IMG/VR virus record: IMGVR_UViG_3300020000_000010
Span: 1 to 64,000 of that record
Direction: 5' to 3' (one strand)
Length of the DNA stretch: 64,000 bases
Origin: a virus
Shown: piece by piece, positions 1 through 64,000 of the stretch
How positions within the stretch are numbered: the first letter of the stretch is position 1
How the letters are laid out: the number at the start of each line of letters is the position of its first letter
Notes under the pieces: model-generated
What the model was told of the DNA's origin: nothing
What the model saw: only the letters and a program-made list of their open reading frames with translations
The model's database searches: none
Position numbers and translations under genes: made by a program

Positions 1-1
1 A

Positions 2-628
2 CCCAAAGGAGATTTATCCTTTTATGATAAAGATAAAGGATTCTGGGCTACAAATAAGAAGGCTAGAGTGTCTTTAGGCAAGGAAGGATTAGTATTAAAT
101 CTAATGGATCTTATGGATCTTATTAAATATAAGATACTTAAAGAGAATAAAACTATAGCTCCTTCTTGGGCTGAGAGATTTAATTCAGGTAGTTATAAAT
201 TTGCTTTGGTAGATGAAGATGAAAAATCTAAAGAAAGCAATACAAAATATGAGTTAATGAAAGAAGTTTATGTTAACTTCGGAAAGATGGAATCTTCTGC
301 TAGAAAAATGCAAAATGTTCTTAAATTATACGGTAAAAAAACTACTAATATGGATCTTGATTTCTTAAGAGGAGAGGTTCAAAAGCTTATTGATAAAGAT
401 GCTAAAGAATTTGTAAAAATCGTATCTGATAAGCATTTTAATATGAAAGTATTAATTGAGGAAGGGTTGGCAGTAAGAGCAATAGAAAGAAACTCTAGTA
501 AAGCTTATGTGCTTGCAGGAGGAGATCTAATTGGTAGAACTTTACAAGAAACTATTGAATGGATGGAAAATCCTAGTAATTCAGATATCGTATTAAAAAT
601 CAAGGCACAAATTGAAAATAATGTATAA
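2..628 (+). CDS. Conserved crAss-like protein normally found just after the major capsid gene (5' truncated by window edge)
   Basis: Frame is open from base 2 (PKGDLSFYDKDKGFWATNKKARV...), so GTG68 is internal. FW...L..LIKYKIL..N..IAPS pattern and position ahead of the ring gene. Confidence 0.6.
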   Translation, partial: PKGDLSFYDKDKGFWATNKKARVSLGKEGLVLNLMDLMDLIKYKILKENKTIAPSWAERFNSGSYKFALVDEDEKSKESNTKYELMKEVYVNFGKMESSARKMQNVLKLYGKKTTNMDLDFLRGEVQKLIDKDAKEFVKIVSDKHFNMKVLIEEGLAVRAIERNSSKAYVLAGGDLIGRTLQETIEWMENPSNSDIVLKIKAQIENNV

Positions 629-630
629 TA

Positions 631-1350
631 ATGACTAATCAGGCCTTTTTAGACTATTTCTATAATCAACTAAATAAAGTAAGAACTCTACAAGGGCCAG
701 GATACGACCCTTTAGAGATCTCTTTATTTGCTTCAGAAGCTCAAGAACTTCTTGTTTTAACTAAATATAATCCTAGTTCTAATACAACTAAAGAAGGATT
801 TGAAGAAACAGAAAAGAGACTTCAGGATATAGGAAATTTAGTTCAGAATGCTTTAATTATTCCTGGAGCTAATATTCCTGAAAATATGCCTAACGGAGTA
901 TTCGTAGATCTTCCTAATACCTTATTAATAGATCCTACAGATTATTCTAATGTGTTCTGGTTAACTATATTTGAACAAGCAGTAACCTCACAATTAGATT
1001 GTACTAATAACCCTTTAAGGGTTAATATCTATGAGATTAATCATGGAGAATATGCAGAACTATTAAAAGATCCTTTCAATAAACCTTCTAAAGAGAGGAT
1101 TTGGAGAATGAGAGTGGGTAATAATAGGCATGAGTTAATAACAGATGGTACTTATAGTATTAGTGGTTATCATGTAAGGTATATAAGAAAACCAAGACCT
1201 ATAGATTTAACAGGATTGGCTACTACTAGTGTATCAGAATTAGCAGATATTACTCATAGAGAGTTAGTTAGAAAAACAGTAGAGTTAGTATTAGACGATA
1301 CTGAAAATAGAACAAGGATAGCAATAGAGGCTTCTAAAAGGAAAGAATAA
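631..1350 (+). CDS. crAss-like ring / head-tail adaptor protein
   Basis: MTNQAF...PGY...EISLFASEAQ N-terminus; YHVRYIRKPRPIDL and ELADITHRELV C-terminus; synteny. Confidence 0.6.
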   Translation: MTNQAFLDYFYNQLNKVRTLQGPGYDPLEISLFASEAQELLVLTKYNPSSNTTKEGFEETEKRLQDIGNLVQNALIIPGANIPENMPNGVFVDLPNTLLIDPTDYSNVFWLTIFEQAVTSQLDCTNNPLRVNIYEINHGEYAELLKDPFNKPSKERIWRMRVGNNRHELITDGTYSISGYHVRYIRKPRPIDLTGLATTSVSELADITHRELVRKTVELVLDDTENRTRIAIEASKRKE

Positions 1351-1384
1351 GCTATAATAACAAAAAATTGAGTAAAAAACAAAT

Positions 1385-1415
1385 ATAAAGGTATCAAATA
1401 TATATATACCTTTGT
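1385..1415 (+). promoter_or_regulatory. Bacteroidota-type -7 element (TACCTTTG, 1407-1414) inside an imperfect inverted repeat
   Basis: ATAAAGGTAT (1385-1394) pairs with ATACCTTTGT (1406-1415). No TTTG at the -33 spacing. Confidence 0.4.
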
Positions 1416-1466
1416 ATTATAATTAAGATAATTAACAAAAATTATAAATTAAATTAAAACAAACAA

Positions 1467-3053
1467 ATGAATTCAGTAAACAATCACACACAATTATTGA
1501 TTGGAAAGAACATTGCTAGAACTGGTGGGACAACAGGTTTAGCTGCAACAGTAGTAACTCCTTCAGTCCTAGCAGTAGGTGAGGTTGTAGTAACAGATGT
1601 TGATGGAACTATTCTTGATGAAAGTACAGTAGCTAGTAAAACAGCAGTAGTTTTAGTTCAAGGACAAGGGCCAACCCTTCCTCTTATTAAGTCTGGACAA
1701 ATTCAAAAAGCAACTGTACAAAGTTATAGAGCTAAAGCCTTTTCTAATGGTTTAGAACAAGTAGAATTTATTGGTTATAATCCAGTAGCTGCTTCAGGAG
1801 CTATTGATGTAATTAACTCAAACCCTTATATTCTAAGGTCTTCTTTGAGGTCTAACTTTGTTGAATTTGCAGATAAAGAAATGTTTGTAAATGCTGATTA
1901 TGTATCAGACAGTTCTGCTACTCAATCAGAAATTGCAAAAGGTCTTTGTCTATCTTTAATTAGAAATTCAGAAAGATTCCCTAATATTCCTTTTACTATA
2001 TCTAGAGTAAATGATGCTACAACTGTAACAGCTTTTACTGGAACTAGCGTAATGACTAAATTTACTAAAGGATCTAAAACAGTTTCCTTCTTTGATGCTG
2101 CTGGTGTAGCTTCAACAGGTTCTGTAACAGCAGGAGATGTAATTAATGTACCTACCTCTGGTGGGCAATCTTTTACATATAGTACCGCTGTAGATGCTTT
2201 TGATATTTTCTTAGGCACTACTTTATATTCTGTAGCAGATGCTGGTTCAGCAGATCAAAATGGAGTAGCTCAGGCTGCTGCTATTAATGCAGGAACTCAA
2301 GCATGTGCTGAATATAATTCTTCTACAGATGTAATGACTATTACCTATAATAATGGGATATTCTTACCGCCTCCTGTAGTTTATAATACTATTTCAACAA
2401 GTTATGTAACAGTAACTATAGCTACTGGTGATGCAGTACCAACTAAATATATTGCTTCTGCAACAGTTTCTGCTGCTGCAAGCTTTGAATTAGATGTTGC
2501 TTATCAGGGAGAAACAGGTTTTGTTGCCGATGGTACAGTATTAGCTACAAATACAGGTGTTGCTACAGTAATTACTGCTTGGGGTATTAAGTTACTAGGT
2601 AAAGCTAAAACTTTCCTTACCAATAGACTAAGATATGATAAAAATAAGTGGTTTTCAACTATTCAAAGTGGTGGAACTACTCCTATAGCTGTTACTACTA
2701 CTCCTAATGAAGGAACAGGTAGGTATGAACAAATTGCAGATGAGGAGTATTTTAGTGCTTTAGGAGAAGGAATGCATGATAGTGTTACTATTCAGATTCC
2801 TCCTGTAGTTGATAGGACTAATGTAGAATCTACTGGTAAATATTCTATTGTAGATCTTCGTTGGTCAGATAAACCAGGAACTTCTATTGTAGCAAATTCT
2901 ACTGCATATAAGCAAGTAAGATTAGCATGTAATAAGAATTGTGGGTTTGTAACTTCTAGCCAGTTTAATGGTAATGGTGGTACAGATACTACAGTATTAA
3001 GAGTATTAGATGCTTGGTTAACAACTTTCTCTGCTCAGGTAGGAAATATTTAA
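1467..3053 (+). CDS. Virion structural protein (crAss-like, auxiliary capsid/decoration type)
   Basis: 528 aa, T/A/G/V-rich and beta-type, followed by a strong terminator, structural-module synteny. Confidence 0.5.
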   Translation: MNSVNNHTQLLIGKNIARTGGTTGLAATVVTPSVLAVGEVVVTDVDGTILDESTVASKTAVVLVQGQGPTLPLIKSGQIQKATVQSYRAKAFSNGLEQVEFIGYNPVAASGAIDVINSNPYILRSSLRSNFVEFADKEMFVNADYVSDSSATQSEIAKGLCLSLIRNSERFPNIPFTISRVNDATTVTAFTGTSVMTKFTKGSKTVSFFDAAGVASTGSVTAGDVINVPTSGGQSFTYSTAVDAFDIFLGTTLYSVADAGSADQNGVAQAAAINAGTQACAEYNSSTDVMTITYNNGIFLPPPVVYNTISTSYVTVTIATGDAVPTKYIASATVSAAASFELDVAYQGETGFVADGTVLATNTGVATVITAWGIKLLGKAKTFLTNRLRYDKNKWFSTIQSGGTTPIAVTTTPNEGTGRYEQIADEEYFSALGEGMHDSVTIQIPPVVDRTNVESTGKYSIVDLRWSDKPGTSIVANSTAYKQVRLACNKNCGFVTSSQFNGNGGTDTTVLRVLDAWLTTFSAQVGNI

Positions 3054-3071
3054 TTAAGACTAAAAACTATT

Positions 3072-3110
3072 TAAGAGTAGATAGTCTAAAACTGTCTACT
3101 CTTATTTTTT
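3072..3110 (+). terminator. Rho-independent terminator
   Basis: TAAGAGTAGATAGT-ctaaa-ACTGTCTACTCTTA followed by TTTTTT. Confidence 0.85.
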
Positions 3111-3121
3111 AACACAATAAA

Positions 3122-3748
3122 ATGGCTTTAAGACTTGATTTTGATATTTGTACAGGTAGTTCTAAATCTCTAATATTTACAGAGAAAACAGGATTATATT
3201 CACCAGGAAATCTACTTGGTTGGGAAACCCCAAATGCTACTATAGCTTCTGCTACTAGTGCTACTTTACAAATATTTGATGGTAATAATGCTTCTTTAGG
3301 AATATTAGATCTATTTAATGATGGATTAGTAGATCCTACAGATTTAACAACAATAAATACCTGGCCTAATAGTTCTTTTGTAGAAACTGCTTTTAGCACC
3401 TATCAAGGTAAAATAGGAAATACTGATTTGGGGTTTTTATCTTCAGTAGTAATTCCTGATGGTGTTTATACGGGATTATATACAGTAGTGGCTAATGGAA
3501 TTACTTATGTAAGAACTAAGTATTTTTATCATTTTCCAACAGTTTCTTGCTGCGTAGATAAACAATTTGCTAAAATACCAGATGATACTTTTTGTTGTGA
3601 TAATTCTACAGTTACTAAAGCGCTAAAGATGAAGGCTTTATTAGATGGAATTAAACAAGCATCTGAATGCTTTAAAAAAGAGAGATTTTCAAGATTATTA
3701 ACAATATTACAAACTATCTGTTCAGGTAGCCAATGTGATTGTAATTAA
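3122..3748 (+). CDS. Cys-rich virion protein, probable tail hub/fibre-attachment protein
   Basis: Beta-type N-terminal part (IPDGVYT) plus helical C-terminus ending ICSGSQCDCN. Confidence 0.5.
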   Translation: MALRLDFDICTGSSKSLIFTEKTGLYSPGNLLGWETPNATIASATSATLQIFDGNNASLGILDLFNDGLVDPTDLTTINTWPNSSFVETAFSTYQGKIGNTDLGFLSSVVIPDGVYTGLYTVVANGITYVRTKYFYHFPTVSCCVDKQFAKIPDDTFCCDNSTVTKALKMKALLDGIKQASECFKKERFSRLLTILQTICSGSQCDCN

Positions 3749-3757
3749 AGATATAAA

Positions 3758-4546
3758 ATGAGTTGTTTAGGTTGTCAAGATTGTATAGATTTATCTCAAG
3801 GAGATCCAGGATATAATGGTTGGATGATAATTCCTGCTAACGTTATAGATGCTGTAAATTTAGACTCTAATGGAGATACAAGAGTAGTAGAACAAGTTAT
3901 TGGTTGGGTTGGAGGAACAGGCCCTACACCCACTCTATATTTAGGGCAATATTTAACAACTACAGGATTTACTACAGATATTTCCTTAGCAGTAAATAAA
4001 AGAGGTTCTTCTGGTAGTTTTAATACTACAACTTGGACTGAAACAACACCTTCTACATATTCTAATGGAACACCTCCTGTAAATACCATAGTAGCTGATG
4101 AATCTACTGGAACTTTTGATCTAACAAGTGTAACCAACACTAGTAGAATAAGATATAAGCAATTGGGTAAAACTATGCTTTTACAATATAATATAAACGG
4201 AACTATGGATATAGTAGATGCTATGGAAGTAATTTCAGTTAGATTTTTCATTAAAATACCTAATTCTAAGACTGCTAATTCTGTAAATGATAGTGGGACA
4301 TGTTTTCTTATTCCTAGTGCGGGAGATGCGTTAAATAAGAATATCTTACAAGTAGCAGGAGTAGGAGTATCTATAGCAGGATCTGGAACTACTACTGAAG
4401 ATGTGGTATATCCTAGTATGGTTAAGCCTTATGTAACAAATCCTACTTATTTAGTATCTAACTATTTTGTATTAGCAAATGCTTCAGGAGAAACTTCTGG
4501 AACATTTAATATAAGAGGAGAAATAACTTTTGAAACAACAACTTAA
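3758..4546 (+). CDS. Putative virion/fibre-associated protein
   Basis: MSCLGCQDC N-terminus; beta-sandwich-like C-terminus (RYKQLGKTM...IRGEITFETT). Confidence 0.5.
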   Translation: MSCLGCQDCIDLSQGDPGYNGWMIIPANVIDAVNLDSNGDTRVVEQVIGWVGGTGPTPTLYLGQYLTTTGFTTDISLAVNKRGSSGSFNTTTWTETTPSTYSNGTPPVNTIVADESTGTFDLTSVTNTSRIRYKQLGKTMLLQYNINGTMDIVDAMEVISVRFFIKIPNSKTANSVNDSGTCFLIPSAGDALNKNILQVAGVGVSIAGSGTTTEDVVYPSMVKPYVTNPTYLVSNYFVLANASGETSGTFNIRGEITFETTT

Positions 4547-5814
4547 TGAGTTTAAAGTATAATAGTAGAGAATCTTTAGAAAGCAAACTATCAATATTAA
4601 AATGTTGTATAGGTAGTAAAGCTATTGATGTATCTAATGCTATTGCTTTAGCTTTAGGAGATGTTGATTGTAAAATACAAGAATTAGAGATATTACAACA
4701 ATATTATGATACTTTACAATGCTACTATCCTTTTGATTGTTGGACACAAACCAATTGTACAGAAGAAAAATCTTTAGAATTACAAGGATATACTATAAAC
4801 ACCTCAAATTCATTAACTTTAGCAAGTTGGGTATTAGCGGGAAATACAATAACAATAAGAATGTATAATATTCTTACTAATCAAGTAGTTAATGTAAATT
4901 GGCCTTATAATTCTTTTGATAAGATGCTAGAAGTTTTACAATTTTTTGCAAATTATATAAGACCTATTTCAAGTACTTTCGGATATACCGTTGTTAGTTA
5001 TAGATTAGATCCTCCTGGAGTACCCCCTTTTACATACTCTTATGCTTTACAGGTAGAAGATTGTAATATAGTCAACTCTCTTTGGGGATTTGATTTATAT
5101 AATGAAACAATAGATGCTTTATTACAACTAAGACAATTAACACAAGGAACTTCAACATGTGCTTGTGAAGAAACTTGTTGTAATATTAAGTTAATTCCTG
5201 AGATATTGGGTTATACTTTAGTTACTCCTCAAAGTTTAGAAACTAAAACTATTACATTAACTAATGATCAATGTTTAGATATTGGATCTGCTGAAATTGC
5301 AGGAGATGTATTAAATTTTAAAATTTATAACTTATTAAGCGGATCTTTAATAGTTCTTCCTTATATATATACTGCTCCTAGTCCCTCTGCATCAGCTGTA
5401 TTTAATGCTGGAAAACTAGCATTAGAATATATTAGAGATTATATAAATATCAATACTCAAGTTTTAGGTTATACATGCGCAGTTACTTCAGTATTTGTTA
5501 GTTCAAGTAATTGCAGCAATACTATAGTATTAACTATGAATAATTGTACTCAAGATATAGGAACTAATTTGTGGGGATTTATAGTGTATGATGTAACTAC
5601 AGATCAAAACCTAGAAACCACTAGACTAAAAGGATATACTCCTATAGGTTCTACAACTTGTCCAATATATTCTACTCAAGTAATAAGACCAGAATCTATA
5701 GAATGTATAGAAAACTGTATAACAGATATAGAAGCTGAAAAAATTGTAAGACATGCGCTATCTTTATGTGAGTGTTGTCTAGATATTGAAATTAATAATG
5801 AACCTTTTAATTAA
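4546..5814 (+). CDS. Cys-rich virion protein with a tandemly duplicated internal domain
   Basis: Coupled start (TAATG); two copies of GYT...AG...YN.L...YI....GYT...LWGF. Confidence 0.5.
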   Translation: MSLKYNSRESLESKLSILKCCIGSKAIDVSNAIALALGDVDCKIQELEILQQYYDTLQCYYPFDCWTQTNCTEEKSLELQGYTINTSNSLTLASWVLAGNTITIRMYNILTNQVVNVNWPYNSFDKMLEVLQFFANYIRPISSTFGYTVVSYRLDPPGVPPFTYSYALQVEDCNIVNSLWGFDLYNETIDALLQLRQLTQGTSTCACEETCCNIKLIPEILGYTLVTPQSLETKTITLTNDQCLDIGSAEIAGDVLNFKIYNLLSGSLIVLPYIYTAPSPSASAVFNAGKLALEYIRDYININTQVLGYTCAVTSVFVSSSNCSNTIVLTMNNCTQDIGTNLWGFIVYDVTTDQNLETTRLKGYTPIGSTTCPIYSTQVIRPESIECIENCITDIEAEKIVRHALSLCECCLDIEINNEPFN

Positions 5815-5820
5815 AAGAAA

Positions 5821-6156
5821 ATGATAGGAAAAGAGAGTGTACAGAGAGATATATTAAAAGCTTTAATAAATGATTATAGAGCTTGTGGTAACCAAACATT
5901 ATCTATAACATCTTCTGTAAAAAGTTTAACTATACCAGAAAACGCAAGATACGCATTTATTCAGGTAGAATCTACAAATACCTCAGATGCTCTTAGGTAC
6001 TGGGTAGATGGTAGCTATCCTACAGCAAGTACCGGGATAGTTAGGGGGAACTTAGATTGCTTTGACATAGTAGAAGCACAAAATCTAGTTGGATTTAAGG
6101 TAATTGCTGGTACTGGTGGAGGAACTACTCACATTAATGTACAATATTATAAATAA
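5821..6156 (+). CDS. Small virion protein (beta-sandwich)
   Basis: 111 aa, LRYWVDGSYPTASTG motif, structural context. Confidence 0.45.
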   Translation: MIGKESVQRDILKALINDYRACGNQTLSITSSVKSLTIPENARYAFIQVESTNTSDALRYWVDGSYPTASTGIVRGNLDCFDIVEAQNLVGFKVIAGTGGGTTHINVQYYK

Positions 6157-6192
6157 TTAACTAAATATAAACAATTAAATAAATATAAAAAA

Positions 6193-7458
6193 ATGAGTAT
6201 AGTAAAACCAAAAGAAAAAAACCGACAGGGCTTAGGAAATTTACCAGAATATTTACCAGCATACTGTGGTGATTTTGATGATATAGTAGATCAACTAAAT
6301 AGCATAGTAGATGGTACTGGAAATCTAGAAGTAAATAATTTAGTAGTAGATGGGACATTTACAGCTAATGGAGAAATAGTATTAGGAAGTAGTGCAGCAG
6401 ATACTTTAACAGTAAATGCAACAGTAGTTAACTTCTCTGGAGCTAATGCTCTTATCTTTGAAGGAGCTACAGCAGATGGATTTGAAGCAATTCTATCATT
6501 TACTGATCCTACGGCAGATAGTACATATACAGTTCCTAATGTAGGAACTAGTTCTTTTGTTATGACAGTAGGAACACAATCTATAGCAGGAGTAAAAACA
6601 TTCTCTGATACTACAGATGCTTCTTCAAGCACAGCAGGAGGTACAATATTATCTGGTGGATTAGCAGTAGCTAAGAAACTATATGTTGGAACAGATACAA
6701 ATTTAGCAACAGTTTCTGGAATAACTACAGTAGGTAGTACAACTCCTACAACAACTTCTGCTTTAGGAGTATTTACAGTAGCTAATGCAACAGATTCTTC
6801 TTCCTCAACCACAGGTTCTACTATTGTAACAGGGGGTTTAGGAGTTGCTAAAAAGCTTTATGTAGGAACAGATACAAATCTTGCTACAGTAAGTGGTACA
6901 ACAACTATTGGAGCTACTACAGCTGCTACAATATCTACAACTGGACTAGTAACTATTCCAAATGCTACAGATGCAACGGCTTCTAGTGCTACAGCTTCTA
7001 TTCAGACTTCAGGAGGTCTAGCAGTAGCTAAAAAAGCTTATATTGGAACTCAATTGAATACTCAATCTTTAGTTAAAAGACCTGTAACTACTACAACTGT
7101 AGCAGCAGGATCTTTAATTACAGGAGCAATGATGGTAACAGGTTATATAGAAGTAACTGGTACTACTAACTCTAGTGCTTTAGATTCAGCGGCTAATATT
7201 ACTACTGCTTTAGGAACATCTCCTATAGGAACTACTTTTGATTTCTATTTAAATACTATGGGAGCTACTCCTATGACAGCAGGTAATGTGCTTACTATAA
7301 CAGCAGGAGCTAATATGCAATTTATGAAACAAATAAGTTCTGGAGATTCTGCTACTGCCTTCTTAGCAACAGTAACAGCAACTGCTGGAGTACATTCAGG
7401 ATGGTTTAAAGTAACTTTTGATACAGAAACTACTTGTTCAGTACAAAGAATAGGATAA
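6193..7458 (+). CDS. Fibre protein with internal repeats
   Basis: T/S/G/A-rich; three copies of TD.SS...GGL.VAKK.Y.G. Confidence 0.65.
   Translation: MSIVKPKEKNRQGLGNLPEYLPAYCGDFDDIVDQLNSIVDGTGNLEVNNLVVDGTFTANGEIVLGSSAADTLTVNATVVNFSGANALIFEGATADGFEAILSFTDPTADSTYTVPNVGTSSFVMTVGTQSIAGVKTFSDTTDASSSTAGGTILSGGLAVAKKLYVGTDTNLATVSGITTVGSTTPTTTSALGVFTVANATDSSSSTTGSTIVTGGLGVAKKLYVGTDTNLATVSGTTTIGATTAATISTTGLVTIPNATDATASSATASIQTSGGLAVAKKAYIGTQLNTQSLVKRPVTTTTVAAGSLITGAMMVTGYIEVTGTTNSSALDSAANITTALGTSPIGTTFDFYLNTMGATPMTAGNVLTITAGANMQFMKQISSGDSATAFLATVTATAGVHSGWFKVTFDTETTCSVQRIG
6610..7047 (+). repeat. Three degenerate coding repeats (about 59-60 codons each) in the fibre gene
   Basis: GGLAVAKKLYVGTDTNLATVSG / GGLGVAKKLYVGTDTNLATVSG / GGLAVAKKAYIG, spaced about 177-180 nt apart. 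Confidence 0.8.
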
Positions 7459-7470
7459 TAATTTATAAAT

Positions 7471-8310
7471 ATGAGTTTACAATATCCAAATCCATCAACT
7501 AGAAATCTAAATTCGACTAATGCTATTAATAAAGTATTAGCGAATTTAGATGATTTAAAACCTGTTATAGATGAAATTAATTTACAAGGTACAATAGCGT
7601 ATATTGAAAGAGTTAATATGAAAGATATAGCTACTAATAGTTTAACATGGAAAGAAGGATGTTCTGCAAGTAATACAGTATCCGAATCAGTTATTGTAAA
7701 AGTTTTATCTGGAATATATCAGACAAAAAGTATTCCTGGAATTCCTGCTAGCACTATAATAGTTTTTGATCCAACAAAATTTCCAGATATTAATGGCAAT
7801 TCTCCAGATAATACTCCTTTCTTAATAAGAATAGCTTTGGGGGATGTTGATTTATATAATGAAGGAAATGCTGGATTTGCTTCTAATGTTTTATGGATGG
7901 ATTTTGTAAAAACAATTTACGAGGGTAATAGTTTTACAGTATCTATTAATGGACTCAATATGACAATTTCTGGTGGAGATGGAAGTCTTAATGGAACTAT
8001 AAATACAATAGAGACTAGAGGCGCAGATGCTGGAGGATTTACTAATTCATTAAGCTCAAGTCCTGCTTTTTCAGGAGGAATAGATCCTCTTTCAACAGAT
8101 TTTGGTTTAAAAATGAATGGAGTAACTATTTTAGATGCTTCTGGTTCTACTGTTTCTTCTAGCATTATAGGATTAGATATAACAAAGATATTTTCTTCTA
8201 TTATAAGACCTTTTATTTTAGATAGATCTGGAGATTGGACTTTTCCTATTACAACAGGAACAGAAGAGGATTTTATATTAAGTATTTACATTAAAGGAAA
8301 ATCTATATAA
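7471..8310 (+). CDS. Fibre/decoration protein
   Basis: N-terminus resembles that of 6193; lies in the fibre array. Confidence 0.45.
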   Translation: MSLQYPNPSTRNLNSTNAINKVLANLDDLKPVIDEINLQGTIAYIERVNMKDIATNSLTWKEGCSASNTVSESVIVKVLSGIYQTKSIPGIPASTIIVFDPTKFPDINGNSPDNTPFLIRIALGDVDLYNEGNAGFASNVLWMDFVKTIYEGNSFTVSINGLNMTISGGDGSLNGTINTIETRGADAGGFTNSLSSSPAFSGGIDPLSTDFGLKMNGVTILDASGSTVSSSIIGLDITKIFSSIIRPFILDRSGDWTFPITTGTEEDFILSIYIKGKSI

Positions 8311-9179
8311 TGAGCAATATAGCAAGAAATAAAAGAATATTTACAGAGTTTACTGATCTATCAGGATTAGGAGTTGTTGGAATACCAGGAACAGAGAATA
8401 GAATAGCAAAATTCTCTTTAATAGGATTAACTTCTTCTTCTTTATTTGATAATGGTTCTACTATTACTTTAGACTCTGGAAAACAAGTTACTAGTGAATC
8501 AGGAGTAGCAGTACTTGATTTTGGAACTACAGGTTCTGAAATTTGGAGTTTAGATGCTGATTCTAATTCTTATGGAAAAGCCTGGGTTTATGGTGATGCT
8601 AATTCTGCACAACTAGGGTATAGTAATATAAGTCTTGTATCAGTAGATAATAGTCAAGTAGCTTTAAGTTCAACAGATGGAGTAACTATTTCTTCTTTTG
8701 CTATAACTAAAAGCGGTCAATTAGGACTATCCCTTACAAATGGAGTAAAAGGAATATCTATGGATTGTGATTTAGATAGTCTAATAACAGGGAATGCTTC
8801 TCATACTCAATTAGAATTACTTAATAATAGTGCAGGAAATAAAACAACAGGAAATACTACCAAATATGCTAGTTCCTTAGGTTCTCAAAACTCTACTTTA
8901 GCTTCTGGAGTAATAAATTCTGTAATATTAGGAGGTACTGGATTATACGGTAAAACTAATAATACAGCTTATGTAAATCAAATAGGTTATGCTAATGGGG
9001 CTACAAATGAAACTTTATTAGCTTTTACAGCTCCTACAGGAAATAGAACTATTACTTTTGAAAATGCTTCTGGTAGAGTTCTAACAGGAAATGCAGTAAC
9101 TACTGAAGTAGTTATTTCAGATACTACTATAAGTATAGTATATAATGGTATTTCATATAAATTACTAGCACGTGCATAA
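8310..9179 (+). CDS. Fibre protein
   Basis: GTENRIAKF...SSLFDNG and TAPTGNRTITF segments; G/S/T-rich. Confidence 0.55.
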   Translation: MSNIARNKRIFTEFTDLSGLGVVGIPGTENRIAKFSLIGLTSSSLFDNGSTITLDSGKQVTSESGVAVLDFGTTGSEIWSLDADSNSYGKAWVYGDANSAQLGYSNISLVSVDNSQVALSSTDGVTISSFAITKSGQLGLSLTNGVKGISMDCDLDSLITGNASHTQLELLNNSAGNKTTGNTTKYASSLGSQNSTLASGVINSVILGGTGLYGKTNNTAYVNQIGYANGATNETLLAFTAPTGNRTITFENASGRVLTGNAVTTEVVISDTTISIVYNGISYKLLARA

Positions 9180-9181
9180 TA

Positions 9182-10720
9182 ATGTTAGCAACTTATGGTA
9201 CTAGATTTCCTAATCTATATTCTGCTCTAGGATTATCTAGTGATACAAAACCTATATCTTTAGTTGATTATTCCTCTTTTAGAGAAATAGATACTGATAA
9301 ACTTTTCATAAGTCTTTCTGGAATCTGGACTTTAGTAAATAATCCAGGTTATGTTAATTCTGTTTCTGGTACATTAAATAGAATATTAATAACAGGTACT
9401 ATTGCTAATCCAATAGTTGATATATCTCCAAACTACGTAGGACAATCTAGTATTACAACATTAGGTACAATAGGATCTGGTACTTGGCAAGGAACGGCTA
9501 TTACTGATACATATATCTCTTCTGCAAGTACTTGGAATGCTAAAGAATCAGCTTTAACTTTCTCTACAGGACTAACAAGAACCACTAATACTATAACTAA
9601 TACTTTATCTATAGGAATATCTGGAGGACAATCGGTTATAGGTGGGACAGCAGTTGGAGATATTTTAACTATTAAAGGTACTACGGCTAATGGTACTTCT
9701 ACAGTTGGAGCTTTATCTTTTGCTGTAGGTAATAATGGTACAACTATTGCTGCAACTATGTATAATAGTGGAAATATAAATATAGGAAATGCTAGTAATA
9801 CAAATGCTAGATTATTTAGAGTTGGTCAGGATACAGCTATAGTAGATATAGGAAGTAATCAAGGCAGCACAGGGAGTGGTGCAATATATTTTAATGCAAC
9901 AACTCCTAGTTCAACTAATTATGCAATACAAGGAACTTCTACTACAACTAGTGTAAATGGCCCTACAACTAGTATTGATTATAGAATTGCTGGTACAGTT
10001 AGGTATTTAATGACAAATTTCGCTCATACATTTACTGTTGCTGGGTCAGGTAGTGTTGTAACTCAATATAGTTTTACTGGTATTGCAGCTAATGCACTTA
10101 CAGCTTCTACAGAAACGGTAGGAGCTAATTTTAATTTTGCTCAAAATCTTCAACATGCAACTGGTGCATTAGCTTTGAATAGAGATGTGCTTATTCAAGC
10201 TAGAACACATGCTGCTATAGCTGCTAGTACTATTACAGATGCTGCAACATTAGGTATAACTAGTTCGCCATTTAGTAATACCAATGTTACTATAACAAAT
10301 TCTCATGGAATATTAGTTCAAACAGCTAATGTTCAAACAGCAGGAGCGGTTACTAATTCTTATGGAATCACTGTTAACGCAATGACTGGAGGAACAAATA
10401 ATTACTCTGCTCAATTTTTAGGTGGTTCTCTCTTAACTAATTCAGATTTCAAATTAACTACTGCTGGTAATGGAATATACGTTAAACAAGGAACTAATGC
10501 TACATGTGGAAGAGCAACCTTAACAGCAGGTACAGTAACTGTAAGTACCACTAAAGCTACTTCTACTTGTGAGATTTTTTTAACAGATAGAGGAGGAACA
10601 GTTACAAACTTAGGAACAGTATATATTTCAGCAGTTAGTTCTGGAACTAGTTTTACTATAACAAGTACAAATATATTAGATGCTAGCACTATTAGCTGGC
10701 TAATAATTGAAGCAGCATAA
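9182..10720 (+). CDS. Tail/head fibre protein
   Basis: SITTLGTIGSGTWQGTAI and LTFSTGLTRTTNTIT fibre segments; C-terminal GRATLTAGTVTV...SFTITST...WLII domain. Confidence 0.65.
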   Translation: MLATYGTRFPNLYSALGLSSDTKPISLVDYSSFREIDTDKLFISLSGIWTLVNNPGYVNSVSGTLNRILITGTIANPIVDISPNYVGQSSITTLGTIGSGTWQGTAITDTYISSASTWNAKESALTFSTGLTRTTNTITNTLSIGISGGQSVIGGTAVGDILTIKGTTANGTSTVGALSFAVGNNGTTIAATMYNSGNINIGNASNTNARLFRVGQDTAIVDIGSNQGSTGSGAIYFNATTPSSTNYAIQGTSTTTSVNGPTTSIDYRIAGTVRYLMTNFAHTFTVAGSGSVVTQYSFTGIAANALTASTETVGANFNFAQNLQHATGALALNRDVLIQARTHAAIAASTITDAATLGITSSPFSNTNVTITNSHGILVQTANVQTAGAVTNSYGITVNAMTGGTNNYSAQFLGGSLLTNSDFKLTTAGNGIYVKQGTNATCGRATLTAGTVTVSTTKATSTCEIFLTDRGGTVTNLGTVYISAVSSGTSFTITSTNILDASTISWLIIEAA

Positions 10721-10722
10721 AT

Positions 10723-11397
10723 ATGATTATCACTCAACCTCAACCTTATTTTATATCTGATACTTTAGCAGAAATTACTCCTGCTAATTATCCAAATCAT
10801 TCTCTATTTTATGTTACAGATGTAGATAAATTCTTTAAAGTAGATGGTTATGTTTTAAAAGCATTAGGAGGATTGGGTTTTATAAATACAATTACTCCAA
10901 ATTCCACATATAGAACAATTTTAGACAGTTCTGGAAGTATAACAGCAGCAAAAGTAGCAGGAACTTATGCTCTTGCTCAAGGAGATCCTTTAGCAGTTAG
11001 TGGTACTGGAACTTTATATCCAATAAATACAATATATATAGCAGCCGCAGATTTTCCAACATTAAATACTATTGCTCCTAAATTGAGAATAAGAGCACAA
11101 TTATATACAAATGATGTTTCTCCAACAGGTAATTTTACTATAGGATTATATCCAATAACAAGACCTGGAACTTCTGGAGGAGCAGGATTGTGTATATTTA
11201 CATTGGGAACAGTAGTTCCTGGAAGTAATGGTGCTACTTTTACAACACCTGCTGCTGATGGTTTATTAAATGCAGTAAGTTCAGACTTTTCTTTACCTTC
11301 TGATGGTCATTATGTATTGGGAATAGTAACAACAAGCACTATAGCAGTAAGTTCACATATTCAAATAAGTGCTTGTTTACAAATGAGAAACAACTAA
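10723..11397 (+). CDS. Fibre/receptor-binding-like protein
   Basis: N-terminus related to that of 9182; beta-rich C-terminal domain. Confidence 0.45.
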   Translation: MIITQPQPYFISDTLAEITPANYPNHSLFYVTDVDKFFKVDGYVLKALGGLGFINTITPNSTYRTILDSSGSITAAKVAGTYALAQGDPLAVSGTGTLYPINTIYIAAADFPTLNTIAPKLRIRAQLYTNDVSPTGNFTIGLYPITRPGTSGGAGLCIFTLGTVVPGSNGATFTTPAADGLLNAVSSDFSLPSDGHYVLGIVTTSTIAVSSHIQISACLQMRNN

Positions 11398-11409
11398 ACT
11401 ATAATAATA

Positions 11410-11457
11410 AATATTATAGTTTTAATATTGTTATAATAAAAATTATACGTATTTTTG
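11410..11457 (+). promoter_or_regulatory. Bacteroidota-type promoter with upstream AATATTATAGT box
   Basis: AATATTATAGT 11410-11420; ATTG 11427-11430; 19-nt spacer; TATTTTTG 11450-11457. Confidence 0.55.
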
Positions 11458-11478
11458 TAAATTATTAAAACTATAAAA

Positions 11479-11640
11479 ATGAACGAAATAACCACACAAA
11501 AAGCATTAGAAATTATAGGAAGGGCTTTATCTCACGACGAACTTAAATTGTCTCAAAAGGATCATTTATTACTTATACAGTGTTTTAAAGTACTTAAAGA
11601 CTTTATTGAACCAAAAGTATCTCCAGAGATAGAAAACTAG
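11479..11640 (+). CDS. Small hypothetical protein, 53 aa (not in ORF track; possible fibre chaperone)
   Basis: ATG after an A-rich leader: MNEITTQKALEIIGRALSHDELKLSQKDHLLLIQCFKVLKDFIEPKVSPEIEN-TAG. Confidence 0.55.
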   Translation: MNEITTQKALEIIGRALSHDELKLSQKDHLLLIQCFKVLKDFIEPKVSPEIEN

Positions 11641-11657
11641 TTAAAACTAACAAAAAG

Positions 11658-11858
11658 ATGATAAATTTCCACTTTCCAGTATTAATAGATAAATCTGTAG
11701 AAGTTTTTAGTTCTCCAACATTTGTTGGTTCTTCTGTATTAGCTTTTATAACAGTAACAGATTTAGAAAATATCTTAAAAGTATTACTATTAATAATAAC
11801 AATAGGATATTCTTCTTGGAAATGGAATACTGAGAGAAATGAGAAAAAGAAAAAATAA
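11658..11858 (+). CDS. Putative holin
   Basis: 66 aa, hydrophobic segments, basic EKKKK tail, coupled to the endolysin. Confidence 0.55.
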   Translation: MINFHFPVLIDKSVEVFSSPTFVGSSVLAFITVTDLENILKVLLLIITIGYSSWKWNTERNEKKKK

Positions 11859-12322
11859 TGGAAAATATATCAGAACATATTTCTTATAAAGAAGCTACTT
11901 TTTCAGAAATAGCAGTAAGGTTAAATATTGAAAACATACCTTCTGGAGAGATTATAGAAAATATGATTTTAGTTTCTAAATTTGGATTTGAACCTCTTAG
12001 AAAAGAGTTTAATGAACCACTACATATAAATTCCTTTTATAGATGTCCAGAGTTAAATAAACAAATAGGGGGAGCCTCAACTTCTCAACACCAAGAAGGT
12101 AAAGCTATAGATATTAGCACTTTGCCAGGAAGTAAACATAATAATGTAGATCTTTTTAATTGGTTAAAAGTAAATGTAGAATTTGATCAATTAATTGGAG
12201 AAGGGGTTACCCAAGATGATGATTTTCAATGGGTTCACATAAGTTATAATAAAGGAAATAATAGAAAAGAAAAGTTAATAGCAGATTTTAGATCTGGAAA
12301 AGCAGTTTATACAAAGATATAA
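11858..12322 (+). CDS. Endolysin, peptidase M15A family (Zn peptidase)
   Basis: INSFYRCPELNKQIGGASTSQHQEGKAIDI and WVHISY motifs. Confidence 0.9.
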   Translation: MENISEHISYKEATFSEIAVRLNIENIPSGEIIENMILVSKFGFEPLRKEFNEPLHINSFYRCPELNKQIGGASTSQHQEGKAIDISTLPGSKHNNVDLFNWLKVNVEFDQLIGEGVTQDDDFQWVHISYNKGNNRKEKLIADFRSGKAVYTKI

Positions 12323-12813
12323 TGGGAGGAATAGCAACAATTTTAGGCAAAATAACAGGCAATGCTTCAGGATCTTTAATAAAAGATATTGGAGATACTG
12401 TAGATAGATTTGTAGATACCAAAGGTGAAAAAGCAGAAAGAGATATTAAAATTCAAGAATTAGTAGATAAACATTCTGAATTTATAGTTTCTCAAGCTAA
12501 TGAAATAGAAAAAGCCTATATTGCCGATACTGAAAATGCTAGGAATTCTAATGTTAAAATACAAGAAAGTATTAATGCTTCTTGGTTGGCTAAAAATGTA
12601 GGTTATCTTTTGGACTTAATCTTTACTATTTCCTTTTTAATAATGTTAGTTGTTATTATATATAAACAAGTACCTACTGATAATAAAGAATTATTTTATA
12701 CAGGATTTGGTGCTTTAGCTAGTTATGTAGGCACTATCCTCGGATTTCATAGAGGGTCTTCAAAATCTAGTGAAGACAAAAGCAAATTTATACATGAAAC
12801 TTTAAGTAAATAA
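12322..12813 (+). CDS. Holin-like membrane protein (3TM-holin type)
   Basis: Amphipathic N-terminus, coiled linker (DTENARN), two TM segments, FHRGSSKSS tail; next to the endolysin. Confidence 0.6.
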   Translation: MGGIATILGKITGNASGSLIKDIGDTVDRFVDTKGEKAERDIKIQELVDKHSEFIVSQANEIEKAYIADTENARNSNVKIQESINASWLAKNVGYLLDLIFTISFLIMLVVIIYKQVPTDNKELFYTGFGALASYVGTILGFHRGSSKSSEDKSKFIHETLSK

Positions 12814-13535
12814 TGGCCTCAACTCCAACATTACCTGAATTAGAATTTAGTGTTCTAAACTCCGTAAGATCTAGAACAACTATTTCTGAACCTATAACTT
12901 CAGAAATAATTAGGTTTTATATTAAATTAGTAAGAGCCCAATTAATAAAACAGGATTCTAATAAGGGCTATAGTGCTGATTCTTATATAATTCAGGAACT
13001 TAGTTGTGTAGATGTTATACAAGTAGATAGAGGAGAATGTTGCGAAGTTACTGGATGTACGATATATAGAACAGTACAAAAAATACCTTCTCCTATAGAA
13101 CTACATTATAAACAATTAATAACAAGAATAGGAAGTATAGATAAAACCCAAATACCTTTTGATTTTATTGATTATGCTATGGTTCCTTATATATCTTTTA
13201 GTAGATGGACTAAAAATAGACCTAAAGTATTCACAATGAATAATAATGGTTATTTTTATTTTATATTACCCGAAGGAGGAAATTTAGAAGGATTACAAAA
13301 GATAAGTATTCAAGGAGTATTTGAAGATCCTACTTTAGCTTCTACTTTTAGTAACTGTGAAGGATTATCTTGCTATGATGAACAAACAACACCATATCCT
13401 ATTAAATCATGGATGGTTCCTACTTTAATAGATATGATAATTAAGTTATTTATAAAACAACAAGCAACAGCCTTTAGTGACCAGAATAATGATGGTCAGT
13501 TTAAAATAGAAAGTCCAATAGAAACAAAAGAATAA
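12813..13535 (+). CDS. crAss-like tail ring protein
   Basis: RAQLIKQ...IQELSCV...LQKISIQGVFEDP...PYPI pattern. Confidence 0.6.
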   Translation: MASTPTLPELEFSVLNSVRSRTTISEPITSEIIRFYIKLVRAQLIKQDSNKGYSADSYIIQELSCVDVIQVDRGECCEVTGCTIYRTVQKIPSPIELHYKQLITRIGSIDKTQIPFDFIDYAMVPYISFSRWTKNRPKVFTMNNNGYFYFILPEGGNLEGLQKISIQGVFEDPTLASTFSNCEGLSCYDEQTTPYPIKSWMVPTLIDMIIKLFIKQQATAFSDQNNDGQFKIESPIETKE

Positions 13536-14086
13536 TGAATAAAACAAGATCAAAAGGTAAATTTAAATCTTCAGTAGCAACTAACGATTTCTATAAATAT
13601 TATAAAACAAATATAGAAAAAGATAGTGTTTATGATATATCTAAAAAAGAGTATACAGCTATTCTAAAGGATATAAATAAAGAGATAATGCAACTTATCA
13701 TAACTACTAACTTTGAGTTTCAGATGATCCCTAATATGGGTAATTTAAGTATTAGAAAAGCTAAAAGCAAACTAAAACTAGATAAAGAAGGAAACCTTAT
13801 TAAATCTAAGATTCCTGTAGATTATGGTAAAACTAATGCTTTATGGAGAGCTGATCCTGAAGCTAAGAAAAAGAAGAAACTAGTATACTTTTTAAACGAT
13901 CATACAGAAGGATTTAGATTTAAGTTCTTTTGGGATAAGAATAACTGTAAGGTAACAAATAAGGCTTACTATAATTTTAGAGCCTCTAGAGATAATAATA
14001 GAGCTATAAATGTAGCAATTAACACAATAGATCATTTGGACTATTTTGAATTTAGAAAAAACCTAATTATAAGAAAAGAGAAATAA
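13535..14086 (+). CDS. IHF/HU-like DNA-binding protein (conserved crAss-like family)
   Basis: Very basic; FQMIPNMGNLSIRK, VDYGKTNALW, YFLNDHTEGFRFKFFWDK, YNFRASRDNNR. Confidence 0.7.
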   Translation: MNKTRSKGKFKSSVATNDFYKYYKTNIEKDSVYDISKKEYTAILKDINKEIMQLIITTNFEFQMIPNMGNLSIRKAKSKLKLDKEGNLIKSKIPVDYGKTNALWRADPEAKKKKKLVYFLNDHTEGFRFKFFWDKNNCKVTNKAYYNFRASRDNNRAINVAINTIDHLDYFEFRKNLIIRKEK

Positions 14087-14397
14087 TGTCAGAAATTTAC
14101 GGAGGAAAATCAGGAACTAAAGAATATAAAAGAGAAGAATATTCATATTCTAAAGACGGAGTATCATATAGAGTTTCTTGTAAGGAAATAGAGAATGGAC
14201 ATATTGTTTGCATCTATAAATCTTGGGAAGAAGGAGAAGGTTCTAAAAAAGAATATAAATCAGAAAATACTGAAACTTATTATAAAGAAAATCCTTTTGG
14301 AGAAGACTTTGAAAAGGATGAAGAAAAAGATGAAATTCATACTATGAAAGGCTTAAAAGAATTTATGCAGAAACTAAATCCTTTAATTGGAAAATAA
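14086..14397 (+). CDS. Hypothetical protein (E/K-rich)
   Basis: 103-aa ORF with coupled start and stop. Confidence 0.6.
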   Translation: MSEIYGGKSGTKEYKREEYSYSKDGVSYRVSCKEIENGHIVCIYKSWEEGEGSKKEYKSENTETYYKENPFGEDFEKDEEKDEIHTMKGLKEFMQKLNPLIGK

Positions 14398-14777
14398 TGC
14401 TTATTATAGATACTATATTAAAAGAAACCAAACTTAAAGGTATTGGATTATTTGCTAATCAGAATATAAAGAAATGGCAGATAATCTGGAAAGATAATAA
14501 TCATGCTTATACTTTTTCTAAGTTTGATTATAGTAAAATGAATAGTATTCAAAAGGCTTTTGTAGATAAATATAGTATTCCTAAAGATTCTAAATATATT
14601 TTAGATCTTGATAATACAAGGTTTATGAATCATAGTGAAAACCCAAATATCTTATTTTTAGAAGATCATGGAATAGCTACAAAAAATATAAAAATTGGAG
14701 AAGAATTAACTTGTAATTATGATGAATTATCTTCAGAAAATAAGAATGAAGGATTAGGATTTGAAAATTTAGAATAA
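14397..14777 (+). CDS. Minimal SET-domain protein (putative SAM-dependent lysine methyltransferase)
   Basis: All SET motifs present: KGIGLFA..NIKK, RFMNHSENPN, IATKNIKIGEELTCNY. Confidence 0.9.
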   Translation: MLIIDTILKETKLKGIGLFANQNIKKWQIIWKDNNHAYTFSKFDYSKMNSIQKAFVDKYSIPKDSKYILDLDNTRFMNHSENPNILFLEDHGIATKNIKIGEELTCNYDELSSENKNEGLGFENLE

Positions 14778-14778
14778 T

Positions 14779-15516
14779 ATGATGAATGGTAAAATTTACG
14801 GACTAAGTTCGAGTGAAAATCCAGAAGATATTAAATATATTGGTTATACAAAACTTTCTTTAAAAGAAAGATTACGAGGGCATAGGGATGATGCTATAAG
14901 AAAAAAATATAAAAAAGCAACTTGGATAAAAAGTTTACAAAATAAAGGATTTAACGTTATTATAAGTTTAATAGAAGATAATATTCCAACACTAGAGGAA
15001 ATGCAAGAAAAAGAAATACAATATATTAAAATATTCAAATCTCTTGGTGCTAAATTAAAAAACACAACCGATGGAGGAGCTAAAGTATGTTCTTTTGAAA
15101 ATAGTGTAAGATCTGGAAAATTAAATACAAAAGCAGTGATACAATATGATTTATTTGGTAATAAAATAAAAGAATATAATAGCGTAGGCGAAGCAGCAAA
15201 AGATAATAATATTGTTGATACAGCAATAACTAAATCTGTAAAAAGAGGACAAGTAGTCTTAAAGAAATATCTATTTAGATATAAAGATGAAATTTTTAAA
15301 GATATTAAAAATTTTAGAACTAAAACTAGGAAAGTATTACCTGTAAAATTAATAAATATAGAAACACGAGAAGTTAAAAATTATGAAAATACTAAATTTT
15401 TAGTAAAGGGGTTATTTGGCGAAACTTGGAATATGAATGATTATAATTCAGCTCTTATTTGTTTGAAAAATAATAAAATATATAAAGGAAAATTTAAAAT
15501 AGAATATTATGCTTAA
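14779..15516 (+). CDS. Free-standing GIY-YIG homing endonuclease with NUMOD1-like DNA-binding domain
   Basis: KIYGL...KYIGYT, ERLRGH, EKEIQYI, LKNTTDGG; KAVIQYDLFGNKIKEYNSVGEAAK. Confidence 0.85.
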   Translation: MMNGKIYGLSSSENPEDIKYIGYTKLSLKERLRGHRDDAIRKKYKKATWIKSLQNKGFNVIISLIEDNIPTLEEMQEKEIQYIKIFKSLGAKLKNTTDGGAKVCSFENSVRSGKLNTKAVIQYDLFGNKIKEYNSVGEAAKDNNIVDTAITKSVKRGQVVLKKYLFRYKDEIFKDIKNFRTKTRKVLPVKLINIETREVKNYENTKFLVKGLFGETWNMNDYNSALICLKNNKIYKGKFKIEYYA

Positions 15517-16360
15517 CGGCAAACTTTGTAGTTCAAAGGAAATAATCCTTAAGATAATCAGAGATAATGGTTATCAAGTACAAGATTTTACCTATTCTGA
15601 TATTATAGAATGGTTAGGAGAATGTTTAGACCTTATAGGATGTGCTTATTCCTTAAGAAAGAATATAGCCTGTATTAAGATAAAAGACCATAGAGGAATA
15701 CTTCCTTGTGATTTTCATACTCCTATACAAGCATCTGCTTTTAACTGTCAGACAGGAATACAGATTCCTATGAGAACTGCCACTAGTTCTTTTCATCCTT
15801 TATTCTTTCAAAACCCTAATAATGTAGGTATAGTAGATCCTAATCAACCAATATCTTTTGATGGACAAGGAAATCCTATATTTAACTTCATGAATTTTGA
15901 TGAAGCAGTAAGTAAACAGATAGTTTCTAGTTTTGGTTCCTCAGATAAAGATGTTACTTATGAGCTTAATGATAATTATATATTTACTACTTTTAAGGAT
16001 GGAGCAAGTGTTTTATTTGCTTATTATGGATTTCCTGTAGATTCTGAAGGTTTTCCTATGATCCCCGATAATAGCAAGTTTAAAGAAGCTTGTGCTGCTT
16101 TTGTAAGATCAAAGATTGATTATAAACTATATAGAACAGGTAAATTATCTAAACCTTTATTTGATTGGGCAGAACAACAAAGAGATTGGTATATTGGAGC
16201 TGCTACTATAGCAGGAATGATGCCTAGTGTTGACACAATGGAAAGTTACAAGAACCAATTGTGTAGACTTATTCCGAGATATACGGAACACTCAAAGAAT
16301 TTTGAAACTCTTGGAGACCAGGAGGAGCTTACCTTTTCAAATATGTTTTTTAGATTTTAA
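15509..16360 (+). CDS. Tail tubular/ring protein (P22 gp4-like, crAss-like)
   Basis: IIEWLGECLDLIG, HRGILPCDF, YYGFPVDSEGFPMIPDN, WYIGAA; directly upstream of the muzzle gene. Confidence 0.7.
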   Translation: MLNGKLCSSKEIILKIIRDNGYQVQDFTYSDIIEWLGECLDLIGCAYSLRKNIACIKIKDHRGILPCDFHTPIQASAFNCQTGIQIPMRTATSSFHPLFFQNPNNVGIVDPNQPISFDGQGNPIFNFMNFDEAVSKQIVSSFGSSDKDVTYELNDNYIFTTFKDGASVLFAYYGFPVDSEGFPMIPDNSKFKEACAAFVRSKIDYKLYRTGKLSKPLFDWAEQQRDWYIGAATIAGMMPSVDTMESYKNQLCRLIPRYTEHSKNFETLGDQEELTFSNMFFRF

Positions 16361-16366
16361 TAAGTC

Positions 16367-19300
16367 ATGTCTGATACTACAAACACTTTTTATAAAGGGA
16401 TAGACAAAAACATTTCCAAGCAAAAGTACAATAATCAATCATATTTTCACGCAGATAACATCCAGATAGTTACCTCTGATAACCTGTCTACTGGTGCTGT
16501 GGTGACTACAAAGGGCACTAGGTTAGAATTTAATATACCTTCTATACTTCAAACCCAATACGAGAATGGTTCTGAAGAAGGAACAGTTACTATTCCTTTA
16601 CAACAAAATCTAGAGGTAATTGGAGGTGTAGGTTATGATAACTTTGTAATTCTATTTACTTGTAATGATTCTGGTTATGGGCAAGTATGGAAAGTAGAAT
16701 ATGATGAGTCTACAGGAAATCCTATAGGTTTAGTAGCTAATTCTTTAGTAGTTTCTACTCATCTTATATATAATAGATTCTTAAACTTTAGAAGAACTAA
16801 TAGAATTAAAGCTTTTATTAGAAAAGAAGATAGTAAATTTATAAGACTTTACTGGAATGATATGAATTTAAATCCTATGAGATCTTTAAATCTTATAGGA
16901 ACTCCTGCACAAATTATAGAAACTAGAGTTAGGACTATAGATCTTAATCCTAGAATAAACTTTCAACTACCTATATTAAAGGAATTTTTAGTTGGAGACC
17001 TTCCTAATGGAAGAATTGGATACTTCTATAGGTTAATATCTAAAGATGGTTCTATTACAACATTTTCCCCTATTTCTAACCTATTAGATCTTAATAATGG
17101 AAATGAGAATGGATTATATCAGTTTTATCCTGAAGATAATATTAAATTTAAGAATGATAAAGCAGCCAATGATGCTGAACAAAGAAGATTAGAATTTAGT
17201 TCAGACAAAGCTGTTAGATGTATTATCCCAAGTATAGATAAGGATTATGATTATATACAAGTAGGATATGTTTTATACAAGATAAAGAATGTCCCTTTGT
17301 TATATTTAATGCCTTTTGATATTATACAATCTTCAGATGATAGTTTAACTAAGAAATATGAATTTATACATTCTGGAGAAGAAGAAGGAATATTTCCTAT
17401 TACAGTAGAAGAATTTAATATATTAAACAATACTTTTGATAGTTTCTTAGATTTTACTCCTAAGCATAATGATTTATATATTGCTAATATTAAAAACTCT
17501 CAATTTGATGTAGATTATGATGCTAGAGCATATAGATTTAATAACTCTAGACAATCTTATATATATAAAGGAGATGGTTCTCAAGAATTCTTTATTGATG
17601 GAACTAATCCTATATATCCTAATACTACTACACAAGCAACTTTTGATGCTATAAATCCTTATAATGATGAGAATCCTGCTACCAATGGTAATTGGGATGT
17701 TACTGATCAATATAAATTTCAAGCAGATGGCATAACTATAGGAGGAGAAGGATTAAATGTAAAATATAGTTTTATAACAGATGAGCATAAGGTAGATACA
17801 GATATTATTAATCCTTCATTATTTAGTAGTTATTTAGATGTACAAGATGCTGCTCCCTTTAATAAAGTCCCAAAAGGTACTAGTTTACCTATAGATTTTG
17901 GAATAAGCACTCAAACTTATACTGGATTAGAAAAATCCTTTGATGATCTAAAATCTCCTTATAAATCAAGTTTATATGAAGGATATGCAAGATTTGAGGT
18001 ATATAGATTTTCTTTAGTATTTGTATCTTTACAAGGAAAAAGATCTTTTGTTAAATGGATAGGAGATATTAAAATGCCTTCCTTTATGGATACTGGGTTT
18101 AAACTAGATAGATTTGATAATGCAAGTAATACTTATTATATAAGAAGTTGTGGTATAAAATTTGAAATTAATAATATTCCTCAAAATATATTAGATAATA
18201 TATCTGGTATTGAGATACGTAGAGTATTAAGAGATGATCATAATCAATCTAAATTAGGTACAGGAATTACAGGAGGATTTGTTAAAAATCAAACAGATCC
18301 TTTAACAATAGATGATTTATTTAGTTTTGTAGATGATACTATAGCTACTCTTATTAGAAATATAATAGGAAGTAGTGGGTTCTTTTCTTGGGTTCCTGGA
18401 TCAGATACAGTATTTAATCAAATATCCAATAGTATAGCAGATGCTATTACCTCTGGTATTAAAGCTACTTTATCTACAGAAGGACTCTTTGAGAATATTT
18501 CTAAAGGAGATTTTAGCACTCTTTTTACTAATTCCATAGGTAAACTAGGAGGTGGTGGAGGATTATTTACAGGAATTGTAGGTATTTTTACTGGACATTT
18601 TGGTAGACAAATAGGAGAATGGCTACATGAAAAACTAGGAGATTTATTTAACCACAAGAAAGTAGGAGGTATAGATAATATAGTTTATTCTCTAGATAAT
18701 GCTATTATTCCTTCTGGAGGAACTCTTCCTATATCAAATGAGGGTACAATAGCTAATAAGAATTATGGATACATTATATCTCCTATAAATCAATTTAATA
18801 AATATAAATTTAGAACAGATGATTATTTAGTTCCTATAGCAAGTTATGAATATAATAATGCTACAGGAGAATATCCTAAATATGTAGGAGTATACCACAG
18901 AGATACAAATGTAGGATTATTTAATAGAACACATTCTACAGCTAAATATAAGAAATGGTATAAAGGATTATACCTTTCTTCTATACATAGGTTACCAATA
19001 GATTTGGAAAATACACTAGATATAGGAGAAATATTAGTTCCACAACAACTTTTAGGATTACCTGAGGGTACTTTTGTTAATGCTTATTTTGGAAGAATAG
19101 AAAGACTTAATGATGCTGGAACTTTTATAGGAGGTTTAGAAAAACTATCTGTAAGAACCCTAGTACAAGGAATAGGAGATAAAAAACATTTTATAAAAAC
19201 TTCTGTTAGTTTTCCTAATTTAATAGATTCCACTAATGGAATATATAAAAACTATGATCAACAGAGTTTATCAGGAGTTACTAATAAAGATGCTAATAAT

Positions 19301-21070
19301 ATATGGTATGGGTTAGTTACTATAACAGGTAATAAATGGGTAGGAGGAATAGATTTTCCTTCAGAACCAGGATTAATAAAGCCTGTAACTTTGACAAGAC
19401 CTAATGTAGTAGATTCCTCTGGTAATTTCTTAGTATCCTATGAAAGATATTTATCTGAACAATATGGAGGTGCTACATATACTGCAAGATCTTTAAACAA
19501 ATATATACCTGTAACTTTTATACCAAAGAGTGCTATAGGTGTTAGTATAATTGATGGTAGTGGGAGTGTAGAAAATATAAGATGCTATGGTGGAGATACT
19601 TATGTAGGACTATATGATAGTGTAAACTATTCATATTATATGGAACCTGTACCTGGTTATGATAAAGCAGGACAGACTAAGAAAGCCTCTGGAGAATTAT
19701 TTCCAGCAGAAGCTCCTTTTAATTTTAATGTAAGAGAAGGACAACATTTTAATGTATCTGCTTCTACAGATGATTTAGATCATACAGAAAGAAGAATTAA
19801 AAGAGCTTTAAGAAGAGCTAAAAGAAGAGCTAAAAGACAAGGACTTGATTTTCAACAAGTAGCAGATATAATTATACCTAAAAGATTCTTATATGATGAA
19901 CATGAGTATGAGGAGATATATCATCAGAATAATAATGTTCAATTATCTTTTCCTACTCCTTTAATAAATCTATTTACAGATACTAATACTAATAGGATCT
20001 ATAAATCTGAACCTAAGATAGATGGAGAATTAATAGATTCTTGGAAACAGTTTAAACCTACTTCCCACATAGATGTAGAAGGAATATATGGGCCTATAAC
20101 AAGTATTCATGTTAATTCTGATAGGTTATATTTCTATCAGAACAATGCTTTTGGTATAGCAACCACTAATGAGAGAGAGTCTGTACAAACAGGTTCTGGA
20201 GTAATGGCTATAGCAAATTCTAAACCTCTTTCTAGATATGATTATATATCTGTAGAAACAGGATGTTTTCATACTTTTGGAGTAGTTAATACTCAAGCAG
20301 GATTATTCCACTTTGATATTAATAAAAAGAAGTTATTTCAGTTTTCAAATGGACTAAATCCAATATCTGATTTAGAAGGACTATCTGGATACTTTAAAAC
20401 TACCCTTTTAAATGGTGATATTAATCTATTAGATACTACTTTAGATACTTTACCTATAGGAATACATGGAGTTTATGATAGTACAAATAATAGAATATAT
20501 TACACTTTTTTAAATAATAATGGAAATTATACTTTAAATTATAATCTCCTTAGTAAATGTTTTGAAAGTTTCCATAGTTTTACTCCAGGATTATATATAA
20601 AAACTTCTAATAGATTATTATCAATAGACCCTTTAAATAAAGATATTTGTTACCAACATAATATTGGAAATTATAATTCTTTTTACGGAGTATTATATCC
20701 TAGTACTATATCCATATTAATTAATGAAAATCCAAGTTCTATTAAAACTTTTGATAATCATTTAATTTTCACAGAAGTAACAGATAATTTAGGAAATAAT
20801 TTAGTTAATGAAACAATAGATCAAATAGAATGCTCTAATGATTATCAAACTTCAGGAGTAGTTAATCTATTGAATAACAATACTATAAGAAGGAAAGATA
20901 GAAAATGGCATTTACAAATACCCAGAGATATTAATCCTTCTGCTTATACTATATTAAAATCCAGATTATCAGATACTTACCTTTTATCTAAATTAATCTA
21001 TAATAATCTTAATGATAGAAGATTAGTTTTACATGATGTTCACACAGACTTTAGAGAAAGTATAACGTAG
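16367..21070 (+). CDS. Tail stabilization/muzzle protein (P22 gp10-like, crAss-like)
   Basis: 1567 aa; NTFYKGIDK start, GYARFEVYRFSLVF..WIGDIKMP, YGGDTYV, KIDGELIDSWKQF, YDYISVETG, FESFHSFTP. Confidence 0.8.
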   Translation: MSDTTNTFYKGIDKNISKQKYNNQSYFHADNIQIVTSDNLSTGAVVTTKGTRLEFNIPSILQTQYENGSEEGTVTIPLQQNLEVIGGVGYDNFVILFTCNDSGYGQVWKVEYDESTGNPIGLVANSLVVSTHLIYNRFLNFRRTNRIKAFIRKEDSKFIRLYWNDMNLNPMRSLNLIGTPAQIIETRVRTIDLNPRINFQLPILKEFLVGDLPNGRIGYFYRLISKDGSITTFSPISNLLDLNNGNENGLYQFYPEDNIKFKNDKAANDAEQRRLEFSSDKAVRCIIPSIDKDYDYIQVGYVLYKIKNVPLLYLMPFDIIQSSDDSLTKKYEFIHSGEEEGIFPITVEEFNILNNTFDSFLDFTPKHNDLYIANIKNSQFDVDYDARAYRFNNSRQSYIYKGDGSQEFFIDGTNPIYPNTTTQATFDAINPYNDENPATNGNWDVTDQYKFQADGITIGGEGLNVKYSFITDEHKVDTDIINPSLFSSYLDVQDAAPFNKVPKGTSLPIDFGISTQTYTGLEKSFDDLKSPYKSSLYEGYARFEVYRFSLVFVSLQGKRSFVKWIGDIKMPSFMDTGFKLDRFDNASNTYYIRSCGIKFEINNIPQNILDNISGIEIRRVLRDDHNQSKLGTGITGGFVKNQTDPLTIDDLFSFVDDTIATLIRNIIGSSGFFSWVPGSDTVFNQISNSIADAITSGIKATLSTEGLFENISKGDFSTLFTNSIGKLGGGGGLFTGIVGIFTGHFGRQIGEWLHEKLGDLFNHKKVGGIDNIVYSLDNAIIPSGGTLPISNEGTIANKNYGYIISPINQFNKYKFRTDDYLVPIASYEYNNATGEYPKYVGVYHRDTNVGLFNRTHSTAKYKKWYKGLYLSSIHRLPIDLENTLDIGEILVPQQLLGLPEGTFVNAYFGRIERLNDAGTFIGGLEKLSVRTLVQGIGDKKHFIKTSVSFPNLIDSTNGIYKNYDQQSLSGVTNKDANNIWYGLVTITGNKWVGGIDFPSEPGLIKPVTLTRPNVVDSSGNFLVSYERYLSEQYGGATYTARSLNKYIPVTFIPKSAIGVSIIDGSGSVENIRCYGGDTYVGLYDSVNYSYYMEPVPGYDKAGQTKKASGELFPAEAPFNFNVREGQHFNVSASTDDLDHTERRIKRALRRAKRRAKRQGLDFQQVADIIIPKRFLYDEHEYEEIYHQNNNVQLSFPTPLINLFTDTNTNRIYKSEPKIDGELIDSWKQFKPTSHIDVEGIYGPITSIHVNSDRLYFYQNNAFGIATTNERESVQTGSGVMAIANSKPLSRYDYISVETGCFHTFGVVNTQAGLFHFDINKKKLFQFSNGLNPISDLEGLSGYFKTTLLNGDINLLDTTLDTLPIGIHGVYDSTNNRIYYTFLNNNGNYTLNYNLLSKCFESFHSFTPGLYIKTSNRLLSIDPLNKDICYQHNIGNYNSFYGVLYPSTISILINENPSSIKTFDNHLIFTEVTDNLGNNLVNETIDQIECSNDYQTSGVVNLLNNNTIRRKDRKWHLQIPRDINPSAYTILKSRLSDTYLLSKLIYNNLNDRRLVLHDVHTDFRESIT

Positions 21071-21118
21071 AATATTATAGTTTTATTTTGTATATAATAA
21101 TAAATATTAATACCTTTG
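21071..21118 (+). promoter_or_regulatory. Bacteroidota-type promoter with upstream AATATTATAGT box, driving the cargo/RNAP operon
   Basis: AATATTATAGT 21071-21081; TTTG 21087-21090; 20-nt spacer; TACCTTTG 21111-21118; ATG at 21125. Confidence 0.75.
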
Positions 21119-21124
21119 TAGTGT

Positions 21125-23410
21125 ATGCCTGAAGATAAATTTAAACAATACTTACTAGATAAAAAGAAGTGGGAATCTCATTATAATAAAGATCTTGCTC
21201 CTATAGAAGATTGGAAAACAAATTTCTTAAAAGAAAATCCAGATAGTTCTTTTGTAGGACAGAAAGATATTCCTTTATCTTCGGGTTTAATAAATAGAGG
21301 ATTATATATTAATCAAGGAGGAATACCTACTCAGGTTAAACAATTTAATATTAATCCTGTTTCAAGACCTAAACTAGAAGCAGATACTTTAAATCCTATT
21401 ATTCCTAGTATTAATAACCAGGAAAGAGGATTAAGAACTCCAAGTAACTTAAACCCTATTGAAAATAAACCAGATAGTATTCCTTTTACAAAGTTTACTA
21501 CAGGACAGTATAATACTCCTAATGCTCCTTATGGAGAATATATGGATGAAGGAAAAAGAGTTAATGTAACTAAAGATGAAGCCTCTAAAATGGGTTTTAT
21601 TAGAAAGAATGGAGGTTTTATGAGTGGTTATTCTAAAAGTAAAAAATATTATTCTCCTGATCAAAAGGATTATGAATACTTAAAAGGAGTAGGAAGTTCT
21701 GGTATTCAAGGATATTATGATCAAGGAGGAGACCTTAAAGACTACTATAATACTCAATTAACCAAAGATGAAAACCTGGCTAAAGGATTATTATCTACAG
21801 GTTTAGGAGCAGTAGGATCTATCTTTGGAGGCCCAGTAGGAGGAGCAATAGGTTCAACCTTAGGCACAGGAATAGGAAGTTTCTTTAATAGAGGAGGAGG
21901 AATGACTACTGAAAGAAATCCTTATATAGATATAGATTATAAGAGACAACATGATGGTAGTAATAACTTAATTACAGAAATCCCTAAGACTGCTGGAACT
22001 CATGAATCTAATCCTAATAATGGAGTTAATATTTCAAACTATGATAGTTCTGTAGAGGGAAATGAAACAATAGATAATAAAAATAAATTTGTATTTTCAG
22101 ATAGATTATCTCCTAACGGAAGTAAAAGAACTTATGCAAGTTTAACTAAACCTTTAAATAAGAAATTAGATTTTAGAAAAGGAGATAAATTAACCCAAGA
22201 ATATGTACAAATAGAAATGGATAAACTAGCAGAAGATCAAGAGGCTCAAAAGCATCTTATGGATATTATGGATCAAGCTCATAAGTTATATGGAGGGATA
22301 ATGTCTATGGGAGGAGAAATGAAAGATGGAGGTTGGATTAAAGGAGCTATTAATCCCGAACATAAAGGATATTGTACTCCTATGACTAAAGAAACATGTA
22401 CTCCTCATAGAAAGGCTTTTGCTATGAGAGCAAAGGCTCATTTTAAAGACTTAGGAGGTTCTTTATATCCTGATGGAGGTAAACTAGGTAGTAAGAAAAA
22501 AGATCCTTATCAAGAAGAATTAGATGCTTATAGACAAAAACATCCCTGGGAATTTAATCCAGATGGTACTACTAAAATAGCTGAAGATCAAACTTTAAAT
22601 AGAGGTACTAATCCTGCTGGAAATTTTAATGAACCTCTTCCTAAAGGATCTGAAATTCAAAGAAGAGAGCCTATGGAATTAATGAAACCTATTTCTATGG
22701 CAGGAACTAGTGCTAATACTAAATTAAGAACAGATACTAAACCTTTACAGAAAATAGAAGAATCAGGATTAACTAATCCTACTAGTTCTAAATCTTTTAA
22801 AGGTTCTAAAGCTATTCCTTTTGCTCAATTATTAGGCCCAGCTTCTCAAATGTTAACTTCTTTAACCCAAAGAAATAATGATTTATCTAGGTTAAACTAT
22901 AGAACTCCAGAATTTACTCCTATAGATGAAACTTATGCTGCTAATTTAGCACAACAAGGACAAGACAGAATAGCAGCTACTACAGCTAATGCTATTAGAG
23001 GAACAGCAAATGATCAAGGAACTTATTTAGCTGCTTTATTAGCTTCTAATTCAGCAATGTTAGGAAGTCCAAATCAACCTTCTAATCTAGCTTATGATGC
23101 TATGAAAACAAATGTAGCAGGAAGAAATACTAATTCTATGCAAGTAGCAGGAATTAAAAATCAGAATATAGATGAAAGAGAAAAACTTTTAGATAATTCT
23201 AGAGAAGAATTTACAAATGCTTTATATAATGCTGGTGCTACTAGCGGAGGTATTTATAGAGATATTAATCAACCTAAACAAGATAAGGTAAATAATGATA
23301 TATTTACTAAGAATTTTGGTAATGTATTTAGTAACCTAGAACTTAATCCTGATGGAACTATTAAGGTTAAGAAAGTTTCTAAATATGGTGGTAAAATGAA
23401 AAAATGTTAA
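21125..23410 (+). CDS. Internal virion cargo/ejection protein with glycine-zipper TM segment
   Basis: GLGAVGSIFGGPVGGAIGSTLGTGIG; THESNPNNGV...VEGNETI...FVFSDRL; first gene of the RNAP block. Confidence 0.65.
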   Translation: MPEDKFKQYLLDKKKWESHYNKDLAPIEDWKTNFLKENPDSSFVGQKDIPLSSGLINRGLYINQGGIPTQVKQFNINPVSRPKLEADTLNPIIPSINNQERGLRTPSNLNPIENKPDSIPFTKFTTGQYNTPNAPYGEYMDEGKRVNVTKDEASKMGFIRKNGGFMSGYSKSKKYYSPDQKDYEYLKGVGSSGIQGYYDQGGDLKDYYNTQLTKDENLAKGLLSTGLGAVGSIFGGPVGGAIGSTLGTGIGSFFNRGGGMTTERNPYIDIDYKRQHDGSNNLITEIPKTAGTHESNPNNGVNISNYDSSVEGNETIDNKNKFVFSDRLSPNGSKRTYASLTKPLNKKLDFRKGDKLTQEYVQIEMDKLAEDQEAQKHLMDIMDQAHKLYGGIMSMGGEMKDGGWIKGAINPEHKGYCTPMTKETCTPHRKAFAMRAKAHFKDLGGSLYPDGGKLGSKKKDPYQEELDAYRQKHPWEFNPDGTTKIAEDQTLNRGTNPAGNFNEPLPKGSEIQRREPMELMKPISMAGTSANTKLRTDTKPLQKIEESGLTNPTSSKSFKGSKAIPFAQLLGPASQMLTSLTQRNNDLSRLNYRTPEFTPIDETYAANLAQQGQDRIAATTANAIRGTANDQGTYLAALLASNSAMLGSPNQPSNLAYDAMKTNVAGRNTNSMQVAGIKNQNIDEREKLLDNSREEFTNALYNAGATSGGIYRDINQPKQDKVNNDIFTKNFGNVFSNLELNPDGTIKVKKVSKYGGKMKKC

Positions 23411-23411
23411 T

Positions 23412-25295
23412 ATGAGATTTTATAATCCTACTCCTAGACAATATGAGTCTACTTATATAGATCAGAAGTTACCTTATGATTATTTATTAAAAGCTGGACA
23501 ACAGAAACAAAATAAATATGATGAGAATTTAGCAAAAGTTCAAGGACTTAAAAAAGAAATTATAGGACTTCCTATTGATCAAAGAGAAATTGCTGAAAAA
23601 CAGAAACTTATAGATAGTAAAATTAATGATTTTATAGGTTCTATTCCTAATCAAGATTATACTGAACCTGGTTTTCAAAGAAAATTATTACAAACACAAC
23701 AAGAGTTATCTACTATTCAAAGAGAATCTGCTAAAGCTTATTCTCAAAGACTGAAAGATGTTGAAGGATTAAAAGAACAAATATCTAAAACAACTGATCC
23801 TAACTATAAACAACATCTTGCTACTCAGTTAAAAGAATACTATAATCCTAATGGAGATCCTAATCTTGCTGCTAACTATAATGAACAAACAGGTACTTAT
23901 AATCCTGCTAACCAATTATCTCATTTTGATTATAGAAAAAGACCAGAGATAGATAAAGATTTAATAGATATTACCAAGAGTATTAATGAAGATAAAAAGT
24001 CTTGGTTAAGTAATACAGGGCAGACTATAGATCAATTTCATACTTCTTTAGCTAAAGGCTCTACTGAATTTATTAGTAGAAGCAAAGGAATTCAAAGTTT
24101 ATTAGCAAAATCTGGAGATGAGGATATGATTAAATCTTTATTAATACAAAAGAATCCAGATATATCTCCAAAAGAGTTAGATGCTTTATCTTCTTTAGAA
24201 TTACAACATAATAAAGTAGTAGATAAAAACGGTAATTTTATAGGATTTAATACTAGTACTTTTTCAGGTAAAGAATTACAATCTGCTTTAGATGCTGCTG
24301 TATATACTAAAAAGGATATTGATAGAAATATAATACAAGATCCTTTAGCTAATGCTAAACATCAAGAAGAATTGGCTAGTAAAACTACTTCTAGTCAATC
24401 AGAATCTTTAGCAAATACTGGATTAGCAGATATTACAAAAGATTTAGAATTTGATTCTAAAGGTAATTTAAAAGCAGATACTAAGAAAACTACTGTTAAA
24501 AGAGGTGGTTATGATGAATTTGGAGTTTATGATCCTAATAGAATAGATTATAAAGATACTGGAGAGATGGATCTTAATAAACTAGCAGAACATGTTAAAA
24601 TAGTTAAATCTATACAAGATAATCATCCAGAATTACAAGGATTAACGCCTAAGAAAACTGTAGAGGCTTATAGAAAAGCACAAACATCCTTAGCACAAGA
24701 ATCTATTCCTTTAAAATCAGTAAGTAATCAATTTGCTTTAGGTAAAGGAGATGCTATTGCTAGAAATAAAACACAAAGAAACTTCTATTTATATGATGGA
24801 AAAGAAAAAACCTTAGATGGTCAATTATCTACTGTTTTAGATAAACTAGGAATAGAAGAAAAAGATTTTGATAAAGCTCTTGAAAAAGGTATATCAGGAT
24901 ATACTCAAGCCGGGCCTAGCGCAGGTTCTTATTATTTAGAAGTCAAAGATTCTGATGGTAACTCAAGAAGGGTTATGATTTCTCCAGATAATGAAATGAA
25001 GAAAATATTTACTGCTTCTCAAGTAATTAATGATGCTAGAAAAACTCTTTCTAAACAAGTAGTTACACCTTATGAAGATCATCCAGATATTAAGATATTA
25101 GTAAACCCAACTATTCAAAAAGATGGTACTACTAAATGGCAATATGTAAAATTAAGATTAGATAATAATGGAAATCCTATAGAATTAGAACCTACTACTT
25201 TAGAAGAAATTAGAAAAGAAGAAAATGAGGCTTTAAAAGAGTCTGGTTATCTTGGAACAGAAGTAGGAATTTTAAAACCACATCAAGCAGAATAA
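23412..25295 (+). CDS. Internal virion cargo/ejection protein
   Basis: MRFYNP...Y...LPYD.L......KQ.KYD N-terminus; sits between the cargo and RNAP genes. Confidence 0.55.
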   Translation: MRFYNPTPRQYESTYIDQKLPYDYLLKAGQQKQNKYDENLAKVQGLKKEIIGLPIDQREIAEKQKLIDSKINDFIGSIPNQDYTEPGFQRKLLQTQQELSTIQRESAKAYSQRLKDVEGLKEQISKTTDPNYKQHLATQLKEYYNPNGDPNLAANYNEQTGTYNPANQLSHFDYRKRPEIDKDLIDITKSINEDKKSWLSNTGQTIDQFHTSLAKGSTEFISRSKGIQSLLAKSGDEDMIKSLLIQKNPDISPKELDALSSLELQHNKVVDKNGNFIGFNTSTFSGKELQSALDAAVYTKKDIDRNIIQDPLANAKHQEELASKTTSSQSESLANTGLADITKDLEFDSKGNLKADTKKTTVKRGGYDEFGVYDPNRIDYKDTGEMDLNKLAEHVKIVKSIQDNHPELQGLTPKKTVEAYRKAQTSLAQESIPLKSVSNQFALGKGDAIARNKTQRNFYLYDGKEKTLDGQLSTVLDKLGIEEKDFDKALEKGISGYTQAGPSAGSYYLEVKDSDGNSRRVMISPDNEMKKIFTASQVINDARKTLSKQVVTPYEDHPDIKILVNPTIQKDGTTKWQYVKLRLDNNGNPIELEPTTLEEIRKEENEALKESGYLGTEVGILKPHQAE

Positions 25296-28200
25296 TGCCT
25301 ATAAATTTAAAAGATATTATAATTGGTGAGAAAAAACCAATAGAATCTAATTTATCCTTTACCAAGATACTTAGAGAAAGTCCTGATAAAGGAGAATCTA
25401 CAGATATTCAATTAGGACAATATGGAGTAAGTAACTCACAATATGATACTAATGTTACTCCTGAAAATGTTAAGAATCTTGAGGAGATTAGAGCAAATAA
25501 ACAATCTACTTGGGATAAAGCAGGAAATGGTTTAGCAAATCTTGCAGGAAGAACTATTACCTCTGGAGCAGAAGGAATATTAAATCCCTTTATAGGTACT
25601 TTTAATGCTATTAAAGATGGTCAACTAAGTTCATACTATGATAATCCTTTTACTAGAACTTTAGAGGAAGTAGATAAGCAAATTAAAGAACAAGTTCCTT
25701 TCTATTCTAGTAATCAAGAGAAGGAAGCACATGGTTTTGAGAAACTACTTTATGGAAATACTCTATGGAGAGATGTTCTTGATGGAGTAGGATATTCTTT
25801 AGGAGCTATTGCAGGAGGAGGAGTATATAGTAAAGTCTTTCAAGGATTGGCTAAAATGTCTGCTGTAGGAAAAGCAGGAGAGTTTATAGATAAACTACAC
25901 AATATAGAAAATGCTTCTGATAAACTTAAATATATTGAAGGAGTAAATACTACTAATAAGATTAAAGATGGTGCTCAGAATGGAATTATAGCAGGATTAG
26001 GAGCTATGGCAGAATCTGGGGCTAATGCTAGAGGAGATAAAGATGAATTCATTAGAAATATGACTAATGAAATTACTAAAGGCACTAGAGAATTAACAGA
26101 AGAAGAATCTAAACATGTTCAAGATTTAGCAGATGAAGTAGGAAATACTTCTTTTGCTTTGAATATGCCTATAATTATGTTAGACAACTGGATTACTTTT
26201 GGTAAATCAGTATTTGGTAATAAGTTAACAGATAAGCTAAACCTTAAGGAACTAGGAGAAGGATTAGTAAAAAAAGATGGTAAATATGAGGCTATTAAAG
26301 GAATAGTAGATAAATCTTATGGTACTAGAAAATTTATAGAACCAATTATTTCTGAAGGATTCTTTCAAGAGCAATCTCAATATGGTATTACTAAAGGTAC
26401 TAATGATTACTATAAGAAGAAATATTATAATCCAGAAGCAGCAGATTTTATAGATTCTTTTGGAGAAGGAGTATATCAGGCTTATGGAACTAAAGAAGGA
26501 TGGGATCAAGGAATTATAGGAGCTTTATCTGGTGGATTAATGGGTAATGCTACTACTTTAATAACTGAAGGTACTAAAGCTTATGTAGATCCTAATAACT
26601 ACCAAGCAGCAGCTAATTCGTTAAACAATCTACCTACTAAAAAGATATACACAGATCTTATAGATAAGGCTATGAGACATGGTAATCTAGTAAAAGAACA
26701 GAAAGAATCTCTAGATAATAATGATACTTTTAGTTATGAAAATGCTAAAAATGATGATTTTATAAATTATGCTTTTACTAAGATTTCTTATGGTAAAACT
26801 GATGATCTTATAAAACAATTAGAAGAATATAAAGGAATGTCTGAAGAAGAGTTTAAATCAAACTTTGGAACTACTATAGACTATAATGAGTTTACTAAAA
26901 ATAAACAATCTATAACTCAATTTATTGAAGATAAGATTAATAAGGTTAAAGATGTACAAAGAGCTTATAGTATTATAGATGAGAGATTTCCAGATGCTTC
27001 AGAAGGAAATAAAGAAAGATTAGCTTATGCTTCTCTAACAATAGATAATTCTAGACAAAGAAAAAATAAGTTAGGCCAGGAGGTTAATCAAGTATTATCT
27101 GGCTATCATCCTAGTTTAGGTTTTGTAGAACAAGATCCTATTTTAGCTTCTAACTATAGTACTTTAAATACTAATGAAAAGAAGAAATATGTAAAAGCTT
27201 TAGATAAATCAGGAGTTCTAAATCCTATGGATAAAGATACTATATTAGAGAAGTTAGATGATATAGATAAACTAGAAGAAAGGGAATTACAGTTTGTTAA
27301 AGAATATAAGGAACTATCTAAAGATCATGTACAAAAAGCCAATGATATAGTAGATAATGAAGTTAAAAAAAAAGTTAATAAAGCAGTAAATAATCCAGAA
27401 GAAAAACCACCTATAGATACAAAAAAGGGAAAGGTAGAAAAACCTAAACCAGTTTCTTCTAATACAGTAATTACTGAAAAACCAGAACTTAATATAGATA
27501 ATTTTGTTTATGATATTATTAATGGAAATATAGACAAATCTCCAGAAGCAATAGAATTTTATCAGAATAATAAAGAAGAAATAGAAAAAAGATTAGTAGA
27601 AGAAAGAGCTAAACCAGTAGAAGTAACACAGAGTTTAGATGATTTATTAAAAACTATTAAAAAATCTATTCCTGAAGAAACTAAAGGTATTTTTCCTACT
27701 ATAAGTAATAGTAATGAAATAAGAATAGAAAAGGGATTATCTACTGAAAAAGAGATTCTAGATGTACTTCTTCCTATGATTAAAAAAGGAGAAGACTTTA
27801 ACAAATATATAAAGTTAAAAAAGGTTAAATCAAGATATGATAAAACTATAAATATTGTATTAGTTAATCTTAAAACTCCTGAAGGAATAGAGCTTAAATT
27901 AGGAAATATACAAAGTCCTGATAAAATAAAAGATGAACAAATAAAGAAGTTATATGATTCTTTAACTCCAGAAAAAGAATATTCTCAAGAAGATTTACAA
28001 AAGATGGGAGTTTCTTTTACTTTAAGTAAAGGAGAGTTTGATTATTTAACTGAAGAAAATATAGAAGGTACTTTAGTAAAAGATATTACTTATCCTATGA
28101 AAGGGGAGTATATTATAGATACTGAAGGAGAAAAAGCTATTGTAGGTTCTGCTTTTAAGCCTAAAGATTTTTTAGAAACTGTAAAAAATATTCCAAAAAA

Positions 28201-31200
28201 TAAAGATGGTTCTAGTTTAGGAAGATATATATTAGTTATACCAGAAGAAACTGGAAATAGATTTGTTGCTGTTTATCCTACTAAATTAAAAGCAATTAAA
28301 GAGATAGAACCTTTATTTAAAGAATTTCAGAATAAAGCCTTACAACTTAAAAAAGAACCTAATGAAAGTAAAAGAAAGGAACTTGCTTCTGAATTTAATA
28401 GTTCTATAAAATCTAAATATTATATTGGTTTAAAAGGACAACCTGGAACTTTATTTAGTTTAGAGGTTTCTCCTGATGGAAGTATAAGATTAGTTACTGA
28501 AATTAAAGTAGGTGAGAACCTAGTAAAAGCAGATAAACCAATATATGTAGATAATATAAATAAAGAGGATTATACTTTTGATAATCTATTAAGAGATCTT
28601 AATAAGAAACTAAAAAATGTTACTTTAACTACAGATTCTTTCAAAGTTTATTTAGCTAAAGATGCTACTACTATTCCAAAGAATAAGATAGGAGAGAATT
28701 TTACAACTTTCTTAACTCCAGAATTGGTTAAAAATAGAAATCTTAAAGTTCTATTTGATCAAGAGTTTAAACAAGAATCTGAAGTTCCTAAAGAAGAACC
28801 TAAAGTTAAAACCTTAGTTTCTAAGGAAGTAAAAGAACAACCTATAGAAAGTAGAATAAAAGAATTAGAAGAAAAAAGAAAAACTGCTAAAGGAGTTGAA
28901 AAAGCTAAACTAACTAAAGAATTAAATAAGTTAAAGAAAGATATTGGTTTTCAGGACTTTGAAGAAGCTGCTGAGAAAATAGGAACTAAAACTGAAGAAG
29001 TTTTATCTCAAGAAGAAATTTCTTGGTTAAAAGATAATTTACCAGACTTTATTAAGATAGATGATATTAGTAATATTAAACTAAGACTTAATAAGTTAGG
29101 AACTACTTGGGGAGCTTTTAAAGATAATATAATTTATCTAAATCAAAATGCAGGTAAAGGAACAGGATACCATGAAGGATTCCATGCTATCTTTAGAAGC
29201 CTTCTAACAGAGGATCAGATATCTTTATATACTAAACTAGCCAAGAAAGAAATGAATCTTTCTAAAGCAGAATTAAACACTAAAATTAATGATATTAAAG
29301 AAAGACATCCTTCTCTTAATAATCAACAATTAGAAGATTTGGTTTATGAGGAATATTTAGCAGATAAATTTGCAGATTGGAAAGTTAATAAAGGAACTTC
29401 TACTAATTCTATATTTAAATCATTCTTTAAGAAAATACAAGATTTCTTTAAGTGGTTGTTTAACATTGATGAATCTTTAGAATCCTTATTTGATAATATA
29501 GATAGAGGAGTATTTAAATCTAGTATTCAACAAGAAAATAAATTTACTTCTATTAACAAACCTGTATATAAAGCTTTACCTGCTAGTCCTAAAACAGAAA
29601 TAGATCCTATTACTGGAAAAGAATTTAATACCAGAAGATTTCTACCTAGTACTAGAAGTACAGAGATTATAAATACATTTGCTGCTAAACTAAAGAGAGC
29701 TAGTGAGATAAAGGAAAATAAGGGAAGACCTATGCCTGAAGTTTTATTAGAATTGATTGATAGTAGGATTCAGAGAATGTTTTCAGAAGAAACAGATAAT
29801 TATTTAGAAAGTTTACCAGAAGTTCAAAAAACTCTTTTGGAAGAAAAGAGAGATGATGAATTTTGGGCTATTACAGAAGGTGTAGAAATCCTTAAAGAAC
29901 AAATCTTTAAAAAGATTAATTCTATTAAACCTACTGAAGAAATGGATGCTAACCATGATGATCAGGGAACACAATTAATGATTTGTGATTCTTGGACTAT
30001 AGGAGGTGAAGAATCTTTATCTGTAATAGTAAGAGATTGGATGGAATTTAGTACCTATAAAAAACTTGATGAAATTACAGGATCTTTAGAAGATTTTGCT
30101 ATAGATTCTAAGTTTGCTTATAATGGATTAACTAGAGGTTTAGCAGGATTAGAAGAATCTGATATTCTTCCAAGAATGATTGCTTTATCAGAAGATAATG
30201 ATAATATTAATGGAGTATTACAATTATTACTTCAAGATACAGGAATGACTATTGATGAAGTTGGTAAATTAACAGAACCTACTAAAAATCACAATTTAGT
30301 AAGGATGTTAATAGTATCTTTTAAGAAATATAAAGCTAACCAATTATTTAGTGAATTAGAACCTATATTTGGAAAAGATGGATTTTTAGATGGTTTTGAA
30401 ACAAAAGTATATAATGCCAATACTAATGATCCTAAGAAAATACAAATTTCTAGTTGGTCGGAAGAATTTGAAAAAGTAAAAGATAAAAAGGAATTTTTAA
30501 AAGATACTACTTCTGAAATATCTCAATTATTTAGATCAGAAGATACTTTTAAATCAGAAGAAAGTATTAAAGAAAATACTAAAAAAATACAATCTTTATT
30601 TAAACAATTAGGAATTGATTTAAGTTCTGGATATATTAGATATTCTCTATACAAAATTATAGAAAATGAAAATATATTAACAGAAAAACAAAAGACTTTT
30701 ATGGATTCTTTTATAGAAGTTGTTCCAATTAATCCTAATGAAGTTTTTGGAGTTATTAAAAACCTAATAGACAAAGAGATAGATTGGTATTCTGATGAAG
30801 GTATCTTAGGAAGATTGTCAGATCTAGCAGAAAATAATGCAGTATTTGATGAAACTATAGGAAACTCTTCTTTCAAAAATGCAGATGGAGAAACTGTTTG
30901 GGATATTATTCACGGAAGTTATGTTCTAGAAGAAATAACTAGAATAAATAATGAAGCTTATAGAAGCTCTCTAAAGGATGATAATTTCATTAAGCATAAC
31001 TTACTACTAACAAAGTATGATAAGTTCTTAAACACTCTTAAAATTAATATTACAGATGGTCTAAGAGATACTTCTAAAGATGGTACTTCAGAATCTAAAG
31101 AAGGTAAGGTATTTGGAGATTTTACAGAAAGAGAATATTTATTAAATGTTCTTGCTTATTTTGCTGAACAGAAGCAACTTAAGGGAGAAACTCATCCTTC

Positions 31201-34200
31201 TACTTACTATGTGTTTAGACAGAATGAGGCTTCTAATACTGCTTATGTAGCTAAAATGCCTGTACAAGAATTAAGTAAAAATGGTAAAGCTAATCAATCA
31301 GCAATAGAACAAGTATTTGATAGTTTGTTTAAACCAGAATATGAAAGAATATCAAGAGAATGGAAAGAAACTAATAAAACAGGTTCTTTTATTCCAGGAA
31401 ATATTAAAGGATTTAATGACAGTTCTATAGGTAGAGCTTTTAGCTTTACAGAATTTAACTACTTAGAGCAATATCTTGGAAAAGATGTTTATGAAACTCT
31501 TATAGAAAGTGCTAAAAATGAGGAAAATATAAAAGATAGAGAAGAACTTGTTAAGAAAGCTATTGAGAATTATCTTAATGATAGTATATCTGATTTTAAA
31601 AAGAAACTTGAAGAGAATGATCTTATAGAAATTGATGAGAATAATAATATTAAATATAATAAGTTATTACCTTCTAAATTAGTTACTCCTTATAAAAACC
31701 ATGATGAGGCTTTAGCAGAGGTATTTTTAAATGATTATATAATGTCTAGTAATCTTAATCAACTAATGGATGGAGATTATGGTAAAACTAGAAAAGATAA
31801 AGTAGATATTACTAAGAGACATAAAGGAGCTATGGGTTCTGGTATTAACTATGGTTCTGGTAATCACAGTATTTCCTTTATTAAAGATATTGATGTTTAT
31901 GTGGTTACTACACCAGAAGATAGTTCTTTAATAGATATAGTAGAAGTTAGAGAAGATAAATATATAGGAAGTAATGGTAAGGAATATACTAAAGATCAAG
32001 TATCTAAGATTACAACTAATGATGCTCAATCTTATAGTAGTATCTATCATAAGATCTTTAGTTTAACAAGATTGGGTAAACTATCTGATAGACATAGAGC
32101 AATCTATAAAGATATTCTACAATTTACTAAACTAGATAAAAACGGCAAAGTAGTTAGAAATTGGAATATAAATAAGAAAGATCAAAGATATTTAGAATTA
32201 ACTAATTCTTCTTCTAATCCAGATAAGACTGTAACCTTTGGTAGAGATATTTATATTAAAACATCTGAAACTCATTTGCTTAGAGGATTTATATCTTATG
32301 TAAAAGACCAAGATGTTCCTAAATTTATTAAATTAACAGATCAATTATTTGATTTAAGAGATACTAATGGCTCTAAACAAAGTAAAGAACTTATTAAAGA
32401 GATTGTTACCCTCTATAATCCATTACCAGGGAAAGAATATTGGCATAATCTGGCTCAACAGATGGATTTACATGGTATAGACCAAGTAGTTACAGAATCT
32501 GCTTCTAAAGGAGCTACCCTAACTCCAATAGATAGTGAACAAGAAGGATTTGATCTTTCTAAATCTATGATGGAAGTTCCTAATGTTTATAAAAGAGAAC
32601 AAATGGAAACTCCTACTGGTAAAAGTGTTATTACAGATTCTACTCAGTTAATGCAGTTAATTGATACAGAGCAAGATGATAATACAGAAGTTAGTTTTAA
32701 AGGAGAAACTATAACTGTAGGAAAACTTAGAGAGATTTATAGGAATCTTATGAGTAGGTCTAGAGGTAATGCTTTTAAAACAGCTTTAACTTATATTATA
32801 GAAAAAGATTCTAATGGTAAAGAAATTTTTGGAAAAAGCAAATTAGATAAAAAAGTAGAAAGAACTATTAATGAATCTGGAAGTGATGATTTCTTAATGG
32901 AATTATTTAGTACAAACGATATAGGAATTACTAAATTTAACTGGAATATGCTTCCTTTAATTGATAAAGCAGAAGCAATAGTTCTTGCACATTTTAGTAA
33001 AGGAGTATTATCACAGAAAGTTAATGGTACTAAGGTATCTTTGGTTTCCTCTAAAGGAGTTAAAATAGTTAGAGATGATTCTGGTAAAGTTGTATTATCT
33101 AACACTATCTCTAAAAATCCAGAAAAATATAAAGATTATGAATCTTCTGAATTAAAATATAATGTTAAAGATCCTGAAACAGGGGAAATATATTCTGAAT
33201 GTATTCTTTCAGAAAGAGTATTAACTAAAGCAGGATTAAAGATAGGAGATACTATTCCTAAAGAATTAGCATTTATGTTGGGTGTTAGGATTCCTACTGA
33301 CGATAAACACTCTATGATAGCTCTTAGAGTAGTAGATATTCTTCCTAATTATATGGAAGGTACTGGATTATTCCCAGATAAGATTGTACATCTCTCAGGA
33401 GCAGATTTTGATATTGATAGTTTATATATTCAAACTCCTAGTTATTATCTACAATATGAAAATAACAAATCTACAGAAAAGACTAAACCTATTAAACATG
33501 GTTCAGAAACTAATTCTATAGATAGGTTTGAAGGGTTTAAAGAATATCTATTAACAGATAAAGAGTTTAAAGCAGTATTTAGTGAATTATTAGAGAATGA
33601 TTCTAGATATAAAGTAATGAAGTTAGAAGATAGATCTGAGTTAGAAAAACTAGATTTTGAATCTAATGAAAGTTATAATGAGGCTTTAGAACTATATACT
33701 AAAGAATTAGAGGATATTAAAGATAAAATAGTTTTACAAACTATGGAATACTTTGGTTATCCTTTAAATCATAAAGACTATCAAAAATATATAGATAATC
33801 CTAAAAAAGGGGAATTAAATAAGTTAGTTATTGATAATGAGATACTTGAAGCAAGATTAGGATTATTAACTAATTCTCATATTCAGAAAGAGATAGCACA
33901 TGAAAAAACAAGTACTGATCCTTTTTCAGAAGAAGCAGACTTTATAGATGGTATTAAACCTATTCAGGAGGGCTTAAATGTTAAATATAGGAGTACTTCA
34001 GACTTAGTTGGTAAGTTTATAGCTTTCTTAAAAAATGCTGCTGGAAAGAAAGGAATTGGGCCTGTTGCTAATTCTTTACAATTATTTACTTTATTATCTA
34101 AAGCTAAAGCAAGATTAAATACTGATGCTTATAAACTAACAATAACTAGTAAAGATGATACAGTATATACTACTCAAAAGTTTAGAAACCTAAATACAGC

Positions 34201-36613
34201 AGGAGAGAGAATAGTAGGTTTATTAGGAAGTCTATTAAATACAATGACTGATAATGCTAAAGATCCTATAGCAGGTAGAATGAATTTAAAGTTAAACCTT
34301 TTAAATACTTATTCTATGCTATTAATGCAAGGATTAAGTAAAAGAAATTCTACTTTAATATTAAATGCTCCTATTATACAAGAGTATTCTAAAAAGAAAG
34401 AAACTGCTACTTTTGGAGTTAAAACAGCTTTTGAGGCTAGTGAGAAATCTTGGCAAATTAAAAATAGTTTATATTCTAAATATTTAGGTAAAGAACTTAC
34501 GGAAGAAGAAATAGAAGCAGAATTTAAAGATGTTACTTTTAATGCTAACCAAATAGAAGAACTTATTAAAGGAAATCTATCTAAAGAAGAATCAGATCTA
34601 TTAAATGCTCAACTATTTTATGCTTGGTTAAAGATTGAAGATCAAGCAGATACTTTATCTAATGTTAACTTTTTATTAAAATCTAATAAAGGTCTGCCTT
34701 CTAGCTTCAATGAATTAGAAAATGGTTTTAGTGAAGCTATAGGAGAATTAGGATTATCTGAATTAATAGGTTATCCTACTAAATTTGAGAATAAATCTCC
34801 TATAGATATGGTAGATATTATAAAAGGAGATAAACATACTTTAACTAATATGAAAATTATTAAGAAAGTATTAGAAGAAGCTCCTAATTTATTTATATCT
34901 CAATCTAAGGGTTTTAAAGAAGAATTTAATAAATTACTTACAAACCTTAAACCAGGTTCTATTCTTAAATCAGAAGTAAAGAAATCAATAGAAAGAGACT
35001 TCTTAGGATTCTTATCTACTAGAGCTTATAGAAATAAAATTAAAGAGATTATAGATAGTAAAGATACTAACGAAAATATGAAAGCTAGATTTACTAGAAA
35101 ACTAGCTAGTTTAAATGATTCTTTAGTTTTTCCTGAGTTAGATTCTACTAAACAAACATTGGCTAGAAGACTTTCAGAACTTAAAGGTTCTAATAATGAA
35201 TCTATTAGAACAAATGCTGCTATTAGACATCTTAATTATGAGTTTAAGTTTAGTAAGACTCCTGAAGGAATATTAGTTGAAAATAAAGATAATAAAAAGA
35301 AAAGAGATATAGTTACTACTAGAACTTGGGCTAAACCTTCTAAGACTTTAGTTAATGATATTATAGATGGTTTTAAACAATTATATTTAGTTCCAGAAAC
35401 TCATGATTTTGCTGTAGATATGTTTAACTATCTTATGGTTACTGATAATATGAGTTTTAGGTCTGGTAGTTTTGTTAAGTTTCTAGCCCCTTTTATGTTT
35501 AAAGAATTATCTGGAGGATTAGAAAGTCTTACTCAAGAATTGGCTAAAGAGAAACCTGATTATAAGAAAGTATTAGGAGAAGATATAAAACCTTTAGCTA
35601 AAGAGTTTAGGGAGATTTTTAATAGATATAAACCTAATTCTGATAAATTAATATATATAAATCCTAAAACAGTAACTAATATTATTAAAGAAGATAAATT
35701 AGTTTTTACTGAAATAAAGGATTCTGAAAAAGAATATTTAGGAAAGGTGTTAAAACAAGTAAAAGATAGTAAAGCTTTACAGTTTCCTGAATATATTAAA
35801 TATGGTAAAGAATATTATAAATTAGATCAATCTTTGAATGAAGAAGGAGAAAATACCATAGGTTATAGTTCTACTTATACTAAGACTTTTCCTTTTGGTT
35901 ATAGAGGATTAAGCCCTTATTATCAGAGTTTAGAGAATAATTTGAATACTTATGAGAGGACTTTTGGTAAAACTGAAGGTAAGAGTAAGGTAGATGAAAT
36001 TAAACTCCCTATAACTAATAAAATATTATTTGAAGAAGAACAGTCTTCAGGATATAGAGAAAGAACTATAAAAAATGCTTCAGCAGATGCTACTATTGCA
36101 TTGGCAGTAGATTTTAACAGTGCTGGAGAAAAATTAACAAAGTCTTCTGTAAAAGGACAAGATAAAAAATATATTCCTATAGACGCTAGTAGTTTGGAAA
36201 TAACTCAAGAAAGAGTAGGTAAAATTGTTGAATCTTTAAATTCTGTAAATGCTAAGTCTTTAAATATTGCAGGAAATGGTATATATACTATGAAAGGTAA
36301 ATATACTCAAGAAGAAGTTGACAAATTTACTTATGATTTATTAAAAGAGGTATTAGAGTCTTCTAATTTAAAGAATAAAATAGAATCTATAAGAACAGGA
36401 GGACAAACAGGATTTGATGAAGCTGGAGCTAAAGCAGGTATAAAATTAGGAATAAAGACTTTGGTTCTTGCTCCTAAAGGATGGAAATTTAGAAATGTAG
36501 AAGGAATTGATATTTCTAGTGAAGAACTGTTTAAAGAAAGATTTGAAGAAAATAATAATGATATAACACAATCAGATGTAGATAATCTACCTGATGTAAC
36601 AGAACCTTGTTAA
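25295..36613 (+). CDS. Giant virion-packaged DNA-dependent RNA polymerase polyprotein (zincin HExxH domain, two-barrel RNAP core, C-terminal SLOG domain)
   Basis: GADFDIDSL catalytic loop (DFDID at 33404-33418), GVRIPTDDKHSM, TNDAQSY, MTDNAKDP; YHEGFH (29171-29185)...EEYLADKF; C-terminal RTIKNA..LNIAGN..GGQTGFD. Confidence 0.9.
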   Translation: MPINLKDIIIGEKKPIESNLSFTKILRESPDKGESTDIQLGQYGVSNSQYDTNVTPENVKNLEEIRANKQSTWDKAGNGLANLAGRTITSGAEGILNPFIGTFNAIKDGQLSSYYDNPFTRTLEEVDKQIKEQVPFYSSNQEKEAHGFEKLLYGNTLWRDVLDGVGYSLGAIAGGGVYSKVFQGLAKMSAVGKAGEFIDKLHNIENASDKLKYIEGVNTTNKIKDGAQNGIIAGLGAMAESGANARGDKDEFIRNMTNEITKGTRELTEEESKHVQDLADEVGNTSFALNMPIIMLDNWITFGKSVFGNKLTDKLNLKELGEGLVKKDGKYEAIKGIVDKSYGTRKFIEPIISEGFFQEQSQYGITKGTNDYYKKKYYNPEAADFIDSFGEGVYQAYGTKEGWDQGIIGALSGGLMGNATTLITEGTKAYVDPNNYQAAANSLNNLPTKKIYTDLIDKAMRHGNLVKEQKESLDNNDTFSYENAKNDDFINYAFTKISYGKTDDLIKQLEEYKGMSEEEFKSNFGTTIDYNEFTKNKQSITQFIEDKINKVKDVQRAYSIIDERFPDASEGNKERLAYASLTIDNSRQRKNKLGQEVNQVLSGYHPSLGFVEQDPILASNYSTLNTNEKKKYVKALDKSGVLNPMDKDTILEKLDDIDKLEERELQFVKEYKELSKDHVQKANDIVDNEVKKKVNKAVNNPEEKPPIDTKKGKVEKPKPVSSNTVITEKPELNIDNFVYDIINGNIDKSPEAIEFYQNNKEEIEKRLVEERAKPVEVTQSLDDLLKTIKKSIPEETKGIFPTISNSNEIRIEKGLSTEKEILDVLLPMIKKGEDFNKYIKLKKVKSRYDKTINIVLVNLKTPEGIELKLGNIQSPDKIKDEQIKKLYDSLTPEKEYSQEDLQKMGVSFTLSKGEFDYLTEENIEGTLVKDITYPMKGEYIIDTEGEKAIVGSAFKPKDFLETVKNIPKNKDGSSLGRYILVIPEETGNRFVAVYPTKLKAIKEIEPLFKEFQNKALQLKKEPNESKRKELASEFNSSIKSKYYIGLKGQPGTLFSLEVSPDGSIRLVTEIKVGENLVKADKPIYVDNINKEDYTFDNLLRDLNKKLKNVTLTTDSFKVYLAKDATTIPKNKIGENFTTFLTPELVKNRNLKVLFDQEFKQESEVPKEEPKVKTLVSKEVKEQPIESRIKELEEKRKTAKGVEKAKLTKELNKLKKDIGFQDFEEAAEKIGTKTEEVLSQEEISWLKDNLPDFIKIDDISNIKLRLNKLGTTWGAFKDNIIYLNQNAGKGTGYHEGFHAIFRSLLTEDQISLYTKLAKKEMNLSKAELNTKINDIKERHPSLNNQQLEDLVYEEYLADKFADWKVNKGTSTNSIFKSFFKKIQDFFKWLFNIDESLESLFDNIDRGVFKSSIQQENKFTSINKPVYKALPASPKTEIDPITGKEFNTRRFLPSTRSTEIINTFAAKLKRASEIKENKGRPMPEVLLELIDSRIQRMFSEETDNYLESLPEVQKTLLEEKRDDEFWAITEGVEILKEQIFKKINSIKPTEEMDANHDDQGTQLMICDSWTIGGEESLSVIVRDWMEFSTYKKLDEITGSLEDFAIDSKFAYNGLTRGLAGLEESDILPRMIALSEDNDNINGVLQLLLQDTGMTIDEVGKLTEPTKNHNLVRMLIVSFKKYKANQLFSELEPIFGKDGFLDGFETKVYNANTNDPKKIQISSWSEEFEKVKDKKEFLKDTTSEISQLFRSEDTFKSEESIKENTKKIQSLFKQLGIDLSSGYIRYSLYKIIENENILTEKQKTFMDSFIEVVPINPNEVFGVIKNLIDKEIDWYSDEGILGRLSDLAENNAVFDETIGNSSFKNADGETVWDIIHGSYVLEEITRINNEAYRSSLKDDNFIKHNLLLTKYDKFLNTLKINITDGLRDTSKDGTSESKEGKVFGDFTEREYLLNVLAYFAEQKQLKGETHPSTYYVFRQNEASNTAYVAKMPVQELSKNGKANQSAIEQVFDSLFKPEYERISREWKETNKTGSFIPGNIKGFNDSSIGRAFSFTEFNYLEQYLGKDVYETLIESAKNEENIKDREELVKKAIENYLNDSISDFKKKLEENDLIEIDENNNIKYNKLLPSKLVTPYKNHDEALAEVFLNDYIMSSNLNQLMDGDYGKTRKDKVDITKRHKGAMGSGINYGSGNHSISFIKDIDVYVVTTPEDSSLIDIVEVREDKYIGSNGKEYTKDQVSKITTNDAQSYSSIYHKIFSLTRLGKLSDRHRAIYKDILQFTKLDKNGKVVRNWNINKKDQRYLELTNSSSNPDKTVTFGRDIYIKTSETHLLRGFISYVKDQDVPKFIKLTDQLFDLRDTNGSKQSKELIKEIVTLYNPLPGKEYWHNLAQQMDLHGIDQVVTESASKGATLTPIDSEQEGFDLSKSMMEVPNVYKREQMETPTGKSVITDSTQLMQLIDTEQDDNTEVSFKGETITVGKLREIYRNLMSRSRGNAFKTALTYIIEKDSNGKEIFGKSKLDKKVERTINESGSDDFLMELFSTNDIGITKFNWNMLPLIDKAEAIVLAHFSKGVLSQKVNGTKVSLVSSKGVKIVRDDSGKVVLSNTISKNPEKYKDYESSELKYNVKDPETGEIYSECILSERVLTKAGLKIGDTIPKELAFMLGVRIPTDDKHSMIALRVVDILPNYMEGTGLFPDKIVHLSGADFDIDSLYIQTPSYYLQYENNKSTEKTKPIKHGSETNSIDRFEGFKEYLLTDKEFKAVFSELLENDSRYKVMKLEDRSELEKLDFESNESYNEALELYTKELEDIKDKIVLQTMEYFGYPLNHKDYQKYIDNPKKGELNKLVIDNEILEARLGLLTNSHIQKEIAHEKTSTDPFSEEADFIDGIKPIQEGLNVKYRSTSDLVGKFIAFLKNAAGKKGIGPVANSLQLFTLLSKAKARLNTDAYKLTITSKDDTVYTTQKFRNLNTAGERIVGLLGSLLNTMTDNAKDPIAGRMNLKLNLLNTYSMLLMQGLSKRNSTLILNAPIIQEYSKKKETATFGVKTAFEASEKSWQIKNSLYSKYLGKELTEEEIEAEFKDVTFNANQIEELIKGNLSKEESDLLNAQLFYAWLKIEDQADTLSNVNFLLKSNKGLPSSFNELENGFSEAIGELGLSELIGYPTKFENKSPIDMVDIIKGDKHTLTNMKIIKKVLEEAPNLFISQSKGFKEEFNKLLTNLKPGSILKSEVKKSIERDFLGFLSTRAYRNKIKEIIDSKDTNENMKARFTRKLASLNDSLVFPELDSTKQTLARRLSELKGSNNESIRTNAAIRHLNYEFKFSKTPEGILVENKDNKKKRDIVTTRTWAKPSKTLVNDIIDGFKQLYLVPETHDFAVDMFNYLMVTDNMSFRSGSFVKFLAPFMFKELSGGLESLTQELAKEKPDYKKVLGEDIKPLAKEFREIFNRYKPNSDKLIYINPKTVTNIIKEDKLVFTEIKDSEKEYLGKVLKQVKDSKALQFPEYIKYGKEYYKLDQSLNEEGENTIGYSSTYTKTFPFGYRGLSPYYQSLENNLNTYERTFGKTEGKSKVDEIKLPITNKILFEEEQSSGYRERTIKNASADATIALAVDFNSAGEKLTKSSVKGQDKKYIPIDASSLEITQERVGKIVESLNSVNAKSLNIAGNGIYTMKGKYTQEEVDKFTYDLLKEVLESSNLKNKIESIRTGGQTGFDEAGAKAGIKLGIKTLVLAPKGWKFRNVEGIDISSEELFKERFEENNNDITQSDVDNLPDVTEPC

Positions 36614-36614
36614 T

Positions 36615-39422
36615 ATGGCAGATAAAAGTAAATGTAGAGTAAAGTATAAAAAGAATATTGACGAAGATATTAAGAAATCTATAGTTAAAAATGCTACTTC
36701 GTATAAAGTTGAAGAAGATAAAATTACTATACCTATTGGGGAAAATATAAAAACATTAGAGGCTACTAAATCTGTTGCTCAAAAACTTTCAGAAGAAGTT
36801 AATAATAAATATAATGCTGAAAAATATGGAGAAGTTACCTCTATAGAACCACATGAAGAAGGAACAGATATTAATATTCATATTCCAGATCTTCTATTAG
36901 ATGCTTATGAAGTTAAGTTTAATGAAAGAACTTTACAAGAACTAAGAGAAGCTAGAGAATCTAGTCCTTATAAGAAACAATATGTGTTCTTTACTAGGAG
37001 GTTAAAAGCATTAGAAAAAGATCTAAATAAATTGGATAAAGAATCTATAGAATATGAACAAAAATCTGTAGAAATAGATAATCTTTTAACCCAATTTGAA
37101 AGTGCTGTAGAATCTCAAGAACATGAACAATTTAGAGTTCTAGGAGCAGAAACATTAGATAGAGTAGAAGATTATATAACTAGAGTAGAAAAAGGAGAAC
37201 TTAAACTAACAAGTAAGAGTCTTGAATATTCTGAAGATGTAGCAGATACTTTTTCTGATTTTGAAGATTTATCAGATAGAGTTATTAAACTAAGAAAGAG
37301 ATTATATCCTTATATTAAAGAATTTACCTTAGATAGGATTAATAAATATAAAACAGAGAAAGAGGAGATTACTCAAGAAAAGGTAGATAATCAGAATAAA
37401 GATATAAATACTTTTACTAAAGGAACGGGTACTTTATCTGATTTAGCAAATTATATAGGAAGAACAATAGGACAGATTATTAAAGCTGCTCAAAATAGAG
37501 TTTCTACTAAAAATAAAAAGTTAACAGAAAAGATACAAAAAGAGATAGATCTTCTTTATGAGTATTCTAAGAAGAATAATATTCCTATACAGAATATGTA
37601 TGATATATTTATTCAAGAACATAAAGATACTTTGGTATTAACTAAACCTTTTTTAGATAAAGAAACAGAGAATCCTAATTATAAGAAAATTATAGAAACT
37701 CCTGAATTAAAGAGATTCTATAAATTCTACCAAGATACTATAGAAGAACATGAAAAATCTTTACCTATAAAAATGGGTAGATTCTTTATACCCAATATAA
37801 AGAAAAAGACTACTTTTGGTGTTATTAAATCTCTTATTCCTGTTAAAACTAATAAAGAAGGACAATTTGTGGGAGATGAAAATTTAATGGCTGATATATT
37901 AAATACTCAATATATCAAAAAGATTCCTTCAGATCAAAAATCAAGAGATTTAGGAGCTTCTTTATTACAGTTTGGAGCTTTTGCTAATAACTACGAAGAT
38001 ATGAGCAATATACTTCCTGAAACAAGATTATTACAGAAACAGTTAGAATATAAATATAATTCTGATGGTAAGCAAGTAGAAAGAACTTTTGTTAAATCAG
38101 CTGATCCTAGTAAAAGAGTTAATGGAAAAGAAAGTAATATATATAAGATGGTTGAAGGCTTTATAGAGATGCAGGTCAAAAATAATATGAAGCTTACGGA
38201 AGGTAAAATAAAAGTTGGAAATTTATATGATGAGGAGGGGAATCCTATAGGTGAAAAGTATATAAATGCATCAGATATTGCAGATACTGCCTTAAAATGG
38301 AACTCTTTATTAAGAATTGGATTTTCTCCAATTACAGCATTAAGCAACTGGTTATTTGGAGATGTGTCAAATATAATAGAAGCTGTAGGAGGAAGATTCT
38401 TTAATATAACACAATTACAACAAGCAACTAATATATTTTTTAATCAAAATTTTAATAAAGATTCTACCCTATATAAATGGTTAGAAAAACTTAATCCTTT
38501 AATGGAACTTGAAGATTTTGACCAAGTAGAAAAAGTTAAGTTAAAAACTTTAGAAAATAAAATGTCTCTTGAGAAATTTAAAGAATATTCTTATAGCATG
38601 CAAAAGAGTGGTGAAAAATTCTTACAATCAAGAACTATGCTTGCTGTATTAATAAAAGAAGGATATATTACGCCTAAAGGAGAAACTACTAAAGAAGGAG
38701 ATAATCTATCACAGAAAGAAATAGAGTTGTTAGCGGATAAAATTCAGAGGTTAAACCAAAGTATTCATGGTAGATATTCTAGCCGAGAATCAGCAGTTTT
38801 ACAACAATATACTTTATATAGACTTGTGTCACAATTTCGTAAATGGGTTCCAAGTGCTTTAGAATCAAGGTTTTCCAGTAAACATTTTGACGTGAGATTA
38901 GGTACAGAAATAGAGGGTAGATATGTTACTATGAAAAATCTTATAGTTAATTTATCTGATACTAGAAAAAGACTTTCTGAAGGTAAATTAACAGAATTAG
39001 AAATATATAATCTTAGGAAAACATTAACTGAAATTATATTAATGAGTGCTACATTCTTCTTATATGCTGGAATAAAAGGTTGGGATGATGATGAGAAAAA
39101 GAAAAGACTTAAAAATCCTTATGTTAAAGCAGGACTCTCATTACTAGGAAGAGTTAGTGGAGATATTGAATTCTTTTATAGTCCGGGAGAAGTAGTTAAA
39201 ATAACTTCTAATGCTATCCCTTTATCTAAAACAGTAGGTGATTTATTACAAGCTATTAAGTATTTGCCTGGAGCTTTAGGAGAAAAAGCATACTATAAAA
39301 CAGGAAGTAATAAAGGAAAACATAAATTTATTCATAAACTAGGAAGTGTAGTTCCTTTGGTAAAACCAGTACAAGATATTTTTAGAATAACCTCTGATAA
39401 TATACTTGAAGAACAACGCTAA
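36615..39422 (+). CDS. Large internal virion/ejection protein
   Basis: 935 aa, helical; HGRYS, QFRKWVP and a hydrophobic stretch before GWDDDE; last gene of the RNAP block. Confidence 0.55.
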   Translation: MADKSKCRVKYKKNIDEDIKKSIVKNATSYKVEEDKITIPIGENIKTLEATKSVAQKLSEEVNNKYNAEKYGEVTSIEPHEEGTDINIHIPDLLLDAYEVKFNERTLQELREARESSPYKKQYVFFTRRLKALEKDLNKLDKESIEYEQKSVEIDNLLTQFESAVESQEHEQFRVLGAETLDRVEDYITRVEKGELKLTSKSLEYSEDVADTFSDFEDLSDRVIKLRKRLYPYIKEFTLDRINKYKTEKEEITQEKVDNQNKDINTFTKGTGTLSDLANYIGRTIGQIIKAAQNRVSTKNKKLTEKIQKEIDLLYEYSKKNNIPIQNMYDIFIQEHKDTLVLTKPFLDKETENPNYKKIIETPELKRFYKFYQDTIEEHEKSLPIKMGRFFIPNIKKKTTFGVIKSLIPVKTNKEGQFVGDENLMADILNTQYIKKIPSDQKSRDLGASLLQFGAFANNYEDMSNILPETRLLQKQLEYKYNSDGKQVERTFVKSADPSKRVNGKESNIYKMVEGFIEMQVKNNMKLTEGKIKVGNLYDEEGNPIGEKYINASDIADTALKWNSLLRIGFSPITALSNWLFGDVSNIIEAVGGRFFNITQLQQATNIFFNQNFNKDSTLYKWLEKLNPLMELEDFDQVEKVKLKTLENKMSLEKFKEYSYSMQKSGEKFLQSRTMLAVLIKEGYITPKGETTKEGDNLSQKEIELLADKIQRLNQSIHGRYSSRESAVLQQYTLYRLVSQFRKWVPSALESRFSSKHFDVRLGTEIEGRYVTMKNLIVNLSDTRKRLSEGKLTELEIYNLRKTLTEIILMSATFFLYAGIKGWDDDEKKKRLKNPYVKAGLSLLGRVSGDIEFFYSPGEVVKITSNAIPLSKTVGDLLQAIKYLPGALGEKAYYKTGSNKGKHKFIHKLGSVVPLVKPVQDIFRITSDNILEEQR

Positions 39423-39439
39423 TCCAAAGAAATAAAAAG

Positions 39440-39474
39440 TTATGAAAGGAGGATTTTTAGTTCTCCTTTCATAA
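39440..39474. terminator. Hairpin between the convergent genome arms (probable bidirectional terminator)
   Basis: TTATGAAAGGAG...CTCCTTTCATAA perfect 12-bp stem. Confidence 0.8.
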
Positions 39475-39478
39475 ATCT

Positions 39479-40966
39479 CTAAATAATTTTCTTCAATCTT
39501 TCTCTAATTTCACTTAAAGAAGTTTGGTTATAAAATTTACCATCTTCAAAGATTGTTTGTAACAATCCCCCAGATTCTTCTTCTTGAGTACATTCTTGTT
39601 TTACATAGATCTGTTTTTTATCTTCAGATATATTAACCGCTAGTAATCCTTTTAACGATTTCTTAGTACCATCATCTGTTATAGGATCTTTATAAATATT
39701 AATTCCTTTACCATTATTTTCAAACCAAGCCCCTTTAGCCGCAAAACCAAAAGTATCTCTAGTATTATATTGATAAGTAAAAGAACCTACTCCTAATACA
39801 ATATTAGTAGCAGCAAAACCTTTAGTTGCTAATCTTTCATAGATTTGTACTTGTCTTTCTGTAGTAATAGAATCACCATAGATAGCTCCAATATGTGGAT
39901 CAAGAACTTTATATCCTTGCTCATTTACAGTTCCACCAAAAATATCCCAAAGAAGTTCTATTACTCCTTTAACTTCAGAGGTTCTTGGATTATCTAAATT
40001 ATGTGGAGAATCTGTACCACAAATAATATCTACAGGATCTCCAGAATCAGGTCTGATTACCAATTTACCATCTCTGGCTAAGATAAGTTTCTTAACTTTA
40101 GGATCAGCAATATACTCAGTAAGCAATTTCCATAGATCAAAAGTATCTGCTACAATTGAAAGAATTCCTTTTGGAAATTCTATTAACCAATCAATAATCA
40201 TTTGCTTTTCTCCAACTGTAAAAATTTTAGTTGTAGAAACAGAATGTTCAGAAGCATTTACTGAGTAAATACAAACTTTATCTTTTGGTTCATTATAAAA
40301 ATATCTTGCTCCTGGAATAACAATTAAAGTATCAGATCCACTATGGCTTGTAGCATGACCTAAACCACTAGATAACATATCCCAAGGAGATAGTCCTCTA
40401 GCAGAAAAATCATGGCACATATAATCAACTAACCAAAGATTAGCAGGATCTGTTTTCATTACCCACTCTATAGCATTTCTTTTATATTTTAAAGCTATAG
40501 TGGCAGAAGTACTTGGTTTCCATGCTAAACTACTAATTATTGTTTCAAGATATAAAGTTAACCATGCAAATCCATCAACGGTATTAATGAAAGTCATATG
40601 AGGAATATTAGGATCTGTTTCAATACCTTCAGGAAGAGCCTTAATTCTTATTGGCAAATATCCTAATGAATGTAAAGTATCAAAGTGTTTAGCATCATAA
40701 TCCATCATAAGATACATACTCATATCTTTTCCAAATTGTTGAGCTTCTTCTAAAGGTAATTTAAAGAAATTTTCTTCAAATTCATCCTTTAACCATATCA
40801 TAGTAAGTTGCTGACCACAAGAAACTATTTTAGTTACTCCTTTTGGAGCATATTTAGTACTTCTTGGAATCCAACTACCATATAGTTTAGTAGTTCCAGG
40901 AGCTAACATTTTTTTATGGCCCACTTTGTAACCATCAGTATAAAAAAGAGTGTTTGGTTTAAACAT
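39479..40966 (-). CDS. nadV: Nicotinamide phosphoribosyltransferase-family protein (likely NARP1 Namat, nicotinamide ADPR-transferase)
   Basis: TDGYKVGH, HDFSARG, SVNASEHSV, SIVADTFD, VIRPDSGDP, IYGDSIT, GVGSFTYQYNTRDTFGFA, KDPITDDGTKKS. Confidence 0.92.
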   Translation of the reverse strand: MFKPNTLFYTDGYKVGHKKMLAPGTTKLYGSWIPRSTKYAPKGVTKIVSCGQQLTMIWLKDEFEENFFKLPLEEAQQFGKDMSMYLMMDYDAKHFDTLHSLGYLPIRIKALPEGIETDPNIPHMTFINTVDGFAWLTLYLETIISSLAWKPSTSATIALKYKRNAIEWVMKTDPANLWLVDYMCHDFSARGLSPWDMLSSGLGHATSHSGSDTLIVIPGARYFYNEPKDKVCIYSVNASEHSVSTTKIFTVGEKQMIIDWLIEFPKGILSIVADTFDLWKLLTEYIADPKVKKLILARDGKLVIRPDSGDPVDIICGTDSPHNLDNPRTSEVKGVIELLWDIFGGTVNEQGYKVLDPHIGAIYGDSITTERQVQIYERLATKGFAATNIVLGVGSFTYQYNTRDTFGFAAKGAWFENNGKGINIYKDPITDDGTKKSLKGLLAVNISEDKKQIYVKQECTQEEESGGLLQTIFEDGKFYNQTSLSEIRERLKKII

Positions 40967-40983
40967 ATTAATATTTTTTAATT

Positions 40984-41412
40984 TTAAGCAACATCTGCTA
41001 AGTTTTTATTTTCTTGTAAATAAGCTCTATATTTATACATACTTGTTTCAAGTATTGTACAAGCTTCATTTAATCCTCCTCTATCGTCTAAGAAGATATT
41101 TGCATAAATTTTTCCATTCTTCCCATAAGGAACATCTATAGGATTAATATTTATAGCATCTATTGGAAGTCTTAATTTTTCACAATATTCTTGTATTTCA
41201 GGATATCTTTCCTGATTACAGGCAGTAAATATTACAATATAAGCTCCTGTTTCTCTTGCTATTTTAATAAGATTAATAGTCCTATCTAATTCTTCTAAAT
41301 CTTGTTTGCTTTTAAATTTCCACGGAGAAATTGTATCATCAAAATCTACAGCAACTATAATTTTACCATGTAATTGCCATTCTTGGAATAATCTATCTAT
41401 ATATTTATTCAT
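40984..41412 (-). CDS. Small cap-less HAD-superfamily phosphatase
   Basis: IIVAVDFDDTI (motif I), IVIFTA (II), KIYANIFLDDR (III/IV). Confidence 0.8.
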   Translation of the reverse strand: MNKYIDRLFQEWQLHGKIIVAVDFDDTISPWKFKSKQDLEELDRTINLIKIARETGAYIVIFTACNQERYPEIQEYCEKLRLPIDAININPIDVPYGKNGKIYANIFLDDRGGLNEACTILETSMYKYRAYLQENKNLADVA

Positions 41413-42303
41413 TTAAAATATGTTTAATTGTTTTAATATTTTTGATCCTATAGAAATACCATCATATTCATTATATTTTGGAATATCATTATAACTATTT
41501 GTACAATAAATACCATCAAAATATTTGGATAATTCTTCATAACCCTTACTAAAAATACCATGAGTTACTATAAGATAGATTTTAGGACAACTGTTTCCAA
41601 TATAATGATCTTTTATCTCCTTTGCTATATTAATAAAGGTAGCACCACCATCACAAATATCATCTATTATAATAAGATCTTTATTTCCTAAATTGCTTAG
41701 AGGAACTACACATTTAGTTAATTTGCCATCTTTATCTCTTTCCTTAGAACAAATAATAATATCTCCTTCAAATTCAAAAGATTCAGCAACTTTATATATT
41801 TTCTTAGAAGCTCCTGCGTCAGGAGATATTAAAACCATTCTAGAATTACCTTCATTGGAATCATAATCATAAATTTCACTTAAAGCAAACTTAACTACTT
41901 CTTCATTAGATATTCTTAGAAAATTAGATTTAATACAAGCTTCTAATACATCTGAATGAGGGTCTAAACAAGTTATTGAATAAAAATTAAGACTATTTAA
42001 AATAGGACAAATAACATCTTTTAAATAGTTATTAGACCCTTCTTCAAACTTTCTATCACTCCTAGAACCTAATATATACGGAGAATATAAATTAATTCCC
42101 CTAACATTTAATCCTTTTAGTGATTTTACAGCACAAATTAATATTTCTAGATCAATAAAATTATTAATTCTTGTTTTAATTTCTATATATTCGTTTAAAA
42201 GAGTTTTATCTAAAATTGTTAATTGATTTTGACCATCTGGAAATTTAGAAATTTTATATTTAATATCTGATTTTTCTGGATAAACCAGATTTAATATTTT
42301 CAT
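41413..42303 (-). CDS. prs: Ribose-phosphate pyrophosphokinase-family protein (likely NARP1 Adps, ADPR-PP synthetase)
   Basis: KFPDGQ, PYILGSRSDR, LDPHSDV, SPDAGASKK, IIDDICDGGATF, VTHGIFSKG. Confidence 0.92.
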   Translation of the reverse strand: MKILNLVYPEKSDIKYKISKFPDGQNQLTILDKTLLNEYIEIKTRINNFIDLEILICAVKSLKGLNVRGINLYSPYILGSRSDRKFEEGSNNYLKDVICPILNSLNFYSITCLDPHSDVLEACIKSNFLRISNEEVVKFALSEIYDYDSNEGNSRMVLISPDAGASKKIYKVAESFEFEGDIIICSKERDKDGKLTKCVVPLSNLGNKDLIIIDDICDGGATFINIAKEIKDHYIGNSCPKIYLIVTHGIFSKGYEELSKYFDGIYCTNSYNDIPKYNEYDGISIGSKILKQLNIF

Positions 42304-42304
42304 T

Positions 42305-42823
42305 TTATTTTAGTTCTAATTTTAATTGTTCTTTAAGGTAATTATATTCCTTACTTTTATGTCCTTTAACATATTCTTCTAATTCTTTTTGATTATTAAT
42401 TCCCAATAACTGAAATAAAGAATACCAATTATATTCTGAATTAAACATTTTATTTTCAATATCTTCTTCAAATATCTTAAAAATATCATTTTTATTAAAA
42501 GATATATAATAATTTAAAGTAGGTTTATAAATATCTGTACAATTTACAAACCAGGGAAATCTAGGAGAGCCTTCTACTTCTATATTTATTACTAATAATA
42601 AATGCATTAACTCTTTCTCTTCTACTTTATAATAAGTATTTATAAGTTCTAATAGATCATCAAAACTTCTATATTTCTTCTTAGGACATTGTTCTTCTGT
42701 ACATTCTTTATCTTTATAGGTTTCTATAGAATAAACAGTATCTCCTGTTTCAGAATAAGAGAATAACCTTTCTAGAAAGTCTTTAGGACTATCGGGTATT
42801 TCAAAATTAACGTATATTGCCAT
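42305..42823 (-). CDS. Hypothetical protein (paralog of 43514-43975)
   Basis: Shared S.KDF...T.Y....EEQ....K.RS..D.......YY pattern. Confidence 0.6.
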   Translation of the reverse strand: MAIYVNFEIPDSPKDFLERLFSYSETGDTVYSIETYKDKECTEEQCPKKKYRSFDDLLELINTYYKVEEKELMHLLLVINIEVEGSPRFPWFVNCTDIYKPTLNYYISFNKNDIFKIFEEDIENKMFNSEYNWYSLFQLLGINNQKELEEYVKGHKSKEYNYLKEQLKLELK

Positions 42824-42837
42824 ATTTTATATTATTT

Positions 42838-43092
42838 TTACCAATCACTACCTGCTCCTCCTCCACCAAAAGATCCTCCTCCAAATCCATCAAAATCACT
42901 ATTACTTGAGAAACCTGAGGAAGAACTGCTAGAAGAATCTGAATCAAATAAACTACTTATAGCAGATCCTACTGCTAATCCTATTCCAATATCTATTAAA
43001 TCATCAATAATATCTGAATCTTCACAGTTAGAACAAGTATCGTATTTACTAGATACTTTTCTTCCACATTTGTTGCATTTATATTTATTCAT
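42838..43092 (-). CDS. Zn-ribbon protein with a hydrophobic segment and Ser/Gly-rich tail
   Basis: CNKC...CSNC; IGIGLAVGSAI; ends FGGGSFGGGGAGSDW. Confidence 0.7.
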   Translation of the reverse strand: MNKYKCNKCGRKVSSKYDTCSNCEDSDIIDDLIDIGIGLAVGSAISSLFDSDSSSSSSSGFSSNSDFDGFGGGSFGGGGAGSDW

Positions 43093-43279
43093 TTTTAACC
43101 TTTTTAATCATTTTTGTTCTAACTAGGGGAATAAAATTCTTTAGTTTAACTAATCCCAAACCCAAACCTATTTTTTCAATAACATATGTTCTACCACATA
43201 ATTCTCTTTCAATATCTAATTCATTATATTTATTCCAAGATTTTTTTGCAATTACTTTGTCTCCAATTTTTAAAATCAT
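43085..43279 (-). CDS. Small hypothetical protein (SH3/KOW-like)
   Basis: LKIGDKVI start; overlaps both neighbours. Confidence 0.5.
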   Translation of the reverse strand: MILKIGDKVIAKKSWNKYNELDIERELCGRTYVIEKIGLGLGLVKLKNFIPLVRTKMIKKVKNE

Positions 43280-43572
43280 ATAATTTTTTGTAAATATTGT
43301 GCTAAATAATAACCTGTATAAGTACCCAAACTAGCACCTAAACAATAAGCTATTTTCTCTTTAAAACGACTAAAAGCAATCTTTTGAACATTGTTAGTCC
43401 AAGTATAAGCTACTCCAAAACTTGATAGTAGTAATAAGGATAGTTTTCCATTAAATAGGAATATCATATTACATGCTACTAAACAGGTTTGGATAAAAGC
43501 CATTAAAAAGAGTTTAAACAATTTCTTTATTTCTATATTGTCCAGGTTTTCTTCCAAATTCATCTTTTTCAT
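43276..43572 (-). CDS. Small multi-pass membrane protein (true start may be downstream)
   Basis: Three hydrophobic segments, ending YCLGASLGTYTGYYL. Confidence 0.6.
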   Translation of the reverse strand: MKKMNLEENLDNIEIKKLFKLFLMAFIQTCLVACNMIFLFNGKLSLLLLSSFGVAYTWTNNVQKIAFSRFKEKIAYCLGASLGTYTGYYLAQYLQKII

Positions 43573-43975
43573 CTATGTGCATAATTTCATCATTATCTGC
43601 AAAACTAAATACTCTCTTATTAATAGCTCTACACATTTGAGATTTAATTCTTTCCCCTTCTTCTATACTATCTAACTCTATTAACACTTCTTCAAAAGTA
43701 CAATTAGGGTAATAGTATTTACATATTCTAAAGATATCTCCTGCTGATCTTCTTTTTCCTTCAGGAGTTTGCTCTTCTTCAGAATCTACATATACTGTAG
43801 CAATTCTTTCATTAAAATCTCTTATAAATTTCCATATAAAATCCTTTAAAGAATGATCTTTTATATTCTTTTTCATAAAGGGTTTTAACCTTAATTTAGG
43901 CTCTTTTAAGAGATCTTTTTCAAATTCTCTTAAAGAAGTTCTATTTCCTCTATTTTCTGTTGTAAAATCTGCCAT
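43514..43975 (-). CDS. Hypothetical protein (paralog of 42305-42823)
   Basis: SLKDFI...TVY..SEEEQTPEGKRRSAGDIFRICKYYYP. Confidence 0.6.
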   Translation of the reverse strand: MADFTTENRGNRTSLREFEKDLLKEPKLRLKPFMKKNIKDHSLKDFIWKFIRDFNERIATVYVDSEEEQTPEGKRRSAGDIFRICKYYYPNCTFEEVLIELDSIEEGERIKSQMCRAINKRVFSFADNDEIMHIDEKDEFGRKPGQYRNKEIV

Positions 43976-43976
43976 T

Positions 43977-44372
43977 TTAGAGTTTTAATATATATAATTT
44001 TTGTTTTTCTAATCCATCTTCATTATGTCGGTAGTTTGAATATTCTGCTATTGTTTCAAATCCTAATTCAAAGAGGATAGGTTCATGTTTTTTTCTATAA
44101 TTATGCCCTAAAGTACATATAATAGCTCCAGCATCTTTAAATAAATTTTCTTTAATCTTCTCTAAAACCTCTTTAGCTTCATCTATATATTTCTTTTGTA
44201 TATTAATTACTCCAGACATTTGTACTATCCCACAACCAGTAATCATCCCACAAACGGTTAAATATCCACAACTTTGGTCTAAAGGATAAGTATTTTTATC
44301 ATTCCATCCTCCATAATGATAATATTCTTCTGGTTCAACATCAGGACTTTTCTTAATTTCTTCTTTTATCAT
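43977..44372 (-). CDS. Hypothetical protein
   Basis: 131-aa coupled ORF. Confidence 0.55.
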   Translation of the reverse strand: MIKEEIKKSPDVEPEEYYHYGGWNDKNTYPLDQSCGYLTVCGMITGCGIVQMSGVINIQKKYIDEAKEVLEKIKENLFKDAGAIICTLGHNYRKKHEPILFELGFETIAEYSNYRHNEDGLEKQKLYILKL

Positions 44373-44788
44373 TAAACTAAAATATTTAAAGAATTCTTAA
44401 CTATTTCTATATAATCATCTGTTTCTACTATAAACCTATGTATACCATAATGTTTATCAGATACAGGATCTATATAAACACTATAACAAACAAAACTTAG
44501 ATTTACTAGTTTAGAAAAATCATTAGGATCACTTTCTAAAAATATATTTAAATCAAAAGTATCTATAGCTATTGCTTTATCTCCAAAACTATCATATCTA
44601 TAATACCTAGATTCTGGTATTTTTAGTCTTTTTAGAGTGTGATCTATAAATCTAGAATTAGGTTCATTAGAAATAAGATATAACTCTATTTCAGGCATTT
44701 GTTGTAGTTTCTCTATATAGTTTCTAAATATATCTATCTTCCAAGAATCTACTATTTCAAATCCTATTTTAATTTTCTTTTCTTCCAT
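44372..44788 (-). CDS. Degenerate HAD-fold-like protein
   Basis: KIGFEIVD, LYLISN, DK...LNIFLESDP follow HAD motif spacing but lack the DxD. Confidence 0.4.
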   Translation of the reverse strand: MEEKKIKIGFEIVDSWKIDIFRNYIEKLQQMPEIELYLISNEPNSRFIDHTLKRLKIPESRYYRYDSFGDKAIAIDTFDLNIFLESDPNDFSKLVNLSFVCYSVYIDPVSDKHYGIHRFIVETDDYIEIVKNSLNILV

Positions 44789-44978
44789 TTATTCTATTTA
44801 ATGTATCTTCAGATTTCTCATTAAAATTATCTACTAATCCCATAAGTTCTTCTTGTTTATTTATTCCAAGTATTTGTAATGCTTGACAAAATCTTATATC
44901 TAGATTATTATATAGAAATTCTTCAAGAACTTCTAAAATCTTAAAATTTGATTTTTGAGGATCTTTTACTTCTTCCAT
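44769..44978 (-). CDS. Hypothetical protein
   Basis: 69 aa with DIRFCQAL motif. Confidence 0.55.
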   Translation of the reverse strand: MEEVKDPQKSNFKILEVLEEFLYNNLDIRFCQALQILGINKQEELMGLVDNFNEKSEDTLNRINGRKEN

Positions 44979-44989
44979 TTTATTTATTG

Positions 44990-45178
44990 TTATTCTGAAT
45001 ATTTACTTAATTCTTCACAATCTTCAATATCTCCCATTCTTTTTAGATAATCTAAACCTCCATCAACACTATATTCTTTTCCGTTTTTATCTATATGAAT
45101 TTTAAAATCATGTCTATGTTTAGATTCTATAATAGTTCCATCAGGAGTTTTTATAGCATTATATATTATTTTACTCAT
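44990..45178 (-). CDS. Small conserved-looking phage protein
   Basis: [10 protein letters not shown]...[10 protein letters not shown] motif. Confidence 0.6.
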
Positions 45179-45181
45179 TAT

Positions 45182-45427
45182 TTAATTTATATATTCAATT
45201 TGATAAGTACTATAAGTTGTTTTAAATATATTCTTTTTATTTAACTTTTTAGTTACAATACTTGTATAAAGATAAGGATGTAATTTAGATAGATATAATA
45301 TAAACTCTTCTCCCTCTTTAGGTTTATGTATCATATATCCATCTCTAGTATAACCTTTGTTTATTCCATTAGGATGATTTCCACCAAAGATATCATCTGA
45401 TATTTTTGTTAATCTTATTTTTTTCAT
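45182..45427 (-). CDS. Hypothetical protein
   Basis: 81 aa; HPNGI.KGY...G, TSIVTK, FKTTYSTY. Confidence 0.6.
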   Translation of the reverse strand: MKKIRLTKISDDIFGGNHPNGINKGYTRDGYMIHKPKEGEEFILYLSKLHPYLYTSIVTKKLNKKNIFKTTYSTYQIEYIN

Positions 45428-45437
45428 TTTATATAAT

Positions 45438-45472
45438 AAAAAAGAAGCACCAGAAAATCTCTAGTGCTTCTT
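45438..45472 (-). terminator. Rho-independent terminator
   Basis: On the - strand AAGAAGCACTAG-agatttt-CTGGTGCTTCTT followed by TTTT. Confidence 0.8.
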
Positions 45473-45483
45473 GTGTTTATAAT

Positions 45484-45575
45484 TAGGTACTTAAATAGTA
45501 GTTAAAGACGATCTAAATGGGTATCTCAAGGTTTCTTATCTACTATATTACTATAAACCTTTTTTCATGTACCTA
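45484..45575 (-). ncRNA. Candidate structured RNA (unclassified)
   Basis: Three perfect 7-bp complementary pairs in 92 non-coding nt lying between two hairpins. Confidence 0.3.
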
Positions 45576-45589
45576 GAACAAAATCCTAT

Positions 45590-45754
45590 TTAATAAGGAT
45601 TATTATAATATTCTTTAGCAGCTTTTATACTAGTAACAGTAGTATCATAGTAATTACCATTAATACATCTCCTTACTCTATAATTACCACTAGGAATTCT
45701 TTGAATACCTTTACTAATTTTTGTATAATTACCTGATTTTTTGTTATTTTTCAT
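45590..45754 (-). CDS. 54-aa basic protein, AP2/integrase-arm-like DNA-binding domain (not in ORF track)
   Basis: MKNNKKSGNYTKISKGIQRIPSGNYRVRRCINGNYYDTTVTSIKAAKEYYNNPY; A-rich leader; stop overlaps an AATCCT/AGGATT hairpin. Confidence 0.55.
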   Translation of the reverse strand: MKNNKKSGNYTKISKGIQRIPSGNYRVRRCINGNYYDTTVTSIKAAKEYYNNPY

Positions 45755-45818
45755 TTTTACTTTTTTATTTATTAATTATTATTTATCACTCTTTATTATC
45801 ACTCTTGCACTATCTTAA

Positions 45819-46838
45819 TTAATATTCTTTCCCATTAACTATTAGTCGGTTGTTTATATAAAATAAGGGCTCCACATGATAGAAACCATCTTTATCTAAT
45901 GTAACTAAACAACAAGCATTTAACCAACTATTCTTCATAGCTTTAGTAGCATAATTAAATATTGGAGCATTTATATCTCCTCCAAAACCCATATTAAACC
46001 CTCCTACTAATCCTTCAATATATATTTGAAATCTATGTGTATGAAAATACAATACTGATTTTCTATAAGTATCTATAGTCTTTTTAGCACTATGAGTATT
46101 TAAGAATTCTCCATGACAGATCTCTAAATGTTCCCCTAATTTAATAGAATCATTCTTCCAATCTTTATACACACAATAACCTCTTTCTAATAGCCTTAAT
46201 CCTTCTTCTGGAGACTTTAAAGCCTCACCATACTTAGATTCATCAGAATTAGAAAGTAATCTATTATATCTATCACAGTGATTGCCAAAGAGATAGTCTT
46301 TTGTTCCTTTTATATCTAACTCATCAAAGAGATCTAATAGTTTATTAGCCTCTCTATATTCCCAATCTAAGGTAACTCCTTTTAGTGGAATTTTACCTCT
46401 ATCGTGAGAACTTAATGAATTTAAATCTAAAAAATCTCCTGCTAGTATAATTCCTTGTAGTTTAACTTTTTCTGTTAAATACTTTAATACAGAATCATAC
46501 ATTTTCTTATTATGCCAGGGAGCATGTGTGCAACCTGTAATAAAATAAGTACCTGGAGTATTTCTTAAATTATCTTTTTTAATAGTATCTTTTTCAATAA
46601 ATTTTACATTTTCTATATAACAACCTAAGGAAAAACCTATTTTTTTGTTATTATACAAAGATAAAATCTCTTTTTCAGCACTATTTTGGAAAGGCTCCTT
46701 AATATTTTTATTAAGAAGATATATATAATCGCTTACATATTTCCTATGTTTACCAAACTTAGTACAAGCTATACTTAAAGCAACTCTATTATCAATAGAA
46801 TACTTTAATATGCTCTTTATCAACCCCTCTTTATTCAT
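45819..46838 (-). CDS. Calcineurin-like metallophosphoesterase
   Basis: GCTHAP, LAGDFLD, FGNHCDR, ICHGE, FHTHR motifs. Confidence 0.85.
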   Translation of the reverse strand: MNKEGLIKSILKYSIDNRVALSIACTKFGKHRKYVSDYIYLLNKNIKEPFQNSAEKEILSLYNNKKIGFSLGCYIENVKFIEKDTIKKDNLRNTPGTYFITGCTHAPWHNKKMYDSVLKYLTEKVKLQGIILAGDFLDLNSLSSHDRGKIPLKGVTLDWEYREANKLLDLFDELDIKGTKDYLFGNHCDRYNRLLSNSDESKYGEALKSPEEGLRLLERGYCVYKDWKNDSIKLGEHLEICHGEFLNTHSAKKTIDTYRKSVLYFHTHRFQIYIEGLVGGFNMGFGGDINAPIFNYATKAMKNSWLNACCLVTLDKDGFYHVEPLFYINNRLIVNGKEY

Positions 46839-46992
46839 CTATCTATTTTTAGTTAATATTGAATTAATCTCATTAACAACAGATTTAGGTAGTCCTCTAT
46901 CATCAATTTCATAATACTTATTCTTCTTTCTCTTTCTTTTAAATATTTTGAATATTTTACAACTTTTTATTATCACTTTTTCTAATTTTCTA

Positions 46993-47040
46993 CAAATATA
47001 TAACCTTTTTTAGATATATCCAAATAAATACGATAATATT
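46993..47040 (-). promoter_or_regulatory. Bacteroidota-type promoter with upstream AATATTATCGT box
   Basis: On the - strand: AATATTATCGT 47040-47030; TTTG 47024-47021; 20-nt spacer; TATATTTG 47000-46993. Confidence 0.7.
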
Positions 47041-47852
47041 TATAAAGGTATATCTTTAAGACTATAGACACGCCTATATCCTACGTTATATCTCTGATTA
47101 TGCTTAGCATCAAATAAATAGGTTAATATACCTGCTTTATTTAGATCTCTAAAGTTTTCAAATTTATCATCCACCATAAGGTCTAAGCCCAATAATTGTG
47201 CTGCTTCTACCTTACTTTCATTAAATCCTAAACTAAAAACAGGAACTTCTGGAAATCCATGTTTACTTAACCATTCTTCTGTCCATTCTTTACAAATAGG
47301 TCTAGAAGTTATATAACAAGCAGGTTCAAAAGGAATATCTTTTGGATTAGTCTTTACTGGAATAGACATCCAAAATTCCTTATTATCCTTTAATTCTTCA
47401 AATTTTAATCTAATATCTCTATCAAAAGTCCAAAACTCTGGAATAGGTTTATTAAAGTATTTACACCAATAAGGTACAAAATCTGCTAATACATCATCAA
47501 TATCTAGTCCTATCCTCTTATTTTTTAGATAAGAGTGATCTCTATCATCAAGATGAGGAGCATGTTTATAGTAAGAAACTATTGCTAAACAATTCCATGC
47601 AGCATTAGCCATGTGATAAGTTCCTAGTTCAGGATCTATATCCTCTCCATTCTCAAAAGCAGCAATATGTCTTTTTAAACTAGCTAAACATTTACTCCAT
47701 TCCATTCCTTTTAACCAGTTCTTATCTCCATATTTTTCAGCACCTTTAGAAAAAATTTTAACTAATTGTTCCATAGCAAAAGGTTCTAGAAGGTCATATC
47801 TTAACTTTCCCTTATTAAACCTAGCTGCTAATTGTGGTTCTCTTTCTATCAT
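47040..47852 (-). CDS. dATP/dGTP diphosphohydrolase-like (DUF5664-type) domain fused to a HAD 5'(3')-nucleotidase
   Basis: RFNKGKLRYDLL..GAEKYGDKNW.KG..LKRH..GEDIDPE....H.A.AAWN, then IGLDIDDVLADF, YITSR, MVDDK. Confidence 0.85.
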   Translation of the reverse strand: MIEREPQLAARFNKGKLRYDLLEPFAMEQLVKIFSKGAEKYGDKNWLKGMEWSKCLASLKRHIAAFENGEDIDPELGTYHMANAAWNCLAIVSYYKHAPHLDDRDHSYLKNKRIGLDIDDVLADFVPYWCKYFNKPIPEFWTFDRDIRLKFEELKDNKEFWMSIPVKTNPKDIPFEPACYITSRPICKEWTEEWLSKHGFPEVPVFSLGFNESKVEAAQLLGLDLMVDDKFENFRDLNKAGILTYLFDAKHNQRYNVGYRRVYSLKDIPL

Positions 47853-47982
47853 TTATAAAACTATTACAATAATCATAAATTTCTTTTTCTAACCAATCTT
47901 TATGTTCTTTATCTCCATGTTTTACTTTCTGAAAAAGAGATATGGCAAACTCTTTTAATAAAAATTCTTCATTTTCACTCAT
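47821..47982 (-). CDS. Small hypothetical protein, 53 aa (not in ORF track)
   Basis: MSENEEFLLKEFAISLFQKVKHGDKEHKDWLEKEIY...; fills the gap and overlaps both neighbours. Confidence 0.5.
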   Translation of the reverse strand: MSENEEFLLKEFAISLFQKVKHGDKEHKDWLEKEIYDYCNSFINDRKRTTISS

Positions 47983-48526
47983 CTTTCTTAAATCTATCTA
48001 TATTAAATAACTCTTCTTTCATTATAGGTTTATCAAAAACCTCACTATAATCAGGTAACTTAAAATCTAGCTGTAAAATCTCTTCTAAAGCATCTAAATC
48101 CTTTCTAGTAGGATATAGTATCTTTTTAATATTTAAGTACTTCTCGTGATTATAATCCTTATATAATTCTAATAAATACTTCTTATATTCATCTCCAAAT
48201 TGTGTATATTTTCCTTCTACAAAACAGAAAAAGTTATCTGATTGATTATAAGGAACATCAAACCTATATATTTCATATAGATCTTTATATATTTTTTCAA
48301 TAAATTCAATATTATTTATTAGTTCTTTCTCTATTAAAAGATCTCTTACTTCTTTTAATTCTTCTTCTTTAAATTTAAATACTAAATATATACTTCTAGG
48401 ATCAGTAGAAATATAGGTATTATAGTAGTTAAGTGTAAATATTCTAGGATGAAAACCTAACATATCTCTAATAAAAGTAGTAGATTTTGTTAGTTTTCTT
48501 TCCTGATTAATATTTCTATCTCCCAC
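47975..48526 (-). CDS. Hypothetical protein of the replication module
   Basis: GTG start after AAGGAGG; TKSTTFI..MLG, EGKYTQF...YK. Confidence 0.6.
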   Translation of the reverse strand: MGDRNINQERKLTKSTTFIRDMLGFHPRIFTLNYYNTYISTDPRSIYLVFKFKEEELKEVRDLLIEKELINNIEFIEKIYKDLYEIYRFDVPYNQSDNFFCFVEGKYTQFGDEYKKYLLELYKDYNHEKYLNIKKILYPTRKDLDALEEILQLDFKLPDYSEVFDKPIMKEELFNIDRFKKDE

Positions 48527-48550
48527 ACATATCCTCCTTCTTTTTAATCA

Positions 48551-49348
48551 TTATTCTGGTAGTTCTATACTCTCTTTTTTATAATATCCTCTATATTTAA
48601 TAGGTTCTGGAACAACAAATCCTTCATAATCTTCTAAAATATATAAAGAATTGTAGTTTTTGTAAAATTCTTGAATTCCTTTATATTCTCCAAATTCTTG
48701 TATATATTCATTAAAGATTAAGGATTCTATAGGAACTCCTAAGTTTTCTTCTAAGAGTTTTTCTACATATTTAATTCCTTTACCTTTAATACCAACTATT
48801 CCGTCAGATTTATCTCCACAAATTACTGATTTCCAGAAGTATACCCTAGCATCTTCTTCTGAAATATTATAAAACTCTTTTTTTCTCCAATTATAAGATA
48901 AACCTTCTAAATTTAAAAGGTCTTTGTCTACACAAATTAGGAAAGAACCTGGAACCTTTTTCCTAGTAATCCTACAAGCATCATCTACCTCAATATCATT
49001 AACTTCTATAGCATTCCAATTATCTATTAAATATTGCTTAGTAAATTCCCAAAATTTTGGCTGTTCCTTACTACGGTTTTGCTTATAGTCTGGATTTATA
49101 GCCAATCTAGATTTAATAGTATTCTTACCTTTTACATAAGCTATATAATATTCTGATTTAGAACTAGTTAGAATTTCATTCATTATTTGATTAGCAGAAT
49201 TCTCTATTTCAAGTTCTGTTTTATCAAAATACTGATATAAACCCTCTTTTTTTATTGGTTGACCAAAGGTATCCAAAACTTTATTTGGATGCATAATTGA
49301 ATAGATAACCGAATCTAAATCTATGACTCCAACCCTCTTACTCTCCAT
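48551..49348 (-). CDS. 5'-3' exonuclease / RNase H (T7 gp6-like)
   Basis: VIDLDSV, YKQNR, EVDDA, CVDKDL, ICGDKSDGIVGIKGKG. Confidence 0.88.
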   Translation of the reverse strand: MESKRVGVIDLDSVIYSIMHPNKVLDTFGQPIKKEGLYQYFDKTELEIENSANQIMNEILTSSKSEYYIAYVKGKNTIKSRLAINPDYKQNRSKEQPKFWEFTKQYLIDNWNAIEVNDIEVDDACRITRKKVPGSFLICVDKDLLNLEGLSYNWRKKEFYNISEEDARVYFWKSVICGDKSDGIVGIKGKGIKYVEKLLEENLGVPIESLIFNEYIQEFGEYKGIQEFYKNYNSLYILEDYEGFVVPEPIKYRGYYKKESIELPE

Positions 49349-49508
49349 CTAAAAGATAATTATCTTTAATTAGTTTTACTATTTTGTTATTTTCTTGATA
49401 GTCTTCCCTCATATCGGAAGATATATGTTCTTGTATCATTAAGGAGGTTGTTGATCTATCTAATGCTTTAACTATTCTTTCTAATAATTCTGAACTTACT
49501 TTATACAT
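49338..49508 (-). CDS. Small hypothetical protein, 56 aa (not in ORF track)
   Basis: MYKVSSELLERIVKALDRS...; fills the gap between ORFs. Confidence 0.45.
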   Translation of the reverse strand: MYKVSSELLERIVKALDRSTTSLMIQEHISSDMREDYQENNKIVKLIKDNYLLDGE

Positions 49509-49512
49509 ATTA

Positions 49513-49848
49513 TTACCCTCCTAAAGCATCATTATCAAAAGAATCAAAAGCTTCTTTATCAAATTCCTCTTCTTCATTAATTTTAGTTGTTTCTAATAAA
49601 TTCTGTCCGTCCATTTGTTTTTCTACAATCATAATCCATTGATCATATAGAACATCTATCAGTTTTTCTTCATCTCTTGTTAATCCTCCTTCAAAATTAT
49701 CTAGGAGCTCAGATAAATAAGATCCTAAGAAATAATCATTCTTTCTTGCAAAAAGATTCATTTTCTTATCATTAGGAAAATTATCTTTAATAGTTTGAAT
49801 AAATTCTTCTGGATATTGTAGAATTAATTTTTGTTTTTGATCACTCAT
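49513..49848 (-). CDS. Hypothetical protein with acidic tail
   Basis: 111-aa ORF in a co-oriented array. Confidence 0.6.
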   Translation of the reverse strand: MSDQKQKLILQYPEEFIQTIKDNFPNDKKMNLFARKNDYFLGSYLSELLDNFEGGLTRDEEKLIDVLYDQWIMIVEKQMDGQNLLETTKINEEEEFDKEAFDSFDNDALGG

Positions 49849-49851
49849 ATT

Positions 49852-50061
49852 TTATTTTAAATTGTAATTATTACCATCAAATATAAACCTATTGTTATTT
49901 TTAATAGCATTTGATAATTCTAATTTTGTTTTAATTTGTTGATATTCTCCTTCGTAATTAATAAAATATTCAAAATTTTTTTCATCTAAATAATTTCTTC
50001 CAAACAAAGGGCCATCCTCATCTATTGGTTCATCTAGCCAATTACTTCCAAATAGTGCCAT
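49852..50061 (-). CDS. Hypothetical protein with a short internal repeat
   Basis: LFGSNWLDE / LFGRNYLDE. Confidence 0.55.
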   Translation of the reverse strand: MALFGSNWLDEPIDEDGPLFGRNYLDEKNFEYFINYEGEYQQIKTKLELSNAIKNNNRFIFDGNNYNLK

Positions 50062-50073
50062 TATTTTAATAAA

Positions 50074-50658
50074 TTATATTTTATATATTGTAATTACTAA
50101 CTTATTATTCCTAGTATCGTCTATAGGTATAAAAGAACATGGTATTTCCTGTAAATATATAGGTTTATCATCTTCTATAATCCCTTTAAGAGCATCTAAA
50201 GAACATTTCCTATAGATTAATGAAAGATTATCAATATCTTGAGTTTCTTCATTAATTATATCATAAAATTCTAATAATACTCCTATAGGATAATCATCTC
50301 TTTTTAAAGGTTTTAGATTATTTTCCTTATAAATATCCTTAAAATAATTCTTTAAATCTCTAGCTATTTTTGCTCTAAGAAAGTGATCCATACCTGACCA
50401 AATATCATTTCCTCTAATCTTCTTAAATCTAGGAGTACCTGCCACTCTAGGATTTGCTATAATTTTAGAATCATCTTGTACATTTACAAGTATTCCTTTA
50501 CTATTAAAGTTAAAGAATTCCTCATTATGAAGATATTTTTTAGGTATTTTCTGTCCTTTCTTAAAGAACTTAGCTCTTCTTTGTTTACTCAACTGCACAT
50601 ATTTTATATAGTTTGGTATTTCTACCTTATATAAGATATTTCCTTCCTCTATTTTCAA
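50074..50658 (-). CDS. RusA-like Holliday junction resolvase
   Basis: DIDNL...K...DAL.G.IEDD catalytic pattern. Confidence 0.7.
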   Translation of the reverse strand: MKIEEGNILYKVEIPNYIKYVQLSKQRRAKFFKKGQKIPKKYLHNEEFFNFNSKGILVNVQDDSKIIANPRVAGTPRFKKIRGNDIWSGMDHFLRAKIARDLKNYFKDIYKENNLKPLKRDDYPIGVLLEFYDIINEETQDIDNLSLIYRKCSLDALKGIIEDDKPIYLQEIPCSFIPIDDTRNNKLVITIYKI

Positions 50659-50670
50659 ATTGCTTATTTA

Positions 50671-50847
50671 TTAAGGCATTATTTCATCTAATGCATTTTC
50701 TACATCTTTTCCAGCAGATTTTATTAATTTTTTTGTATTTTCAGGATCTTCTCCTAAAACCACATCTATAGTATCTTTTACTATTACCACAGGAGTTAGT
50801 GCTAATTTAACTCCAGAACTTATTATATTTCCTATAAATCCAAACAT
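50671..50847 (-). CDS. Small hypothetical protein, 58 aa (not in ORF track)
   Basis: MFGFIGNIISSGVKLALTPVVIVKDTIDVVLGEDPENTKK... Confidence 0.55.
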   Translation of the reverse strand: MFGFIGNIISSGVKLALTPVVIVKDTIDVVLGEDPENTKKLIKSAGKDVENALDEIMP

Positions 50848-50861
50848 ATTTAATTTATTTA

Positions 50862-51083
50862 TTATAATTCTTCTTCATTAACTAAAGATTTATAGTTTTC
50901 TAAAGCTTGTTTATGAATATTAGATCCTTCAAAAGTTTCTACAGATCCTGTACAATCTTCTCCCCAACCTTCTTCTTGTAAGTCTTCTTGTTTACTAGCA
51001 TCTTCTTGAGACAAATACCAATCTAAGGAAACAGATCCATCTCCTCCATTAAAACAAGCATAATATAGTGTTATTTTTTTCAT
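50862..51083 (-). CDS. Hypothetical acidic protein
   Basis: NGGDGSVS and EGWGEDC motifs. Confidence 0.6.
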   Translation of the reverse strand: MKKITLYYACFNGGDGSVSLDWYLSQEDASKQEDLQEEGWGEDCTGSVETFEGSNIHKQALENYKSLVNEEEL

Positions 51084-51166
51084 ATTATTTATTTTATTCC
51101 TTTTTCAAACTCTATAAAATCTTGAGTTACTTTTACTACTTTTAATTTTTCCATTATATCAAACTA

Positions 51167-51442
51167 TTAATTAACTATAAATAATTCATTAAACTCTTCT
51201 AAAGTATATTCTTTCCTTTTTTGATCTTTTCTATATTTTGCCCAAAAAGAAATATCTTCCTTATTAGACTCTGCTATTTTAAGATCTTCTTCTAAAGGCA
51301 TATAAGAATGCCAATTTCCTTGAATATTGCTAAATTCAACAATTATTTTATCCCTTTCTGATTTAGTAAAACATGTAGTTATTAATAAAGAATAAGGAAT
51401 ATTATTATATTTAGAACTATCTTTAAAAAATAAATATTTCAT
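51167..51442 (-). CDS. Hypothetical protein
   Basis: ATGA-coupled to the primase stop. Confidence 0.55.
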   Translation of the reverse strand: MKYLFFKDSSKYNNIPYSLLITTCFTKSERDKIIVEFSNIQGNWHSYMPLEEDLKIAESNKEDISFWAKYRKDQKRKEYTLEEFNELFIVN

Positions 51443-52470
51443 ATTAAACTATTAATTAAATCTTTAGCATATTCTAAACTATACTTTTTTACTACTTCTG
51501 ATATATCTTTACATCCCAGTTCTATAGGTATAAAGATTTCTTGTATATTATACATATTTGCTATTTTGTGTGATATTTCTATTCCTGTTACATCATTATC
51601 ATAAAAGAGTATTATATCCTTAAATCTATATTTAAGTTCATTATATTGAAGATTTTCAAGTAAAACACCCTCATTCATCAAAGATATAGAATCAAATCCT
51701 AACTTTTTCAAATAAAGTCTATCTTTTCTTGATTTGGTAATAAATAATAAATTTCCTTTTATAGGAAGTTTATTATATCCATCAATTATAGATTTATTTC
51801 CTGAATATAACCATTTCCATTGCTTTTTAGCAAAAGGACAATATATCTTATAAAATACTTCTTCGTGTACTATATACTTATAAGCATATATAGGATTATC
51901 ATTTGTATAAAATTTTATTAGTTTATCATTTAAATATACTAATTTACAGGAGATTACATCTTCTATAATATCAGATAACTCTAAAGGATTCCAATAATCT
52001 ATATCAACCTTGGTAAAAGGTTGTTCTTGTATAGTTATTTTACTTTCTTTTCTTGTACTATCAACATATCCCATAGGGCTACTCCCCAAAAGGAACTCAG
52101 AAGTAATATTCCTACTACTATATACCATATTTCCTGTGGATTTATTCCTAACATCTTTATATAGATTAAAATCATTAACTATTACTTTTATTGCTTCAGG
52201 TAAACTTAAATTATATTTCTTTTGAATAAATTGAAAACAATTAAATATCTCTCCTGTAGCCCAATCTTTACCTAATATTTTTCCTTTATATTCATTAAAT
52301 TTAAAAGAAGGATTATTTTCTTTTCTAAAAGGAGATAGAATATAAGAATTAAATTTAATAGATTGGTTTAAATAATATTCATATATTGTTTTTTGATCTA
52401 CTAAAGATAATACTTCTTCCATAGAAAAAGTTTTCTTTTTTTCTTCTACTTTTGAAAAGTTTAATATCAT
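51439..52470 (-). CDS. dnaG: DNA primase (crAss-like, TOPRIM)
   Basis: SPFRKENNPSF..KDWATG N-terminal domain; LFITKSRKD, NEG, LFYDNDVTG, KDISE TOPRIM motifs. Confidence 0.85.
   Translation of the reverse strand: MILNFSKVEEKKKTFSMEEVLSLVDQKTIYEYYLNQSIKFNSYILSPFRKENNPSFKFNEYKGKILGKDWATGEIFNCFQFIQKKYNLSLPEAIKVIVNDFNLYKDVRNKSTGNMVYSSRNITSEFLLGSSPMGYVDSTRKESKITIQEQPFTKVDIDYWNPLELSDIIEDVISCKLVYLNDKLIKFYTNDNPIYAYKYIVHEEVFYKIYCPFAKKQWKWLYSGNKSIIDGYNKLPIKGNLLFITKSRKDRLYLKKLGFDSISLMNEGVLLENLQYNELKYRFKDIILFYDNDVTGIEISHKIANMYNIQEIFIPIELGCKDISEVVKKYSLEYAKDLINSLI
52035..52154 (-). CDS. Candidate overprinted 39-aa single-TM peptide nested in the primase linker (+1 frame)
   Basis: MLGINPQEIWYIVVGILLLSSFWGVALWDMLIVQEKKVK-TAA. 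Confidence 0.4.
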   Translation of the reverse strand: MLGINPQEIWYIVVGILLLSSFWGVALWDMLIVQEKKVK

Positions 52471-52649
52471 TATCTTATTTCAACTAAAAGAACTTCACAT
52501 TCTTCTATTTTATTTTTTATTAAATCACAAATTACAAAAGTTTTATCATTATTTTCTTTCTTCTGAAGTTTTAAGTAAGTATCTTTAATTGCTTTTAAGA
52601 ATACTTTTAAATGATTTTTATAATCGTCTTTTCTTGCTAATATAGGCAT
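52470..52649 (-). CDS. Small hypothetical protein, 59 aa (not in ORF track)
   Basis: MPILARKDDYKNHLKVFLKAIKDTY...; TAATG coupling with the primase start. Confidence 0.55.
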   Translation of the reverse strand: MPILARKDDYKNHLKVFLKAIKDTYLKLQKKENNDKTFVICDLIKNKIEECEVLLVEIR

Positions 52650-52674
52650 TATATTTATTATATAAAAGAGTAGG

Positions 52675-52750
52675 CAGATAGTATAGGAGTCGAACCTATA
52701 TCTTCTAACCCGTGAGATCTAATGCTTTATCCTAATTAAGCTAACTACCC
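52675..52750 (-). tRNA. tRNA-like element with degenerate anticodon arm (best reading anticodon CAC; possibly pseudo-tRNA)
   Basis: Acceptor GGGTAGT/ACTATCT, D arm GCTT/AAGC, T arm ATAGG-TTCGACT-CCTAT. Anticodon stem pairs poorly; no encoded CCA. Confidence 0.65.
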
Positions 52751-52784
52751 ACCTACTCTTATTTCTTTATATTATTCTAAAAAT

Positions 52785-53330
52785 TTAGAAAGGTAGATCA
52801 TCTACCATAGCACTAGCACTCTTTGGAGGAGTAGTAGTTGTAGTAGAACCTTCTAAAGGTTTATAATCATATCTACTTTCTTTATCTAATTTCAATTTTG
52901 TTTCATTTCTAGGTACAGAAATCTCTTCTGCAAAATCCCATAAACCAATAACAGCTCTTGTATAGATATTATCATCAGTTCCTCGGAATTCTTCAGCAGA
53001 GAACTTAATCCTTACCTTTTTACCTGTTAATAACTTATTAAACAGATCTAAACTCATATCTTTACTAACATCTTCTGGAGAAATACACCTAGAAGCTAAA
53101 GTATGTAGTTTTTGTAAAGTATATTTCATAGCACCACTTGAAAGACTCATTCTTTCTGTATGCTCTAATCCTCCTGTAGAAATAAATCCTACTTCAATTT
53201 GATCTTTTCCTCCTTGAGTTTTACTAGCTATAATACCAGTAATTGTACAATCTTCAATACTAAATCCTTTAATTTTTGTACTTTTTTTAACTTCTTTTTG
53301 TTCTACCTCACTAAAATTCAAATTTACCAT
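52785..53330 (-). CDS. ssb: Single-stranded DNA-binding protein
   Basis: OB-fold-like body, flexible linker, acidic DDLPF tail, downstream of the AAA ATPase. Confidence 0.7.
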   Translation of the reverse strand: MVNLNFSEVEQKEVKKSTKIKGFSIEDCTITGIIASKTQGGKDQIEVGFISTGGLEHTERMSLSSGAMKYTLQKLHTLASRCISPEDVSKDMSLDLFNKLLTGKKVRIKFSAEEFRGTDDNIYTRAVIGLWDFAEEISVPRNETKLKLDKESRYDYKPLEGSTTTTTPPKSASAMVDDLPF

Positions 53331-53346
53331 TTTTCTTTCTTTTTTT

Positions 53347-54027
53347 TTAATTATTATATTTATTTATCTCACTTAGTACAAATACTAAATCATTAGGGAT
53401 TATTTTATCTGCAAACATTCCTCTTGGTGATTTACCAGTATTTGATCCATTATTTTGGGTTATAAAAACATAAGAAACCCCTTCATCATTCTTAATCACA
53501 TCTGTATATAAAACAATAGCAAACATTCCTTCAAATGTTATTACTGAATTTAACATTTTGCCAATTGTTTTAGCTCTTGTGATTTTATTACCATCAGCAT
53601 CTAAATCAGTTTCTGAATGGCACATAAATACTACTACTAAATCTTCCCTTAGATCTTTAACAGCATTTACTATACTCCAAGCATTTTGACCAATATCATT
53701 GAATTTTTTAAATCCAGTTTCATTAGTTCTACGCATATATTCATTACACATAACATATTGATAATCATCAATAATTATGGTTTTTATATCATCTCTTTTT
53801 TGTGATATATATTCTAATACTTTTAAAATATCTCCAGTATTATCTGTAGCTAAATAGTTTCCTCGAGGATTATCTTTACCAAAAGTACTATAATTAGCTT
53901 TCCATCCCTTAAAAGGTAATGGTTTCTTTGCTACATTAATTATAAATGTAGTCTTTGGATCTAACTTCTCCATTGAGGTACTTTTTCCTGTACCTGAGCC
54001 TCCCACAATTAGCAAGTCCTGCGCCAT
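53347..54027 (-). CDS. AAA_24-type ATPase (Sak4-like recombination/replication ATPase)
   Basis: Walker A GGSGTGKST, Walker B IIIDD, KTIGKML, GKSPRGMF. Confidence 0.85.
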   Translation of the reverse strand: MAQDLLIVGGSGTGKSTSMEKLDPKTTFIINVAKKPLPFKGWKANYSTFGKDNPRGNYLATDNTGDILKVLEYISQKRDDIKTIIIDDYQYVMCNEYMRRTNETGFKKFNDIGQNAWSIVNAVKDLREDLVVVFMCHSETDLDADGNKITRAKTIGKMLNSVITFEGMFAIVLYTDVIKNDEGVSYVFITQNNGSNTGKSPRGMFADKIIPNDLVFVLSEINKYNN

Positions 54028-54057
54028 ATTCTCTCTCCTCTATCTTTCTTTTAATTA

Positions 54058-55155
54058 TTATTTATTATTTATTTTATCATATATTTCATTCGTCATATTC
54101 TCTTTTTTAGGTAATTCTTTGAAAAACCCAGTAGCTCCATCAAAATATAAAGGAACATAAGCATTTGCTAATCCATAATGTCTATCTTTAAGAAACTTAA
54201 TAAATCTTACTTTATCCCCTAATTTTCTTATATCATAACCTCTATATTCTTCAATATTATATCTATTTGGTGCAAATATACCTAAAACTAAGTCTGCCTC
54301 TCTCTGAATTTCCTTATTATTTGCTAATCCATCTAAACTAGGTTCTATCTTTTCTTCATTTATTTCTCCTTTATAAAAGTCCTTTCTTTCTTTAGCAGCC
54401 TCTTGTTGTTGTAAAATTACTGTTACACAATTATATCTTTTACAAAAACCTTTTAAAGCATACTCTTTACTAAAATGTCCCATACTATTCCAAAGATCCA
54501 TTTTGATCCCATCTCTAGATTCTGGAGATAATAAATTTATAGAATCTACTACAACAAAATAGTAAGTATCTGGAAAATTATGTTTATAACCTATAACTAT
54601 ATCTCTTCCTTCTTTATCCTTTTTTGTTATATTTTCTCCTATTTCTGGATTTTCAAAATATTCTCTAACATTCTTATATATTCCAAATCCATTATGAATA
54701 TAATACATTACTTCTACATAGTTAGAAAGCTCATCTACAACTTTTTCACATTCTTTTACTCTAAGTAAATGTTCATCTGATATAATATAGTTTCCTAAAG
54801 ACTTTAATTGAGCTGTAGATAATATTATATTAAATTCTTCATATAACATTGAAGAAATAAAAGATAACCAGAATTCATCTTCTGTTTCCTCTAGAGCAAA
54901 ATATTTAATCCTAGCTTTTATATCAGGATTTACCTTTATAAAATTATATATATGGATAATAGTAAGATATTTACATAGTTTGGTTTTACCAATTCCAGAA
55001 TTAGCAGTTATAATTGTAAATTTACCTTTTTCCCAACCTGGATATTTTTCAGCTAATCTAGGAAAAGGAGGACTAATTGTTGTAGATTTACCTTCTTTCT
55101 TTAATTGCTGATTATTCTTAATCTTTTCATATAATATATCAAATGTCTTCCCCAT
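54058..55155 (-). CDS. dnaB: Replicative helicase, DnaB-like (SF4)
   Basis: ANSGIGKT, YFALEE, VVVDSI, QQQ, IQREADLVLGIF, LKDRHYG. Confidence 0.8.
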   Translation of the reverse strand: MGKTFDILYEKIKNNQQLKKEGKSTTISPPFPRLAEKYPGWEKGKFTIITANSGIGKTKLCKYLTIIHIYNFIKVNPDIKARIKYFALEETEDEFWLSFISSMLYEEFNIILSTAQLKSLGNYIISDEHLLRVKECEKVVDELSNYVEVMYYIHNGFGIYKNVREYFENPEIGENITKKDKEGRDIVIGYKHNFPDTYYFVVVDSINLLSPESRDGIKMDLWNSMGHFSKEYALKGFCKRYNCVTVILQQQEAAKERKDFYKGEINEEKIEPSLDGLANNKEIQREADLVLGIFAPNRYNIEEYRGYDIRKLGDKVRFIKFLKDRHYGLANAYVPLYFDGATGFFKELPKKENMTNEIYDKINNK

Positions 55156-55744
55156 AATTTACAGCCTTCTCCTCTGCCTTTCCATTATTTATATTCTCCA
55201 TTCTATTAACAATATTTTCACACTCTCCAGAAAGCATTGAAATACCATCTTTTTCTATGAAATAAGGAGCTAATTTCATATATTGATAATCATTCTGCCT
55301 AGCAGTATTAATATAGTATTCTGTAGCCTTAAAAATGATTTCTTTATCATATTCAGGATGATCTTTACAGAACTTTATTAATTTCTTTAAACAACCATTC
55401 TTATCACACCTTATTGGATAACCTCCACTTCTAACTCTTTTTGGAAATAGATTATACCAATCATCTATCCAATTATGTACTTTTTCTTGTGGAGGAGATC
55501 CTCTTATTCCTTCTTTATAGTCTTGGAATAGACTTTTAAGCTTTTCTGTTATAATAAAACCATTTTTACCACCAGTTATAAATCCTTTTTTAACTAATGT
55601 ATTACAATCTTCTTCTGTAAAGAGTTCTATATTAGTTTCATATTCTTTTATAAAATCCTGTTTATTAGTATATAACAAAAAAGCAAGTAAATACTCCCTT
55701 GCTGTGAGAGTATTTACTATTAACTTTTCTATTAATTTATTCAT
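55139..55744 (-). CDS. Putative replication initiator/helicase-loader-like protein
   Basis: wHTH-like N-terminus, W.NLFP...YMKLAPYFI; directly upstream of the helicase. Confidence 0.45.
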   Translation of the reverse strand: MNKLIEKLIVNTLTAREYLLAFLLYTNKQDFIKEYETNIELFTEEDCNTLVKKGFITGGKNGFIITEKLKSLFQDYKEGIRGSPPQEKVHNWIDDWYNLFPKRVRSGGYPIRCDKNGCLKKLIKFCKDHPEYDKEIIFKATEYYINTARQNDYQYMKLAPYFIEKDGISMLSGECENIVNRMENINNGKAEEKAVNYGEDI

Positions 55745-55815
55745 TTATTTTCCCAGGGTTGTGTTAGTTTATATAGCCAATATAATAACCAAATAAATAC
55801 AATTATTTCAATCAT
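55741..55815 (-). CDS. 24-aa membrane micro-peptide (not in ORF track)
   Basis: MIEIIVFIWLLYWLYKLTQPWENK; ATGA-coupled to the next gene. Confidence 0.45.
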   Translation of the reverse strand: MIEIIVFIWLLYWLYKLTQPWENK

Positions 55816-55903
55816 TTATCTTATCTTTATAATAATTAACTATTTCTACTGCTATAAGTAATCCTACAATTACTCCAACTAAGAATATAATAATACTAAA
55901 CAT
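55808..55903 (-). CDS. 31-aa membrane micro-peptide (not in ORF track)
   Basis: MFSIIIFLVGVIVGLLIAVEIVNYYKDKIND; overlaps both neighbours by 8 nt. Confidence 0.5.
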   Translation of the reverse strand: MFSIIIFLVGVIVGLLIAVEIVNYYKDKIND

Positions 55904-56138
55904 TTTCTTCTAATTTTTGTTCATAATACTTAATAATCTTATTTGATTCTTCCTCAATCTTTTTAGAGATTATACCATTAATATATTCTATAATCATCTT
56001 TTTTCCTGTATTCTTATCAATATCCTCATCTAGATCCTTTATAAAGTTCTCTAAATCAATAACTTCTTCTTCTGTTAGCATAGGTATTAAATCTTTTATA
56101 AAAGTTAATATTTTATTATATTCTTCTCCTTCTAGCAT
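55896..56138 (-). CDS. Hypothetical acidic helical protein
   Basis: 80-aa coupled ORF. Confidence 0.55.
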   Translation of the reverse strand: MLEGEEYNKILTFIKDLIPMLTEEEVIDLENFIKDLDEDIDKNTGKKMIIEYINGIISKKIEEESNKIIKYYEQKLEENV

Positions 56139-56353
56139 TAATAACGAATATTAAGTAATTTATAATAATCCATTAAAGCAGAAGTCTCAGATCCAAAATC
56201 AGGTTCAAAATAATCATCTATCTCTTCATCAGAAATACTAATTTGAAGATTTTCATCTCTTATTTTTCTTACTAACTTTTTATAATCTTTAACCAAAGGA
56301 GTATCTTCCTTTTTAGGCTTTACTTCTTTTGTTGCATAAGATATATTAGACAT
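56138..56353 (-). CDS. Hypothetical protein
   Basis: 71-aa coupled ORF. Confidence 0.55.
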   Translation of the reverse strand: MSNISYATKEVKPKKEDTPLVKDYKKLVRKIRDENLQISISDEEIDDYFEPDFGSETSALMDYYKLLNIRY

Positions 56354-56364
56354 ATTTTAATAGA

Positions 56365-57651
56365 TTAGGTTACTAAATCTTCTTTTACCTTAATAAAGCT
56401 AATTCCAGCTTCTGTTTGATGTTTATATTCAATAATAGCATCCCTATCAAAGAAACCAAAAGGAACAAGTTCCATTCTATTTTTTTTACATCTAGCAGAT
56501 TTCTTTTCTATTTTCTTTAGAAAGCTTTTAGTAGGATTAGGTATTTCTGTTACCATTCTCTTATATTCAGAAAATTTTCTAGCATAAGTTTCCTTAGCAA
56601 AAATATCAAAGTTAGTCCTAATATCATATTCAGATAATAAGATTAAATCAACATTTTCTTTAATTTTCTTAACATAGATCTCAAACCTAGTTTTAAAACT
56701 CATAACCTCTACAATATCTCCCTTTTTAAACTTATTAAAGGCTATATTAGTCACTAAAAGTATTTGGTTATAGTTATACTCAGTAATTGCTATTTTTAAT
56801 GGTAGAGCTACAGAATTCTCTTTTTTATTAAAGAATCTTCCTAAAGCATTTTTCATCCCATCTAATAATCCTTTACCTTCTTCTTCATCTTCAGAATCAT
56901 CTTCTATTTCATTATTTGGTAAAATAAGATTAGAATTATTAGTTTCTTCTTTTTTAGCTTTATGCTCTTCCTCTTTAGGAACTATTGGATTAAAAGTAGA
57001 TAATACAACCTTATCTTCAACTCCTCCTACATTCCTTATAGAAGAATTACAATATCCTTTATTAGAAAAGAAATATCCAGAATCTTCAATAAATCCTTGA
57101 GAACAAACTAAACCTTTATCTGGAAATAGAATAACAATCTTATTCCATCCTAAAAATCCTATATTATCAAATACCATATCAAACTCTTCAGTATCCTCTT
57201 TAAAGAACTCTAAAAGATGTTTATTATTCATAAATTCATGAACAAAATGATAAGTATCTGAATATACTGAATTTTTATAAGCATATTCTCCAAATATTCC
57301 ATTATGAGCTAAAGTAGGTTTACTTACCCAGCCTTCTAATGTTAATATCTCATCTTGCTTAGTAGAAATAACAAAAGGATGGCAATTTAAATCATCTGTT
57401 TTACCACTAGTTCCTATTCTCATATGAACCATTAATTCATCATCTAATTGTAAATCAGCCTCTTCTAAAGAATTTAATAGATTTTTAATACTAAAATATC
57501 CTTTAGATATAAAAACTTCTTTATCATTTCCTGCTTTTTTATAGGAATATCCCATTCCTTGTGTATTACTAATAGCACCAGATCTAATAGAATCTATAAA
57601 AAACTTACTATATTTTTCTGTTCCCTTAGGAGCAACACATATTAAACACAT
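56365..57651 (-). CDS. Class II (Ntn) glutamine amidotransferase with C-terminal extension
   Basis: MCLI (Cys2), N.QG.G, HMRIGTSG, NCHPF, LAHNGIF, SDT. Confidence 0.88.
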   Translation of the reverse strand: MCLICVAPKGTEKYSKFFIDSIRSGAISNTQGMGYSYKKAGNDKEVFISKGYFSIKNLLNSLEEADLQLDDELMVHMRIGTSGKTDDLNCHPFVISTKQDEILTLEGWVSKPTLAHNGIFGEYAYKNSVYSDTYHFVHEFMNNKHLLEFFKEDTEEFDMVFDNIGFLGWNKIVILFPDKGLVCSQGFIEDSGYFFSNKGYCNSSIRNVGGVEDKVVLSTFNPIVPKEEEHKAKKEETNNSNLILPNNEIEDDSEDEEEGKGLLDGMKNALGRFFNKKENSVALPLKIAITEYNYNQILLVTNIAFNKFKKGDIVEVMSFKTRFEIYVKKIKENVDLILLSEYDIRTNFDIFAKETYARKFSEYKRMVTEIPNPTKSFLKKIEKKSARCKKNRMELVPFGFFDRDAIIEYKHQTEAGISFIKVKEDLVT

Positions 57652-59093
57652 AATATTTCTTTTACTGTTAATTGTTTTATACTTGATAATTTTTGTTTAC
57701 CATATTCTTTAGCTTCTTCTTTCTGAGCCTCTAAAGAAGTAAATAGTTCCTTTCTTTTTTCAAAGTATTCAATTAGTTTATGTGTTCTTTCATTATCTCC
57801 AAAACAACATTCTAAAATTAAAGGAATAGTAATCTTTTGTATACCTTTTTCAGATTCAAAATATTCATTTTCTATCTCTTTTTGATAGTTTTCAACAAAT
57901 GATACAAAGGCTATACAAAATAATAACCAATTTTTAACTTTAACAAAGTTTGTAGTACCAGAATGGCATCTAAACTCTAAAGTATATGATTCATTTTCTC
58001 TAGTGTTAAATAAACATGGTATAAAATTTAACCAAGCATATCTAATATTAGAATGATCATAACCTACTTTAGCTCCTTTAGGATGATTAGTCTTTTTATT
58101 TAACTTATCATCAGGATTATATTTACATGCTTTTTTAAATATTTCATTGTAAATATCTGATAACCAGATATTATACTCTATTTTATTAGTTGTTTTACCT
58201 AAATACTTCTTTTCATATAAATTAGGTAACATCTGGCAATAGGTTGATCTAGACCTACTTGGAGGTAAATATTGAAATAAATCCTTTTGAATAGCCAATC
58301 CTAGTTTATAGGCAAAGACTATAAAAGTCTTATTAAAATCTATATTTCCTAGATGAATATGAATACTCGTTTTCTTGTCTACAGTACATCTTTTTGATAG
58401 TTCCATACATATCTTCTGAAGATGTAATAAACCATTATTACCTGAAAGAATTCCAGTAATATATTCTCCTGAAATAGGATCTCCTCCGCCTTCAGGTCTC
58501 AAAGATCCATCATATTCACAAGATATATTTAAATCATTCTCTAGGTATTCTGGAATATATCCAGAAGCTGTTTCTAGCTCTACTCCAAAAGTATACTTTT
58601 TATTTCCTGTTAATAGAAAATTATTATTTTTCTCAGGAAGGTTTGGATATGTATTATTAAAAGTTCTATATTTAGCAGATCCAGCATAATAGTTTGAAAT
58701 ATATTTTAAATACTCTTCCTCAAGAGGTATAGGATAGAAAAATCCCCATTTTAAATCCTCTCTAATATTTTCATCTTTAAAAACATCTCTAGAAATATAA
58801 GCAAAACTATTATTTCCAATATATAATAAAGGATACTTTTTAGCCTTACTACTATAAAACTCATCAAGAATCTTAATAGCGTTTTTTTCTAAAGTATAAG
58901 AATGTACTATAGGATTTAATTTATATTTTTTTGTTAATACTCCTGTTTCAACATCTAGAACTTCTGTATCATCTAAACCTTTATAAAGGGCTTTTTCATT
59001 CATTTCTTTCTTATTAAATATTTTTAAAAAATAATTGAAAAACTTAAATATCAACATGTTCTTCTTGTTGAGAAGCTTCTGTAATAATTTCAT
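57642..59093 (-). CDS. Putative amidoligase (COOH-NH2 ligase, Amidoligase_2-like); start may be at 59003
   Basis: YTFGVELET, YDGSL, GEYITG, TSIHIHLG, RY.WLN, TLEFRCHSGT. Confidence 0.85.
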   Translation of the reverse strand: MKLLQKLLNKKNMLIFKFFNYFLKIFNKKEMNEKALYKGLDDTEVLDVETGVLTKKYKLNPIVHSYTLEKNAIKILDEFYSSKAKKYPLLYIGNNSFAYISRDVFKDENIREDLKWGFFYPIPLEEEYLKYISNYYAGSAKYRTFNNTYPNLPEKNNNFLLTGNKKYTFGVELETASGYIPEYLENDLNISCEYDGSLRPEGGGDPISGEYITGILSGNNGLLHLQKICMELSKRCTVDKKTSIHIHLGNIDFNKTFIVFAYKLGLAIQKDLFQYLPPSRSRSTYCQMLPNLYEKKYLGKTTNKIEYNIWLSDIYNEIFKKACKYNPDDKLNKKTNHPKGAKVGYDHSNIRYAWLNFIPCLFNTRENESYTLEFRCHSGTTNFVKVKNWLLFCIAFVSFVENYQKEIENEYFESEKGIQKITIPLILECCFGDNERTHKLIEYFEKRKELFTSLEAQKEEAKEYGKQKLSSIKQLTVKEILCV

Positions 59094-60654
59094 TAAATTC
59101 TAGTTTAATAGTATCTCTTAAAGCCTCTATTCCTTCTTTAACCATTAGAATTTCAGCAGAACTCATAATATAGTTTTCTGTTCCTATCTTTGAGGATTCT
59201 ATAACCTTAAGAATATTATCTAAACTAATAATAGCAGCTTCTTCAACTTCTTTTACTTTTTCCACATTTATTTTTTTTGTTTTATTATTCTTTTTTTTTT
59301 CTATCTTTTCTAGATAATCTTTTATTTCATCTTTAGAAGCAGGTCTTAGATAAGTATCATTAACAACAACACTTCTTCCTGTTAATTCATTTCTAATATC
59401 TCTTCTATTATCATGATTATGAACCATGATTTTACAAATATCTCCTTTATTTACAGCAGGTTTATCCTTATCTTCACCATCAACATATACTAGACTACTT
59501 GTTACAAACACATATATAATATCATTAAGATTATACATTTCATTATAATAAAACCAGAAGGGATTTACTTTAACTCTATCTAATTTCTCATCAATAATAT
59601 AGACTTCTTCTAAATTTTTATCATTATTAAGTTTAGCTACTCCAGTACAGAAATACCAGTTATCTCTTATTAAAGAAATATCTTGTCCTCCAGCTCTAGT
59701 AGTTGTTGCTTGACACTTTAACCATCTATTAACTACTTCTTTTCCTCTATAAGTATATTGTAGATTAAAAGTTTTTATAGGAGTAGAAATAATAGGTTTC
59801 TGTTCTACAAAAGAGTTATTATTATGATTTTCTCCTTGTAGTTCTTCTAACCATTCATCATAATGATTATTTCTATTTCTCCAATTATTATTAGTATTAG
59901 TTTTTGGTAAAATTCCAGGAAAAGGCTTTTTAGCTATTTTAAACTGGTTTTTTACTTTACCATTCTTAATAATATATAAATAGTCTTCTTTAAACTCTAT
60001 AATATTCTTACAGTTTATTGATTTTAAAGATTTCTCTATAGAAGAAATATACATTCCTTCGTCTCCTATACCTCTATATAAAGGTCTTTCTTTGTTTCTA
60101 TATACATAAAGAGTATCGGGAGTATTTGTATCTGTAAAAATTAATGCTGCTGCTCCTTCAAATTTACTTAAACAGTATAAATTCTGTTCTTTATTTAAAG
60201 ATGCTGCTAGTATCATACTATCTACATCATAATCTCTACTAGATAAACCTAGGTTGCCACAAAGTATCCAGGGATTATCTAAAGTTCCATTATGTGCTAA
60301 AACAATATTACCATATTGAAAAGGATGAGCATTATTAAGGCTATTAACACCATAAGTTGCTTGTCTAACATGTCCTATTAATACACTATCTTGTTGTATT
60401 TCATTATAGAAGTCTGAAGTAATATATTCGCTAGATTTCTTTAATGATTTCTTTATTCCTGTTTTAGGAGTATAAATGCCTGTAGCATCTTTACCTCTTT
60501 CTTCATTCCAGAATAATAATTGAGCTATTTTACTTTTATCAAAGAGATAATCTATAGCTGAAAACCCAACTAGACCACAGCCTAATTGGGATTGAAGTTT
60601 TTTAGATCCAAAGATAAATTGAATAAAATAACTTATTGTTATTAATAATAACAT
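59044..60654 (-). CDS. Class II (Ntn) glutamine amidotransferase with an N-terminal leader and C-terminal extension
   Basis: CGLVG at residue 26, ERGKDATG, IGHVRQATYG, NAHPF, LAHNGTL, DVDS, YRNKERPL. Confidence 0.88.
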   Translation of the reverse strand: MLLLITISYFIQFIFGSKKLQSQLGCGLVGFSAIDYLFDKSKIAQLLFWNEERGKDATGIYTPKTGIKKSLKKSSEYITSDFYNEIQQDSVLIGHVRQATYGVNSLNNAHPFQYGNIVLAHNGTLDNPWILCGNLGLSSRDYDVDSMILAASLNKEQNLYCLSKFEGAAALIFTDTNTPDTLYVYRNKERPLYRGIGDEGMYISSIEKSLKSINCKNIIEFKEDYLYIIKNGKVKNQFKIAKKPFPGILPKTNTNNNWRNRNNHYDEWLEELQGENHNNNSFVEQKPIISTPIKTFNLQYTYRGKEVVNRWLKCQATTTRAGGQDISLIRDNWYFCTGVAKLNNDKNLEEVYIIDEKLDRVKVNPFWFYYNEMYNLNDIIYVFVTSSLVYVDGEDKDKPAVNKGDICKIMVHNHDNRRDIRNELTGRSVVVNDTYLRPASKDEIKDYLEKIEKKKNNKTKKINVEKVKEVEEAAIISLDNILKVIESSKIGTENYIMSSAEILMVKEGIEALRDTIKLEFNEIITEASQQEEHVDI

Positions 60655-60674
60655 ATTTTTATTTGTTTTATAGA

Positions 60675-61576
60675 TTATAAATCTTCAAGATCTCTCATTC
60701 TTGCTCTATGATGTTCTAAGATATTTTGCATTGCTTCTTGTTGCCTTCTTTCTATTTCATTTGCTTCTCTAAATTCTACATCATTATTGATTACAAGAGG
60801 TTCTACTGGTGGTACAACTCCATCAAAAAATCTAACAGGATTATAAATTCTAGCCTCAGGTTCTAGGTAAATATCTTGCATTAAATCTTTAATATAACTT
60901 TCATTAAATTTCGCAAAAGCACTATTCTTATCCTTTTTCTTATTTAAATCAGGAACAGGAATCTTATATTTCTTAATTAGTTTTTCTGCTAATTCTTTAT
61001 CTTGAGTGTTAATACAAGAAACTATATTTTCTTTTTCTTTTTCTATTAATTTATCAAAATTCTTATTGTTATTAATAAAATCAATAGCATTATGGACATT
61101 GTTGAATACCCATTCTATTAGGTTATCATTAAAGATCCAGAAGTTGCTTAATACCCTAAATTCTAAGCCAAACTTTGGGAATCTTATTTCTCCAGCTTTA
61201 CCATACATTTTCCTTCTTTCTTTATCTTCATCATAAAGAATAGAAGGTACTCCTAAAAATAAATCAAAAGCTTTTGCAATTCTTAAACTATCATCTAAAT
61301 TAGGATTATCATATCCACAGTGCAAATGTCCGCCCGAACATCTGTAGTTACCATTAGGTTTTGGAGATCTGTTTTCACAACATTCCCAAGCATTAATAGA
61401 TCCTTCACAACCAAAAATTTTTGCTTGTTTATGCTCTAAATATTTAGGATCAAATTCAGCACTAGGAGAAGGATCAATAACCAAAGTATTTGGTAGTTTA
61501 TTCTTTCTTACATAATCTAAAACATAATTTATAGAGGCTATTAACTCTTCACTACTCCTACTTGGAGGTATATTAA
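60675..61576 (-). CDS. phiEco32-like COOH-NH2 ligase type 2, exon 2
   Basis: Frame continues upstream of the tracked ORF to (T)TT-AAT-ATA-CCT-CCA = FNIPP; FGCEG, RCSGGHLHCG, RRKMYGKAG, GLEFRVLSNFW. Confidence 0.88.
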
Positions 61577-61731
61577 CAACTAGTTTCTTTCTAGCCAGAC
61601 TATCCCTTCATCCCTAAGGATGGATCTATTATAGTCGTTGCACGTCTCTTTATTTAATATATCATCAAATAAACAATCACATTTTTTCCTTGTTTATTTT
61701 CAATATTAAAATAGATTTCGCTCAGGATTCC

Positions 61732-62568
61732 TTACGCTGGTTCCCTGAATTTAAGATCTTTTTTTAATTTATAATTACTTATAAACTGAGCTTTAAGATA
61801 TTTTCTTTCTAGATAAATATCTGCGTTTTTATATAAAAATTCGATTAACATTTTACAATTTACAAAATTTATAATATGTATTCGATATAAATTTTTATAT
61901 AAATATAGTCTGTTTTTAATTAAATTATCATCAAAAAATTTTTTAATTTTATCAATAAATAATTTACTTGCAGAAACTATACTTATACAACAATTATACT
62001 CTTTTTTGTTTTTGTTTTTAAAAAAAGAAATACAACCATCTCCGTCTATTACTCCTCTTAAAAAATCCCAAGTTATTGGTATTTTTATATCAAGAGTTTT
62101 AGATTTATTTCTGGTTATTCCTAAATTTATAAGAAAATTAGTAACACTTATAGAAGAAAAACTAAAATTAGACATAAAGTGTCCTTTATATTTAGAATGT
62201 TCTGTTTTATAAATAGGCAAATTACTATTTATAAAAATTTTATATTTTTCAATATGTTCTAAATCTTTGGAATTTAATCCTAAAGTTATTCTATTTCTAT
62301 AAATTCCGCCATCTGTTGCTAATAATCCTAACCAATATTGAGTTTCTCTATCCTCTAAATTAATGAATGGATTATGTTTTACATTTCTTATTTTATCCAT
62401 TCCTCTTCTTCTATTAGAATCGGCTCTTTCTTTTATATTATTCCAAACATTATATTTAATACAAATATCTTTAAGTGTCTCATATGCAACCTTATATTTA
62501 TATTTAATATCCTGAATGTTTACTTTATCATTATAATCTTTAATTAAATCTTCCTCTCTTCCAACCAT
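61732..62568 (-). CDS. Intron-encoded two-motif LAGLIDADG homing endonuclease
   Basis: YWLGLLATDGGI and DFLRGVIDGDGCI; YLERKY. Confidence 0.9.
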   Translation of the reverse strand: MVGREEDLIKDYNDKVNIQDIKYKYKVAYETLKDICIKYNVWNNIKERADSNRRRGMDKIRNVKHNPFINLEDRETQYWLGLLATDGGIYRNRITLGLNSKDLEHIEKYKIFINSNLPIYKTEHSKYKGHFMSNFSFSSISVTNFLINLGITRNKSKTLDIKIPITWDFLRGVIDGDGCISFFKNKNKKEYNCCISIVSASKLFIDKIKKFFDDNLIKNRLYLYKNLYRIHIINFVNCKMLIEFLYKNADIYLERKYLKAQFISNYKLKKDLKFREPA

Positions 62569-62587
62569 TTTTTATTAATTTTGACCA

Positions 62588-62619
62588 CAAAGATAACTAT
62601 AATTTTTCACAAAAACAAA
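62588..62619 (-). promoter_or_regulatory. Intron-internal Bacteroidota-type promoter for the endonuclease
   Basis: TTTG 62619-62616, 20-nt spacer, TATCTTTG 62595-62588; ATG at 62568. Confidence 0.7.
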
Positions 62620-62645
62620 TTTTTATATAGTTATTTAATTAGTTT

Positions 62646-62832
62646 ACTCTCCTGCTACCCCATCTTCCTGTAAAGCATATCCTGTTTTTCCTTCAGGACT
62701 TATATCAATTGGTTCTTTTTTAGTACCTCCTATTAATCCAATTGCAGGGATAAATTCCCCGGTATTCTTATTCTTTAAAAAAAACTCAGGATCTCCTCCT
62801 ATAGTTATATTTTCAATTTTATTTCTACTCAT
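62646..62832 (-). CDS. phiEco32-like COOH-NH2 ligase type 2, exon 1 (spliced product 362 aa)
   Basis: ITIGGDPEFFL, AIGLIGGTKKEP, QEDGVAGE; 187+902 nt = 363 codons including stop. Confidence 0.88.
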
Positions 62833-62837
62833 ATTAA

Positions 62838-63470
62838 TTATTCTTTATTTAATAATTCTAACACTAATCCTTGCATATATTTTACTGTATCACAGTTTAG
62901 ATCCATCCATTCAGGATGAGATTGTATTCCTAAACATTTAGTTTTAGGAAAGAATATAATCTCTACTTCTTTCTTATCTTTCATATCTATTTCTTCATCC
63001 TTACCATTTAAATAAGTATGAGAGAAGTTTGGTGCCCAACCAAGTATTTGAAAGTCTTCTTCTGGAAGATTATAAGGATAGGCCATCTGATGATGAGAAC
63101 TTGTTACAGGTAATATTTTACCATCAAAAGTAAGAATATTATGTGAGGAGTTATGAGACATATGCTGGATTAACTTGCCAGAATTCATAACTACTAAAAA
63201 TTGATTTCCTCTACAAGCCCCTAGGCATGGGATTTTCAACTCTAAAGCCTTATTAAAACATATTTGTTCAAAATCATCTCTCCTTTTATTAAAAGAAGTA
63301 TATTTTCCTTTCTGTTCTCCATAAAGTTCTGGACATATATCTTCTCCTCCTGTAAATAGTACAAGATCTGCTTCTTCTAGCTTACTAGCAAAGATATAAC
63401 CTATTGGATGTAACCAATTAGCATAATCTAAAGAATTTCCTACTACATATACTTTTTTTTTATTGCTCAT
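62838..63470 (-). CDS. Class I glutamine amidotransferase / peptidase C26 (gamma-glutamyl hydrolase-like)
   Basis: LFTGGEDI.P.LYG, RRD..E, LGACRGNQ, VTSSHHQM, GIQSHPE triad. Confidence 0.9.
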   Translation of the reverse strand: MSNKKKVYVVGNSLDYANWLHPIGYIFASKLEEADLVLFTGGEDICPELYGEQKGKYTSFNKRRDDFEQICFNKALELKIPCLGACRGNQFLVVMNSGKLIQHMSHNSSHNILTFDGKILPVTSSHHQMAYPYNLPEEDFQILGWAPNFSHTYLNGKDEEIDMKDKKEVEIIFFPKTKCLGIQSHPEWMDLNCDTVKYMQGLVLELLNKE

Positions 63471-63999
63471 TTATTCCTTCCATTATTTTTTTATATTTAC
63501 CTTGTTTATATAGTTCTCTAAGTTCATTAAAGTTTTGTTCTTCTTTATTATTAAAAAAACTATGAATATTTGTATGATTTGCTTTTAATAGTAAATCAAA
63601 TAAATCTTCAGGTTTATCATAGAATTTAGCTTCTCCACTAACCAAAGCATGATTACTATTATAAATACTAAAAGAAGTACTATAATGAGCTAATATCAAA
63701 AGATTTAATTTATTTATATCTTCTATTTCTTCTATTAACCTAAACCATTCTTCAATTATAGGTTTTGAAGTATTTTCATATAAATATCTAAGTAAAGTTA
63801 AAGTTATCTTTAAAATTATAGGATTTTTATCATTAATAACTTTAATTCCAAAATATTTTTTATTATTATGAATAATATCTCCTAATATTTCAGATTCAAA
63901 TCCTAATTCTTTTAATAAATTTATATACTTTTCTGTATCTTCTAAAGAATATTCACAATATTTATCTTGGATATGATTTTTATACCTATCTATTAGTAA
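63460..63999 (-). CDS. Hypothetical protein (5' truncated by window edge)
   Basis: Frame is open to the window end (LLIDRYKNH...LTLLRYLYE...), so TTG63699 is internal. Confidence 0.6.
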   Translation of the reverse strand, partial: LLIDRYKNHIQDKYCEYSLEDTEKYINLLKELGFESEILGDIIHNNKKYFGIKVINDKNPIILKITLTLLRYLYENTSKPIIEEWFRLIEEIEDINKLNLLILAHYSTSFSIYNSNHALVSGEAKFYDKPEDLFDLLLKANHTNIHSFFNNKEEQNFNELRELYKQGKYKKIMEGINEQ

Positions 64000-64000
64000 A

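Follow-up and report, generated by a model that had tools for sequence, protein, structure and literature searches.

The closest described relatives of the domain analyzed here are the cpYpsA proteins (PF12694, formerly 'MoCo carrier'; structure 3IMK), and a nucleotide-binding role has been described for the GxD/E motif of the YpsA-clade loop (PMC6459960). YpsA-like SLOG domains of viruses are typically free-standing, occur in fusions with HTH, HNH, exonuclease, helicase and kinase domains, and have derivatives of ADP-ribose as their predicted targets (PMC9503650). The passages of that paper that we consulted make no mention of crAss-like or N4-like virion RNA polymerases as SLOG carriers or of an extra permutation. 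The SLOG domain of ThsA is placed in the same superfamily and YpsA-like clade as the phage module reported here (PMC7272460; PMC9503650). Further points of comparison are the polyvalent proteins, in which several effector domains sit on one large protein that enters the cell with the DNA (Iyer et al. 2017, PMC5512222, where SLOG, YpsA and NADAR go unmentioned), and the orphan phage NADARs such as AdfN/T4 gp30.3, which remove from phage DNA the ADP-ribose that DarT1 attaches (PMC11825919; PMC11125620). Packaging of the polymerase in the virion has been established for phi14:2 and crAss001 (PMC10136315).

The stretch of DNA that we analyzed (the window) comprises 64,000 nucleotides of the virus record IMGVR_UViG_3300020000_000010, and it contains a SLOG domain of the cpYpsA clade at the end of a giant open reading frame (ORF). 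The relevant features are as follows.

25295..36613, + strand: giant ORF of 3772 aa, assigned as a crAss-type virion RNA polymerase polyprotein, carrying the SLOG module
29171..29185, + strand: HEGFH motif (motif search), called a zincin in the preliminary description
33404..33418, + strand: DFDID metal-binding motif of the polymerase active site, aa 2704-2708
36020..36550, + strand: cpYpsA (SLOG) domain of the phage type, complete and re-permuted, aa 3576-3752 (Pfam, PHROG and AF2)
36032..36277, + strand: first half of the domain, with Y-x2-RT-x2-N, D-x-T, GE-x-LT and NIAGNG, corresponding to the back of the cpYpsA model
36389..36484, + strand: second half, R-x-GGQTG-x-DE ... APKGW, corresponding to the front of the cpYpsA model and including the predicted nucleotide-binding GxD/E loop
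36551..36610, + strand: acidic 20-residue tail after the SLOG domain, ending with Cys3772, the final residue (from the translation)
36615..39422, + strand: following gene, 935 aa, in the transcription/cargo block (ORF list)

The phage module is homologous to cpYpsA and 3IMK in sequence and fold (26% identity to 3IMK), and both have the GGQTG-x-D loop along with the motifs Y-x2-RT-x2-N, D-x-T and G-x-x-LT. It differs from them in where the chain starts, their N-terminal block (positions 1-32) coming last in the phage module, in having GE-x-LT where 3IMK has GGS-x-LT, and in belonging to a family of phages and plasmids rather than of cells. With the viral YpsA-like SLOG domains it shares the clade, the partners NADAR, DUF4326 and SF1 helicase, and the predicted link to ADP-ribose derivatives (PMC9503650). 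The ThsA SLOG domain of Thoeris is, unlike the phage module, a host gcADPR sensor fused to a SIR2 effector. The arrangement recalls the polyvalent proteins, although here it is the virion RNA polymerase that serves as carrier. Orphan phage NADARs are likewise small, phage-borne and engaged in ADP-ribose chemistry, a likeness that for the SLOG module is predicted, but they have another fold and a proven activity, and none is encoded in this window or genome.

A cpYpsA domain in a third circular permutation

The C-terminal 177 residues of the polyprotein form a SLOG domain of enzyme type, complete in itself, which belongs to the cpYpsA clade and was taken whole onto the virion polymerase. The Pfam model PF12694 matched a 237-aa piece with an E value of 4e-12 (46.5 bits), the whole protein with 37.1 bits and the domain in a scan of its own genome with 32.7 bits, all of which exceed the gathering cut-off of 26.2 bits. 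The phage family phrog_10774 matched the domain collinearly over profile positions 3-162 of 179 (E 6.7e-32), and these similarities go well past anything that chance would give. We found 350 homologues of similar length, with E values down to 3e-87, and 2663 matching cluster representatives at E<=1e-3. Free-standing phage and plasmid proteins of ~177 aa are 55-82% identical to the domain, and their first and last residues coincide with its boundaries. The preliminary description had placed a cpYpsA-clade SLOG domain at this end of the polymerase, at 36020-36545, which is right to within a few codons, and every motif that it quoted is present in the order given: YRERTIKNA (aa 3587-3595), AGEKLT (3610-3615), LNIAGNG (3656-3662), GGQTGFDEAG (3702-3711) and APKGW (3726-3730).

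The GG-x-x-G-x-D/E loop takes the form GGQTGFDE (aa 3702-3709), and its residues G137, G138, Q139 and D143 are invariant in 32 homologues. At the place of the LOG motif PGG-x-GT-x-x-E the domain has S-A-G-E-K-L-T. All 37 family-invariant positions are kept, along with ~25 near-invariant ones; many of these residues are polar (R, T, N, D, E, Q), a pattern expected of an active site.

The AF2 model of the domain is compact and confident (pLDDT 91.2, pTM 0.86) and shows the three-layer Rossmannoid alpha/beta fold of 3IMK. Foldseek, the search that had been suggested along with structure prediction, placed 3IMK on top (probability 1.00, rmsd 2.5 over 109 columns), and VIA gave the same structure a Z score of 8.9 (rmsd 3.5, 110 residues), with the next match at only 6.2-6.3. 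No LOG structure is among the listed structural matches, sequential aligners being handicapped by the permutation, and no ThsA match surfaced in sequence or structure searches, where permutation defeats sequential aligners.

The domain does not follow the segment order of the Pfam model, in which the GGQTG block comes first. On their own, the front 115 aa match cpYpsA profile positions 46-125 (E 4.7e-8) and the back 73 aa match positions 1-32 as their sole hit (E 0.006). The same swap is seen against 3IMK: model residues 6-123 superpose on its residues 46-157, while the second half aligns by sequence to residues 6-41, the remainder of the structure. The permuted order that had been read from the motifs is therefore real. 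As the GGQTG block is last instead of first, the domain is a homologue with a different circular permutation rather than a canonical cpYpsA, and it represents a third circular permutation of the clade, typical of phages and plasmids.

The carrier polymerase and the mobility of the module

The DFDID motif and its homologies identify the carrier as a Crassvirales virion RNA polymerase, as previously proposed. The ORF is free of interruption in table 11. In BLASTP, the 'putative RNA polymerase' of Kehishuvirus PhiCrAssBcn1 matches it over 360 aa around DFDID (E 7e-13), and the giant protein of cr10_1 matches at the DFDID region (E 2e-6) and also at the HExxH region; the counterparts of DFDID are SGSDFDVD in the Kehishuvirus polymerase and SDFDID in cr10_1. 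The whole 3772-aa protein had no direct match among PDB sequences. The idea that a zincin within the polyprotein could release the SLOG domain drew only on the HEGFH motif and is not supported: alignment of the region to the HExxH stretch of cr10_1 is weak (E 2e-4), Pfam recognizes no peptidase family around it (aa 1150-1500) even at E<=10, and the whole protein has no Pfam match to PolyVal domains or a peptidase at E<=1.

The SLOG module is mobile and has repeatedly been joined to injected polymerases. Among 80 related viral loci it lies inside an ORF of >1800 aa in ~57, ~48 of which have a DFDxD motif, and within the best 150 of the 2663 cluster representatives, 70 of the 88 newly returned proteins are of >=2000 aa. 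In crAss-like polymerases the module may be at the N terminus, as in a Kehishuvirus polymerase, in the middle, or at the C terminus, as in the giant protein of cr10_1. A full-length N4-type virion polymerase (phrog_2206, 1049 bits), an enzyme unrelated to that of crAss phages, also holds it as an insertion at aa 2854-3023; this carrier is a single protein lineage (P0287/P0180). Elsewhere the module is fused to PIF1/Dda-type (SF1) helicases, and translational coupling links its gene to a Dda-like helicase and, in ICP1, to helA. It is often free-standing as well, and other domains can be spliced into its loops. At least 21 changes of domain context were counted on the tree. Module identity between polymerases is 50-73%, whereas adjoining segments reach merely 21-37%, and the nearest free-standing homologue is 82% identical to the domain described here, whereas the carrier polymerase is without a close relative. 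One genome each from 185,579 species yielded only ~25 full-length matches, some on contigs of plasmids or, within MAGs, on contigs that are likely from phages; the family is confined essentially to mobile elements.

The immediate in-frame neighbors of the module were NADAR in 10 viral loci, making it the commonest such neighbor in other phages, DUF4326 in 9 and an AlkB-like domain in 3; ART-PolyVal and Kinase-PolyVal domains are present in some of the homologues. For NADARs, activity as DNA ADP-ribosyl-glycohydrolases is proven, and they overcome DarTG1 (PMC11825919, PMC11125620). The genome of this phage has no NADAR gene, so guilt by association is drawn here from other genomes. A ligand from NAD/ADP-ribose chemistry is plausible, in line with the prediction in PMC9503650. 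We found no biochemical result for any member of the family in the literature.

Possible role of the SLOG module

We tentatively favor, as the most likely role of the module, an injected hydrolase predicted to act on ribosyl linkages in ADP-ribose-containing molecules. The polymerase would be cargo ejected with the DNA, and since Crassvirales virion polymerases are so ejected, the module would be in the host from time zero, in few copies and beside the entering genome; such joint delivery is plausible. There it would cleave ribosyl (glycosidic) linkages, and its likeliest targets would be the ADP-ribose adducts that host ADP-ribosyltransferase defenses put on incoming DNA or first transcripts, adducts that a polymerase or helicase carrying the module would encounter. 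The predicted active site is formed by the GGQTG-x-DE loop and the invariant residues of Y-x2-RT-x2-N, D-x-T and GE-x-LT. This role is suggested by the fold and family, the conservation, the early-entering carriers that track nucleic acid, the neighbors from ADP-ribose chemistry and base repair, the restriction to mobile elements and the published prediction. The module is probably a ready-made enzyme against host defenses based on ADP-ribose. The best-studied SLOG domain of the YpsA clade, that of ThsA, is nevertheless a non-catalytic sensor, so conserved motifs are no proof of catalysis. DUF4326 and Macro as partners suit soluble ADP-ribose derivatives just as well, and the fusion to the polymerase may be merely a ticket into the capsid.

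It is possible, if rather doubtful, that the injected module instead hydrolyzes soluble immune signals or toxins derived from NAD, namely cADPR isomers and further ADPR conjugates, with the polymerase as mere delivery vehicle. ThsA-type SLOG domains bind gcADPR, which would fit, as would the frequent neighbor DUF4326, a predicted phosphatase of ADPR products. Such a role was proposed for viral SLOG domains by Iyer et al. 2022 (PMC9503650), and RyDEP, a phage glycosidase that converts cADPR to ADPR and feeds NARP1, provides a precedent (PMC13232231). A NARP1-like pair lies 3 kb from the SLOG domain in this phage, and a two-stage counter to NAD-based immunity, injected and then expressed, had been suggested from this proximity. 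The proposed link of SLOG-tailed polymerases with NARP genes is not supported: in none of the 80 related viral loci does a relative of NAMPT or PRS lie less than 10 kb from the SLOG domain, and of 49 whole viral records in which SLOG is fused, 1 has the NAMPT family (PF04095), against 0 of the 16 that are >=90% complete. In addition, the preferred partners (polymerases, helicases, NADAR and AlkB) point to nucleic acid and not to free metabolites, and a supply at time zero would be less obviously required for signals that are made only after sensing. The module could also be a non-catalytic ligand sensor. In ThsA, a SLOG sensor controls the effector to which it is fused, and the conserved nucleotide-binding GxD/E loop would allow an NAD+/ADPR-type ligand to switch the attached polymerase or helicase on or off, a regulatory idea raised for SLOG domains fused to nucleic-acid enzymes in section 3.7.4 of Iyer et al. 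2022 (PMC9503650). We consider this unlikely, as the module occupies N-terminal, middle or C-terminal positions in polymerases, rides on unrelated carriers as well, is frequently free-standing and accepts domains spliced into its loops; with at least 21 changes of context, a specific allosteric interface would be hard to maintain. In the reference phage set, the majority of crAss-like and N4-like polymerases lack the module, so transcription is independent of it.

Two readings without chemistry have much less in their favor than the hydrolase of ADP-ribose adducts. In one, the module has no enzymatic role and serves in packaging or ejection or as a structural appendage, or is a passenger domain in decay. 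This is suggested by its location at the far end of a cargo protein and by the acidic tail, with its terminal cysteine facing Cys7 of the next protein of the cargo block; it is nonetheless highly improbable, given intact family-invariant residues, a compact and confident AF2 model, and 82% identity to a free-standing homologue in a module whose carrier polymerase is without a close relative. The least probable role is the stoichiometric sponge for Thoeris-type signals mentioned in the preliminary description. Phage sponges exist (Tad1 and Tad2), and tight binding of gcADPR by a SLOG domain is possible, as in ThsA. However, the known sponges are small proteins made early and at high levels, and virion polymerases are present in low copy numbers; a few copies per particle could hardly soak up a micromolar signal, and the many invariant polar residues suggest chemistry and not mere binding.

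The acidic tail and the adjacent gene

The acidic tail that follows the SLOG domain is missing in most of its free-standing homologues. The giant ORF has 3 cysteines in 3772 aa, one of which is terminal. The 935-aa neighbor had no Pfam or PHROG match, and its sole cysteine is residue 7, which faces the terminal cysteine of the tail across the gene junction.

A permuted SLOG domain and its fold

At its C-terminal end the giant protein, a virion polymerase, carries an entire SLOG domain that is intact, strongly conserved, and in a third permutation. The features concerned are as follows.

25295-36613, + strand: uninterrupted open reading frame of 3772 codons, encoding the giant protein
36020-36550, + strand: SLOG domain, aa 3576-3752 of the giant protein
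last ~190 aa of the giant protein, + strand: motifs in the order YRERTIKNA (aa 3587), AGEKLT (3610), LNIAGNG (3656), GGQTGFDEAG (3702) and APKGW (3726)
16367-21070, + strand: upstream 1567-aa protein, matching virion structural families phrog_28748 and phrog_15100

All of the SLOG motifs claimed in the preliminary description are present in these last ~190 residues, in the order in which it listed them. Pfam assigns the region to cpYpsA (PF12694) with 46.5 bits against a curated cut-off of 26.2, and PHROGs returns a collinear, near full-length match to phrog_10774, a family of unknown function (E 7e-32). The sole solved relative by sequence is PDB 3IMK, a "putative molybdenum carrier," whose chain residues 55-137 correspond to the front of the domain and whose residues 6-41 correspond to the GGQTG block. 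When the two halves of the domain were scanned separately against families, the first 115 aa matched cpYpsA profile positions 46-125 (E 4.7e-8) and the last 73 aa matched positions 1-32 (E 0.006), with no other family reported. These scans and the 3IMK alignment bear out the earlier claim that the segments are swapped relative to Pfam cpYpsA. The same segment order is found in all 31 free-standing homologues aligned, 20 of which start no more than 3 residues from the domain's first residue, and nearly all of which finish a few residues past the F-K-x-R-F motif. Judged from these alignments, the swapped order is no local accident: a distinct phage-type family has it as its native topology.

An AlphaFold2 model of the domain, built from a 32-sequence alignment, is a compact alpha/beta structure with six beta-alpha units (pLDDT 91.2, pTM 0.86). 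Structure prediction and Foldseek had been named in advance as checks on the fold; Foldseek returned 3IMK as a specific match to the model (probability 1.00; 26% identity; 109 columns at rmsd 2.5). VIA-align placed model residues 6-123 on 3IMK chain residues 46-157 with a Z score of 8.9, and the next matches, which are generic Rossmann-like structures, scored 6.2-6.3. Residues 6-41 (by sequence) and 46-157 (by structure) of the 158 residues of 3IMK are accounted for. Because sequential aligners cannot follow a permutation, they cannot give a single full alignment to 3IMK; Foldseek and VIA-align are of this kind and cover only the first 110-120 model residues. The structures of ThsA, YpsA, LOG, and DprA were absent among the matches that the sequential aligners listed, which, with the domain permuted, does not count against SLOG. 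With a GC content of 0.288 in the domain and 0.274 in the remainder of the ORF, there is no sign of a recent foreign origin.

Carriers and mobility of the domain

The giant protein contains a DFDID motif (aa 2704-2708), and BLASTP aligns ~360 residues around it to the protein annotated as RNA polymerase in Bacteroides phage PhiCrAssBcn1 (Kehishuvirus, Steigviridae; E 7e-13). It also matches, at both its DFDID region and its HExxH region, the 4460-aa giant protein of cr10_1, an uncultured phage of the Suoliviridae (BLASTP). The motif and the homology to these two phage proteins identify it, at the level of sequence, as a crAss-type virion polymerase polyprotein; as a whole-length query against the PDB, it gave no match at E ≤ 0.01. 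The genome, represented by a viral record of 97.6 kb, is estimated to be complete, and since the upstream 1567-aa protein matches virion structural families, the polymerase gene lies at the end of a structural/cargo block. In cultured crAss-like relatives, the virion polymerase is packaged and ejected (PMC10136315).

Release of the domain by a zincin within the polyprotein had also been suggested, and what is found there is an HEGFH motif only, without Pfam family support. The giant protein has just 3 Cys in 3772 aa, one of which is the very last residue (junction at 36608-36635); the SLOG domain is followed by an acidic tail that ends in this Cys, and the 935-aa protein that follows has one Cys, at residue 7. 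If anything, the terminal Cys facing Cys7 hints at a chain end that is meant to stay joined, not cut off. The 761-aa protein encoded two genes upstream (21125-23410) is also Cys-terminated, and the 627-aa protein between has no Cys.

The domain has 350 homologues of similar length, mostly free-standing proteins of ~177 aa with 55-82% identity, and 154 longer, fused ones. When 1.84 billion cluster representatives were searched with a profile, 2663 passed E ≤ 1e-3, of which 526 also passed E ≤ 1e-30; among the 150 best-scoring representatives, 70 of the 88 newly returned proteins were at least 2000 aa long. For the best 80 loci in IMG/VR, the domain lies within ORFs of >1800 aa in ~57, ~48 of which contain DFDxD, and its position in these giant ORFs is C-terminal, central, or close to the N-terminus. 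It occupies residues ~89-257 of the Kehishuvirus polymerase and lies ~40 residues from the C-terminus of the cr10_1 giant protein, and several ~900-aa proteins consist of a split-off C-terminal polymerase module with SLOG after or before it. A search covering 185,579 prokaryotic species, each represented by a single genome, gave only ~25 full-length matches; some are on a KfrA-bearing contig and ~1-Mb Pseudomonas plasmids, and many others are on MAG contigs that are possibly phage DNA (few were checked). The checked cellular copies on plasmid-like DNA come from two ~1-Mb Pseudomonas plasmids (L100 and L103), a Pseudomonas defluvii contig with KfrA (L095), and Thauera (L096); a type I-F Csy3 gene lies beside one checked copy, and one is a fusion with DUF4326.

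The phage-type SLOG is a mobile-element family, and the module is essentially restricted to mobile elements. A FastTree tree built on 291 sequences of the domain needs no fewer than 21 switches between free-standing forms and crAss-type polymerases, and the well-supported branches alone require at least 12 changes into or out of the polymerase context, counts that are rough given the many weak and long branches. The nearest neighbor of the domain studied here is a free-standing 188-aa protein with 82% identity. In pairs of polymerases, the SLOG domains are 50-73% identical versus 21-37% for the adjoining polymerase segments. SLOG is either horizontally exchanged or constrained far more than its carrier, and probably both. 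A search of IMG/VR for close relatives of the polymerase's C-terminal module, made to learn whether sister phages are without SLOG, found no such relatives.

No homology links N4-type (T7-like) polymerases to the crAss-type (two-barrel) enzymes; their common trait is to be packaged in the capsid and ejected along with the DNA. The metagenomic protein P0287, full-length at 4234 aa, is an N4-type virion RNA polymerase (phrog_2206, 1049 bits; Pfam N4_RNAP_helical) in which the permuted SLOG module, aa 2854-3023, separates the polymerase core from the C-terminal part. Its partial relative P0180 has the identical arrangement. By tblastn, the polymerase part of P0180 matches Schitoviridae virion polymerases, and those reference polymerases are without SLOG; P0180 had no match in the PDB, its identity coming from Pfam, PHROG, and tblastn. 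SLOG is also fused to PIF1/Dda-type helicases. Gp146 of Vibrio phage ICP1 (3998-4537 of locus L084) is a free-standing family member whose gene is translationally coupled to helA, overlapping its end by 4 nt, and Vibrio phage vB_CoeS_P1 has SLOG coupled to a Dda-like helicase in the same arrangement. Fusion to injected polymerases and to helicases is recurrent and convergent. The helA gene of ICP1 encodes an accessory helicase; a literature search on ICP1 gp146 found nothing relevant.

Partner domains and possible substrates

ADP-ribose and base-repair domains are frequent company of the SLOG module.

Pfam-confirmed direct in-frame neighbors of SLOG in giant ORFs
NADAR: 10/80 loci
DUF4326: 9/80 loci
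DUF7831: 5/80 loci
AlkB-like dioxygenase: 3/80 loci

Other SLOG fusions carry ART-PolyVal and Kinase-PolyVal, and in some homologues a ~165-aa insert or DUF7831 is spliced into one SLOG loop. In the free-standing homologues P0028 and P0034 (345 aa), the insert spans residues ~75-240, in the loop directly before the NIAGNG strand where others have DUF7831; it lacks a Pfam match, and none of the 80 viral loci contains a relative. NADARs are DNA ADP-ribosyl-glycohydrolases by experiment, and phages deploy them against DarTG1 (PMC11825919, PMC11125620). The genome of the phage studied here has no NADAR gene.

Iyer et al. 2022 (PMC9503650) assign viral SLOGs to the YpsA-like clade and note fusions with NADAR, Macro, DUF4326, and SF1 helicases. 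The viral SLOGs described there are typically free-standing, whereas the one described here is on a virion polymerase, a carrier that the searched text does not mention. The polyvalent-protein paper and the Crassvirales papers searched likewise make no mention of SLOG, and literature searches on cpYpsA, on crAss with SLOG, and on crAss with molybdenum gave nothing relevant.

The SLOG module would enter the host with the DNA, in few copies, and would therefore have to be catalytic or function in cis, and not serve as a sponge. Members of the TIR/DrHyd/SLOG clade typically bind nucleotide ribosyl linkages or cleave them (PMC9503650). Because of this chemistry and the few-copy entry, we propose that the module may be a glycohydrolase-type enzyme acting on ADP-ribose-containing substrates. 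In view of the choice of carrier and of the NADAR and AlkB neighbors, we have a modest and tentative preference, as the predicted substrate, for ADP-ribose adducts carried by the entering nucleic acid; soluble signals come second. Soluble signals, in keeping with the degradation of cADPR-type signals that is one proposal of Iyer et al. 2022 (PMC9503650), seem a somewhat unlikely substrate. The other proposal made there, ligand-dependent control of the fused enzyme, would make SLOG a ligand sensor that regulates the polymerase; this fits poorly with the variable position of the domain and with its free-standing forms, and we consider it improbable.

In an extension of the preferred reading of adducts on nucleic acid, two unrelated injected polymerases (crAss two-barrel and N4/T7-type) and also SF1 helicases may each have acquired SLOG on their own, which would make it an enzyme that clears the template. 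It would then represent a new class of glycohydrolase, directed at ADP-ribose (or a similar bulky adduct) on nucleic acid and working in cis with DNA-tracking motors. We offer this as speculation, which may well prove wrong. If true, it would be a phage form of transcription-coupled repair against DarT-like defenses and a complement to erasers of the NADAR and macrodomain types. Few gut viruses are as abundant as the crAss-like phages, whose first minutes in the host are, to our knowledge, little understood. A 177-residue highly conserved, mobile, enzyme-like module that is repeatedly attached to injected proteins is a concrete, clonable candidate for a time-zero counter-defense, and the cpYpsA/SLOG clade gains a substrate hypothesis, ADP-ribose adducts or signals. 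Since two unrelated virion polymerases carry the module and an ICP1 copy adjoins helA, genetically tractable systems exist for studying its function.

The neighboring NARP1-like operon

The preliminary description placed a NARP1-like operon ~3 kb from the SLOG domain, and the operon is present: its NAMPT-like protein matches phrog_448 (E 3e-158) and its PRS-like protein matches phrog_619 (E 1e-56). The two-stage counter-defense proposed to link it with SLOG does not hold up in a co-occurrence count, in which NAMPT was within 10 kb in 0 of 80 loci and was present anywhere in 1 of 49 whole records and 0 of 16 near-complete ones. The proximity of SLOG and NARP1 in this window looks coincidental. 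The operon also contains one further gene.

40984-41412, - strand: 142-aa gene between the PRS-like and NAMPT-like genes, matching phrog_1238 "phosphoheptose isomerase" (E 2e-22), with no Pfam family

A cADPR glycosidase (RyDEP) that is inserted in a NARP1 operon and feeds NARP1 has been published (PMC13232231), and because RyDEP sits within such an operon, the 142-aa insert merits attention.

Follow-up and report, generated by a model that had tools for sequence, protein, structure and literature searches.

We consider it likely that the minus-strand block running from 63470 down to 56365 (GAT1, ligase exon 1, ligase exon 2, GAT2, AMIDO, and NTN2) is the crAss-like-phage version of the phage amidoligase cassette of the phiEco32/LUZ24/RIO-1 type, working by the mechanism proposed below. 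The block lies in the window, by which we mean the whole 64,000-nucleotide stretch analyzed here. Argued by analogy, its most likely role is to form and trim amide bonds of the glutamine or gamma-glutamyl type. Its features, and those flanking it, are as follows.

64109-64969, just outside the window: RimK-like ATP-grasp ligase, 286 aa (phrog_2599, E 5.9e-23)
63460..64000, minus strand: 3' part of g221 (gene to 64125), 221 aa, divergent member of a phage-only X/Y family
62838..63470, minus strand: GAT1, class I glutamine amidotransferase/Peptidase_C26-type thiol amidohydrolase, 210 aa
62646..62832, minus strand: ligase exon 1, 62 codons plus the T of a split Phe codon (phrog_3815, E 2e-10)
61577..62645, minus strand: group I intron, 1069 nt, directly after the D-N-V-x-x-E motif of the ligase
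61732..62568, minus strand: double-motif LAGLIDADG homing endonuclease ORF inside the intron, 278 aa (PF14528, E 5e-9; phrog_4645, E 4.7e-41)
60675..61576, minus strand: ligase exon 2, catalytic core (PF14395, E 5e-8; phrog_3815, E 9e-46)
60580..60654, minus strand: GAT2 leader, 25 hydrophobic residues ending just before Cys26 (TGT, 60577-60579)
59044..60654, minus strand: GAT2, Ntn (class II) glutamine amidotransferase fold, 536 aa (GATase_6, E 3e-15)
57642..59093, minus strand: AMIDO, Amidoligase_2 (GS/GCS-like COOH-NH2 ligase), 483 aa as called
56365..57651, minus strand: NTN2, second Ntn class II GATase-fold protein, 428 aa, small unannotated family

The first-pass annotation had described five co-oriented genes with intact catalytic motifs, and this description stands: all five lie on the minus strand at the coordinates above, the genes are genuine and intact, and every catalytic position conserved in 24 to 83 homologs is retained in the present copy. 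The expected continuation past the window was also found, consisting of the Y-family protein g221, the ATP-grasp ligase (38 to 62% identity to the ATP-grasp genes of related cassettes), g235, which is a lineage-specific conserved protein of the block, and then DNA polymerase. g221 had no match in Pfam, PHROG, or NCBIfam; its small family aligned with family Y in hhalign (probability 92.5%, E 5e-7). The X and Y families are paralogs (hhalign, 99.2%), and the present phage carries only one X/Y copy. The cassette sits between DNA polymerase and the helicase/Sak4/primase genes, and no terminator-like site was found on the coding strand within the block; the cassette belongs to the replication module and is probably transcribed together with it. 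Synthesis of a modified nucleotide or hypermodification of phage DNA would explain such a setting, which recurs in cr108_1, NV1, and L005, where the cassettes lie beside primase, helicase, RNR, or UDG genes. We regard that explanation as very unlikely, as the families that Pfam, PHROG, and NCBIfam assigned to the cassette proteins were all those of ligases, amidotransferases, or gamma-glutamyl cyclotransferase (GGCT; AIG2/GGACT), with no domain that acts on nucleic acids among them, and the position may only reflect middle-gene timing.

GAT1 matched PF07722 (E 1.5e-17; 64.6 bits, cut-off 20.5), PF00117 (E 1.7e-5), and phrog_7218 (E 1.2e-36). Its G84-x-C86-x-G88-x-Q90 and H185-P186-E187 motifs, conserved across 83 homologs, are present, and the Cys-His-Glu triad is intact. 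The best NCBIfam matches, gamma-glutamyl-CDP-amidate hydrolase and PuuD, were weak and far under cut-off. On its sequence, we class GAT1 as an enzyme of the C26 gamma-glutamyl-hydrolase type.

The adjacent gene encodes a COOH-NH2 ligase of the phiEco32 type and is split. Exon 1 holds the G-x-D-x-E and D...E motifs; exon 2 scored 32.9 bits against PF14395 (cut-off 25), and the alignment invariants FGC, R, GGH-H-G, and YGKAG..R..YG-E-R are retained. Exon 2 also has a C-terminal extension of ~90 aa unseen in homologs. No sequence relatives with a solved structure were found for the cassette ligases. The intron claimed in the first-pass annotation was upheld: U62646 precedes the 5' splice site, G61577 is the terminal nucleotide, and the sequence from 61797 to 61577 matched the group I core model RF00028 at 35.7 bits (gathering score 50; E 7e-8 in a 241-nt search), covering model positions 1-253 and stopping exactly at 61577. 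P/Q/R/S-like elements lie in order at 61752, 61729, 61640, and 61603, and the 3' end of the endonuclease ORF overlaps P2-P4 of the core. A whole-window Rfam scan at the gathering threshold missed the intron. The predicted exon join is in frame, restores E-F-NIPP with its conserved aromatic residue, and is colinear with eight uninterrupted homologs; the ligase was split in none of 85 homologous loci. The intron ORF is the only LAGLIDADG gene in the genome and is 39% identical to an endonuclease interrupting the amidoligase gene of a related phage; a homologous intron with its endonuclease lies inside the amidoligase of one relative. The present intron resembles other phage group I introns with homing endonucleases, such as T4 td, nrdB, and sunY: U stands before its 5' splice site, G is its last nucleotide, the P/Q/R/S core is there, its endonuclease ORF is free-standing, and its insertion site is a conserved catalytic motif. 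It differs in its host gene, which is a cassette ligase and not a gene for nucleotide metabolism, a polymerase, or a terminase, and in that its ORF lies upstream of P2 and extends into P2-P4. Judged from these sequence features, a functional ligase would need group I intron splicing.

GAT2 scored 56.7 bits against GATase_6 (cut-off 27) and comprises the leader, an Ntn domain (residues 26-242), a disordered linker, two SH3-like barrels (~303-446), and a helical hairpin (460-532). C26, R97, N122-G123, and D145 were invariant in 44 sequences. The AlphaFold model (pLDDT 82) gave VIA Z scores of 26.7 with the GlmS glutaminase domain, 26.1 with PurF, and 23.2 with EgtC, and C26 of the modelled Ntn domain superposes on Cys1 of GlmS. 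The C-terminal half had no sequence relatives among 1.84 billion representatives. No start codon adjoins the catalytic Cys. As in the propeptide-bearing Ntn amidotransferases B. subtilis PurF and glutamate synthase GltB, the catalytic Cys is not residue 2, with the fold starting at Cys26, and the N-terminal peptide must therefore go to free the Cys amino group; GAT2 would thus need its 25-residue leader cut off to expose Cys26. The GAT2 leader differs from the PurF and GltB propeptides in being strongly hydrophobic, in its modelled helix (residues 2-14), after which basic residues come, and in occurring in only about one-quarter of homologs: similar leaders are found in ~22 of ~80, and the others begin MC. 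Because it recurs in ~22 divergent homologs, the leader appears to be under selection.

A ligase broken by insertion of a non-splicing endonuclease, together with a GAT2 Cys buried behind its leader, would instead mean that the cassette is decaying. Exon 1 runs into a stop codon, the RF00028 score is below the gathering threshold, and GGCT is gone from the present phage, all of which fit decay. Nonetheless, the predicted junction joins the exons exactly and in frame, bringing back the conserved aromatic residue; the intron has its U at -1, its terminal G, and P, Q, R, and S in the right order; and catalytic residues are kept in both exons and in every other gene. With a homologous intron and endonuclease also housed in a relative's amidoligase, and with the leader recurrent in divergent GAT2 homologs, we judge decay to be highly improbable.

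AMIDO matched PF12224 (E 1.2e-9; 38.8 bits, cut-off 22) and phrog_2443 (E 1.6e-17), and keeps G170-x-E172-x-E174, H245, H247, and E373-F374-R375, which are conserved in 71 homologs; translation may alternatively start at 59057 or 59003. NTN2 had no Pfam or NCBIfam match. A search of 5.8 billion protein clusters yielded 17 relatives of NTN2, in a family that is almost wholly metagenomic. The protein begins MC, and C2, R78, N117, G118, and D132 do not vary across 17 sequences; its Ntn domain (residues 2-215) is followed by a disordered linker, an SH3-like barrel (~285-354), and helices. NTN2 aligned with GAT2 in hhalign (E 9e-6), and its AlphaFold model (pLDDT 80) matched the GlmS glutaminase domain in Foldseek (E 4e-6) and, in VIA, GlmS (1xff; Z 14.0, rmsd 3.5, 175 aligned) and EgtC (Z 13.2). 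Going by alignment and model, NTN2 thus has the alpha-beta-beta-alpha Ntn fold of class II GATases. Both GAT2 and NTN2 keep the Arg and Asp through which the alpha-carboxylate and alpha-amino groups of the glutamyl moiety are bound. Neither protein has a synthase domain, as only SH3-like barrels and helices follow the Ntn domain, and no GAT2-AMIDO fusion was found; AMIDO may possibly serve as a separate ammonia-receiving partner of the Ntn enzymes.

Ligase-encoding records comprised 303 GenBank phages and 554 IMG/VR stretches, and the same gene set was found in crAssphage cr108_1, Leptolyngbya phage Lbo-JY46, Cronobacter phage A24, and Pseudomonas phage NV1. Co-occurrence was counted in 56 related viral loci flanked by at least 6 kb. 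The 80 loci surveyed are the best matches to one ligase and include near-duplicates, so the counts do not represent independent events. ATP-grasp, GAT2, and AMIDO accompanied the ligase in 56 of 56 loci, GAT1 in 46, and GGCT in 35. The earlier proposal of a dedicated, probably co-transcribed phiEco32-type amide-bond module is borne out, and its genes stay together rather than assorting on their own. GGCT, confirmed as PF06094 in the relatives and fused to GAT1 in one relative locus (L018), occurs in many cassettes but not in all. Where cassettes are rearranged, the neighbors that stay together are GAT2-AMIDO (73), GAT1-ligase (48), and AMIDO-NTN2 (27); GAT2 adjoins AMIDO in every cassette having both, and NTN2, where found, always directly follows AMIDO.

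These adjacencies bear on the proposal that two ligase plus Ntn GATase pairs, the PF14395 ligase with the 536-aa GATase and the amidoligase with the 428-aa GATase, act with the class I GATase to channel ammonia to an acyl-phosphate in two sequential carboxamide formations. The local gene order, LIG-GAT2-AMIDO-NTN2, suits this arrangement, every GATase-type protein has a full glutaminase signature, and the Ntn folds are closest to the true amidotransferases GlmS and PurF. The pairing suggested in the first-pass annotation did not hold among relatives, however. Adjacency of the ligase and the Ntn GATase is lost whenever gene order changes, and the orders GAT1-LIG-AMIDO-GAT2-ATPg and GAT1-LIG-ATPg-GGCT-GAT2-AMIDO-NTN2 keep GAT2 with AMIDO and GAT1 with LIG instead. 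NTN2 is absent from 39 of the 56 cassettes and is thus not an obligate amidoligase partner. Moreover, GGCT, present in most relatives, yields no ammonia, and no GS/GCS-like ligase is known to accept GATase-channelled ammonia. Paired amidation is therefore unlikely, although it deserves some weight.

We favor a cassette that makes and trims amide bonds. It has three ATP-dependent carboxylate-amine ligases: one of the RimK-like ATP-grasp type, the PF14395 ligase with its intron, and the PF12224 amidoligase. These would convert carboxylates into acyl-phosphates and build glutamyl- or glutamine-derived amides on a cytoplasmic acceptor that they share. The thiol enzymes would bind free glutamine or a gamma-glutamyl head group, and as partners would either re-hydrolyse gamma-glutamyl amides or supply glutamine-derived ammonia. 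GAT1 would work with the PF14395 ligase and GAT2 with AMIDO; in the present lineage, a second Ntn enzyme, NTN2, comes after the amidoligase. This chemistry is argued from superfamily precedents. PuuA/PuuD (putrescine), EgtA/EgtC (ergothioneine), and BtrJ/BtrG (butirosin) are gamma-glutamyl add-and-remove pairs, each combining in one pathway a GS/GCS-like or ATP-grasp ligase with a C26, Ntn, or GGCT enzyme. GAT2 and NTN2 resemble EgtC in fold, and GAT1 resembles PuuD through its weak NCBIfam match; at the sequence level, the cassette proteins do not belong to these families, and their matches are far under the family cut-offs. The frequency of GGCT, the GGCT-GAT1 fusion, and the C26-type GAT1 fit gamma-glutamyl add-and-remove chemistry at least as well as ammonia-donor amidations. 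For the present copy the gamma-glutamyl-removal reading is weaker, because this phage has no GGCT.

The acceptor could also be a protein, host or phage, carrying RimK-like polyglutamylation or a pupylation-like tag, with the GATase-like enzymes acting as deamidases or tag-trimming peptidases. Consistent with this, the ATP-grasp ligase is nearest the RimK type (phrog_2599, E 6e-23; TIGR00768, E 3.5e-6, under cut-off), Pfam describes Amidoligase_2 neighbors as GATase-like thiol peptidases, and the SH3-like domains could bind a protein partner. Iyer et al. are also said to have proposed peptide tagging in 2009. We find protein modification rather improbable, since no small acidic tag gene is conserved (the downstream ORFs of 71 and 80 aa have no homologs in related cassettes) and the retained recognition of a glutamyl residue with free alpha-amino and alpha-carboxyl groups would fit small gamma-glutamyl amides better than peptide-internal ones.

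Remodelling of peptidoglycan precursors or stem peptides, at gamma-D-Glu or mDAP linkages or by amidation, has been put forward as a block to superinfection or a means of tuning lysis. The named hosts of the 303 ligase phages are mostly Pseudomonas, Escherichia, Vibrio, and Aeromonas, which are Gram-negative; both Ntn enzymes carry SH3-like barrels, and the hydrophobic GAT2 leader is possibly membrane-seeking. The proposal is a speculation that PMC5498523, PMC6256558, and PMC10580990 trace to Iyer et al. (2009) and to Hardies et al. (2013), and the envelope and superinfection idea of the first-pass annotation repeats it (PMC5498523, PMC10580990). However, no domain of a Mur ligase or transpeptidase, nor any other cell-wall domain, was found in the cassette proteins; the SH3-like barrels have a generic fold and match weakly (Z 5-9; TM ~0.3); and superinfection exclusion encoded alongside replication genes would offer a strictly lytic phage little gain. 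MurT/GatD-type amidation, by a Mur-ligase-domain synthetase with a CobB/CobQ-type GATase, likewise finds no counterpart, with neither a Mur-ligase nor a GATase_3 domain found in any cassette protein; even so, a cell-wall target may exist. On balance, we consider a peptidoglycan role doubtful.

The cassette (Iyer et al. 2009, Mol BioSyst; Hardies et al. 2013, J Virol) has been on record as sequence since 2009 and is carried by hundreds of phages. PMC5498523, PMC6256558, and PMC10580990 describe it with its function given as unknown and no product demonstrated, and this type also goes by the name "peptidoglycan modification cassette" (see also Duhaime et al. 2017, PMC5498523). The cassettes of phiEco32, LUZ24-PaP3-tf, PA11, RIO-1-PSA-HP1, and CW02 have the same families (PF14395, PF12224, Ntn GATase, class I/C26 GATase, RimK-like ATP-grasp, and X/Y) and share with the present one co-orientation, the replication-gene setting, and the GAT2-AMIDO and GAT1-ligase neighbors. 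Compared to these, the present copy has no GGCT, one X/Y protein, an extra NTN2 and g235, an intron-split ligase, and a hydrophobic GAT2 leader instead of an MC start. The closest named ligase is that of crAssphage cr108_1 (NC_055878, Steigviridae; gp028-gp034), with 42% identity over exon 2. There the order, again within the replication module, is ATP-grasp, X, Y, class I GATase, ligase, Ntn GATase, and amidoligase; unlike the present phage, cr108_1 carries X as well as Y, lacks NTN2 and the intron, and has a GAT2 starting MC. Identity between the present phage's DNA polymerase and those of crAss-like phages is only ~30%.

Four peculiarities mark the present copy: the ligase intron, the NTN2 paralog, the hydrophobic GAT2 leader, and the absence of GGCT, for which the entire 97.6-kb genome gave no PF06094 match at E ≤ 1. 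Altogether, the module is one already known, and this copy is a variant of its own that does not reveal the product. Should splicing or leader removal fail, the cassette would be partly dead in the present phage.

The genome is complete and viral, with a length of 97.6 kb; its first 64 kb make up the window. The window has a GC content of ~27%, and the phage DNA polymerase shares ~30% identity with its counterparts in crAss-like phages. Within the window, GC skew is positive before ~40 kb and negative after it; the flip at ~40000 marks the switch from the plus-strand to the minus-strand gene block, and all called genes from 52 kb to the window end lie on the minus strand. The only tRNA of the window, a tRNA-Val with anticodon CAC (52673-52750, minus strand; ARAGORN and Rfam, 43.8 bits), has the Sak4/181-aa genes on one side and the primase region on the other. 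The block containing the amide-bond enzymes is listed below in transcription order, with genome coordinates being identical to window coordinates up to 64000.

Genes of the block, in transcription order
65666-67723, beyond the window, DNA polymerase
64956-65663, beyond the window, g235
64109-64969, beyond the window, RimK-like ATP-grasp ligase
63460-64125, running past the window end, g221
62838-63470, minus, class I/C26 glutamine amidotransferase (GATase), GAT1
62646-62832, minus, COOH-NH2 ligase, exon 1
62645-61577, minus, group I intron
61576-60675, minus, COOH-NH2 ligase, exon 2
59044-60654, minus, Ntn GATase, GAT2
57642-59093, minus, Amidoligase_2 enzyme, AMIDO
56365-57651, minus, second Ntn protein, NTN2
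downstream of NTN2, minus, two small ORFs and a 201-aa ORF
further downstream, minus, DnaB-like helicase, then Sak4

Neighboring genes of this block overlap or lie at most 20 nt apart, and no terminator-like site was found on the coding strand within it. Given such a compact minus-strand block, we conclude that the five genes are real and that the cluster runs past the window. The first-pass annotation had described a cluster of five consecutive amide-bond enzymes; these genes were found at 56365-63470 on the minus strand, with matching families, and the predicted continuation of the cluster was located past 64000 as g221, the ATP-grasp gene, and g235, followed by the DNA polymerase gene. A blastn search of the region against GenBank phages returned no match. 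Directly after NTN2 lie two short, acidic ORFs of 71 and 80 aa (55896-56353, minus strand), for which homologs were undetectable in related cassettes and which were left out of the cassette count.

To compare the enzymes with their relatives, family profiles were built from 85 loci, and the conserved columns were checked against the present phage. GAT1 keeps G84-x-C86-x-G88-x-Q90 and H185-P186-E187 (83 sequences), GAT2 keeps C26, R97, N122-G123, and D145 (44 sequences), and AMIDO keeps G170-x-E172-x-E174, H245, H247, and E373-F374-R375 (71 sequences). The Lys/Glu/Arg/Asp set of the ATP-grasp enzyme is also retained, as are the invariant G-x-D-x-E, D...E, FGC, GGH-H-G, and YGKAG..R..YG-E-R motifs of the ligase, which are distributed over both exons. 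Hence, the catalytic motifs are intact, as had been claimed, in that the conserved family residues are retained. The ligase carries in addition a C-terminal extension of ~90 aa, a feature of the present copy. With its start called at 59093, AMIDO shares 50 nt with the end of GAT2; translation could instead begin at one of the in-frame ATGs at 59057 and 59003. The Pfam- and PHROG-matched region begins at about residue 190, with the first ~165 residues upstream of it. Searches of PDB sequences gave no usable match for the ATP-grasp protein, the ligase profile, or the amidoligase.

NTN2 (428 aa) had no match in Pfam and NCBIfam scans, and NTN2 alone yielded chance matches only against PDB sequences. 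It starts with MC, and C2, R78, H91-P92, N117-G118, and D132 are invariant across 17 relatives. Its AlphaFold model (pLDDT 80) matched the GlmS glutaminase domain (Foldseek E value of 4e-6; VIA Z of 14.0) and EgtC (VIA Z of 13.2), so its earlier designation as a class II GATase is correct. In the model, the Ntn domain is followed by a linker, one SH3-like barrel, and helices. The family is small, with just 17 matches in a search of 5.8 billion clusters and one weak match in GenBank phages; in a subset of metagenomic phages, NTN2 is the regular last gene of the cassette.

GAT2 is modeled as a leader, an Ntn domain (residues 26 to 242; Z of 26.7 against GlmS and 23.2 against EgtC), a disordered linker, two SH3-like barrels, and a helical hairpin. 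The hydrophobic leader comprises 25 residues before Cys26, with a modeled helix at residues 2 to 14 followed by KK, and an alternative start codon is absent from this region. Comparable leaders occur in ~22 of ~80 GAT2 homologs, the remainder starting with MC. In the structural alignment, Cys26 superposes on Cys1 of GlmS. The simplest reading is that the leader would be removed by self-cleavage, by analogy with PurF and GltB. Export or lipoprotein processing fits poorly; a lipoprotein signal was rejected because lipidation would block the catalytic thiol and because the -3/-1 positions do not consistently resemble a signal-peptidase site. No real relatives of the C-terminal half of GAT2 emerged from an exhaustive phmmer search, and the ESM Atlas gave no feature matches for g221 or the GAT2 C terminus, with low-TM SH3-like neighbors only.

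The ligase gene is interrupted by a group I intron. Exon 1 ends with GGA GAG T, and the AA that follows creates an in-frame TAA; joining T62646 to the TT at 61576 restores E-F-NIPP, colinear with eight uninterrupted homologs that have F, W, or Y at the junction. A U precedes the 5' splice site, the last intron base is G61577, and P-, Q-, R-, and S-like elements are present in order. The whole RF00028 model was matched, ending exactly at 61577 (35.7 bits against a gathering score of 50; E value of 7e-8), in a 241-nt scan only; the intron was not seen by Rfam at the gathering threshold or by a scan of 1.6 kb at an E value of ≤1. It encodes a full-length, double-motif LAGLIDADG endonuclease whose 3' end overlaps P2 to P4. 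An intein was rejected, since the endonuclease begins at a start of its own and exon 1 closes with a stop codon. A split ligase was seen in none of 85 other loci. In the related locus L015 (IMGVR_UViG_3300021976_000006, 12517-14957), the Amidoligase_2 gene is split after the catalytic motif FGVELE...DGSLR by an insert of ~890 nt, which encodes a LAGLIDADG protein 39% identical to that of the window (E value of 3e-38) and, after it, has a weak RF00028 match (21.9 bits; E value of 0.001). This related element speaks for a family of mobile group I introns that would target conserved ligase genes, rather than for gene decay. One intron/endonuclease family appears to hit different cassette genes, with related elements in both glutamine synthetase (GS)-like ligase genes of the lineage, the PF14395 ligase here and the amidoligase in L015. 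The class I GATase gene appears to be in two pieces in two further loci (L044, 8951-9989, ~250-nt gap; L038, 3906-5387, ~830-nt gap), which could be insertions, frameshifts, or assembly errors.

Relatives of the ligase were found in 303 records of GenBank phages and in 554 stretches of IMG/VR. GenBank carriers are mainly Pseudomonas, Escherichia, Vibrio, Aeromonas, and Proteus phages, together with crAssphage cr108_1 and a Leptolyngbya phage, and annotated relatives share the enzyme set of the present phage. In the literature, this is a seven-gene peptide-bond or "peptidoglycan modification" cassette, conserved in RIO-1, phiEco32, 7-11, PA11, tf, LUZ24, PaP3, and CW02, traced to Iyer et al. 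2009 and Hardies et al. 2013, and explicitly described as awaiting functional exploration (PMC5498523, PMC6256558, PMC10580990). Our literature searches found no experimentally determined product of the cassette and nothing on crAss-like phages with these enzymes or, as a separate topic, on DNA hypermodification. The locus is a variant of this known phage cassette; it differs from the known form by the intron-split ligase, NTN2, the GAT2 leader, and the ligase extension, and by the lack of gamma-glutamyl cyclotransferase (GGCT), which was found nowhere in the present genome.

To evaluate linkage, we used the 56 loci in which the ligase has 6 kb or more of flank on each side. A locus search with a single sequence yielded only 4 loci; the loci used here come from the 80 top matches to one ligase, with near-duplicates among them, and the following counts are accordingly not independent. 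ATP-grasp, GAT2, and AMIDO genes accompany the ligase in all 56 loci, GAT1 in 46, GGCT (confirmed as PF06094) in 35, NTN2 in 17, and the phage-only X/Y proteins in 16, and cassette genes are co-oriented throughout. The cluster is a linked module, and independent gene assortment is clearly refuted. GAT2 and AMIDO are neighbors in either order (73 adjacencies), GAT1 adjoins the ligase (48 adjacencies), and NTN2 follows AMIDO every time (27 adjacencies), whereas the ligase-GAT2 adjacency is missing in orders such as GAT1-LIG-AMIDO-GAT2-ATPg and GAT1-LIG-ATPg-GGCT-GAT2-AMIDO-NTN2 (LIG, ligase; ATPg, ATP-grasp). Since GAT2-AMIDO and GAT1-ligase stay together while gene order varies, the conserved pairs differ from those of the first-pass annotation, which had coupled the ligase and the amidoligase each to a class II GATase. 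Its view of a module with a still undemonstrated product stands; the pairing and the two sequential amidations drawn from it are not supported. Among the accessory proteins, g221 belongs to the Y family, in which it is divergent (hhalign 92.5%, E value of 5e-7), X and Y are paralogs, and g235 recurs upstream of the ATP-grasp gene within a crAss-like subgroup; Pfam recognized none of X, Y, W284, g235, and g221. PncB/NAMPT-like and PrsA-like genes lie a few kilobases from the cassette in two unrelated phages, Leptolyngbya phage Lbo-JY46 (16548-20757) and Cronobacter phage A24 (66597-68261), and may be an NAD-salvage or NAD-reconstitution set.

Both GAT2 and NTN2 lack a synthase/acceptor domain and retain the Arg and Asp of the glutamyl pocket. 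By analogy with GlmS and PurF, these residues would hold a free alpha-carboxylate and alpha-amino group, suggesting that the substrate is glutamine or an N5-substituted glutamine, i.e., a gamma-glutamyl amide. Several features speak for gamma-glutamyl chemistry: GAT1 scores higher against Peptidase_C26 than against generic GATase, its best, albeit weak, NCBIfam matches are gamma-glutamyl-amide hydrolases, GGCT occurs in most relatives, and one locus (L018, 8847-9989) encodes a single 381-aa ORF with GGCT (residues 18 to 155) fused to a class I/C26 GATase (179 to 366). Across 85 loci, this is the sole fusion between cassette families; longer, fused amidoligases were searched for and not found, a result that carries little weight. 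In established biochemistry, gamma-glutamyl add-and-remove pathways (PuuA/PuuD, EgtA/EgtC, BtrJ/BtrG) combine a GS/GCS-like or ATP-grasp ligase with a C26, Ntn, or GGCT enzyme. The main alternative is that GAT1 and GAT2 would supply glutamine-derived ammonia at their steps; the gamma-glutamyl indications, together with the add-and-remove pattern, favor amide building and cleaving. In this favored scheme, the three ligases would create glutamyl- or glutamine-derived amide bonds on an acceptor common to them, possibly a small amine or peptide, a cell-wall precursor, a protein, or a nucleotide, and the partner thiol enzymes would cleave gamma-glutamyl amides.

A more specific and, taken as a whole, rather improbable reading is that the crAss-like variant is a membrane-proximal gamma-glutamyl relay under zymogen control that could expose how the cassette is organized. 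Before self-cleavage, leader-bearing GAT2 would be kept inactive or retained at the inner membrane; thereafter, GAT2 and the lineage-specific NTN2 would act in turn on the amidoligase product. If true, the phage would require, while replicating, a so far undescribed glutamine- or gamma-glutamyl-derived metabolite or envelope-precursor modification.

The cassette is among the most widespread phage enzyme modules without a known product. The present copy does not reveal the product but supplies usable constraints: the GAT1-ligase and Ntn GATase-amidoligase partnerships, Ntn enzymes without an acceptor domain, a free glutamyl head-group pocket kept in both of them, and, in some lineages, an additional Ntn enzyme or hydrophobic pro-leader. 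These constraints can guide experimental design in tractable carriers, among them phiEco32, LUZ24, and NV1; the product question is still worthwhile, and cultivable carriers are the better place to attack it.
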